Assembly (NCBI GenBank): GCA_027604505.1
Contig: JADIIX010000160.1
Span: forward strand, 1 to 45,534
Source: Gonapodya sp. JEL0774
Lineage: Eukaryota
DNA: 45,534 bases
Reading direction: 5' to 3'
Each line of letters begins with the position of its first letter. Positions within the stretch are counted from its first letter, which is position 1. Positions 1-45,534 of the stretch are shown one piece after another. The position numbers and the translations under genes were made by a program. Under the pieces are notes generated by a model. It had not been told where the DNA came from, searched no databases, and saw only the letters and a list, made by a program, of their open reading frames with translations.

Positions 1-598
1 GTCCCGGCACATAACAGTGACGAGCCGATATTATTTTCAAGTGAACACATATGCAGGTGGTGGCTTTCATTCCAGTGCGTTCATTGGCTCATTTGCGTGG
101 TGGGTTATGGAAATAAAGAGGATCAAAGGTCGGTTCTTGGAGGAACCGAAGTTGGCCGTTGCACTCCTCTCCGTTGCACAACAAATAGTGGCATAATCAC
201 TTGTGTCGTGTGCGATCATTTGCTCGCGGCAGCTTATCAGCAACGTATAAAACATCTAATTCGCAAATTTATCCGAGTTGCTTGCATACTTCTTGGTCAC
301 ATCTTCCACCCTTCCCCCTTTGATCGGATGGCCAATATGGCTGTCTGAATTCCCGATGGGAAATGCAGGGAAGATCTTAGTGAACAATTCAAGGTCAATG
401 GGTACCATGACGTGATGGTACCTTCCATTGGGCTAGTTTGTGGCAGTGGTAAATTTGACAGAAAGGAGGGTTGGTGCGTGAAGCGGGTGGGGCCGCGGGT
501 CGGCTGTTGTGCATGAACGGGGACGACAGATCACTTCCAGGAGCAAAACACCATCATTTTTGTGCTTGCCTCTTTCGCGTCCGACACCTCAAGAGCCG

Positions 599-1699
599 AT
601 GAATCTACCTGAATTGCCGAGCTCCGCTCCCTCCGCCCCCGTAATCGCTGCCGCTGTGAGCGACACGATCACCAATCAGCTCTCTCGTGTCAAACGGATG
701 GTTAGCAAATTCATCAGCACTGCGCAACTCCGCAGTCCCTGCATCGCTTTCGCCATTCTATATCTGATGCTAAATTATCATACGCGCATCGATAAAATCA
801 CCAGGTTGGAACACATTCCTGCAGCGTTCCGATGGCTCCAAGAAACAGTTCCATCACTCGAAATACCCGAATGGCTCACCGACGACAATTCTGATATCGC
901 AACACAGCTCAGACATACGAAGAGGTCTCGTGCTTCCAGCCAACCATATAACGACGGCGATGTAATGGCTCAGGACGAAAACTCGGCGACAAAGGACGGG
1001 ATGATGTGGCTTTTGTTAGCAGACAACATACATCCTCACACGTGGATATTTGTTGTGACAATACTTCTCCCACGTGAGCTGTGGGTTCGCCAAAGGAGGA
1101 TTGCAGAGTTTAGGGAGAGACAATCACAACTGGTCTTCAATGAAATCATCATGGGTATTTCGACTCTCGGCAACGTTCTGTCGCAAGAAAACTCTTACAA
1201 GATATATGCTGCATTTTGCCAATGTGTTCGGCGCACGTGGGCCAAGGTGTACCACCGTGAAACATTCTTTGATACAGACCTTCGGAATTTCCACCAACCG
1301 AGTAAGACCAAATTGCCCCTACAGGTGATGACAACAATACAGGATATCCCCAGTGAGGAAGCAATACAGGTTATAATTCCACCCCGTGATGAAGCTCTGC
1401 GTAAGATCTGCAACAAAAGACAGGTCGGTCGACAATCAGACGAGATGGATGCAGATGATGCCATGGAGCAGAATGGACCAGAGGCGTCATCAGAGGGCAC
1501 ATGCTCCTCCAGTGCTGGTGAGGAGAGTGGAACCACACCAGCATCAACAGAACCTGACGATATGGAGTGTGATGATGACGAAGAATTGAACTCGGACTCT
1601 GATTTTGATCTTGACCGCGAATTTTCATCGCACCCAAGTTTTGTTGATAGTGACGAGATTGATGGATCCCACCACAGTTCCGTAAGTGACTGTCACTGA
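599..1699 (+). CDS. Hypothetical protein with predicted helical N-terminal part and acidic disordered C-terminus
   Basis: Uninterrupted ORF 509..1699 with first ATG at 599. D/E/S-rich tail (DDMECDDDEELNSDSDFDLD). No family motif recognised. Confidence 0.5.
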   Translation: MNLPELPSSAPSAPVIAAAVSDTITNQLSRVKRMVSKFISTAQLRSPCIAFAILYLMLNYHTRIDKITRLEHIPAAFRWLQETVPSLEIPEWLTDDNSDIATQLRHTKRSRASSQPYNDGDVMAQDENSATKDGMMWLLLADNIHPHTWIFVVTILLPRELWVRQRRIAEFRERQSQLVFNEIIMGISTLGNVLSQENSYKIYAAFCQCVRRTWAKVYHRETFFDTDLRNFHQPSKTKLPLQVMTTIQDIPSEEAIQVIIPPRDEALRKICNKRQVGRQSDEMDADDAMEQNGPEASSEGTCSSSAGEESGTTPASTEPDDMECDDDEELNSDSDFDLDREFSSHPSFVDSDEIDGSHHSSVSDCH

Positions 1700-2361
1700 A
1701 TGCTTCCCTGGGAGAATTGAGGCGCCGTTATTGATCCGAGTCTATCTTGGCACCGTTTGACCGCTTTTATCGTGACTTCCGCTCCCCGATTCTTCAGGAG
1801 TTCTCCACCGAGGAGTCCGACATATCATCGGAGAGTGAGAGCGGGAGCGATAGTGAAGATTATGAGGAAAGCCCTAATCAATGGTCAAAGGTACGTGTAC
1901 TGTCTGCACTGCGTTGGTTCTCTGTTGTTGAGCATCAACTCATTCATGATGGCGTGCGACTGAACTTGAATCATCTTTCTGCCGCTTCGGGCGCGAATGC
2001 TTGCTACGTGTTGCTCGTGCAAACGCAAATCTCGACCACCTGCGTGCACCACTGCAACATGTTCCACAAACCAACTAGAGGGGTAAGGACCTTCGCTCGT
2101 CCAAACCACCGCCACCACCGCACAATGTGAGCGAAGTCGAAGTTGATATTGACGAAAATCGTACGACTGTAATATTAATCGACGATACCGATTTCTCTTT
2201 ACCCTGCACATTTTATCTTCTACGCGCAACCGGGTTGGTCCTTCCTTCTAGACTGCTGTCACACAATCAAGTCCCAATCCGCTGCCCGTCGTAACCTCGG
2301 AACACGGTTGTCAAGTGAGCGCATGCCTTAGGCACAAATTGGGGAGGTTCATTCGGGGTTT

Positions 2362-4528
2362 GTGCATTGCGACCATTGGACTTCTCTGATGATTTTATCC
2401 GATCGTACTGTGCAGATGACAATGACCCTCCGCTCCCGAACCACGTCCTCGACTGTTCAAGCTCCTCCATTGACTCAAGATGTGCAACAGGCACCCAGCG
2501 CGGCTGCAGCTGCCCAATGCAACACAACCAATCCCACCTTGCCCCAGTGGCAGCTTGCGTACATATCGGCGGTGCGGTGTGTCGAGGACCGGAAACAAAA
2601 ATTGGCCGCAGCGTCCGCCTCGGAATCAAGTTTCCCTGGAGAACAGCCACTACCAAAGCGAAGTTATGTTCTGGATATGTTGGATGGACCGGCCGCAGCG
2701 CGAGAAGCAGCAATACGCATCACCAACGACTTCCACCTTCGTTACAATTTACCGCACATAATGGAGGCGGGTCCCTACAATCCGAATCTGACCGAGAGTT
2801 ACCGGAGCATGGAGTCACCAAAGGTAACGTGGAAAAGTTGACGTGTTTCCTGTTTGGCAAAGAGCACGGTGTCTGAAATGCGCTCATTGCTGCCTTTGTG
2901 TCAAATTACAACATCCACTTACCTTCAACGTCTGCTCCCCTTTATTGGCATGAACACGTCGGGGTACGCATTCTGGGATGATCACCCTTGCGATTGCCCA
3001 CATTACGGGAACAGGGCACAAAGCTCTCAAGAGCAGACAGAACAAATGCAACACCGAAAAGAAAGGTGAAACTTCAGAGAATCTACGATGCGCCTGTTAA
3101 ATTTTCATGTGATTGGCGTTGTCACTCGTCAACCAACCTACCAACCGCGACCATAGTCTGGCAACAGGAAGAAGTCAAAATCCAGCCTGGACAAGAACGC
3201 ACTATCTTTGGTGTCAAGTGACATCGGACCGGCCGCCGCGGTGCTGTCGACAAACACCCAAACGGGCGATTGGTGGGTTGGGTGATCTGGTGCACAGACT
3301 GACCCAACGTTGCAACAATAACGAAGACAAACTCTCATTGGATTTAGGAGTCCACTCCATGATTTGAACTTGGTAGTTCAAACGCGAATGATTGCGTATC
3401 ATGTTGGTGGAGACAGGACTGAGCTTGCACAGTGGACCAAATGTCTACTGCAGGGCGCTCAGAGGAACGCCAAGTGGAACAAAGACACGCCATCCGAACT
3501 AACAGATATGGCAGAAGCACTCGCAACATGTGTTGCAAAGGACGCTCTTGGACAGTCGGACGGGAATTCCAGCGATGAGGCTTCGTAAGTGTCAGTTGTC
3601 ACGGGATGTGATCAGAAGTTATTTGTTACCAACGGCCAACAATATGAAATGACAATCTCCTCACTTGATATCGAAACCTGCGATCCTCTTGGGCACTAGC
3701 ACTGAGCTAACATTTCAGGCAATCTCCTTCATCATCTCCATCCTGGACGAATTCGCCAGAGGCGCCATGATGCAGCTACCGACCACCAAGACGAGCGCGC
3801 CTCGAGCATCTCGCAAGGAATGCAAACTGATGTTTTCCGCAGAAGCTGGTTGTTTACTTCCGCCGATGCAAGACCCTCGTGTTCTGACGTCCATTGCTGG
3901 GGACGGAACGCTGAATCTCCTACACCTCACGATGTTGTCCTTCTTTGCTACGTTTGGATTTGTGGGATACTGGAACGCTCGCGGAGTATTTTTATTCTAC
4001 AAGGATCTCCTTGCGAACGCTTCTGGCAAAGCTTTTGCACCCAGCTGTGCAGGTCCAATTCCTGATGGACGTCACGCAAAACAACAGACATTAACTCTGA
4101 AGGTGAACGACCCGTTATCCATCGGCAAGCGCGACTACATCGTACTGCGGTCAGTGGTGATTGTTCGAGCCACTGAAGAGTTCCACGAGTCAGGTGAACG
4201 GAGCAACAAGTGCGAGCCGAAAATTGCGACGGAGAGTCCTGAAATCTGGAGCTTCCCAGCGAATTGCATCAGGGAGGTGTGTCCCATGATGGCAAACTGC
4301 GAGGTGAGAAAATGTGCCGTTGTCCTTCTTTTGGATCCGAACAGTGATCGATTCGAACGCCCCTCTTCGGTTCTCTATTTCAATTCCAAACAATTCACGC
4401 ATACTACTGCACTTCCACTCGCGAACATGCCACACCCATGCGACTCCAAAATGTTTTTGCTCTATGGCCACGAATTAACCACACGGTGGGGCGCGTGGGT
4501 GATGAATCAAGTGGAGAGACACGGATGA
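2362..4528 (+). pseudogene. Fragmented or spliced hypothetical coding region(s)
   Basis: Chain of protein-like + strand ORFs (2362..2841, 2988..3221, 3364..3588, 3665..4528) with frame changes. A GTAAGT donor near 3585 suggests splicing into the 287-aa ORF. No domain recognised. Confidence 0.3.
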
Positions 4529-5679
4529 ACTTGTAGGCCAGTATCCCTGGGGCAACATTGCTCTCAGGGACTTGGTGCTTACCAAGTCACACCGGAAGCG
4601 TACGATCACAGCAGGGATGGAACTGTTGATTGCGCATCCTCCAAATGCGGAGCCTTGCGCGCATTGTGCGAAATAGTGCAATTTGATGTCAAGACTAGAG
4701 TCTCAAGCCTGTTAAGTACAGAGAGCGTATGGGGACGGGTGGAGAAGTGAGGGAGGTTGTGAAGTGGTGGTGGAATGGGTGTGGTTGGGAGTACTGGCGG
4801 GCCCCGGGGTGCACCCAGAAGTACAGGTCGGAGCCGCGCGCACACATGCAAGTTTTATATTAGACGCTTGGTTTTTGTATCGGCTTACATTTATACATGA
4901 GACAGTGCCATCGTTCAGCACAGAATCTGCACGATGTGGTTCGTCTGACTTGGTTCCTTTGCACGCCCGGGGCCCGCGGCATTCTTGATCGGTTGAACCA
5001 AAGTCAAGGGAACATGGAAGAGCAGCTGCAAAGCAAATCATGCAGTATCACGGTTGCCACGCAAGCCCCAACCCACCAAGTACACTCACTGCTGAACGCA
5101 CGTATCCTCTCAGCCTCCACTTCAAGCTCATAGTTTACACAGTGATGTATTTGGTCAATGTTACAGCGTGTCGCGCGCTGACTCCATGTGCATCTACTGT
5201 TCCGGTGGAGGTGAACATCACATACAACTCGGTTTGTTCTTGAACGCCACCAAACCCCGAGGTTCGACAGCACAGGCTGTATCCTCTCAAGGTTGGTGAT
5301 ACGTTTGAGCATGTAGCTGGGTACAGAGAAGGTTCTGCCGCCCAGAGAGACACCCTCATGGGTGTTTACCGCAACTTCACTCACCTTCACCAATGTCTGT
5401 TGACTCCACAGTATCCACCGACTACAAAGAGCAGCTTTTCATTATATTTGACATATTCGATTCGAGGCGGTGGTTGGGGAAGCTCTTAGTGCGTGAGAAA
5501 GTTGGCGCGAGAGGTGAGCAGGTCAGCAACCGCGAGACCGAGACCAAGGTTGATTCGTCTGTAAGAGCTGTCGCGGATGTATCACATACACTGCGTAGAG
5601 TTGTAATCGGACTTTCTGAGGGGACGGAGACGAACTGCGTCCAGCACTTGAGATTCAGCATCAGAGCAGTCAAGAACAC
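4475..5679 (-). pseudogene. Fragmented hypothetical Cys-containing coding region
   Basis: Short minus-strand ORFs (5422..5679, 5004..5393, 4712..5041, 4475..4681) convergent with the 3665..4528 ORF. I could not splice them into one frame. Confidence 0.2.
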
Positions 5680-5974
5680 TCACTTTACAACCCAGAGCTG
5701 ATTGGTCCAATTTTCCACCATTTTTCCATCATTCACGCCTCATAATGCAGCTGGAAACCCGCGAGAGGGGTGGATGCCTGTGATAGTAGCCTTTTTGTTA
5801 CGTCAGGGCACTGACAGGGGCGGCGGATGTCTGACATCCGATCACACCAGAAGACCCGCTCCCGTCCATCACGTATCCAGTCCATTCGTTTTCATTGAAT
5901 TCGCCTTGCTTAGTTGGCGAGAAAATGGCTGCGGGGGAATTGGGGATCTGCTGTGACCGTCCTCACCACGTTCC

Positions 5975-8900
5975 ATGCAGCCCCCACCATCCCAGGCACA
6001 AGCATGTACGCCCCCTTCTTTGTCCGACCACTGTTTGAACTCTGCCATCAAAAGAAAATCGCCCATCGCCCCCGCGCAAAATATGGGAGCCTTCTCATCC
6101 AAGACGGAAAATACTCCCACTCCGCTCTCAGACCAGTCCACATCTGGGGGGGTCGAAGATCTCCAAGATGGATTGTGGCAACACCAAGCGGACATTGCCA
6201 AAGACACTGGTCCAGTTGACCAAGAATCCGTAAGTGTTGTGAGGAGTGGCATCAGGATTTCCTCTGCAGCGCGGTTCCTTTCCGCGTCGGGATTACCAAA
6301 TCTCGACAGATCGAATGTCGGTTTGCCACCCGCCTCCCACAACATACACATACATGGCATTGAGATCTAATGTTGCGACACTAAATCGGTCTTGCTTCTG
6401 TTCTCCCTTTAGGCGCTCGAGGATGCAGGACTCGTATCCTCTAACTCCATGACGATGACCAACGTTGCGAACAAGCGAGGTGACAAGCGAAAGGTGCGAT
6501 GTTGACACGCTCTGACCCAAATGGATGTCAAATATCATTCTGTTCTAAACACTGCGGAATCCTGCGTTGTTTTTAGGCGGCCACCTATCCGGAGACACAT
6601 TCGGAGGAGGACGGGCTAATTGTCCCTCCGAAGAGAACTCGAACAACTCCAACGGCCCCTGCATCGACTGTGAGTATAACATCCGGCAAATGTAGAGAAA
6701 CGTACCGGTGGCTGATGGTGAAATCTTGATCAAGTCGCAGGTTGACCTTCGCTCCGTCGATCACCTCCAACGTGGTGACTCCACACAGTCTCCCACGCCG
6801 AGCTCGCGCACATCCCCAACGCACGATCATATGGTTCTTTGGACAGGTGGGCTCTTCCACCAAAGCATACTGGACAAATCTCCGGAAGAGATTGCTAGTG
6901 TGAGTTTGTCTCAGTCGCCCAACGTGAATGACCATCGTGTCTGACTCGTCTTTTGTGGTAAATACAAAGATCGAAACCACCATAAAAGAAGATTCGGCAG
7001 CGTTGATGGAACAGTTTGAAATCAACGCAGCCTCCGCTTCGCAAGGTAATCTGGGGCCTGAATTGGCTGCGGCAGCAGGACTCGAATCTACCACCCTCGC
7101 AAATCGTCGACCCACATCCATGGAGGGTGATCCAAATTCAGCGGCTCAAGCTAGCGACAAGCAAAGGTTGGCTTCCTGCAAAAGCCTCGCGACCATTAAG
7201 CCGTGGAAACCGCCAGCGTACATGGTGCCTTTGGAAATTGAAGATGATCACGAACAAGTGAGCTCTATGCACGTGGTTGTACGCTTCTCTTCACCTCAGC
7301 ACCACGCGCGAACTGAGAAACAAATCATCGTGTCGTACTTGACCTCCGCCCATGTTCCCATCAATTAGTCACCTAGTCTCAACAAAGGCTTGTGGCAACG
7401 TCTCTACCAGAACAGCCTCTACCACTGGACTAAGGATCAAGTTCAATGTGCACTGGCAATTCTCATCGCCACTTTCATGGAATGTCACATCCAGGTGGCA
7501 TTTCTGGGCCTGGTGGACCTTGGCCAAGCGTTAAGAGCGATCGGTGCCGTACACCACAGTGTTCCAGCGGTGAGTTTTTTTTGATACGAGACCCACTTTT
7601 TCACTATCCATATAACAATTTACATGTACACATGACTGTTTCATTCCTAGGCATTGCACGAGACATTTGCTCGTGCTTTCTTGCACCGGTTTTCGGCCAT
7701 GTATGTGTCCATCGAGAGCCCGCAAACAAAGGTACGTGATAGCGTTCAGGTGACCTGCCGGTGGTGTAGATAACTCACCCGAACTTTTACTTTTGCCCTC
7801 GACTGTGATCATCTTATGCCTGATTGACTGCCGCGGATGAATGGGCGGGCGGTTCAGGGTGACTTTTCCACCGAAATTGCCGACAAGTTTTTCCGACCGT
7901 GCAGAGATAGCACCCACAGCAATCGATGTCGGGTACCGCCACGCTTCCTGGCACAGCTCCAGCACATGGAAGTTCTCGCCAAGTACACTGGCAAAATAGA
8001 GGACGAAAGCACCCACACAAAGAAGAAAGTACAAGAACATCGCGTTGCATGGTTCAAATGTCTTTCAAGGGACCAACTCAAACCCTTGATGTATCGTAAT
8101 ATTCTCGTCGAGAAGAAGGATGGCAGTGGTGTCAAGAGATCTCCAAGTCCACTCATGTGAGTTTTCGTGCTGTCGAGGTGTGGACTATGGAGTCCTTTTT
8201 AACGTATCCCACAACGCTTGAATCGAATTGTAAATCTGCACTCCCGCCAGCGCTCGAATCACCCAAGGTCTCGTGTATGACGTTTCCGAAGGCACCGGGG
8301 ACATCTACTTGGAATACGAACAAGAATCTGATCAACACATTAAGGCCCCCATCATTATTTGCTCCGACAAAACCAAGGTCATCAAGACGGATTTCTTTGA
8401 TGTGGATACTCGCATGTTGGTGGGATCAGCAACGTTCAATCTTTTCAACGATGCGCAGATCAGCAGGTAAAGTTCCTTGTAATTTTGAGCTTTTACTGTC
8501 AGAGAACTACGTCATTGATTACTGCGATAATCGATGTTTGCTTCCATTCCTCACGGCATCCTGTACCGATGAAACGGAAATCTCGCCAAGTTACTGTTTG
8601 GCGTTGGAGATGAACTGCCGCAGCAAACCCCATCAGAAACGAGGCCTCTCTCTCCAGGCAACCACTCCTCCAGAGTCGACTTTGACGGCAACCGGAGAGC
8701 ATGCTGTGAGTCGTCGTTGGGAACCTTTTCTCCGGATGATTGGTGCGGAAACATTCCGTAGTCACGATTTCTGGAATTGATCACGTCTTGCACCTGACCC
8801 ACCAGGTGTACACAGATCCCACAACAAACACCACATATGCGTACCTCCCAGAGATCAGTCCTCAGGCCCGCGACTTTTGCGAGAAGGTGGTCACAGAGGC

Positions 8901-9592
8901 TGCAATCAACCTCTCTCTGTATCACGGTAGCGCCATGTTTCCGCCTCAATTGGCATCGCAGTTTGAGCATCATCGCAAGCAAGCGCGCCGTGAAGCCGCA
9001 GATCTTGTGAGTTGCTGCATGGTGGTTGACGATTTTTATTCACAGTGTGCTCTCTTACATCTGCTTGCTTGTTTTCTCTTTTACTTTGATGTTCACGTAT
9101 TCGTTCAAAGGCCGGGACCTTCTTTGGTGCAAAGGACTTCCAAACTGGCTTGCACCTTGATAGTGACGATGCCAGTGTGCTAAGTGCAGGGTACGTAATT
9201 GGCATTTCATTGTTGCTTTCCGATACAAACGTGCACTTTGTTGCGTTCGGTGCTTTTAATTGCATCAACTAAACCATTTTACCCCGTCGTGTACTACCTC
9301 TAGGGCAATATTCTCGATGGATGAGGAGTGGAATGCGACATGTGGTGGCGAGTTCTTTTACTGGTCTCATTTTGTCTTGTTACAGCTTCGAAGGAACATG
9401 TCGTGGGCATGGGTGTCAGCTAAGCTCGCCCACTGCACCGCCCTCATGGACATGCACAATGACTTGCACAAGTGCGTGCAATCAATTTTCAATGTGTTCT
9501 TTGTTTATTTTGTCTGATAGCTCTGACCTCGTTTCTGCAGGTACTCTTGTGCGCTCGCGCTGAACAGGAAAACAATTCAGAACCAAGTTTAA
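5975..9592 (+). CDS. Multi-exon gene with C-terminal TET/JBP-like 2OG-Fe(II) dioxygenase domain
   Basis: Frame-consistent introns 9007-9110, 9191-9303 and 9472-9540 give ...EAADL|AGTFFGAKDFQTGLHLDSDDASVLSAG|AIFSMDEEWNATCGGEFFYWSHFVLLQLRRNMSWAWVSAKLAHCTALMDMHNDLHK|YSCALALNRK. HxD at 9153-9161, distal H at 9431, K-x-S at the R-x-S position. The 5' exons (5975-9006) and the start codon are tentative. Confidence 0.6.
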
Positions 9593-10283
9593 GCCGGCAG
9601 TCACACAAACATGTCGTAGATCATGCGAGATGTTGCAGCAAAGTGACTGTAGTTGGGAGACTTTGGAGTGGAGCGAAATGGCGACAATGCGATCTACCGT
9701 TTTGAGGTCGCGGAAACCGCAGTTGATCCTTTCCGAGGTTCCGTTAGCGAACTTGATGCTGGTCACCTGTGACTGCACATACAGATGTCGTCGGTTTTTA
9801 TTCCACATGGGAGCTTTTTTCGATATGTGCATATCTGAGAACAGGTCAGTTCGTTGTCTGATGTCGGCGCACTGCTACTCGGACAACGATCCAAGAGAAG
9901 GAAGCTCGACTTCCGTGAAGAAGAGCGTACAAACCGAGGAGAGCAAGCACCGATAGAGCCAGAAACGGTAGATACAACAGGTGCTTCCCTCGCTTTTCCC
10001 TGTACGGAATGGTCAACAATGTCATTACGATACGAACTACTAGGCGGCTCTGAATGTTCACAGCCCTGAACCCGCGAAGACTCGCGGTACAATTCCTTCA
10101 TATGTCAAGATATTCAACCATTTTCTGGACATACCGGAGGGGCCTTCAGAGCGTGGTATAAATGCAACTGCCCTCAACCAAATACACGCACAGGACGAAC
10201 AAACGCCACCGAGTACACCGAATACAGACCAAAGCGAGACTCTCACACTGCCTCCACCGCTCACACTCGCATCAAAGCAGATC

Positions 10284-13200
10284 TTGCAAGCTTTGAAAAA
10301 AAGCCTTTTGCGTTTCCTACAAACCCCCGCAACTCACTTCAAGCCGCTGTTGTTGGATGTCGAATATAAAAGTCTTCAGGAACTCGACTTGCCATCCGCC
10401 GTTGATTTGCTCGGATGTACAGCCTTCTTGTACAAAAGCGAGGACGAGGATGACTGCGACCAAAAGCACTGCTTGATCTTGAAGGTAGTGCACTTGTTGA
10501 TGCGGGACGGGACAGCTCACCAAGCAGCTTTCAAAATCCATCTCACAAAGTGTTGGTCCCCTGTATCAGTTGCGTACCGGGCCCCCAGTCGAAACTGCTA
10601 TCCTCACACTCCCCGGCCTCTCCGGTCGTAATCTCGTTCGTACAGGCAAAGTATACGAGAGTAAAGGACGCCTTGCCGATAGGGTGAGGTTCCACTCCCT
10701 CTAGTGTGTCACGTTTTGTCGGAATTTGATCGATATATCTCCCGAATGTTCCGCAGGTCTCGTCCCACCAGACCATTGTCTCAAAGCATTCCAAGCCAGG
10801 AGAAACCCACAACTACGATGTACGAGTTTCTGTGATATCGACTCGAGCTTATTTGTCCAATCAGATGAGCGCTCACTCGGCCTCCTTAAAAGGATACTTT
10901 CCAGCTCACGGACAAGGGTCACAAGGCCCGAAGGGATATCGCTCAAAAGGGTTCAGGTGAGAATCGCACATACCATTTTGATTGCCCTTACACCTACAAT
11001 CTGTTTGCCGACCCAGAAAAGAACCCAGTCTTGCGAGCGATCGAGTAAGTTCCTGAACATGACGGCGGATCACATCACCGATTATTATCTTTTGGCACAT
11101 CTTTCTTACATGATCATTATCACCTTTTGCGTTCGCCCGCAGTGTTGCTTGTGCAGGCGGAGAAACTTGTGAGCGAGCATGTGGCGCTGTCGGGACCTGC
11201 ACTGCAGATTGCGAGATACTTCTCGGCGGGGGGGGTCCTTCTACACCACAAAAGGGGAAATTGTTCTACAAAAATCGCAGCCACAAGTGTCGAGTGAAAT
11301 TGCGGATAATAACGTTTCTGGATGGTGGGTCGATATTCTCAAATGTGTGGCATCGAGCAATGGTCCTCGAAACAAAATGTCTCCCTTGAATCGACTTGTG
11401 GGATTTCTTCGCGGATAGATCCTCAGAACACCTATATCTTTATCCCCACTCTCATACACAACTCCCGTTCTCTCGCTGAGGAATCGGTGCGATCCCGAAG
11501 ACTTAACCCGGCGCAAAAACGTATGGCCATCGAGAACGCCCATCAGACGCCGCTTCAAGTATCCATACTTTCGCAGGGGGATGCGAGACGGATCGGTCAG
11601 CTTAGATACCGACTTAAAAGGGGGGTCAAGGAGGACAAACTTCAGGTGGGTTCCCCAAAGTGCGAGCTCCTCACGTTCTCTTTCGCCGGAAACTTCACTT
11701 CGGATTGTATCACCCGGTACGCTACAGAAACTTGATTCTGCAATTGAACGATTGCGCGAAGAAGGGAAGATCTTGTTTGATTCAGTGGAGACGGTAAACA
11801 AAAGAAGCTTACCCCATCTCGGGTGCTACCGCGCTTTCCCCTAACCATCATTCCCTGTACATGAAAGGGCGTCGGCTCGTTCAAGTATACCGTCGTCTTT
11901 ACTGATCCCTCACTTCTGCGCGCTATTGGCGCAGACACGAAGCGGATCGCCCTTGACGCCAAGCACAAGGTGTCGACCTACGGGGATTTTTTGATTTCGG
12001 CGGTGGTAAAAACCGATCACGGGTTGATTCCAACGTTGTTTTGGTGGGTGAAATTGACAAAAATTCTTACCTGGCTGGTGTGGATATTGAAACAAGATTC
12101 GTTTTGGGCTTCAGTCTCACTTCGGATTTATCTGTGGGTACTGGTGCTATACTCAGTGCTGCTCGAGATCACGTTGGAGAACGGTGAGTCACCCACAAAT
12201 GGTAGACGGTTTCGGCTTTCTACTGATTATCTTCCTTCCAGAACTCCGGAATTGGACAGGGAGGGCTGGAGTCCAGGTTCGGAAGGAGATCCGCCAAGCA
12301 TCTTTCTTTTGAATCTCTTTTTAACATCTTTTCTGGATCCCAGTTATTGTTGTGGATCCACTGCAGCTCGATGCGGTTGTGGAATCTGACCTGAGACCAC
12401 AGATTGACACCTTCCATTACTTTTCCGGTTGGTGAGTGCCCTCCTACTGAAGCGCTCGCCATTGCAAGGATCAAACTTTCGAGACCGAATAGTGATGTCA
12501 GATGCATTTTCTTGAATCAGGCTGCAGTTTCTCAGGTCTGTCGTCCGCAACGAGGAGACTCCCAAAGTTCTCTTGTTGTTTCTGACAGTTAGTGAGTACA
12601 ACCAGTCAAATTTTCGTTGCTTGATTATATTTTCGATTACAGTAACAGACCGTCTGCTGTTTCTTATGGGACAAAACCTTGGCACAAAGAAATGATACTC
12701 TCAGTCTCATCGTCTAAGGATCGATTAGACCTGGCGAAGCAGCTCAGGTTACGCCTGGCGAATACCGAGGGTATATCGGTCGAGCCGTTCATAGATAGGC
12801 TAATCTCGGATTTAAACAGTCAACACACGCCAACCAGAACGGATTCTCTCCATAGCGGCTCCGCAGGTATGTTTCTGTGCATCAGTAAGGCAAGCAGTGG
12901 AGTGGGAGGCTGCTGCCTGAAAGCTGTGTTTTACAGTAGCTGAGATCGGCGTGGCCTGTGTATGGATCATGCTACAACTTACCCTGTTCTTTCAGAGTCG
13001 ATCCACGGCATTGTGACCCAGCTCCTCCCGAAAAAGTTGCACATGATGGAGCCCGACGAGGTCTTGTCGTCGTTCGATCCTATCTTGAAGGTGCGTTCCA
13101 TTCTACGATTCCATTTTTGCATGAAGTGCACTCACCGTCGGCGGGTGAACCCTGAAACACTGCCGACCCACTATCCCGCATCATGGCAGCACTATAAGGC

Positions 13201-14489
13201 ACGGTTAAAGACAAAAACAGTCCCCAGAGTCCCGTCGGAAGTTCTGCGCGTTCTCCATCAGGCCCACATGATGGTGCTTCTGAGCGAGTACAACCAGACA
13301 CCATTGGGCAAACGTCGTCCGCCATCAACTCTCGTGTTCACCAACAAGATGTCCTTGGAAAAATTGCGGTACGATGATTCGTTTAAGCTTGGTGAGAATA
13401 ATGAGCGTGCGGAATGCATCCAAAGTGGTGGTTTTGACGGTTCGCTCCCGGTTGGTGTTTTCTGGTCAACCACTGTTCCTCCTTTTAGCTCGGTACGTTC
13501 GCCAAGAACTCTCTTGCTCGGACACAGAACTTGAGCAGGCGTTTTCACATTTCCAGGATATTTGGGCGTGAGTTTTTCACTTCTGCGAGAGCATGGCAGC
13601 AAAAATCAGCTCAAGAATTACGGAGGTACCTTGTTTCTTACTATTTTTTGCTCATTCTTTTGTTACTTTTTGAAAACAGACTTGTCCCCGGCGGCCCCTA
13701 CCAGACTGCTCGCTCGCCGGATGCGCAACTCACCACTGTCCCTACAACTCAAGTCACGTTCGATCGTGTGACCAAGCGATGTACGTGCTTGGGTTACTTT
13801 TGGAACTGGAGCTCTCTGTGCAAGCACGCCCAGACAGCGGCGATCCTTGAAGACATTGCGGAGGGCAGAACCTCGGCGATGAAAATCAAAGAGAAGGTCG
13901 TGACATGTGAGAATATCAATCGTTTTGTTGCGTTGAGGATGAAGTCACTTCATCCAGGGAATCGCCCAAATCTGATTGACTTTTTGTTCTTATTTGAAAC
14001 AGATTTTCGTCACAGAGAACGCAAGCAGGTGTGTTGAGATCTCTTTGTATCGGCACAAAAGGACCAAGGAAAGGGTTATTGGTCTGAGTATCTGTGATGG
14101 CTTTAGGAACCCGCCATCTTGCGGAACCCAAAGATCGTTTCCTCTGATAATGGCACTGTTTGGGATGAAGTCAGTCGGTGAGTACCACACCAGCCACTCT
14201 TTCACTTTAGTGGTGCCGTGATGTTCTCCACCCACTTATCATTTGTTTCCGCGCATTCGCAGTCTTTACGCGCGATAGTGAGTCCAATTCAGTCCCGGAA
14301 TCTTTGAAATGTCTGAGAGTAAATTGGACACGCCTGTGTAATCTCCACTTCATCATCCTTCCAAGCGGTGATGCTGTGTTTTACTCGTGGGGTCTTCAGG
14401 AGACCGTCGACCGAGAAAACGGGGTGGTGCTCCACGCTTTTGAGACTTCTCTTCCCCGGAAGGGCGGCGCTACCGTGAAGGGAAGGTGA
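10284..14489 (+). mobile_element. Intron-rich Mutator-like (MULE) DDE transposase-type gene with N-terminal Cys/His Zn domain and C-terminal SWIM finger, probably degenerate
   Basis: CAGGETCERACGAVGTCTADC...HKCRVK...IHN (11150-11462). First-Asp-like motif IALDAKHKV (D at 11955), then FVLGFSLTSD and RCIFLNQAAV (CxxH-like position, H absent). SWIM C-x-C-x10-C-x-H (CTCLGYFWNWSSLCKH, 13780-13827). Second D and the E were not identified, no TIRs were seen, and boundaries are approximate. Confidence 0.55.
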
Positions 14490-15382
14490 GAATCCGACAG
14501 GATGAGATTATTGGACGAATAATCTTAATTCGTACGATCTTCTCTGTCACGCACCTATTAATTTGCACACCGTTTGGTGATTCTTTTGTTTTCGCCTCTC
14601 TCCACTCCACCAGGCCAAAGAATCGTGTACCTGGTCTAGCTGGGTTCCCTGAGTCGGTTAGGTGACAATTAAAACCTATTTCTTTTAGGTCCACTACCTG
14701 CGGAATATGGCGCACAGTTATATACTCTAGGAGTCTATTTCTGTCATCTGGGTAATTATTGTTCATGGAGACAGGCCCAAAAATTATTGCCGTGAATCGG
14801 CATAATTGGTTTGCATTCGGTGATTATATCGATACTTGCTCATGGCGACAAACTGCGAGCGCAGTTTGAACTAAATTAAGCCCCTATAATTGAGTGTGAG
14901 CACTATGTATGCAAGGAGAGGGGGACGTCTTCTTAGCCCTGAGTCATGAGTGATGGGACGTACCCCTCGCGCTAATTGATCTCCAAAGCCCATTTCCACG
15001 GCACGTGAAACCGGAGCAATTAAACATTTCAAATCGACAACCCGCTACTCAAAACGTTACAAAAAGCACTACTAAAGCCAGTGTCATGCACATATTCATA
15101 TTTGGGGTGTCATCCCACCTGAGAGGTGGAACTTCAATCATCTCGCAATCGAATCATTCCATTTCACACAAACCTTAGTCATCCCAATTCACCTTATTCA
15201 ACTGCTGTATCAAGGTAAAGGTGTCTCGTTTCTTCTTGTGCACGTTCTCCCGCCCAACCAAAAGCACCTATAAGCCCACCAAGCAAAAATTGGACACAAC
15301 AAAATGCATACCACAAACACATGGTGAGATACATGCAGGTTGCAAGGAGGCATTCGGTGAGTTTTAGAATCCTACTAGTTCA

Positions 15383-18300
15383 CTAAGTCATCCTTGCCCA
15401 TTTACTCACTGCCGCCTTCTTGTCCCCTTTCATGTCAAGAACGTTCTTCATCATCTTTCGCACATGCTTAAACCGCTGCGAATCCCGGAAACACGTGATT
15501 GTTGCGGCGGCGAGTTCGCGGAACTGGAGTTCACCTGGAGGGAGCGATTGTTCCGAAGTGGGGTCTTCAGCGGGAGGGAGCGATGTTTCCGAAGTGGAGT
15601 CTTCAGACGGAGGGAGGGGCAATGCTAAAACTGGAGTGCGCGATGGTTCTGAGTTCGGATCTTCGGCCAAGAATTCGAGTGGCAATGCTAAAGCTGGAAC
15701 ACTTGAAGATGGTACCGAAGGGAAACTTGACCGGCCAGGGCGACAATCTCTACAAGCCATACGTTCTGGATGCGGGTCTTCGGCCAGAGGCAGCGGCAAT
15801 GCTAATTCTGGAACGCTTGAAGATAATACGCGTTGAGGCGAGCTTGACCGGCCAGAGCGCGGCCTTCTTTAAGTGACGAACGGAGCAGCAACATACACAC
15901 AAAAAGTTGTCGTCATTATCGTTTACCGAAGAACGAAGAACAAAGCTTTGTTAGCATTGCAATTGATGCGACTGCTGCACCCGAACACCAGGTTGGAAAC
16001 TTCCAATAAAATGTACCTGATATGTGATCCAACCTCTACCATGATTGCCCAGCGCATCGTTTCGGATAAAATAAACTACTCACTTCAAAAACCTGGGAGT
16101 GGGTGGCAAAGAAACTGTGGGCGACGGGCCCCTCTTTGTCTTATGTGCACCTGGGAAAATGCGTAGCGATTTTGGAGCATGAACAGTCGTTGTGGCTGGT
16201 GGAAGTTGATGGGTTTTAGATCCCTTGCGCAGAAGCGGTGTTGCGCTTGAGCTCGAACCGAGGATTGTGGACGTGGAAGCTGGCATGGGTCGCCCGAGTT
16301 CCCGACGAAAGCTGCGAGGTTGTGCTACAACTACATCAGCCAACTTTCCTGGTGGGTGACGCGTAGTGTCTCCTGAGGGCCTTTCCCCGCGGTGATCAAG
16401 ATCATCAGCCTCTGTGCCGCCCTGTTTGTTTCTGTTGGACGATTGCACGTCCCGATCAGACGGCTGTAAGCTATCCATAGTGGCATCTAGTGCAGGAAGC
16501 GGTACTTCGGGTGGTGTGATACGACCTTCTGGGATAATTGTTTTTATTGGGATGTCTTCTTGTCGGCCATCACCTTCACCTTCGAGTGGATAATCCCAGT
16601 CTACCGTAGCATTGTCGTTGGGGTACCGATCGGAGCCATCGTCGGAGTCGGGCGAATCGCGAAAGTCATTCGGGTCGCGGTCGCTGATCATGTCGAACAT
16701 GCCCCTGGAGTCGTCCGAGTCCTCGGAGTCCTCGGAATCAGACTCAGACGCGAGACGACCAGTGCCATCGACACTGCCCCCACGGTGGTCGTCGTAGTAT
16801 CTGTGTTGGTCCACCTCCAAGTCCATTCCAAGCGTCTCGTTCTCCGGGACGCTGTTATCAGCCCAGAATCGTTGGCCATTGAGTGTTTCCGGCTCACCGT
16901 TGCAATAATAATCCTCGTCCAGCTCCATATCGTGCTCCCTGTCGGCAGTCCCCAATGGCGACGGGTGCTCAGGATCCTTCCCCTTGCCACCCTGCTTGGT
17001 CCCGTTCATGTCCAGTTCTGAATGATCCACCTCGGTATCCATTTGCACATTATTCCGCAGGTCCAGATGCCTATAGGCTGGTGAGTCTCTCGCAGGCGAA
17101 CGGCGTTTCTTATATCCCCCATGCCCCTGCTCCCTCACTGGCTCATCGCGAGTTGCTGAAACAAAGTCGTGCCCACGCGATCCAGACGGTGATTTCAATG
17201 AGGATACCATTACAGAAGTGAATGAATTCCCAGAATCACCCGATACACTGCCCTGGATAACAATAGTGGCTTTGGTGTTGGGGCGCAACATAGATGGACG
17301 AGGAGAGCGAGAAGGAGTGGAGTTGGGGAGAGCCTTTGATGGGGGCGTGGTCAAGGAGGATGGGGGGGCTGACAATGGGCCTACGGGGAGGAGTGAGGAG
17401 GGTGATAGTGGCGGCGAGGGTGTGCGTCCGGGTGATGGTGTTGGCGAAGGTGAGGAGGCGGGACGGCCACCTTGATGCATCCCAAGAGGTTACAGCAGGA
17501 GAATGCACGGTTTTAATTGAAAGGGCAGTTGGATGAACACGAAAGATGTTCAGGTTACCATTAGACAATTGAGCGAAGAAAAGAACAAGCAATAAACGCC
17601 TGTAAAAGTTGAATGGCCGGCGCCATTAACTCACGTTTCAAACCCGACGAACCAAAACTTTGCCTTGAAACGCGGGTATCCTGTGAACCTCTGTCTTCAT
17701 CCAAGGACGCTCTGGCCTCATTCACGGACAAACGATCGTCGAAGGCCCGTTGGGCGGGTGAGGTAGTTTCGGAGTTGAAGGAGAGGCCGGGGGACAGCGA
17801 TGAGGTGAATCGTGAGTTGGTGCTTTCGAGGGATGGGAGGGTGGGGTTGTGTGTCATGGAGCCGGAGCGGGACGGAAGTAGTGCGTTAATCGAGTGACGG
17901 CCCGAACGAGCTGGGAATGGTGGGTGGGGACTTGAAATGTTGCTAACATGTAAAATGTCGAAAAAGGATGGTGACAAGTGTCGAGATACATCGAGCAGGG
18001 AGTTTCTAGTTCGCGCAGGAGAACGGATGTCGGCAATAATCTCGTCGACATAGTTTTGTCTCGGTTTGTCCCATAAGGGTGACATCGGCTGTGCCGGCTG
18101 CATCAGCTCGGATCTCCACGCTCCCAACGCCGAGTCGCGCTTAATTGTCCGCACTCGTTGTGGCGTTGGTGGTATCTCTTCGTCCATGTCGCGTTCAGTG
18201 TCGTGGGCTTCCTCCCAAGCCTCTCGACAGACCTCTCTCGCGGCCTTCAACCCCATCCATTTCCGTTTCCTGCGCCCCTTCTTGTTCCGATTGCGCTCGC

Positions 18301-18388
18301 GGCGCCGCTGATCCGCCTCGGTAACGGCCAAAACTTGCTTCATAGTGTCAGAGACGAGTGAGGGCGTCATCGCTTCCAACGTCCACAT
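15383..18388 (-). CDS. Low-complexity, intrinsically disordered protein(s), S/P/D-rich with a basic NLS-like stretch; probably spliced
   Basis: Collinear minus ORFs 17561..18388 (RRRERNRNKKGRRKRK), 16080..17480 (466 aa) and 15383..15799. Confidence 0.4.
15537..15835. repeat. Coding tandem/dispersed repeats
   Basis: 36-bp tandem pair at 15537-15572 and 15573-15608 (ggagggagcgat..ttccgaagtgg.gtcttcag). Three copies of ggcaatgctaa..ctgga further on. Encodes SLPPAEDPTSE and PALALPL repeats on the minus strand. Confidence 0.8.
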
Positions 18389-18710
18389 TGATCAGAGATT
18401 CAAGTAAATCTCCCTCCGGCGATGGCAATCAGACATCTTTTCTGTACGGCCCCCTCTTGTTCCGATGTCTCAGAATGCGTGGCAGTTCGTCCCATCAAAA
18501 GAGGAAGTGCCAAATCCACCAGAGGAAAGAGCACGCCCAAAAAGAGCGAAGAACCAGAACTGAAATTCACTCTGTTAATGTAAACAACTAATAGCTACAT
18601 TCCGTTTCGAGTATCATTCGTCATGTCTTGGCTGCAAACATAAGACTGCTAGCACTGGATACTCTGACGTTCCGTCCCCAGCTACATTATATGGCGATCC
18701 GTCAATCGTA

Positions 18711-21020
18711 ATGTCGAACGCCGGTATTTTGTTTTTGCGGGGGTGAGTACTGTGATACCAAAACCGAAGACCTTTGAACCCTAAGTTCGATCATTATACT
18801 CAACTTCATATTCTGATATGTATATTCAAAACGCTCCTCGACTCTATCACACCAAATGCTGCTGAAATCGTGGTTCATCTGAAGAGAGCTCCACATGCCG
18901 GCTCAGCGATGGTGTTCGACATCAACACGACCCTCGCAGTCGCATTGGAGAAGATTCTTTCTGGCGGCAAGGCAGATAGTACTTTCATAACGTATGTTCT
19001 TTCAGATTAGTGCTCAGTTAACTGACGGATGGCCAAAACCTTGTCCGTTTACTTTCATGACCCTTTCTCCACATTAACCAGTTACGAAAACGCGCTCATT
19101 TGCATGGAATCCCTTCTGGGGATCAACGGAAGACCAGTTCCAAGAATCGAAGACGAAAAATTCTCCGTGGAATGTCTGGACATGCTCAAACTCGCTCTCA
19201 CTATCAATTGCTCCAGGAGCTACGTTGAGAAGCACACAGGAAGGCCCACAAACACGCGAATGATGACAGACGAAATTAGCAGTAAGTTTTCATCGGAAGG
19301 TTTCCCTTTGTGATTGTTTCTAAGGCCACGTTCATCTCGATCATATTCCGATTGGGTGTCGACTGCACTTCCAGACGAGCGTGTCATGTTCGGTCGTATT
19401 CCCGCGCGTGGTTTGTCCATGTCAACTGCAAGAATTTACGTCGCAGCCATGAAGTTCGTCTTTGGACAGCTTGGGATGAATAAACCTTGCGATCCCGGTG
19501 AGAGACAGTTCATAAACCTTCTCTCTACACATGTGGTGACACTGTAACATGCTAATGACCGATTCTTACTCTCTAGTAACGAAACGACGCAACTACGCCA
19601 AGTTTGATGACATTGAGGTCTATTTGTACGATTTTGTTCGTCTTCTCCTCGTATTGATCCAACTCATATCAAACTCACACTTTACGTAATCAGAACCTCA
19701 TGGCCAGCCTGAACCGGGACTACAAGACCGATGGAGGATTAGAACGCCATGCGCCCATCATGAGTGTCCCCGACATTCTAAAGTTCTACCGTTACTGTGA
19801 GCAAGGGGATCGCGAAGGTCGTCCTCTCTATCATGCGATGCAATATGTGCTGGTGTGTATACCAGTCACAAAAAGCACGAAGTCGATCTTCTTCTAACTA
19901 TAATTGACTAGGTTCTTCTCTCCACACTTACCACGAGTCGTGCCAGTGCGATGATAAACGTGCGCAGGAAGAACATCAGTTGGGGTCTACTTGTTCCAGG
20001 AACGTCAATCCCCCAATGGTACATAATCGGATTCGGAAAAGATAAGAACGAAAGCGGATGTGTGTCCTCCTTTTGTAGTCACTCCTTACTGGATCAATCA
20101 GGGTGCATACTAACTGCCTGATCATTCTCTCTTTATCGCTATCTGCACTTCCTTGGACAAGAACAGATCATGAGAAGATCATTATTCTTCAACTACAATG
20201 GACTTCCAGAGCTTTGTCCCTGTACTCAACTGACTCAGTATCTCAACCAAAGTGTCAAGGCCTGCCCAGACTCCCCGTGGCTGTTCCCCGCTTACACTCG
20301 TGCCGCAATATCAGGAACTCTCGTCCCTGAGCGTCACATACTCAAAGCGAACTTCGAAAATGCAATTGCACGATTCACGAGCGTTGTGGACGGTAATCCG
20401 CTTCCTTTTGCTGGTCTGCGACGTAAAGGCGCAGTAGCAGAAGATGCCGAGAACGATATCGAAGGAAGTGACTTGGACTATGGACAAGCGGAGGCCACCG
20501 CAGATGTCCTAGATGCAGATTTGAGCTTTGAGGAGGAAGGTGCATTGGAATTGTGCTACACGCAGGAGGGCTGTCGTGGTGTTCGTTACACCACACAGAG
20601 CTGCCGTCGTACTGGTGGGTGTAAAATAGTCGACAAGAGCCGTTGAATGCTCTTGGTTTGACTTCAATTGCACCTGCATAGGGATCACAATGGCGGAACG
20701 TGCCATTTGGGTGGTATTGCGAGATTTCGCAGTCGTGATATCCAGAGCAAGCTGAGCAGGCACAGAACGTAAGTTTGGTGAAGACCATCTGAGATAGTGT
20801 CATCTACTGGATGTTGTCCATTCCACTCTCTAGTCAATCGATCTATGACCTGTACGCTATGGACGCGGCTGATCTCCATGATCGCGCCGTGCGCAAGTAC
20901 GGGTTTGATCCAGTTGCCTCCGTTTATTCCTGGGAATCAATCGATCCTGACTTTTGTGGAGCGGCATCTGATATCCCCGAAATCCGAGCGAAGAGGATCC
21001 GGCAAGCGGGAAACCAGTGA
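18711..21020 (+). CDS. Intron-containing tyrosine recombinase (Crypton-like; no RT adjacent)
   Basis: Core-binding-like LSMSTARIYVAAMKFVF and linker RHAPIMSVPDI. Catalytic set: R in LTTSRASAMINVRRKNI (19939), K in GKDKN (~20040), CPCTQLTQYL, WLFP, box II YTTQSCRRTG (20587-20616), and SRHRT|QSIYDLY with H-x8-Y spacing (H 20761, Y 20853; intron 20769-20833). The start codon is uncertain. The junction at 20614-20682 needs an alternative donor or a 1-bp frameshift. Confidence 0.75.
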
Positions 21021-21259
21021 ACAGGAAATTGCCCCTCGAACCGATGGCTCTTGGCTATCATCCACGAAACCTGGTCCAATTAGGTCGCTCGCTTACGATT
21101 GAATCAATCATACCTTGGTATTGTATTTGATCCGCGTTCTTATGCAACTTTGACCAGTCGCTTGCATTGCGCCTTGATCATGTAAAATTGCAATAGTAGG
21201 TGTTCCATTGGACCAATCCACCGTAGTCGCTACTGCATGAAGACATCAAAGATAGTTAT

Positions 21260-23035
21260 CTATATTGGCAACGGGAGATGTATCAGTTCTGCGGTATTTT
21301 GTAGATGCGGCTTCACTCGATTGAACCAGTGCAGTACACGTCTCGAACGTGCGTCTGGATGATGCGAGCGATAAAGAGCGATTAGTAGTTGCCTTTTTAC
21401 GACAAGTACTTTCGAGTGAAGCGCCTTCATGATCAACATCCATGTTGGAAGTGATGAGGTGGTGAATGAACTTGATGACTGAGCCAGCTGATTCGGGTGA
21501 ACTCCGGACGTCCACCATCTTTCCGGATCACGGATACCGTAACGAAACGCGATCGCACCACGTACAAGTGAGGTTGATGAGCGATCGTCTCGATATACGA
21601 AAAGAAGCCCAGGTCTTGACGGATCGAAAAGCCGATCTCCTCGTATTGCAGTCGTCAATATGTATCTCTCGGCCGGAAACACTATCGCAGACTAGTCTGG
21701 TTCATCGCTCGCACTCGCGGATTAACAGTATACTATGAACTTGGTATCACGCTGGAATTCGGAGCTTGTTACATGCGAGCTTCTCCGGTTGCTCAAAGGG
21801 TCCTGAGTGACCGGATGGCAAATTACACCACATGAAAATTGTTGGTGGGCGGCCGGCACTGATTCATTTACTACTGCGGTTCGTGGTGCTATTCCTTTTC
21901 TGGAAAGGGGACTATTCCTTACCGATGGCCATTTCAAGAGAGTCCGAGGAAGAGTCCGAGGAGGAAAGTTGAACACGGGTGCTTCAATTGATATTATGTC
22001 TTCGCTTGTCATGTCCCGACTACACATATCACAGAAGTACTGCACTGGATTGGCATAAGTTTAAGTTGAGTTCCACTGCTGTACGGGTAATGCCATATTG
22101 TCTATTGAATCGTTCAACATCGAAGCCAACGTCCTTCAGCGCAGCGTATATTTTGCCGTAGTGTGACAATTTCTTTACCCATTGACGGGCGCCACGGTTC
22201 AGTACCCTTAAATACGTCCGATGTTCTTCGGTGACATTGATGTCGGTGCCCGGTTGGTTGCGACGAGCAGCATGAAGGATCTTTGGTGAGTGTTTGAGCG
22301 ATTTCCCGTTTCTGGTCAATCCAGAACCCTTTTCCCACTGTTCCTTCAGGATCCGTATGTCGTACTTCCAGTCCGTGAAATCCTCCGATGTTTGTGCGTA
22401 ATGGACCTCTGCAAATAGTGCGCCGAACAATGTCCGTGCAGTGGAAGAATATGTCACAATGAATCTCCCGACACTGAGGGGGACAGATTGTGCATACGAT
22501 AAAACGGTCTGAGAAGCTGCCATCGTGGTTGCGCTGCAGATCGACCAGGCTTCTACGCGCGCTCCGCGCCTTGACGGTGTGCGAGGATGAAGCCTATTTA
22601 ATGAAATGAACAGTATGAACTGGCTGACGGTGATATTTGTATACCGCCGCGAGTGGGTAATACTTTCCTCTGGCATTGCGACTTCTTCGTCTCACGCAAG
22701 GTTTTCGCAATCCATGCTTTTTCAACCCAGTCCACAGTGCCAGTGAAGACATCAGCATTCAAGCCTGTGTCAGCTGGCTTCGATACGGCTCCCAGAAATT
22801 GGAGGGTAAATGCCGGAACCATTTGACAAGCAGGATCGACGTGGTACATTAGCGATTCCCCAAACTGGTTGTGTCGAAACTCCGCCATTCGCAATCCATC
22901 GGGGATACCGTCAAGCAGCTCATGAAGTGCTGAAGTAGTATCTCCAAGTGGAAGTTGAGCTTTCCGTTTGTAGTTTCCCGAGCAGTGCCCAGCACTTGAT
23001 GGTATTTCGATCAGCAGTCCACCTGCTGGTAGCAT
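21260..23035 (-). CDS. Hypothetical protein convergent with the recombinase (spliced or frameshifted)
   Basis: Collinear ORFs 22598..23035, 22029..22676, 21722..22045 and 21260..21682. Possible CxxC...CxxxCH (FCDMC...SCGVICH). 12-bp in-frame duplication at 21939-21962. Confidence 0.4.
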
Positions 23036-23683
23036 TAGAAGAAAGCGGCTACAGGCAGAAGAGCAATGAACTGCAGCTGGAGGATGACTGTTCGCAATGG
23101 CGTGAGAACCATACCTTTGGAGAAATGTTGCGGCACTCTTGGAGCAACGAAGATAGTCGACTCGTCAGCCCTCTGAGATATGTGATCAAATATTTTTTGT
23201 TGAGACAATTACAGCAAACCGGAGAATAATTCCTGTGGGCCTAAGCAGGGTTTTCTGTCGCGTGACACTTTCCAAGGACTCCCAGACGGGAGAAACCATT
23301 GATCCTTGTTGGTTCTGCTCTTGTGTGGACCGTGCGCCTTTTCAATTAGTCCCCAACAAATCCTTGTCTTCCCGCTCTGGCACCACCCAACCCCGTCCCA
23401 GTCCCATCCATCGGTCCCATGCTGACTACCCATGATGGTCAACAAACCTTTCCAAATTCGCTTGCACCGACGAGTAACGTCACCAACATAATAATACACT
23501 CCCAGCATATTGAAGGTCATGCCCGCGTTCACGTGGGCAACTCTAACATCCAAGGCTGGAGGTAAGCTCCACCATTCAAGGCTCTGCGTGCTTACTGTCC
23601 GTACCTGTGACCGATGTAATATCATGAACGCCATCAGTGCTCCCCAATCCAGAGTTGATGCGAACCCTGGCTCCTCCCCGCCC

Positions 23684-23840
23684 CACTACTACATTCCCTT
23701 TTCGAGAAAAAAACGTCCTCGCAACCTTGAAAAGAAAGCTCTTTGACGATAAGGACTGTCAGAGGGCAGCTCTTGTGGGACTCGGTGGGGTGGGAAAGAC
23801 GAAAGTTGCACTCGAGTTTGCGTACAGACTACAGAGTGAA
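23684..23840 (+). pseudogene. Fragment of a fungal NLR (NB-ARC/STAND) nucleotide-binding domain
   Basis: HYYIPFSRKKR / VLATLKRKLFDDKDCQRAALVGLGGVGKTKVALEFAYRLQ, with Walker A GLGGVGKT at 23778-23801. The usual FVGR motif is missing at a frameshift and no Walker B follows. Confidence 0.7.
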
Positions 23841-26054
23841 GGAGACAGACCCCGGCGTCCCCAATCCAAGCCACCACCTCGACCCGCTTCCACTCGGTCT
23901 CCCTCCTCTCGTCCCTCTCGCTCACCTCGCTCACCACCACGGCCTCAGCGTTCTCAGCCGTATCCACCGGATCGTCGTCAGGAATGTTGTCTACAGAGAC
24001 GATCACGAGCGTGGGACTCCGTGTGGCAGCCCACGTGGGTCACTGTTGTGAGGCGCCGATGGCGGGGAGCGTGATGGGGCGGCTGGTGTCGATCGTGTCG
24101 TCGTCGACGGAGGAGGACCGGCACCGCAGCAACAGCTCAGTAGTTTCAAACAGGTGGCGGTGACGCTGATGACCCCCATGGCGTGCAGTTATACAGAGTC
24201 GGCGACCACTACAATGGACGATCGCACAGCGGCACCGACGCCTGAACGCCTGAACACCACCATCTTCGCATCCCTGCTCAACAACCTCGAATGGGCGGTC
24301 CAACGAAATGCGCGCCTCGGTGGCGTCCACTCCTACTCCGACACCTGGAACACCGGTGACTCCTTTTTCCAGGCCTTGCAGTGGATCGCGCAGTGTCTGC
24401 GGCGTCTATGCTCGTTGAGAGCGGGGTGAGGGAGATGATGTACGCAGGTGGTGGAGGTGGAGGGGAGGGAAGAGAGGGATGACGTACCGGGGACCGTTGT
24501 TTTCCGGGTTCGGAGCTGGTGGAGGAGGTGGAACAGGTGCGGTGGCCGGAAAACCCACCCAACGTACCATTGGTCTCTCGGAATCCAGCACGACATCGGG
24601 TGGTGGTGCTCCTGGCGCTCTGTTACTCACACCTGATCACGGCCAGGGGAAAGCCAAATTGTCCTCCCGATCCCCGTCCCGCGCTTCGAAGCCGTTCAAA
24701 CACCCGTCGCTGTCTCCATCGCGCACGGCAACGGTGCATGTCCACTGCGCCGACCACCCATGGGGCAATGGCGATGGGGCAGAGACGGCGACGATGCAGA
24801 GACGAACCACGTCCCCGCAGAACCACACCAAGAGGAACAGCGTGGTCCGTGCGAGTACGGGGACTGTGGGACTGACTGTGTCCACTTTCAACCGCATATC
24901 GGTGGCGATGGTGATGGGGCTCGGGGCTGGATGGGATGGGAGCGGGGTCATAGGGGAGAAGATCGGTGGTGAGATGGTGGGAGTGGGGGAGACTGGTGAG
25001 GCCAAGATGCGTCCGAGTCCGAGGGTAAGCGATAGGGAGAGGAGTGTCTAGGGGATACCGGTGTGGAAACGGGACGGACTGGGGCGGATGGGGGGTCTGG
25101 AGCTGGAGCAGCAGCACGATCAGCGACCCCTGTGCCCACTGCCGCCTCCACCTCCAACCCCGCCCATTCTATTCCCCCGAAACACAATTTTCTTCAGGGG
25201 ACGTTTGCGAAATTGACGGGGAGGAAGCAGAGCAAAAAGAGGGGAGCCAGGAGTAACGGGAGTGCGAACATGATGGAAGGGGATGGGGTGGATGTGAGCA
25301 AAGCCAGCAGAACGGGGAATGGGTATGTGAGTACTCCGTCATGGTTTGGTCTGGGACAAGGAGGGGTTCGTAGGACGATGGTATGTGCGACTGTTCTTGT
25401 TGTGCTGACACCTGATTTTGGAAGTACTCATTTTTCCCGCGTTGCTTTCTTTGCTCCGATATGTTTTAGATTCTCGTCTTACTTATCCTGACACGGACAA
25501 TGTCGAACATCCGATCCACCGACCAACACCGTTCCCCGTATCAGGATGTGCTCACCGTGCTTCCATTCCCTTCGCTGGACTCTTCGCTCTTGGGGTTCGT
25601 GGCCGAGTCTGAGTAGAACAAGGACTGTGGAGGGCTTAATCTTCTGGACGGCATGATGTCAAGGTGGAGGAGGTGGAGGGTTGGGCGACTGGTGAGTTCC
25701 CCGCAGCCTTTTGGCCCGTGGTCGTGTCATTCATCGTCCAGATGTTCCCCCACCGAAGCACATCCCACATCACGTCCGCGAGAGCCGACCCCCACCGTTC
25801 TCTCTTCTCAACCTCCCTCCCTCGCGTCCCCGACCCTTCTCCAACGGGCAACACCACACATCGTCCGTACCGCTACATCACCATCTGTATTCTCACTGAG
25901 CTGTGCTGACTCGTCGCGGGCAAGTCTCGCCAACAAGAGAGACCCGAGTCTGGTCGATAGTCAGGCCACTTCCGTTGTTACGGCTGCGTCGGCGTGGGGA
26001 GGCACAGGCGCTCAGCCAGCGGGACTGATGAGTCCCAACAGCATGCTTTGCCTT

Positions 26055-26256
26055 GCTTGAAGAGTGGGCATTGTCTTTTGAGAGCGTATCATACCATCTT
26101 TCGGGATGGGTTTTGTCCTTTGAGAGCATATCACTCTATCCTTTGGGATGGGGTGGAGTTGAGCTTTCCGGTGTTCGAACACTCATTCACATGAGGGATG
26201 AGTTTCGATAGCTTTCGGTGGCTTGAAGAGTGGGCAATGTCGTTTGAGAGCACATC
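26055..26256. repeat. Degenerate local repeats
   Basis: gcttgaagagtgggca.tgtc.tttgagagc at 26055 and 26221. ttgagagc.tatca...atc.tt.gggatggg repeated at ~42-bp spacing (26078, 26120). Confidence 0.6.
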
Positions 26257-28501
26257 ATCCAGGATAGGGTGATGTGCCCTCAGCTGACACCCAACAATGG
26301 CCAGCAGCTGACAAGTATCCACTTGAGGAGGCTAGCAGGACTCTGCTTCATATAGTCGGTCAATGCCCTAGTGCTTCATTAATATTTGTTAGTGTACACT
26401 AGTGGCCTCCGATGGTGGATACGTAAGGCATGCTGGTTGCTCATCAGACGATCACCATTGGAACCCGTGGGTGCTGAATCCATCTGGGCATCTATTCCTA
26501 TCTATTCTGGTTCGTAAATTTATTGTTTTCGTTGCTGGTCCGGTTCATCTGGACTGCCATCAGTGTAGCCAAGCGGAGTGACTGTCACTGGATCATGGTC
26601 ACAAGTGGTGGCCTTCTTCTTTGCTGTCTTCAGTGAAATTGGGGAATAAATCAAGGGATGAAAGGCAAACAATACAGGATTGGTGTTCGGGGGTTTTTGC
26701 TCTTGGGTAACGAAGTTCAGGACCTGCATTTCCACGCTCTCTCTTCACACTCTCTTCATCCTCCCTTATTTAAAGTCATTCTTGATTCCTCCAATATCCG
26801 CGATTCTTCATTCTTTCAATGTCGACGGTCTTTGAAACTTATCTCTTCGGTTCATAGGCACCAACATCTCCCTCCGTGCCACAGCATAATCAATCATCAT
26901 TTTAGAATGGGTTTAGCGTACAGGTGGGGGTACACGAAGTCCAGGGGTAAGGCATTGGGGTGACGGATCATCGAAGACTGGCATGATTCAGTCGCACGTG
27001 CCAAATTCATTGGCAACAATGTGAGCAGGAAGGAAGTAGTCAGGGCTGCACTGGTCATCTGGTAAGGATGCCGAAAAGGACCAGCCCCAGCTCATTCACT
27101 GATGGGGGCGTGTTGTAGGCTCCAGCAGGTGAGATTGAGGGGCGAATATTGAAGGGCAAGAAGCGATGGAGAAATACGGTCGGAACAGCCAACTGCAGAG
27201 TGATCTTCAAGATCCAACACCTTTATATGTGAAAGACCCACCATCTGCACCGCACGATTTTGAGTTCCGCACATGATGCGGCCTGCGAGGGGTTTCTGGG
27301 GTGTCATCAGTGCGATGCGGCGGGTGCTGGTCACGATGATGATCGCGCATTCCGCATTCCCCACTCCCCATTCAACCTTCCTCCCAACTCAATTGTCCCC
27401 ACCCACACGCCTCACGTCCTATTCTACCGTCCCCTCCCCTGCCCTACCGTATCAAGTAACCTCCAGCATTTGAAACTGGCGATTTCGCAATCCAAAGTTC
27501 CTTCTGTCATAGTCAAGTCTCGAGCCTCGAGGATAGAGGCACTGATCCACGACCCACGATCCACGACCAACGACCAAGACACGGCGATATGACGACACGA
27601 CACGTGGGCCATGAGCCGTACGCTGCTACGGGGGGTGGGTGGAAGAGGAGTGGGGGCCCTGGTGTGTGGGGCTCTGTGGGTGGGATGAGAGAGGTGGAGC
27701 AGGTGGGCGTCAGTTTCGGAGCAGGGAATATGAGAACGGGCAGGTTCAGCACTCTCGTGAGTTGCTTGTGGTGTGCGAGGAACGGAGTGGGTGGTTGGTG
27801 TTGGTGGTAGGGACCGGCGGGTACCATCTCGGCTCGCTCTGCTCTCCCCAAGCGACCCCCAGTCCCGCGTCCTAGGTCCGGTGTATAGTCCGAGTACGAG
27901 TCCGCACCGAGCACAGCGCACCCGACCCGATTCCGCGACCCAACTCCACCACCGGACCCACCCGGACCGAGCTTATGACAAAGGGAACGTTGTTTCGCCA
28001 CAAACTCACAATGGAGTCACAAAGATTTGATGTTACGTTCATTTTCGTTAGGCACGAGAATCTCAATTGACCAGTACCCTGACAAACGTCGCTGGAACAC
28101 CGCAACATCGCAAAAGCAAACACCCCTTATGGCCACTGAGAGAAGGAATTTGGTGCTCTTGTGGCGCTGCAGTGGTGCAGTGTTGGGGAGTGGTGGAATG
28201 AGGGGCACGATTGAATCTTGCAACATGGCTATGAAGAAGACTTGATCAGGTTTGAAAGTCAAGGATCCAAAAAGTATAGTTGGTAAGGTTTGAATATAGA
28301 GTTATATGATGTTACAGCAATGAAAATGACGGTCACAAAGAGTTGATTTGATGTGAAACAGTAGTCGAGAATGAGGACACAAGTTGTTATGATTTGAAAT
28401 GAAAATCATCCTAGGGTGACAATGTGTGTTGATTTAGTTTTGATACGAGAATCACAATTGAGCACGTTGACGTTCTCTGGGGGACAGACGTCTGTTGTGG
28501 T

Positions 28502-28800
28502 TGTCAGGGCGTGGCCTGACAAGGTATTCTGGATCAGATGACACAGATCGGACGCTGCGACGTCAATAGAGTGAAAGANNNNNNNNNNAACTTAAATATA
28601 TTTCGATTCATATCATACAAATTGCACAGTTCACAATCGAACTATAGTCCAGTCCATTAGTAGACTTCTCACTCTGTCCCCGTCACTTTGACCTTGTACT
28701 AACCCTCGCTTCCTGTGACCTCGGGTCACATAAACACTAACACTTGGCAGACACACTTACACACACTCAGTCCCTCATAGCGTAGACAACCCCCTTAACA
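28502..28800 (+). repeat. 5' LTR (interrupted by scaffold gap)
   Basis: 28502-28578 matches 32533-32609 and 28589-28800 matches 32771-32982, identical by eye. Confidence 0.9.
28579..28588. other. Assembly gap (10 N); about 161 bp of LTR is missing
   Basis: N run. The corresponding 3' LTR segment is 32610-32770. Confidence 0.95.
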
Positions 28801-28802
28801 TC

Positions 28803-28816
28803 TGGTGCTCCCCCTA
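28803..28816 (+). promoter_or_regulatory. Putative tRNA primer-binding site
   Basis: TGGTGCTCCCCCTA begins 2 nt after the LTR end; TGG is complementary to tRNA CCA. The cognate tRNA was not determined. Confidence 0.65.
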
Positions 28817-29332
28817 AGTCGAAACTTGTTCCGCGGCATCTTTCTCTAGCTTATCTCTCGGGTACTCTCACAACGGCTCGTCCCTTTGACCCCTTCGGTG
28901 TGGCTGACACATCACACCCAAACATCATCAACGATCTCTCATACTCCCTCGCTCAATCATTTCATACAATTTTATCAGAACATCCATCAATAAATCTCAG
29001 CTCATTTCACTCGGAACCTGAAGTTGCCCCTCCAACCCTCGATCCTTGTCCCTGAACGACCCTGTAGTGCGCCTCCGCAGATTACACTTCCAGCAGACTA
29101 TCTAGCCACAATCGACACATCGTTTTCAACTCTCGTTCATCTCCCTCGGCGATACTCCCCTATTCCAGTGCCACCTCTTCTGTCATCACCACCCCTTCCC
29201 CCATCACCAACACCAGGCTCACATCTCGCAACCCCACTCATAGTAGCCTCCGACATCACCATTGAGCTCGCAGCAGACCCAGCACGCTCCCTATTAACTC
29301 TTTCAAGTCGCACAGCTCACACATCTCCTGCA

Positions 29333-30403
29333 ATGGCCACCGGTACTCCAGTTGCACCAGTCTTGACGTTCCCCCGTGATGTGAAAGAGCTCAAGTTCCC
29401 TCTCGCAGACTTTGACCCAAAGGATCCAATTGGAAGCTTAACTCGTTACAATACGTTCATAGATAATGTTAAGAATCATATCAAGTTGAAAGATATTCGC
29501 GAGTCAAATCAACGGATCGCAGCCATCGCTCACAACATCCCCGCTACTGTCCGCAACCGAATGCCCACGACAACTCTCGGAGATAACCCAGACTGGGACG
29601 ACTATCTTGAAGCTCTTGATGGTGCTTACTTCCCTCGTAACTCCGCTCTGTGGCATCAAACTCTCGAGCAAATGATTTGGGACCCAACACAACGCTTCTC
29701 CAATCACGTTATGGATTACAAAACAATCGCTCATCGCGCTGGAATCATCAATCTTTACAACCCGGCAACTTTAGACACAGATCTTCGCAATCAACATCTT
29801 TGGTACTATTTTTGGAAAGCTTTACCCCCGGCACTTCAAATGTATATGTCCTTATGTGGAATAAAAACTCTCGCTGACCTGACGGACGATAAAATTAGTG
29901 CAATTGAGGAAAACCCGCATCTCTCTCCGTCGCCACTCCTACTGTTTCCGGCTAAACACAACCCGAGCACACACCTTGCCTCCGTTCAGGCATCTGATCC
30001 CATCGCGACTCTCACTCAAACCTTAGACGAACGCTTCGCTAGAATAGAGAAAGCATTCGAGAATATGCATGTCACAATCGCAGCCTTACAAACTCCCTCG
30101 GCTCACTCCCCTGGCAATCCCCCACGTTACGCACAACAACACAATTTCCGCGTGCCATTCACTCAAAACAACTCTCACAACAATGGACAATTCTTGCAAC
30201 AGAACAATGACAAAGCTTACGATGGAGAATTCAATTGTTATACATGCGATCAGCCTGGACACACCTCGCGCAACTGCCCATATAAGAATCAAATTGTAGC
30301 GCTCGCAAGACAGTTGCAGAATATACAGAATGCTTCAGCTGCAAACGCTCTTCCTGCCCCCGATAATCTTGGTACAGATGGAAACCCCCCGAGAAACAAT
30401 TAG
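29333..30403 (+). CDS. gag: Retrotransposon Gag with CCHC zinc knuckle
   Basis: ORF 29024..30403 with first ATG at 29333. CYTCDQPGHTSRNC fits C-x2-C-x4-H-x4-C. Capsid-like helical region (WDDYLEALDGAYFP). Confidence 0.85.
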   Translation: MATGTPVAPVLTFPRDVKELKFPLADFDPKDPIGSLTRYNTFIDNVKNHIKLKDIRESNQRIAAIAHNIPATVRNRMPTTTLGDNPDWDDYLEALDGAYFPRNSALWHQTLEQMIWDPTQRFSNHVMDYKTIAHRAGIINLYNPATLDTDLRNQHLWYYFWKALPPALQMYMSLCGIKTLADLTDDKISAIEENPHLSPSPLLLFPAKHNPSTHLASVQASDPIATLTQTLDERFARIEKAFENMHVTIAALQTPSAHSPGNPPRYAQQHNFRVPFTQNNSHNNGQFLQQNNDKAYDGEFNCYTCDQPGHTSRNCPYKNQIVALARQLQNIQNASAANALPAPDNLGTDGNPPRNN

Positions 30404-32532
30404 AACACTGTTGAGACTAAGAACCTCCATCACTTTTCACGGGCAATAACACACAAACATGGACACTGAAACACTTCATTCACTATCTCGGACTTTGAAC
30501 TTACGTTGGCTTCTCCTCTGGATACACATCTGGCTAACACCTCTCCCCCTCTCGGAACACCTGGTAATACACAGCTCCCCACCCACTTAGCATGCTCTCA
30601 CAGACACGCAGCTCTTCCCTGGAAATTCGAATCGTTGTAGTTGGATAATTGACAATCTAGACACACCCCTGTACACGACACACACACAAACACTTGGGCA
30701 CGCAAAACCCATCACCCGCTCTCTCACGATACGAACGACGTAGTAGAAACATTATCAGCTGTAGAAACAACAGCTAAAAAATCTCCCCCGGCATCTCTCA
30801 CTCTCAAAATTACATTCTGGTTCCCGCATGGTTCATCTCTTGCTCACCCTTCGATAGTCAATCCCCACTTCATCACTCCCCACGAATGCTTCCTCAACAC
30901 CTTTGGAAAATCGATCAATCTCTGCTGGACAGACAACTGATGCGATTTTTTCTCCAGCGTCTGCCGTTGCTGTGTGCGCGCCACAGTGGATGATCAGATG
31001 CTCGGGGAATCTCTCCCCCGGCAGACTCCTTGAACAGCTCTGGTATCACACCTTCCGACTCGTCAGATGTTACGTTCTCTATACTTCCTCGCTGGCAGAA
31101 GCATGGCCGATTCAGCAAGAGGACTGCAGCCTTTACTGCTGCGACTCGGCATGATGTTCTTGCGGCACATCGCAACACCGCTTCGCAGATTTACAATCTT
31201 GGGCAGAAAATTTCTGAATTGCACTTTACACGACATCACTACTCTTCTCGTTACTTCGCACGCTCGTTTGACACACTGTGTAGACTTTGGTTCTTTGGAT
31301 GGACTTTTGGCCGAACACCTGACCCCGCATTGTCCTGAAGATCACTTCGTCCCTGAACTCTTTTCCGACACCATCGCACAAACAGACTCCCGTGAAGAAT
31401 GACAAACTAGAACACCGCTTAAAAAAAAAAGTTGATTTGATGGAACTTGACACCACTATGAAAAATCCTCCCGACACAAACTCCCTCACAATTCCCCTTA
31501 CGATTCCACTCTCACAACCCACAACCCGAACGCAGCAAACACACACAACCACCTCTCCCCATTCAAAAGAAAGTGAAATGCTCGAATTACAATTGGCTTG
31601 AAGAATCAAAAACACCCGGAAGACACACTCTCATAATTTGGACATCTCCACAAAAAGCACAACTTTGAAGTAGAAAACACTGGAAAACAGTCGATAATAA
31701 CGCTACAAAGTCGCTCATTGATTATACATACTTGAAGAAGATGGAAAATGGAAAATTGTAGATCAAAACACTGTTAGAAGACCAACACAAACGCATAAAC
31801 CACCATCGCTTGAAACAGAAAGCACGCAAACCATCCCACTTGGAACAGAATACGCTTGTAGAAACTCGCTACGAAATATGGAAGAACTGGCGGAACAGAT
31901 TTGACCAAACCCCCGCGAACACACGCGCACCTGGACGATCCCGCTCCCCTACAAACGCTCTAAAACCCTCACACCTGCAGAACGACTGAAAAGCTTTAGA
32001 CTTAAAAGACCATATTCACATCCACAGACATTGAAAGCCCCGCGCAAGATGTTCATCACTCCCCCATAACGCCGCAGCTATTCGTTGACACTCCAATACT
32101 CGCCCAACACCTCAGAATCACACATTCACACATGCACACGCAGAACCATAGCTATAGAACCTCTTTGTCGTCCTACTCTCTCTTGCTTATGATACGTAGC
32201 CATACACGATGCGCCCTTTACGCTCCTCACATCACCCTCGACCCTCGCACACATCCCTTCCCCTGAGTCGCAAACACACTTTCTCCTTCCTACATCACAA
32301 TCAACGTGGCTCATGATTGATAAAAGCCTCGACATGCAATAGATTTCATCCTCTCCTCCTTTCAACCGGGGGATGGGATCTGGTCCTTCTCGGCCCTGAT
32401 CAATTCGAAGCTATGATTCACAAACACCCCTAAACTCGGAGATAGACAATGACATGACATTTTGATACATCATACGTACTTTTTTGCTTTTCTTTGGAGT
32501 GGTATTGGCGATTCTCTTCACCGGTGGAGTAG

Positions 32533-32982
32533 TGTCAGGGCGTGGCCTGACAAGGTATTCTGGATCAGATGACACAGATCGGACGCTGCGACGTCAATAG
32601 AGTGAAAGATCGTATTTTTGTAGTTTGAAAAGGCGTTACAGAACAATTTTAGAAGTTCTACAAGAGACGGAATAGATGGAAGTTGGAGAATAAAGGCCAC
32701 AGCGCTCCTCATGACCAAAGCACGAAATGGACTATAAAAACCGTAGCTTCAGCTTAGCTTAGATTTCTACAACTTAAATATATTTCGATTCATATCATAC
32801 AAATTGCACAGTTCACAATCGAACTATAGTCCAGTCCATTAGTAGACTTCTCACTCTGTCCCCGTCACTTTGACCTTGTACTAACCCTCGCTTCCTGTGA
32901 CCTCGGGTCACATAAACACTAACACTTGGCAGACACACTTACACACACTCAGTCCCTCATAGCGTAGACAACCCCCTTAACA
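32533..32982 (+). repeat. 3' LTR (450 bp)
   Basis: TGTCAGGG...CCCCTTAACA imperfect inverted ends. TATAAAAA at 32733. TGTGACC-TCG-GGTCACA hairpin at 32896-32912. Preceded by a weak purine-rich tract (GGTGGAGTAG). Confidence 0.92.
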
Positions 32983-34054
32983 TGGTATTGACACCGCGCA
33001 CCGGGCCTGGGCGGTGTGACCACATCTCACAATGGGGGGTGCTCTCATTGCATGAGCGCTGGCAAGTTTGATTCGGAGCGCGGAAAATTTCTTGTAGGCC
33101 TTCTAATTTTGATTATACAATGCCCATCCATCGGCCATCCACCGTCAAAAATGCCCACCCTCCCCCCCACCTTCGCCTACCCGCACACCATATGTGCCTT
33201 TGGCCGACACCGATCCAACCAATCAAATCTATCCAACCACCCGGCCAGCTGTTGAACCCACTTCCCTCAAACTCGGGGGCCGGGGGCAGCGGGGGTGGCG
33301 GTGAGGGCGACACTGTGGGCGGTGGTTGGTGGCGCACGTTCCACGGGTAGGAATGGGGTAAGCGGAGGGTGCTGCACCGGCGTGTGCGTGCCGGGGGTGC
33401 TGGGAGCGGGGGAAGGAGCGGGTTGGGGGGGAGGAGCAGTGGGCCTGCGTGTGTGTTGTGGCAGAATGTGGCGGGGTGCGGATACGTGGGTCGGTGGTTG
33501 AAAGGGGGGGTCGTGGAGCACCCCGCCTCCCAACCTCGTACTCACCACACGCAACGAAAACCGGTCCTACAGGGATTAACTGTGCTTGTTCTTTGCATGT
33601 TCTGGTGGTGGGGTGGCGGCCGGAGGGGTGGGTGGTGATGGGGATGGTGGGGGAAGGGGAAGCGCGGTGAAGGGGGAAATGTGGCAAAGTGGGAAAGATG
33701 AAGAAGAGGGACCGAGGGTGAGAAAAGAGCAAAGGACCGTCGCGCGCCGTGAGTCAGGAGTACGAGAGAAGGTGGGGGGCGGAGGGGGGGAAGGGGGGGG
33801 AAGGTGGGACCGGGGGCGCAGGTGAGCGCTGGTCATGAAAGATGGAAAACAAGAACAGGGCAGAAACAGCCCAGGGGCCCACCCGCCATTGTGCGTGTGC
33901 CCGTTGGCTCACCCTTCACCACCCGCCGTATCTGCAAGGCCACACATCCTACACAAATTACAGTGTTGTACGTCCCCACACGTCCACGCTGACCCGACAG
34001 GGCGAGACGTGACAGACAGGCGAGAGGCAAGAGCCTCCAGTTCTGGCCAGGAGG

Positions 34055-35300
34055 TTAAACCACCTCCGTCCATTTGCGCATTAACCCCCCGTTTCCCTCG
34101 CCACCCGAGCCCTCCCGCACCTGCCTCACATTCACGTTCACTCTCCGCCCCGCGCCTCCGATCTTCTCTGCGTCCCGCTCGTTGACCATGAAGTTCGCGA
34201 AAAGGTTCCTGTCAGCGCCCCGGGTAGGGGACGATGGCCGGTCGCGGAGAAGTGGTCAGGTAGGGAGGAGGGGAGGATGCGGGGGAGGCCTAGGGAGTGG
34301 CAGGAAGGGGTGAAAGTGGGAGAGAAAACCGTACGATGAGTTTCCAATTCAAGCATGTCTCACTGACTCGAACTTTCCCCGTCCATTCGCCCCCTAATCC
34401 CCACATTCCTCCCTGGACCCCAAAACCTCGCCACCCACCATGAAACGCCCTGCTACGCTCTCCAGCCATGACCACAATATCCCGGAACCTAAGGTACACT
34501 GCCACGGGCTTCACATCCCGCGTTGAGGAGCCGATGAGGAATATGCCGGTTGAGCTGAGACTGGGCAGGGAGGATGGGTTGGAGGCGTCCGGGGAGGGTG
34601 GAAAGGGAGGTTGGGGGAACAATTGACGACTCGCAGGACGAATAACACTCACCTAAAACTAACCAACGCCCTCCTCCCCCTCTCCACTTCGCTCCTATTC
34701 TGATGTGCCATCAACGTGTCCTTGAGGCTGACCAATTTCACAATGACCGCTTGTGTCTTGTAGGCTTTGTAGATCCCCTCCTGGTCTTTGTCCCCACCTG
34801 CCGCGCGAAACAGAGACCTGGCGAGCGCAATGACCCGCGCTCCAGGTAAGCCGACCATCGAGAGAGCCATTGCAGGGATCTCTGCGGGAGCGGGGGGTGC
34901 GTGGTGGTTTATGTACGAGAGCGGTGACGGTGTGTCGCGTGTCTCGGTCTCAGTGTCGGTTGGTGAGTTTGGCATACCCAAGTACGTTTTGGTCTTCCAA
35001 TCGGACCGTAGTAGAGTCCCAGACTGGTCTACCTGAGGCGGGAGTGGAGGAGAGTGAGAGGGGGAAGGGGTTTGAGCGTGCCAGTGGAAGAAGAAGTACA
35101 ACTCTCACTCGGCAATCACAAAACATCACCAAGCAAGGACATGAGAGCTCACCTTACTTTTCGTCCCAGCGTCTCAATTTTGTCGACCATTTGATAGCCA
35201 TAGGTGGGGTTCATGGATGGGATGAACTGGAAATTTGTGTCCTCGGGCTCGTACAGAAGGATCCTGCCAGGTTGAAGAACAGCCGGGTGAAACACTGAGA
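34055..35300 (-). pseudogene. ALKBH1: Degenerate ALKBH1/AlkB-family 2OG-Fe(II) dioxygenase copy
   Basis: Splicing 34561-34652 and 34290-34438 gives DWKTKTY...QAVIVKLVSLKDTLMAHQNRSE...ALVSFS|LSSTGIFLIGSSTRDVKPVAVYLRFRDIVVMAGERSRAFHG|LPRILPSSLPDHF. After a frameshift comes RRVNVNVRQV. HxD reads HQN, RSGD reads RFRD, and no clear 5' start was found. Confidence 0.8.
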
Positions 35301-35844
35301 GCAGCCTTGTGCGCTGACGTCCTGACGTCCTACCATGGATTTCCCCATCAAAAGTCCAGCCCTGTTTCGTTCCTCCGTCCCCAACCCGCCGACGTAGCAT
35401 CCCATGTCACTTTCCACCTATTTGCTGGCAAAAGCTACTTGTTCCAACACGCTACTCACCTTCACATTTTGCACCTTGCGCTTTTCCTGAGCGTACTGCT
35501 TGTCTTCATACTTTTTGAAACACCAGCTCCCCGTACAGAGCAATCGGGGACGACGAGAGGTTGGGCGGGGCCCTGGCCGATATCGAAATGATTTTAGCGG
35601 TGTCTGGCGAGAAATCTCGCGAAAAGAAGGGAAGGGGGATTTTTGACTCTGATTTTGGAGAGAGATTATTTTCGTAGTGTCACTGACTCCCTATGAATAT
35701 TTAGTTGTGGAATGTAAACTATATATTTATTCGATTACATAAGTGTGCGCGGACGTTGGAGCGAGCCTGAAGGTACCATTCATCAAAGTAACAAGAACCG
35801 CCTACCGGATCGCATTCAATCCTCCTGCACCATCCACACCACTG

Positions 35845-38607
35845 ATGTCTACACAGTCTCAGACTTCCTTCAATATGCCCCCGACAACTCCGATGATGCA
35901 GACGGCCGGGAGCCGCAATCCCAATGCGCCAGCTTTCACCTCATCTGTGCCTGCAAGTATTGCAGGACAGACGACCAGCGCGCTTTCAGACGTGCCAAGC
36001 GAGGCTCAATCTACCGGAGAACGAGCATTCAAGAAGTCGCGTATGTCGATATCCCTTCCGGTTGTCGTGATCTTGCTTGTCTTGTTCAAGTGAGTCCATT
36101 AATAATAGTAAACGAGGTTACGTTCTCAGATACAGAGCGATGATTCGTTGCCTTTCGGATTTCAAAATCGTGGTATCTCACAATGCATTCTTCTCTTCTC
36201 AACAGCATCGTCACAGTGACTACGCTGACCCTGTCAGTCGGTTGGACTATGAACGTGTCGTCCATCACCACAGCAAGCTCCGCTGCTTCGTCAAGCATTC
36301 AAGGACTCGCCACGCTCAAACAGCAAGACTCGAGTAAAGTTATTTCATTGACAATTCGTGAGTGCAAACCATACACTTGTCATAGTATCGAAGGGTACCG
36401 TGGCAATATCAACACTCTAATTTTAAAAAAATCCCCCCCCCCGTGATTAGAGGCTTATCTCGACAAGGTGGGTAAAATCATCGGGATGATTGAACGCTTT
36501 TCTCTACTTAAAGTTTCGAGCAGGGTTATGCATACCTTCAATCACTTGTTGATGGTGTCAGCCAAGGGCTCATCAGTGTTAACGACTGGGAGTAAGTGTT
36601 CAATCTCCTTGCTTCTCATGTACATCTCATGAGAATGTTTCCATTCATGAATCATTTTGCATTAAACACACAGCAATTTTGTTCCATTTGTAGTGAACCA
36701 AGGTCTCACTATTGGCCTGGGACGTAAGTGGCACTCTCATTTCAAAAGCACCCCCAGATGATATCAAAGTATCTCTGTCCCTTGCTCCGTTCGCTTCAGC
36801 CAAAGCCACCAGCACTTGGTTTACCATGTACCAAGGCGCCAATTCCTTTCAAATTGCCTATTCCACTTCGTTAGCAGTGACATACTCGTACTGGGCTACC
36901 AACATGACCTGTTCCAGATTTTGCCCACAAACAAGCACTCAAGGATACAGCTACAACTACCCTTATTTCAGTAACAAGTCCATCGCGTCAAACTGGACCT
37001 CTTCGGTGAGCTGATTTACTGATTTTGGCATCGTACTGTGGAACCATTTGATACAGAATCTTTGCATTTTCAATCCGAATATCCCCGTCAATTTCTGCAA
37101 ACTCTGGCCGATCACCGCTCAGTCGTCCTACTTGCCAACAGCGTCCGCCGGCTTCGTCAAAAACATTCCAAAGAACACTGCCAAGATCGTTGCACCTTAC
37201 ACTCCAATCCCTGCATACGTCACCCAATCGATGGTATGGTTGGACTCCGCGTTGCCTATGCACCCAAACGCCTGCTCTTTCCATCACGCTGACTCCTATA
37301 AAAAATCTTTTTAACCAGGTTGTGGACTTTTTTGATCCATCTGGAAACGAAATCGCAACGGGGCGACTGCTCTTCAACGTCGCCAGTCTTTCAGAAGTTC
37401 TCGACAGCGTCCAGAAACTTTCTACCAACCGAACATTGTACTACCTGCTCACCGCGGATGCTAAGATTATGGCAATTAGTGGATTAGCTGATAAATCCGT
37501 GAGTGTCCGCGAAACATCCAACGCGCTTCCGCGAAATGTAACTGTACAGTACTTGAACGCGGATGATCTCTGAATTATGATTTTACAGATCCTCACCAAA
37601 GTAGCCAACGTCACAACCAACATCTACACACTTAAGACTATCTGGGAGTATGACTACAACAACTGGCCATTACTGAACACTTCTGCGGCGACTATTTACT
37701 CTTTTGTGAACGGGAACCTTGCAGCAAATTTTGCTGACGCGCAGTGGAGAGTTGGGGATTATCTGTTTCAAGTAACGACTCTCGAGCTGTACTCATACAA
37801 GTACATCATTGTATCGGGAGCGTGAGTACATCCTGTTGTGAGAACCCCACAGACTCTCACCACATCTATTTTGGACACTGATGCAAAATCGCGATGTGCT
37901 ATTCAACGTCGATGGGCTTTTGTGCGTTTCTGGCTTCTCATACTCTGAGGCCTTCTTTCTCTTCCAGACCCGCCTCAGATTACGTCGGTGACACATTGAA
38001 CCTTGCTGAAAATTTACAAACTAACGGAAAAAGGACCTCACTCATTTTACTATTCTCATGTGGGTGTCATGGTCTAATTTTTCCCTCCAATTCTTGCTGA
38101 CGTTCAAGTTGAACCAGCTCTCGGAGTGATCGTAGTGATGGTGCGTTGAGTGGCGTGGAGACCTTTTGTTTAAAAGATTGTAACTCACTCATCATTGCTT
38201 TGAAGTGCCTGTTCAGTGTCCTATTTACGTGGTACTTTATCAACAAGCCTCTTCAAGCCATTCTTGTTGCAAGTGAGTACACCTCTTTGATCCCCACGGC
38301 AAAAGTACTTGTGTGAACGACACCTATATCTCCTCAGTGAACGCCGCCACCAAGTTCAATTTTGGTGCAGTCCGTAATGGCACTATTCAAGCTTCCATTA
38401 TCACGGAAATTCGCACGACCCAGTCCAATTTCATTGAGATGCTCAAAGTGTTCGCAAAAGCTTTGAAACGTGAGAACTCTTTTGGCCAACTCAATTGATC
38501 GATCAGTATGTGTTTTGACATTGACCACACTCCCCCAATCTGTAGAAAACAAGGAACTGGTGTCTGGAGGGAAGACTGGGATGTCATCAAAACCGTTACC
38601 ACTATAG
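35845..38607 (+). CDS. Multi-exon membrane sensor: TM - extracellular Cache-like domain - TM - HAMP-like domain, with no output domain
   Basis: TM1 ISLPVVVILLVLF. Cache-like YVTQSM|VVDFFDPSGNEIATGRLLFNVASLSEVL (intron 37234-37318). TM2 then INKPLQAILVA|MNAATKFNF...SIITEIRTTQSNFIEMLKVFAKALK|QNKELV, ending at TAG 38605-38607. Confidence 0.65.
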
Positions 38608-38929
38608 GCTCCAAAAATATCGCTCAAAATGATTCCATGCACATGTTTGACAAACCTTTTCTTCTCGGCCTCATTTCTGTAATTTTAAATACACATACCC
38701 ATCACGGCGGACGTGCTCCTTGCTTGTGTGGTGGAGGTGGATTTACTCCCCAGGCTTGAAGTTTTCCGGTGTGGTGTAGTGCTGTTGTTGTGTTTCCATG
38801 ACACTTGGAGTCAACCACTTGACCACGTAGTATATAAATAGTACGATATACGTAATATGTGGGAATTTTACGTTACGAATATACTGATACAGCTTGGACC
38901 CACCAGACCGTCACGGTGACACTACACTG

Positions 38930-39170
38930 TGAGTGAGCGAGTAGCTTGCAAAATTTGATGCAACTCGCACTTGTTCACAAATTTCTTCGGGCAACTCACG
39001 TGTTGCAAGTTGGTTGAACTTTCAACTCACGAGTTTACAAGTTCAGCCGCTAATCATGCTATGACGAATATTCGAAATATTCGTATTCGATTCGATATTC
39101 GACGAATAAAATACGATTACAAATACTGTTTTAGGCATTCGAGAGATCGAATGAATACGAATTGGATGTA
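38930..39170. repeat. Subterminal-repeat-like remnants, possibly DNA transposon ends
   Basis: Repeated CAACTC(A/G)C motifs end in ...GTTCAGCCGCTA (39052). An array of ATTCG/CGAAT follows, including the palindrome CGAATATTCG (39065-39074). No partner TIR in the window. Confidence 0.35.
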
Positions 39171-39522
39171 TTTGTGTTCGAGGAATGGGTTATCTTGTAG
39201 GAGAACACACCGGAGAAGACAGAGAACACGAAAAAACACCCAGAACGCGCGAGACGTGTCCAGGAAACGATGGGAGAGAAACAGGTTTTGGATTAGTAGT
39301 ATACCTTCGATATCATCCTAAAGTTCCCCGTTCCAACAAGACCCTTCGCGACACCACCGGGTCACAGATGAGTACAACATCGAAAAATGCTCAGCTACTC
39401 TTTGGATCAAGCAGATCAATCTTATCATCGGCACTATCTATATGCACTCCCACCACAGTCCCTTTACAAAGCACATATCTGACGCTCTACACTAAAATAA
39501 ACCGAATTTCTTATTTCGTGGT

Positions 39523-42043
39523 TCACATTTTGTTCAACCATCCGATCGCATCTGCGTCCCCCTGGTCCGCAGATCTCCTGTACCACTTCGCCGCTTCCTC
39601 CAGGTCCATTGCCACACCCCAGCCGTTCTCGAAGCACCGGCCCAGATTGTTCTGTCCGTACTTGTCCCCCTGGTCTGCAGATCTGCGGTACCAGTTCGCC
39701 GCTTCCGCCAGGTCCTTTGCCACGCCCAGTCCACATAGTAGCAGCACCCGATTTCGTTTTGAGCGTCCGCGTTCCCGTCTTGAGCGTTAAAGTATATTAT
39801 TCTCGTAGTGTCGTTCGGTGGAAGCGCAAAAATTTCAGGGTTAGTGGGTCTCAGTGGAGCACTGGTCGAGATGGGTGGAGTTTTCGCAGAACGAGCCTCC
39901 GTCCATACAGTCTCCTCGCGTGTACCTGACACGTACGTTGAATCGTTTCTATGCTGTGGGTTCAGTACTTGAAGGGGACCTGGTTGAGGTTTGACGTCGA
40001 TCGTCTCTGCAGCAGGAGGGAGCTGTCGGCTCTTCACGGTCTGCTCCGCTTCGGCCTGTCGCGCCCTCTCAGCAGCTTCGTATTGCGCCCGCATTTCTTC
40101 GCGAATGCGCAGCTCGGTACTCAGTCGCTCCGCTTCACTCTTTCGCTCTTGTTCTCGTCTCTCCGCTTCGTATTTCGCCTTCCAGTGCGCCTCAGCTTCC
40201 CGGTGCTTGGCAGCATATTCCTCGTGCAGCCGGTCCTCCGTCTGTTTGATAATACGACGGGCATCTCGCACACTCTGAGGGTCATTCAAGTGCTGGAAAT
40301 GTTGCTTGAGATACGCCACAATGTCAGAAAACGTGGATCGACTATTTGGGCTCGCGTCCCAACACCGCCTCACAAGGGCTTTGACAGAATCTGGCATCTG
40401 AGTCGTACTCGGCCGCTCATCTACCGGCACGTCCGTGTACTCATCTATATCGGGCCGTGTCCCGTGCTTGACGTGTACCTGCACAAGCACGTCGTCGTAC
40501 ACCGCGCAGTACGGTACCTGCAGCGTGTACATCTCGTACACGGTCATGGCAAAGGCGTACACGTCCGTCTGCTCGGACACATTGGGAATCATCCCAAATA
40601 TCTCTGGAGCCCACCACCGCAGCGTCCCCGGTCTCTTGACTTTGGAGAGGATCGACACGCGGGTGCTGACGGTCGCAAACCCAAAATCCATAACGAGCGC
40701 GTTCCCAAGGTCGTCCACCAGCACATTGAACCCCTTGAGGTCGCAGTGCAGGATCCCCCTGCTGTGGAGATACTGCATTGCACATGCGATGTCGAACATC
40801 AGCTCCACTCGGTCGGCACGCGGATGGCTCCGAAGGTACGAAATCAAGTTGCCATTGCGTATGTATGGCGAAACCATAAACGGAGGTGCCGCCAACAGGT
40901 TGGCCCCGAACAGAGGCAGAATGTTCGGGTGGTGGAGCCCGTACCACCGCTTCACCTCGTTGCGGAAAAGCTGTGCAGTGCAATCCAACAATCAATGACA
41001 ACGCCATTTTCAAAAGCAAACGTGTGCAGAGCTCTCACCGCCACCAACCTCTCATCCGGATGGTCCACAAGCAAGTCTTTGATGGCTACTCGACGCGTGC
41101 CGCTCCACGTGCCAAAGTACACTTTGCCGTATCCACCGGAGTCAAACGGGCGAGGATCCCGAACTACCTCCGTCGCAGGAATGTGCCACGGATCTTCCAC
41201 GAGATCATGCCCCGAAATCCGAACCAGCGACAGGTGCGCTTTGGCCAGAAGGTCCCGTTCTCGCGGAGTCCCTGCGCCGACACGAAGTGTCGCCTGGATG
41301 GTGCGCTGCACCTCCGGAACTTGGGGCATTTCAAGCTCCAGGGTTGCGAGCACGGTGGCGTCGTTGTTCACCACTTGTTCAAGAACTTCCTGCGAAGCCG
41401 ACTCCACTACGCGGAGGTCGTTGTCGTTTTCTCCGCGCCATTTTTCAATGTCCAACACGACTGCGAGCTGAAGGGAAGCCGAATGCCAAAACGAGTAGGA
41501 TCCACCACTCGCCCTCCCCTAGACGTACCTGGAAATCTGTGACAACACCCTGGAGTCTGTTGCCGTACTCCTCCAGTTCTTTGCGCGTGCGGCTGCTGTT
41601 GATGATACGGAACCACTTCGGTTTGCCTTTGACGAGCTCCAGGTAGTCGGCAATTTCCTTGAGGAATCTGTTTGAACGGGGACACCACCGCGTCGACTTT
41701 CGACTGGATATGGCGAGAATATACGACCCTCGGCCACTCACGCCGTAAACTCTACAGCGTGGACTCTGAGGGGCGGGCTCAGCTTTTTGCCACCAACCTC
41801 CATCCGGTCTGCCATGGCTTTGACGAGCAAGGCGCAGCGGCTGGCGAGACGCACGACGAGCTCCTTGTTGTCCTTGAAGTCCTTGGCCACAGTGTAGACG
41901 GCGCGGAGAGCTTCAGCGCAGGCTCCAAACACGGGCACGGACGTCACTTTGGCGATGACATCTAGCACGGCCGCGACGCCATCAAGCAGATTTTCTCCCA
42001 CTGCTGAATCCACTGCCTTGAAAATGCCTGCCCGCGCCTGCAT
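39523..42043 (-). CDS. MLKL-NTD-like helical domain + TKL-family protein kinase + coiled coil + SEL1 repeats (frameshift in the SEL1 region)
   Basis: ATG at 42043; frame-consistent introns 41668-41741, 41468-41528 and 40971-41038. Kinase motifs SGGYGKV, VAIK, HCDLKGFN, DFG, GTLRWWAPE, DVYAF. N-terminal VPVFGACAEALRAVYTVAKDFKDNKELVVRLASRC...RLQGVVTDFQ. SEL1 repeats GLGVAKDLAEAANWYRRSADQG are reached only through a 1-nt shift near 39735. Confidence 0.85.
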
Positions 42044-42366
42044 TCAGCGGCGTTTTCGGAGAAACTCCCCTTTGCTGTGACCAGTGTGGTCAGCAGGCCG
42101 CAGCTTGACCCGAAAGGGATATCCAATTTGCCGGTGCACCACACACACACCCACACACGAGACGGAATTTAGCATCGAAAAGGGAGGAAGCGGGAGTTAT
42201 CCTCCCCCCCAGGTCTATTTGTGGACATGAGCGCAAACTAATTGACCGAGCGCCAGCCATGTGATGTACAGCTAATTGAGTTGGCTGAGCGAGGTCCGAT
42301 GGTGTAAAGCGATGCTAAATGACGGCCGAGCGTGGACTGCTTCTTGCGTCTTTTTTTTTTTTTTTT

Positions 42367-43449
42367 TCAATCCTCGAGAGGGAGCCGGTTGCCGAGAAAG
42401 TAGAACCTGGCTTTAAGAACTCCCCAGAACTGGGGGTGACTTCGAATATATAATTGCCAAGATTCATCTGACCAGCGACCCATTCTTTGAATAACTGCTG
42501 CTGGTATTCCGATTGCGGCCATGTACATCGCTCCTCCAGATCGGAAGCTGTGGCCCGATAAGGCAAGTTCTGGAAGTACTTGCCTGAGGCTCTGGAGAAA
42601 CCAGTCGCGAGATGGGACTGCCGAGCCGAGAGATATAGCGTATGGGGAGAGATTGGTGCCCGTGGTAGATTTGACAGAAAGGTAGTTCTCCCACGCTGTG
42701 ACTCGGCAAGTTGAGTCTCTGGTTTCGTGAAGCCAGACAGTCAGAGGAATTGTAGGATTATTATGTTTGGCATAAGGCAGTGTTATGCTAAGATATTTAA
42801 TGCCTGCATGTGAGATAGTTCGAATAGAGCCGTGAGGGATCAGTCGGCGGGGGTTGTCCTGGTGTGATCGGGCTGTGAGTCCACCCAACCGGAGCAGACC
42901 ATGGAAAGCCATGGTACAGAGAAGCCAGAATACTGCGTGATTGGGCTGACTGATATTGACCCGACTTCGGATCAGATGGAGGTCGTCGATGGTGATGGGT
43001 TTGGCTTGCCGGAAGGGATTCTTCCGGGGTTCTGCCCTTATTGCGCGGAGAACAGTCTGGATTTGTGGTGATGACCGCGCAGGCCACTCAAGGTCAAATG
43101 CTTTGTGCCAGAATGCTAGGCCGGAGAGGGTCTGGAGGATGGTTGGGTAATCATGAAGCAGCGAGAGGTTTGAGATGAAGGCCGCGAGACCAGACACAGG
43201 TATAGGAAGGGCCAGGTTTTCTTCTGGCATATTTTCGGCTTCAATGAGGCGTTTATAGGAGTTCAGGATGGAGAAGTATCTCTTTAGAGTGCTGTGTTGG
43301 ACTGGTTGGCCCAGTAGGGAGGTGAGTCGTTGCCGCAGTGCGGACGTAGAGGGGAGGTTGATGTCGGCTAGCTGATGTTGTCGGAGAAACGCTTGTGGCT
43401 CAGGGAGCTGTAGAAGCTCCCGGATGGATGGTGGGTTTGGACTTGTCAT
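42367..43449 (-). CDS. Tyrosine recombinase of the retroelement (intact, 360 aa)
   Basis: HGLLRLG (R), YAKHN (K), GHSFRSGGA (HxxR), MGRWSDESWQLY (W...Y). Confidence 0.93.
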   Translation of the reverse strand: MTSPNPPSIRELLQLPEPQAFLRQHQLADINLPSTSALRQRLTSLLGQPVQHSTLKRYFSILNSYKRLIEAENMPEENLALPIPVSGLAAFISNLSLLHDYPTILQTLSGLAFWHKAFDLEWPARSSPQIQTVLRAIRAEPRKNPFRQAKPITIDDLHLIRSRVNISQPNHAVFWLLCTMAFHGLLRLGGLTARSHQDNPRRLIPHGSIRTISHAGIKYLSITLPYAKHNNPTIPLTVWLHETRDSTCRVTAWENYLSVKSTTGTNLSPYAISLGSAVPSRDWFLQSLRQVLPELALSGHSFRSGGAMYMAAIGIPAAVIQRMGRWSDESWQLYIRSHPQFWGVLKARFYFLGNRLPLED

Positions 43450-45230
43450 TTAGACGTGAATAAGGTTGATAGTATTGTTTCTGTATAAGCCGGCTGTATT
43501 GGAGGTACAAATGAAAGTAACAAATTGGATGCAGATAAGGCGTTAACGGCTGCAGCCGTTGATGGGGTGCGCGAGATGAAGTCCGCCAGGTGGTTTTGAG
43601 CACCCGGGATAAAGATGAGCGGCACTTCGCAGCCCAGTTTTAGCTGAGAGAGATACAGCTCGTGGATAAGTGACTGTACAATAGGATTTATGCTCGCGCC
43701 CTTATCAAAAGCTCGTACATTTGCCTCGTTATCTGTGTAGCACAACAGTTTCCGAGATTTAACATAAGGGGCGGAAGTCCATAGAGCTATCCAGACTGTA
43801 GCAAGTTCCAACGTTTGAATGTTGAATTCGTCTGGAAGGTTGTGCGGCCATGGAATGCGGGTGAACTGATAGCCGAGAGTTGCGCCTCTGCATAAAGGGG
43901 TGGAGTCAGTTGTGAACGAAGAGGTCAGAGGGGCTTCCCACTGTGAATCAGCTTGGAGGTGAAGTCCAGGCCATATTTGCAATGCTCTTGACCACCACAA
44001 GAGCTCGCTTTTCATAGGAGAGGAGACATGACGTATGCGGCCTCCCTTGGCTGTGGGTCGGAGCCTCTTCAGGCATTCTTGCGTGAAGGTACGGGCATGA
44101 GGGACGAGTTGTCCATACCAAATCATCCATCCGACAAGGGATTGGAGCTCGTTAAGGTAGCATTTGTCCCTGGATAACCATGTGTCCACTTCTGCGAGGA
44201 AGGAGGCTATCCGTTCTGTGGGAATGCTGATGCGCATTTCTGTAGTGTCTATTTCAAAGCCGACAATATTAATGTGCTGAGAAGGCGGCACACATTTGTC
44301 TACAGCTTCCGGTACGCCCAAGGTTGATAACAGTGATCGGAATTGAAAGAAGGCTTCTGTGGCATCGGCCTTAGTGCCGAAGACGCCCCAAAAATCGTCC
44401 ATGTAATGACCAATTGCTCCTTCTACGCGAAGTTTTGAGTTTGCAATCCAACAAAGTAAATCGGCGAACCGATTCCATATTGCGGGGCTGGATCGTGAGC
44501 CAAATGATAGGAAATAGTCCACATAAAATAGCCCTCGCCATGGGAATACATGGATGAGTTGGTCAATGACCCTAAGGGGGATGAGGCGATAAGCTGCTTT
44601 GATGTCTATCTTGAACATATATGCTCCTGCTCCCATGTAGCGGAGCCATGCTATGACCACTGTTATTCCTTCAAATTTCGTCTTGAATTATGCAATATCT
44701 ATGTGATCGTTTACTGAACTGCCTCCGGGAGGAGAGGCTGATAAGTGAAAGATTGTTCGGACTTTCTGTGAGTGTTTTTTCGGGACCTGCCCGATCGGGG
44801 ATATTTTGGCCAGGGAGTGCGGGGGGGACACAAGGCCGTCTGAGATGCGTCGATTCAGAAGTTCTTCTGCAATGTTATCGTCTATCTTCTCTGAGGCCAA
44901 GTTCACGGATTTCAGGTTCTCTAAAATAACGGCTCATGTGGTCCCTTATATCCGTAGGAGAAACCTGATGTGAATCCTTGAGTTATGTAGTCGATGTTAC
45001 CTCTGTTTGGGTGGTCACGGACTAAGTAGAGAAGCCTTTCAAGGTTAACGGGGCTTTGGCAACTTTAAAGATGGAGGGGTCTAGAGTTGCCATGATGGAT
45101 TGCTCTTCAGGGGTGATAACATATGGTTTTAGCATCGTGCTCTCAGTCGAAGGACCGGACAGAAGGCGGGGTTTGGAGCTAGTACGATTTATTTCTTGAA
45201 AAAGCGCACGTTGGGGTTTTAAGTAGGCGA
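43446..45230 (-). pseudogene. pol: pol (reverse transcriptase + RNase H) with disrupted 5' part
   Basis: RT motifs KIDIKAAY, LSFGSRSSP, HYMDDF; RNase H motifs TTDST, TLEL, YTDN, NHLADFISR. In-frame TAA at 44688-44690 and frameshifts near 44925 and 45025 flanking DHPNRGNIDYITQGFTSGFSYGYKGP. The 5' limit is approximate. Confidence 0.9.
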
Positions 45231-45232
45231 TG

Positions 45233-45534
45233 TTAACGGGCGGGGGTTGGGCCGGAGGTGCGGGGCGCTTCTTTGGCATGATTGACCCGCCGGTGAGCTG
45301 CCCCACATCCTGATATATTGCACATGTGTTTACGACCGGCTGGACAAACATCGGAGCAGCCCCCGTTGTTCCAATTTCTGCAGATAAGCGGGTCGGATTT
45401 GTATGGTCCATAGCGAGGGTTTGTTGAGTTTTGGGTTTTCGTGCGTTGGTTTTGGCCTGACCCTTGATGTTTCTGTGTGACCACTGTGAGATGCCGCGTG
45501 AGGCACATGGGATCACTGCTGAGTAGCGATAGCG
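45233..45534 (-). CDS. gag: Gag-like ORF1 C-terminus with Cys/His zinc finger (partial)
   Basis: CRNWNNGGCSDVCPAGRKHMCNISGCGAAH. The frame stays open to the window edge and overlaps the pol frame. Confidence 0.75.
   Translation of the reverse strand, partial: LSLLSSDPMCLTRHLTVVTQKHQGSGQNQRTKTQNSTNPRYGPYKSDPLICRNWNNGGCSDVCPAGRKHMCNISGCGAAHRRVNHAKEAPRTSGPTPAR

What the first reader, a model, noticed from the sequence alone, without database searches (positions are those of the whole stretch)
8740..9592. Hidden TET/JBP-like 2OG-Fe(II) dioxygenase split over four exons
Seen: the domain is invisible in the ORF track, but three canonical introns join GLHLDSDD (HxD), GGEFFY, W-x-S-x3-AHCT (distal His) and HKYSCAL in frame. 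Known: this order is the DSBH metal-binding signature of TET/JBP enzymes that oxidise 5mC or T; some fungal members act on 6mA. The 2OG-binding R-x-S position reads K-Y-S. Inference: it could be an element-encoded anti-silencing or self-marking enzyme with a variant co-substrate site.
Basis: partly seen in the sequence, partly recalled or inferred. Interest (0 to 1): 0.75.

Follow-up and report, generated by a model that had tools for sequence, protein, structure and literature searches.

The report
Spliced, divergent dioxygenase-like gene in Gonapodya
This is a real multi-exon fungal gene that likely encodes a very divergent iron/2-oxoglutarate dioxygenase, possibly of the TET type that oxidises methylated DNA bases; it lies just upstream of a likely Mutator-type transposase gene, but neither the enzyme family nor a transposon could be proven.

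Summary
Three canonical GT..AG introns join 8806-9006, 9111-9190, 9304-9471 and 9541-9592 in frame. The joined 166-residue peptide is collinear across all four exons with a Gonapodya prolifera protein (38% identity).

The window is a contig of Gonapodya sp. JEL0774. The public model HDU93_002259 already contains the first three exons. It replaces the last exon, skips its stop codon and fuses the gene to the next one.

The family is tiny: three members among 1.84 billion representatives, all from Gonapodya.

The dioxygenase superfamily assignment has moderate support. The HxD, GG, His and Arg/Lys-x-Ser/Thr motifs occur in the expected order, and known phage 2OG oxygenases and the family rank each other at the top among about 1,020 decoys.

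The TET-specific assignment rests on weaker evidence:
- a sub-threshold hit of the paralogue to PF20515 "Tet-like" (E 0.0054);
- protein-language-model neighbours;
- an HxDxxD motif.

Pfam does not detect the window's own protein. Both structure predictions failed, and profile-profile comparisons could not separate TET from other dioxygenases.

The Lys at the Arg position is private to this copy; both homologues keep Arg. The downstream gene looks MULE/SWIM-like, but no terminal repeats were found.

The parts
7954..8157 (+). Upstream exon of the public model. Similarity to the paralogue P0005 begins here, at about P0001 residue 453.
   Evidence: tblastn map of P0001. BLASTP of P0005 residues 162-255 against P0001 residues 453-552: 24% identity, pairwise E 1e-4.
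8251..8466 (+). Exon of the conserved module, probably the N-terminal beta-rich part. The donor is GTAAAG.
   Evidence: identical to the public model. Aligns to P0005.
8591..8705 (+). Exon of the conserved module. AAG acceptor, GTGAGT donor.
   Evidence: Aligns to the N-terminus of the G. prolifera homologue P0003 (shared TPPE..L.A.G.H pattern).
8806..9006 (+). The donor is GTGAGT.
   Evidence: Collinear with P0003 residues 35-100.
9111..9190 (+). HxD at 9153-9161 (H-L-D) and Asp at His+5 at 9168-9170.
   Evidence: P0003 has H-V-D-D-A-D at the aligned place.
9304..9471 (+). GG at 9344-9349 and the distal His at 9431-9433 (A-H-C-T).
   Evidence: In the 1.84-billion-protein library it hits P0003 at E 2.3e-7 and P0005 at E 7.3e-5. 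18 columns are invariant among the three proteins.
9541..9592 (+). The public model lacks this exon.
   Evidence: aligns to R-F-T-L-A-F-A-L-N-K of P0003; the public model diverges after residue 739.
10044..14662 (+). Neighbouring multi-exon gene, fused to the dioxygenase-like gene in the public model and likely a MULE/Mutator-type transposase with a SWIM-like zinc finger. Candidate acidic motifs lie at 11949-11969 and 12343-12360. A CxCx10CxH motif lies at 13780-13827.
   Evidence: Map of P0001. ESM Atlas score 0.95 with 173 shared features to MULE/ZSWIM clusters. Motif places. No Pfam hit.

Best explanation
Window 8806-9592 holds the last four exons of a real spliced gene (at least six exons, about 8251-9592) of Gonapodya sp. 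JEL0774 that likely encodes a very divergent Fe(II)/2-oxoglutarate dioxygenase, possibly of the TET/JBP kind, which would oxidise a methylated DNA base.

Shown:
- the exon structure;
- its conservation in a second species;
- the order H-x-D, G-G, His, (Arg/Lys)-x-(Ser/Thr);
- the fact that the public annotation replaces the last exon and fuses the gene to its neighbour.

Inferred:
- His 9153-9155, Asp 9159-9161 and His 9431-9433 bind iron.
- The Lys at the last splice junction takes the place of the Arg that holds 2-oxoglutarate.
- The Asp five residues after the first His would contact the N4 amino group of 5-methylcytosine, as in NgTet1 and CMD1. This would favour 5mC over 6mA.

This copy is the most divergent of the three known family members and alone carries Lys for Arg, so it may be a weakened or inactive enzyme. 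It lies 450 bases upstream of a likely MULE/SWIM transposase gene on the same strand. It is not shown that the two genes move together.
For: Gene model:
- All five introns are GT..AG.
- The spliced peptide is 38% identical over 164 residues to G. prolifera KXS11775.1, across every junction and the last exon.
- A second exon further upstream is also conserved with that protein.

Superfamily:
- In a local unfiltered hmmsearch against 1,031 sequences (1,019 six-frame decoys plus 12 phage references), the family profile ranks two cyanophage 2OG-FeII_Oxy_3 proteins first and second, and Tet_JBP phage proteins fourth and eighth.
- In the reverse direction, the Oxy_3 profile ranks P0003 first and P0005 second of 1,022. 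The actinophage TET profile ranks P0003 second, directly after the phage's own TET gene, which I had not masked.
- hhalign against the Oxy_3 set aligns GG, His and Arg with pairwise E 5e-4 and probability 30.7%.

TET leaning:
- The only Pfam family that any member touches is PF20515, 'Tet-like 2OG-Fe(II) oxygenase'. P0005 scores E 0.075 as a whole protein and E 0.0054, 17.2 bits, on its last 69 residues. The matched part corresponds to exon C and to profile positions 168-209 of 211.
- In the ESM Atlas, P0001 residues 477-740 score 0.94, with 174 shared features to a phage cluster carrying Tet_JBP. 20 of 30 hits fall in that set.
- H-x-D-x-x-D occurs in the window and in P0003. Passages of PMC11040006 and PMC7854593 state that this position is Asn1387 in human TET2, Asp234 in NgTet1 and Asp350 in CMD1, and that it bonds N4 of 5mC. 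In CcTet it is Gly331, which admits 6mA.
- hhalign against both TET sets places HxD on HxD and GG on GG. Against the actinophage set it also places His on His and Arg on Arg, although without significance.
Against: - Pfam finds nothing in the window's own exons, in the whole public protein or in its C-terminal fragment, and nothing in P0003, even at E 10.
- The PF20515 hit is below the curated cut-off (17.2 against 27 bits) and concerns only the paralogue.
- PHROGs gave nothing.
- PDB sequence and profile searches gave only chance-level rows.
- Both AlphaFold2 models are unusable (mean pLDDT 39.9 and 36.9), so no fold was seen.
- hhalign gives lower scores against TET sets (probability 0.5% and 1.4%) than against a non-TET oxygenase set (30.7%). 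The control of Oxy_3 against TET reaches 83.6%, so these small profiles cannot tell dioxygenase families apart.
- In the reverse searches the window's own spliced protein ranks only 9th to 41st, no better than decoys. The marine Tet_JBP profile A11 does not enrich the family at all (ranks 9, 15 and 27).
- By motif position, the aromatic residue at Arg+6 and the His/Arg at Arg+8 that hold the base in TET enzymes are Ala and Asn here.
- In CcTet the conserved Arg385 is essential: R385A abolishes activity. Lys may therefore cripple this copy.
Confidence: 0.5

Rival explanations
1. It is a 2OG-Fe(II) dioxygenase, but not of the TET/JBP kind. It would be a lineage-specific relative of prolyl hydroxylase-like (2OG-FeII_Oxy_3) or other oxygenases acting on a protein or a small molecule. 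The position next to a transposase-like gene would be coincidence.
For: - The only long tblastn matches of P0003 in 50,697 phage records lie on Synechococcus phage genes, one annotated as a 2OG-Fe(II) oxygenase (E 7, residues 107-195). Pfam assigns that gene to PF13640.
- hhalign scores this set higher than the TET sets (28.1 against 16.4 and 19.0).
- The family profile ranks these proteins first and second, above the TET references.
- The Oxy_3 profile gives P0003 its best score (E 0.018 among 1,022).
- The base-stacking aromatic and the His of TET enzymes are not at their motif positions.
Against: - Pfam contains PF13640 and many other oxygenase models, yet the only model touched by any family member is the Tet-like PF20515.
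- The ESM Atlas neighbours with a family name are all Tet_JBP.
- The HxDxxD motif is the TET pattern.
- The control shows that Oxy_3 and TET phage sets resemble each other more (83.6%) than either resembles this family, so the ranking between them carries little weight.
- About 170 conserved residues precede the HxD motif, as in TET/JBP domains. That comparison is my inference.
Confidence: 0.3
2. The gene is cargo of a Mutator-like (MULE) DNA transposon and serves the element, for example by removing methyl marks from its own DNA.
For: - The next gene on the same strand, 450 bases downstream, resembles MULE/SWIM transposases by protein-language-model features (score 0.95, 173 shared features).
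- That gene has D..D-type motifs and a CxCx10CxH motif.
- Fungal TET/JBP genes are known cargo of 11 lineages of DNA transposons (Kojima 2025, PMC12730594: abstract and sections 1, 3.2.3 and 3.4 read).
Against: - No terminal inverted repeats flank the pair in three searches.
- Pfam's MULE and SWIM models do not hit.
- The only paralogue found in the same genome is 29-46% identical, so it is not a recent copy.
- Copy number could not be measured, because no genome is held and no sequencing run was listed.
- Both genes carry many introns of the host's size, which also fits old host genes or a domesticated transposase.
Confidence: 0.25
3. The protein is not an active enzyme. It would be either a decaying copy or pseudo-enzyme of the family (Lys for Arg, most divergent member), or the motif order is a coincidence in a fold that is not a dioxygenase.
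For: - The window's own protein is not distinguished from decoys by any reference profile (ranks 9-41).
- It alone has Lys at the Arg place.
- No fold could be predicted.
Against: - The frame is open through six exons with intact splice sites.
- All metal-binding residues are kept.
- 18 columns of exon C are invariant across three proteins of two species.
- The two homologues are ranked at the top by two independent oxygenase profiles.
Confidence: 0.15

Closest known systems
Fungal transposon-associated TET/JBP dioxygenases: PU, AG and PE types (Kojima 2025, PMC12730594); KDZ-linked TET/JBP genes of Basidiomycota (Iyer et al. 2014, recalled; paper not held)
   Same: An intron-containing fungal gene with HxD..H..R order beside a DNA-transposase-like gene. 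Like the PE type, it is too divergent for ordinary profile searches; the paper reports HHpred E-values of 1.4 and 19 for the PE type (section 3.2.3).
   Different: - The host is a monoblepharid (Gonapodya). The words Chytridiomycota, Monoblephar-, early-diverging and Mucoromycota do not occur in the paper's text; it reports Pucciniomycetes, Agaricomycetes and Pezizomycetes.
- The neighbour looks MULE-like, and MuDR is not among the 11 lineages listed.
- No transposon ends were found here.
- This gene has HxD, not the HxE of the PE type.
- Family membership itself is not established.
NgTet1, CMD1, human TET2 and CcTet (solved TET enzymes; passages of PMC11040006 and PMC7854593)
   Same: - The facial triad HxD..H.
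- Asp at His+5, as in NgTet1 Asp234 and CMD1 Asp350.
- H-x-T around the distal His, as I recall for TET1-3.
- A basic residue followed by x-Ser/Thr in the last strand.
   Different: - No detectable sequence similarity in PDB searches.
- Lys instead of the conserved Arg in this copy.
- Ala and Asn at the motif positions of the stacking Phe/Tyr and the His/Arg that hold the base.
- The comparison is by motif position only, not by a structure alignment.
Pfam PF20515 (2OG-FeII_Oxy_6, Tet-like 2OG-Fe(II) oxygenase superfamily)
   Same: It is the only Pfam model touched. It matches the paralogue P0005 over the part equivalent to exon C (GG to distal His), at profile positions 168-209 of 211. A genuine phage Tet_JBP protein also hits this model (E 2.9e-4).
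   Different: The score of 17.2 bits is below the 27-bit cut-off. The window's protein and P0003 do not hit at all.
Cyanophage 2OG-FeII_Oxy_3 (PF13640) oxygenases, e.g. Synechococcus phage S-H35 ARW56935.1
   Same: The GG, His and Arg half of the domain aligns (hhalign pairwise E 5e-4). They are mutual top ranks among decoys.
   Different: The HxD half does not align. No Pfam PF13640 hit for any family member. Database-level E-value of 7.
MULE/Mutator transposases with a SWIM finger (PF10551, PF04434; FAR1/ZSWIM relatives), for the neighbouring gene
   Same: ESM Atlas neighbours. A CxCxnCxH motif near the C-terminus (SWIM consensus recalled). D-containing motifs in MULE-like order.
   Different: No Pfam hit. 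No terminal inverted repeats. The catalytic residues were not verified.

Membership tests
TET/JBP dioxygenases (Pfam PF12851 Tet_JBP / PF20515 Tet-like) | Significant match to a family profile | tested here: not met
   No Pfam hit for the window's exons, for P0001, for its C-terminal fragment or for P0003. The paralogue P0005 reaches PF20515 only at 17.2 bits, below the 27-bit cut-off (E 0.0054). hhalign against two phage TET sets gave probability 0.5% and 1.4%.
TET/JBP dioxygenases | HxD ... distal His iron-binding triad in this order | tested here: met
   H-L-D at 9153-9161 and His at 9431-9433. The distal His is invariant in the three family members. H-x-D is kept in P0003. The annotated P0005 lacks that stretch.
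TET/JBP dioxygenases | Conserved Arg in the last strand that binds 2-oxoglutarate (CcTet Arg385) | tested here: not met
   The window has Lys (codon split 9470-9471 / 9541). P0003 and P0005 have Arg.
TET/JBP dioxygenases | Asp/Asn at His+5 contacting N4 of 5mC (Gly in the 6mA-active CcTet) | tested here: met
   Asp at 9168-9170; P0003 also has Asp. The rule is taken from passages of PMC11040006 and PMC7854593. The match is by motif position only.
TET/JBP dioxygenases | Aromatic residue at Arg+6 and His/Arg at Arg+8 that hold the flipped base | tested here: not met
   Ala and Asn in both the window and P0003; P0003 has Phe at +5. The register is inferred from motifs, not from a structure.
TET/JBP dioxygenases | Double-stranded beta-helix fold closest to solved TET structures | tested here: inconclusive
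   Two AlphaFold2 runs gave mean pLDDT 39.9 and 36.9. No fold search was run on them because the models are meaningless.
TET/JBP dioxygenases | Oxidation of 5mC, T or 6mA in DNA | not testable with these tools
   Needs a biochemical assay.
2OG-Fe(II) oxygenase superfamily (double-stranded beta-helix) | Detectable homology to known members | tested here: inconclusive
   No single significant E-value at database scale. However, known oxygenases take ranks 1, 2, 4 and 8 of 1,031 with the family profile. P0003 and P0005 rank 1 and 2 of 1,022 with the Oxy_3 profile, and 2 and 5 with the TET profile. hhalign pairwise E 5e-4.
TET-carrying DNA transposons of fungi (Kojima 2025) | Terminal inverted repeats and target-site duplications enclosing transposase and TET genes | tested here: not met
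   No convincing inverted repeat flanks 5-15 kb. The best pairs are 31 nt at 71% or 15 nt exact, at chance level.
TET-carrying DNA transposons of fungi (Kojima 2025) | Several copies in the genome | not testable with these tools
   No genome is held for the window and no sequencing run was listed. One copy in the window. One distant paralogue in the protein library.
MULE/Mutator transposase with SWIM finger (neighbouring gene) | Match to PF10551 / PF04434 | tested here: not met
   No Pfam hit for P0001 or for two fragments of it at E 10. The only support is an ESM Atlas lead (0.95) and a CxCx10CxH motif.

The most novel reading that the evidence does not exclude
A Mutator-like transposon of an early-diverging (monoblepharid) fungus carries its own, extremely divergent TET-type DNA demethylase. 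It would be a twelfth transposon lineage with TET cargo and the first outside Dikarya. This would mean that capture of TET genes by DNA transposons is much older or more recurrent in fungi than described, and that a whole TET subfamily has escaped profile-based annotation.
Probability: 0.15. Interest if true: 0.65.

Novelty: new variant of a known kind. Interest (0 to 1): 0.4.

Why it matters
If the family is TET-like, it extends DNA-base oxidases to monoblepharid fungi. In the papers I could read, transposon-linked TET genes are reported only from Basidiomycota and Pezizomycetes. It would also show that profile libraries miss whole subfamilies.

The natural Arg/Lys difference between this copy and its two relatives offers a ready-made test of the co-substrate site.

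In practical terms, the public gene model HDU93_002259 is a chimera of at least two genes. Its dioxygenase-like part should end at 9592.

Tried and rejected
Genome and reads
- No whole genome is held for the window.
- Sequencing runs: none was listed and no RNA holder was listed, so the introns could not be checked against transcripts.

Homologue searches
- Word-indexed searches found only the window's own protein, nothing among 2,103 candidates, and only P0005 among 6,468 candidates. That last search failed to recover P0003, which was in the query alignment, so it was a weak search.
- The exhaustive search with exon C gave 6 proteins at E <= 0.001. I dropped three of them: P0002, P0004 and P0006. 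They match through 4-7 short repeated stretches and are repeat proteins; P0006 is an RCC1-repeat protein.
- Two metagenome scans found no relative.
- Alignment-based locus scans were not run, because the alignments lacked a conserved stretch.

Family and structure searches
- PHROGs gave nothing.
- PDB searches gave only chance-level rows.
- tblastn of P0005 against phages gave only irrelevant rows. In the P0003 search, 6 of 10 records were 40-residue matches to tail proteins.
- A profile search of five phage records with the family alignment found nothing.
- Two AlphaFold2 jobs failed to give a usable model, so no fold search was made.

Transposon and literature
- TIR searches by three methods found nothing.
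- Literature searches for TET/JBP with Gonapodya or with chytrid and transposon found no paper. Searches listed only a paper on CDCA7-HELLS, which mentions Gonapodya once in another context.
- Iyer et al. 2014 is not held.

Alternative splice
- I considered using the second GT (three bases downstream) as the donor of exon C. I rejected it because the resulting frame has no similarity to P0003.
Full report
WHAT THE WINDOW IS

A word-indexed protein search with the first exon found one protein, 99% identical. It is NCBI "hypothetical protein HDU93_002259 [Gonapodya sp. JEL0774]", 1,558 aa, on a contig of 45,534 bases, which is the window's length. The window is therefore a contig of a monoblepharid fungus. 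No whole genome is held for it. This public protein (P0001) maps to 5393-14662 on the + strand in 23 tblastn pieces.

THE OBSERVATION

Reading the sequence and recomputing by script confirms three canonical introns:
- 9006 | GTGAGT ... AAG | 9111 (104 nt)
- 9190 | GTACGT ... TAG | 9304 (113 nt)
- 9471 | GTGCGT ... CAG | 9541 (69 nt)

The four exons add up to 501 nt and read without a stop to the TAA at 9590-9592. The Lys before Y-S is built across the last junction.

This is not a chance reading. An exhaustive HMMER search of 1.84 billion representative proteins with exon C alone gave six proteins at E <= 0.001. One is the window's own protein. Three are repeat proteins that match through 4-7 short stretches; I dropped those (P0002, P0004, P0006). 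The remaining two are true relatives (names):
- P0003 is KXS11775.1 of Gonapodya prolifera JEL478, 213 aa.
- P0005 is HDU93_009789 of the same JEL0774 genome, 377 aa.

The spliced 166-residue peptide aligns to P0003 over 164 residues with 38% identity and only two gap positions. The alignment runs across all three junctions and includes the last exon, where K-Y-S-C-A-L-A-L-N-R-K lies against R-F-T-L-A-F-A-L-N-K-Y (pairwise E 6e-38).

RELATION TO THE PUBLIC MODEL

The conserved module is longer than the finding. Two further exons, 8251-8466 and 8591-8705, belong to it, again with GT..AG introns. The second aligns to the N-terminus of P0003, and the first aligns to P0005.

Of the 276 residues of this six-exon model, the first 259 are identical to P0001 residues 481-739. 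The domain is therefore annotated in public, as a hypothetical protein. The public model differs only at the end. By my reading of the sequence, it uses an acceptor 21 bases upstream (AG at 9518-9519). This changes the frame, passes the stop and runs on into the next gene at 10044. HDU93_002259 is thus most likely a fusion of at least two genes.

Transcripts could not be consulted, because no sequencing run was listed.

WHAT FAMILY IS IT? DIRECT TESTS

- Pfam finds nothing in the single exons. It finds nothing in the whole P0001 at E <= 10, in P0003 at E <= 1, or in C-terminal fragments of P0001 and P0003 at E <= 10.
- PHROGs gives nothing.
- PDB sequence and profile searches give only chance-level rows.
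- Further homologue searches found no more members. The alignment therefore stays at three sequences.
- Both AlphaFold2 runs failed, with mean pLDDT 39.9 for P0003 and 36.9 for P0001 residues 450-739.
- No fold search was made on these models.

EVIDENCE THAT IT IS A 2OG-Fe(II) OXYGENASE

tblastn of P0003 against 50,697 phage records gave 10 records. Four of them (two phages, each held twice) are an 89-residue match covering the stretch from HxD to the last strand, on a Synechococcus phage gene annotated as 2OG-Fe(II) oxygenase (E 7). The other six are 40-residue matches to tail proteins. Pfam assigns the cyanophage gene to PF13640, 2OG-FeII_Oxy_3.

I built three small reference alignments:
- A8, of these proteins.
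- A9, of actinophage TET/JBP homologues seeded from Mycobacterium phage Cooper gene 2. That seed matches Tet_JBP at 26.6-28.2 bits, below the cut-off of 34.9.
- A11, of marine phage Tet_JBP proteins around Nonlabens phage P12024L, which scores 94.3 bits.

In a local hmmsearch without filters, the database held 1,019 six-frame decoys from the window and from phage Cooper, plus 12 references. The family profile ranked the two cyanophage oxygenases first and second, and Tet_JBP proteins fourth and eighth.

In the reverse direction:
- The Oxy_3 profile ranked P0003 first and P0005 second of 1,022.
- The actinophage TET profile ranked P0003 second and P0005 fifth. Its first hit was the phage's own TET gene, which I had failed to mask.
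- The marine Tet_JBP profile A11 did not enrich the family (ranks 9, 15 and 27).
- The window's own spliced protein ranked only 9th to 41st.

hhalign of the family against A8 aligned GG, the distal His and the Arg, with pairwise E 5e-4 and probability 30.7%.

Together with the motif order, this makes a dioxygenase of this superfamily likely; I put it at about 0.8. The window's copy is the most divergent of the three.

EVIDENCE FOR AND AGAINST THE TET/JBP KIND

For:
- The only Pfam model touched by any member is PF20515, "Tet-like 2OG-Fe(II) oxygenase superfamily". P0005 reaches E 0.075 as a whole and E 0.0054 (17.2 bits; cut-off 27) on its last 69 residues. The match covers the part equivalent to exon C and profile positions 168-209 of 211. 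The hypothesis was fixed before the search, so a lone hit to a Tet-like model out of 24,736 models carries more weight than its E-value suggests. A true phage Tet_JBP protein hits the same model at E 2.9e-4.
- The ESM Atlas search with P0001 residues 477-740 scored 0.94. 20 of 30 hits fall in the Tet_JBP set, with 174 shared features. By the tool's own calibration this is a lead, and it was not calibrated on parts of proteins.
- The metal motif reads H-x-D-x-x-D in the window and in P0003. Passages of PMC11040006 and PMC7854593 state that this position is Asn1387 in human TET2, Asp234 in NgTet1 and Asp350 in CMD1, and that it bonds N4 of 5mC. In CcTet it is Gly331, which makes room for 6mA.

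Against:
- hhalign against A9 and A11 gave probabilities of 0.5% and 1.4%. The alignments do place HxD on HxD and GG on GG, and for A9 also His on His and Arg on Arg.
- The control, A8 against A9, reached 83.6%. Known dioxygenase families thus resemble each other more than either resembles this family, and these small profiles cannot decide between them.
- By motif position, the stacking aromatic (Arg+6) and the His/Arg (Arg+8) of TET enzymes are Ala and Asn here.

I put the TET-like reading at about 0.5, and a non-TET oxygenase at about 0.3.

THE LYS

However, P0003 has R-F-T and P0005 has R-Y at the aligned place. The Lys is therefore a private change of the most divergent member, not a family-wide variant co-substrate site. 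In CcTet the equivalent Arg385 is highly conserved, and its change to Ala abolishes activity. Whether Lys is tolerated here is untested.

If the His+5 rule carries over, the Asp predicts 5mC and not 6mA as the preferred base. That step is inference.

IS IT ELEMENT-ENCODED?

The gene that the public model fuses on (10044-14662) has no Pfam hit. Its residues 1085-1490 score 0.95 in the ESM Atlas, with 173 shared features, and the neighbours carry MULE, ZSWIM1-3 RNaseH-like and SWIM families. A CxCx10CxH motif lies at 13780-13827. The neighbour is therefore likely a Mutator-type transposase or a domesticated relative.

Three searches for terminal inverted repeats around the pair found nothing above chance. 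The window holds one copy of the dioxygenase-like gene. The only paralogue known in the genome is 29-46% identical.

Kojima 2025 describes TET/JBP cargo in 11 lineages of DNA transposons in Pucciniomycetes, Agaricomycetes and Pezizomycetes (PMC12730594: abstract and sections 1, 3.2.3 and 3.4 read, plus passages). MuDR appears in that paper only as an example of other epigenetic cargo. The words Chytridiomycota, Monoblephar-, early-diverging and Mucoromycota do not occur in it. My searches for TET/JBP with Gonapodya, or with chytrid and transposon, found no paper.

A MULE carrying a TET-like gene in a monoblepharid would therefore be new. Here it is only an adjacency, and I put it at about 0.25.

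VERDICT

- The dioxygenase reading is likely.
- The TET reading is plausible but unproven.
- The transposon reading and the special co-substrate site are not supported by what could be tested.

It is best described as a new, very divergent variant of a known kind, with moderate interest.

Noticed in passing
window 5393-14662: The public model HDU93_002259 (1,558 aa, about 23 exons) appears to be a chimera. An N-terminal part of unknown nature, the dioxygenase-like module (which has its own stop at 9590-9592) and a MULE/SWIM-like gene are joined through a 10-residue mini-exon that has no counterpart in the G. prolifera homologue.
   Followed up: partly
window 28502-32983: A likely LTR retroelement. 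Two direct repeats are 100% identical: 28502-28578 with 32533-32609, and 28589-28801 with 32771-32983. Their spacing differs by 151 bases, so one LTR has an indel. The element encloses a 469-aa open frame (28994-30403) with a CCHC zinc knuckle (E 4.2e-5). The interior has a strong negative GC skew (about -0.25 to -0.33 over 29-33 kb).
   Followed up: partly
window 42370-44687, - strand: Two adjoining open frames of 360 and 413 aa. The second has a reverse-transcriptase domain (RVT_1, E 6e-9), so this is a second retroelement near the end of the contig.
   Followed up: no
window 39537-40991, - strand: A 485-aa open frame with a protein kinase domain (PK_Tyr_Ser-Thr, E 5.8e-34). A 64-nt direct repeat pair at 39556-39619 and 39664-39727 (89% identical) lies inside it. 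A 509-aa open frame on the opposite strand overlaps it in a region of about 57% GC.
   Followed up: no
L007 (Mycobacterium phage Cooper) 785-1750, and relatives: The phage TET/JBP homologue next to a ParB-like gene is annotated in many actinophage records as 'queuine tRNA-ribosyltransferase'. In others it is called 'oxidoreductase' or 'thymidine hydroxylase'. Pfam gives only Tet_JBP at 25-31 bits, below the cut-off. In Arthrobacter phage Lilmac1015 the next gene is a glycosyltransferase.
   Followed up: no
P0005 (HDU93_009789, other contig of the same genome): The annotated paralogue lacks the stretch holding the HxD motif and stops right after the Arg (..P-R-Y-E). Its gene model is probably also mis-spliced or cut short.
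   Followed up: no

Follow-up and report, generated by a model that had tools for sequence, protein, structure and literature searches.

A nine-exon gene of Gonapodya sp. JEL0774 as a likely Crypton-like recombinase, one of two diverged paralogs and probably disabled in this copy

What kind of gene lies at 18.8–21.0 kb of a 45.5-kb contig from Gonapodya sp. JEL0774, a fungus of the Monoblepharomycota, and is it part of a mobile element or of the host's own gene set? The window analyzed here is the whole contig (45,534 nucleotides). A first-pass annotation had described the locus as a stand-alone tyrosine recombinase gene with many introns, distinct from the recombinase of a Ngaro-type retroelement on the same contig, and had proposed a Crypton DNA transposon or a Starship captain as its source. 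The contig carries a Ngaro-like reverse transcriptase (RT) and recombinase at 42.4–45.5 kb and a gag-like element at 28.5–33 kb. The neighboring genes have uninterrupted open reading frames (ORFs) of 276–485 amino acids, with an intron density far below that of the gene at 18.8–21.0 kb.

The stand-alone character of the gene was borne out. Among 100 stop-to-stop ORFs of at least 70 amino acids between 13.5 and 28.5 kb, none contained an RT, gag, RNase H, or methyltransferase domain, in agreement with the earlier statement that no gag or RT lies nearby. The sole domain match among these ORFs was below threshold and is attributed to chance. When the RT and gag sequences of the window were used as tblastn queries, they matched only themselves across the window, and BLAST found no second copy of the 18.8–21.0 kb gene in the window.

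On the forward strand, the gene was rebuilt from 18786 to 21020 as nine exons with GT..AG at all borders; when the donor after 20618 is used, they join into one uninterrupted reading frame of 534 amino acids. Homology to a paralog described below begins near MVFDINTT in the exon at 18786–18991 (donor GTATGT). The exons at 19082–19281 (donor GTAAGT) and 19375–19497 (donor GTGAGA) encode an N-terminal domain and are followed by a 41-nt exon at 19577–19617 (donor GTCTAT) and by an exon at 19694–19852 (donor GTGTGT) that encodes a linker with the block DGGLERHAPI. The exon at 19912–20061, which is 54% identical to the paralog, contains the candidate catalytic Arg and Lys. The longest exon, 20167–20614 (donor GTGGGT), holds the blocks LPELCP..YL and SPWLFP, an acidic insertion, and the block QSCRR. 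It is followed by an exon at 20682–20768 (donor GTAAGT) that is read in two frames and by the last exon at 20834–21020, which carries the candidate nucleophile Tyr and ends with the stop codon at 21018–21020. A conserved tail, YGFDP..VYSW.S.DPDF, is encoded in this last exon, and the protein ends about 55 residues past the Tyr. The eight introns are 59–105 nt long, each of them is closed by stop codons in two or all three reading frames, and the gene has these eight introns in 1.6 kb.

This structure agrees with the short multi-exon gene outlined earlier, but the count of roughly eight exons becomes nine homologous exons, with perhaps a tenth on the 5′ side. The proposed first exon, which starts with an ATG at 18711 and spans 18711–18742 on the forward strand, has no in-frame join to 18786. 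Its only usable donor is the GT at 18743, in phase 2, and joining it to 18786 leads to a stop; an ATG exon at this position could presumably join only an acceptor near 18884. The deposited model of the same gene is the 404-amino-acid hypothetical protein HDU93_002261 (P0001 below). P0001 skips the exon at 19912–20061 and hence is without the catalytic Arg and Lys, and it also splices away the start and the end of the long exon, losing the QxxR block. Furthermore, it uses a later donor at the 19577–19617 exon, which adds six amino acids that are missing from the paralog. On comparison of the predicted sequences, the deposited model is wrong and the outline in the first-pass annotation is nearer the truth.

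The paralog is the one relative of the gene that was detected. A phmmer search with P0001 of a library of 1,835,955,588 representative proteins gave two proteins at E ≤ 0.001, namely P0001 itself and P0002 (E 3.5e-78). P0002 is HDU93_006589, a 622-amino-acid protein of the same genome that is encoded on a 10-kb contig and annotated as a stand-alone gene. The window gene and P0002 are identical at 236 of 530 residues (44.5%), and P0002 aligns with every exon of the rebuilt gene, including the exon at 19912–20061 and the two ends of the long exon that the deposited model omits. No relative outside the JEL0774 genome was found among the 1,835,955,588 representatives, a library that possibly does not include the proteome of a sister Gonapodya, and none was found in metagenome scans, in viral contigs, or by tblastn in phage genomes. 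With the longest exon as query, a homology search yielded P0001 only, and one with P0002 returned nothing beyond the query; the latter missed even P0001 and hence was leaky. The window gene is one of two known, diverged paralogs in this genome.

Loose sets of recombinase motifs are common in proteins of 500 amino acids. Alone, the motifs of the window gene would be easily found by chance in a 530-residue protein, and it is their conservation in P0002 that gives them weight. The residues R, K, (Q)xxR, H, and Y had been reported in canonical order, and all are present in that order on the forward strand, in blocks conserved between the paralogs. The Arg lies in the block TTSRAS (codon 19939–19941) and the Lys in the block GKDKNES (codon 20044–20046), and both are conserved in P0002. 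The QxxR motif lies in the block QSCRR (20596–20607), with Gln (20596–20598) in the place of His and with its Arg at 20605–20607. The His of the RH motif (codon 20761–20763) and the Tyr nine residues past it (codon 20853–20855) are likewise conserved in P0002, and in the spliced frame they have exactly the H-x8-Y spacing that was claimed. P0002 has the complete set of six catalytic residues in canonical order (R323, K358, H521, R524, H554, and Y563), whereas the window copy has five of the six, with Gln replacing the first His of what is a true HxxR motif in P0002. At distances of up to five residues from the six catalytic sites, 32 of 54 positions are identical between the two proteins, compared to 204 of 476 elsewhere (Fisher p 0.016). 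Ahead of the HxxR motif, both proteins have an acidic stretch, with 26 Asp or Glu among 75 residues in P0002 and 16 among 70 in the window copy.

The first-pass annotation had treated the region 20614–20682 as a splice junction to be resolved. Alignment with the paralog gives a different cause, a −1 frameshift at 20711–20712 on the forward strand. With the donor at 20614 and the acceptor at 20681, the frame reads RRTG-ITMAERAIW, compared to RRTG-IVLAERARM in the paralog. The segment ITMAERAIW, read in frame 2 up to 20710, is identical to the paralog at five of nine residues. Past the TGG at 20708–20710, two bases of one codon are left, and the homologous reading GIARFRSRDIQSKLSRH resumes at 20713 in frame 1; upstream of 20713, the frame-1 reading matches the paralog at none of nine residues. 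If the alternative donor GTGTAA is used instead, so that the exon ends at 20618, the frame stays open at the cost of the conserved helix, in whose place an unrelated decapeptide is read. In the one assembly available, the predicted reading of the window copy carries a −1 frameshift. The frameshift, together with the His-to-Gln change in HxxR, means that the copy is probably inactive as a recombinase, and the comparison with P0002 suggests that these two changes are what disabled it. Because no other lesions were found and conservation is block-wise, the damage is suggested to be young compared with the divergence between these copies. The earlier description overlooked both the frameshift and the unjoinable first exon; it is largely right otherwise, with corrections to its exon 1, to the number of exons, and to the junction.

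Is the family a recombinase family at all? Alignment-based methods gave little. Pfam returned no family at E ≤ 10 for the eight exon pieces, P0001, or P0002, NCBIfam returned none, and no match in the PDB was obtained either with phmmer or with a profile. Against a three-sequence profile of the Ngaro recombinase of the window, hhalign gave P values of 0.11–0.53 and hmmsearch (Z=1) gave values of 0.066 and 0.17, none of them significant; the homology search for the Ngaro recombinase yielded only two sequences, which leaves these comparisons underpowered. In a positive control, the accepted Ngaro recombinase of the window was itself missed by Pfam and reached only E 0.0033 in PHROGs. Since this recombinase was missed too, these libraries are insensitive here and weak for eukaryotic recombinases. 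The single match of P0002 among the 38,880 PHROGs families was to an integrase, phrog_216 (E 0.28), over residues 270–339, which span the Arg block. The non-significant hhalign alignment is collinear with the Ngaro recombinase and places R on R, CP..YL on C..YL, SPW on SPY, HSCRR on HSFRS, SRH on GRW, and LY on LY.

Comparison by protein language model gave positive, if softer, indications, with eukaryotic Phage_integrase (PF00589), NDC10_II, and DUF3504 clusters as the nearest neighbors with a family. In an ESM Atlas look-up with whole P0002, the best clusters scored 0.98 with 177–179 of 256 features shared; five of 30 clusters were PF00589, one each was ALOG+PF00589, NDC10_II, and DUF3504, and 22 had no common family. 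A look-up with residues 262–622 of P0002, restricted to named clusters, gave 15 PF00589, one NDC10_II, and three DUF3504 clusters among 30, and 11 without a common family, one of which is named "Integrase (Fragment)". All named neighbors with a family belong to recombinase-clan families, at scores of 0.94–0.98 (0.94–0.97 for the DUF3504 clusters); about one shuffled protein in 100 attains 0.95, and the two look-ups count as one source. An AlphaFold model of P0002 from a two-sequence alignment had a mean pLDDT of 32.2 and was unusable for a fold search. At this low confidence, its elements are a helix carrying the R, then three strands, the second and third of which are joined by a turn that carries the K, and finally helices, which is the order expected for the catalytic domain. 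We regard recombinase ancestry of the window gene as very probable, and the product may be expected to have an integrase fold.

Several features place such a gene near the Cryptons. Cryptons are defined as stand-alone recombinase genes (PMC3212892), and the window gene, which has no RT nearby, is probably a gene of this kind. First, like Cryptons, it is a single fungal recombinase gene that lacks RT and long terminal repeats. Second, its paralog P0002 keeps the catalytic residues, and the language-model neighbors are Crypton-related. Third, in Glomhopper, a DUF3504-encoding CryptonA subfamily of the Glomeromycota with hundreds of copies (PMC13465315), a Crypton-type recombinase gene is likewise found in an early-diverging fungal lineage. 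There are also differences. Unlike Glomhopper, the window family has no DUF3504 match and two known copies rather than hundreds. Unlike CryptonF, it is without a C-terminal GCR1_C domain, the hallmark of that group, and unlike the known Cryptons, it has an acidic stretch ahead of HxxR, a conserved tail past the Tyr, and no DUF3504 match in Pfam. Kojima and Jurka distinguished Crypton groups F, S, A, and I (Kojima & Jurka 2011, PMC3212892). The GCR1_C, DUF3504 (PF12012), NDC10_II, and DUF3435 profiles of Pfam had no match in P0001 or P0002 at E ≤ 10, and an assignment to the CryptonF or CryptonA groups is not possible. Of the two sources proposed in the first-pass annotation, the Crypton-like one is favored by the lack of RT and by the language-model neighbors, and the Starship one is disfavored by the missing DUF3435 match. 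On this evidence, the nine-exon gene is likely, by somewhat more than an even chance, a Crypton-like recombinase gene, one of two diverged paralogs, in a copy probably disabled by the frameshift and the His-to-Gln change.

A Crypton would be recognized by multiple copies that have their ends in common and are bounded by terminal direct repeats of only 4–6 bp. The two known copies, at 44.5% identity, give no sign of recent transposition, and no terminal repeats beyond chance were found in the flanks of the window gene. An 11-nt direct repeat, CGGTATTTTGT, flanks the gene at 18722–18732 and 21292–21302 on the forward strand; 16 of 300 shuffled versions of the flanks contained a repeat of this length, so that it is at chance level and serves as a lead only. 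The eight introns had been taken as an argument for movement at the DNA level. They do make copying through RNA less likely, yet such introns would be as much at home in a resident host gene as in a DNA transposon. If the family is mobile, DNA cleavage and rejoining by its intact members, P0002 for example, would proceed through a 3′-phosphotyrosyl link on the conserved Tyr. The gene would then be mobilized at the DNA level: it would be excised as a circle and inserted again at a short stretch of identical sequence, as has been proposed for Cryptons (PMC3212892, Background). In this scheme, the window copy would be a relic unable to act alone, unless splicing from the donor at 20618 gives a variant that is tolerated.

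The explanation that competes best with a Crypton-like element is a resident and possibly domesticated family of recombinase-derived host genes, which would be non-mobile and encode DNA-binding or regulatory proteins or a host recombinase; we consider it possible, though distinctly less than probable. Crypton domestication is documented, with Ndc10/Gcr1 and DUF3504 genes derived from Cryptons (PMC3212892). Like the Crypton-derived host genes (Ndc10/Cbf2, Gcr1, and DUF3504), the window gene is intron-bearing, with eight introns at a density far above that of the neighboring genes, and it has lost one catalytic residue. Just two diverged paralogs are known, no termini were found, and NDC10_II and DUF3504 clusters are among the language-model neighbors. 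Furthermore, the window copy is without a catalytic His and has a reshaped helix, and yet its frame is still open and spliceable. The paralog speaks against this explanation. The domesticated derivatives have lost most of their catalytic residues and are widely conserved, as described in PMC3212892, whereas P0002 keeps all six residues at about 55% divergence, and no orthologue outside this genome was found among the 1.84 billion representatives, in which sister Gonapodya are possibly not included. Both the retention of the six residues after such divergence and the absence of an outside relative from that library, with the same possible gap for sister species, lean to a mobile or recently mobile family. 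With its frameshift and changed catalytic His, the window gene probably represents a known type of fungal mobile-element gene in a copy that is decaying or has been repurposed.

A second explanation, and a rather unlikely one, is that the protein is not a recombinase but belongs to a lineage-specific orphan family in which the R/K/HxxR/H-x8-Y pattern is coincidental. It would account for the fact that all alignment-based tests against known recombinases were non-significant, for the low pLDDT, and for the ease with which loose motif sets arise in proteins of this length. It accounts poorly for the language-model neighbors, since all that have names are of the recombinase clan at scores that shuffled proteins seldom reach, and for the sole PHROGs match, which is to an integrase and lies across the Arg block. 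The motifs, moreover, lie in the best-conserved blocks, and the sub-domains align in the same order as in the Ngaro recombinase, each catalytic residue facing its counterpart. The Crypton-like recombinase gene remains the preferred reading of these data.

Compared to that reading, it is very improbable that the gene is what remains of the recombinase of a dead DIRS/Ngaro/PAT-type retroelement that has lost its RT, although the same contig harbors the Ngaro-like RT and recombinase at 42.4–45.5 kb and the gag-like element at 28.5–33 kb. The Ngaro-type recombinase ORF lies at 42367–43449 on the reverse strand, its C-terminal part closes with GRW...LY, as the earlier description had it, and an RT adjoins it (RVT_1 in Pfam, E 6e-9). 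The window gene resembles this Ngaro/DIRS recombinase in the order of the catalytic blocks, all of which the profile alignment pairs, non-significantly. Unlike the single ORF with its adjoining RT and GRW...LY end, the window gene has SRH...LY, eight introns, and no RT. BLAST against the ORF at 42367–43449 gave a best E of 0.47, that is, no similarity, and the claim that the two recombinases are distinct holds at the level of BLAST. Eight spliceosomal introns and the lack of any trace of RT, RNase H, or gag within 5–7 kb on either side are further evidence against a retroelement remnant, and P0002 is likewise annotated as a stand-alone gene. A DUF3435-type Starship captain, which would lie at the 5′ end of a very large cargo element, shares with the gene a general resemblance alone, as a stand-alone fungal recombinase gene, and is extremely improbable, as no Pfam family including DUF3435 matched at E ≤ 10 and Starships have been described from the Pezizomycotina (10.1101/2024.08.30.610507) whereas the host here belongs to the Monoblepharomycota. 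Of the original interpretation, the stand-alone, multi-intron gene and its probable Crypton-like nature are supported, and the Starship captain is not.

The most immediate consequence is practical. The gene model HDU93_002261 needs the exon with the Arg and Lys and the QxxR block, both of which are missing from it at present. The wider interest is modest, as early-diverging fungi are already known to have recombinase genes of this stand-alone, intron-bearing type in Glomhopper (PMC13465315); the same source describes Crypton-type genes of the Glomeromycota, an early-diverging fungal lineage, as intron-bearing and often degenerate. Full-text searches on Gonapodya and Cryptons and on Crypton tyrosine recombinases of fungi and chytrids found no paper on a Crypton in Gonapodya. 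As a speculative proposal, which we think more doubtful than not by a wide measure, P0002 and the window gene may represent an unrecognized Crypton lineage of the Monoblepharomycota that consists of intron-bearing, recombinase-only DNA transposons with an acidic insertion in the catalytic domain and is undetectable by Pfam, with active copies of the P0002 type and a recently disabled copy in the window. If the family is a Crypton lineage, recombinase-only DNA transposons would be extended to the Monoblepharomycota, and if that is true, transposon annotation based on Pfam can miss such elements entirely.

The deposited model of the probable Crypton-like tyrosine recombinase gene, which has nine exons at 18786-21020 on the plus strand, differs from the gene as read in the window. 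The NCBI protein HDU93_002261 (P0001) is 404 aa long and leaves out the exon at 19912-20061. The initial portion of the long exon (20167-20614) is also missing from it, and a frame-changing mini-intron removes the QSCRR block, which carries the QxxR motif. Furthermore, the model contains six extra amino acids at the 19617 donor, which are absent from the 622-aa paralog in the same genome (HDU93_006589, P0002).

An 11-nt exact direct repeat, CGGTATTTTGT, lies on either side of the recombinase gene (18722-18732 and 21292-21302), with a spacing of 2570 nt. Because 16 of 300 shuffled flank pairs attain at least its length, the pair is only a lead as candidate element ends.

The neighbor of the recombinase gene at 16080-18391 is transcribed divergently from the minus strand and comprises two long ORFs of 469 and 276 aa. 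These ORFs have an abundance of Ser, Pro, Asp, and Glu, carry a basic stretch at the N terminus, and matched no Pfam family. Imperfect tandem or direct repeats at 15530-15860, with periods of 36 to 117 nt and 66-86% identity, lie within another minus-strand ORF (15383-15868), which is Ser/Pro-rich. Farther along, a minus-strand ORF at 39534-40991 encodes a protein kinase domain (PK_Tyr_Ser-Thr, E 5.8e-34) followed, within that ORF, by a charged, coiled-coil-like tail and by a short internal 64-nt repeat (39556-39619 and 39664-39727, 89% identical).

The contig end is occupied by a Ngaro/DIRS-like element on the minus strand (42367-45534), in which a recombinase ORF of 360 aa (42367-43449), terminating in GRW...LY, lies immediately downstream of an RT ORF (43446-44687; RVT_1, E 6e-9). 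ORFs farther upstream in the element extend past the contig end. The Ngaro recombinase had no Pfam match, and a search of 5.8 billion proteins returned only two relatives (P0003 and P0004).

Two direct repeat segments of 77 and 213 nt, each 100% identical between 28502-28801 and 32533-32983, bracket a gag-like ORF (28994-30403) that carries a zinc knuckle (zf-CCHC, E 4.2e-5). The offsets of the two segments differ (4031 versus 4182 nt), an arrangement that points to an LTR pair carrying an indel or, alternatively, to split direct repeats. Across 29-33 kb the GC skew is strongly negative. The gag-like locus at 28.5-33 kb looks like a young, short retroelement in which no pol is obvious.
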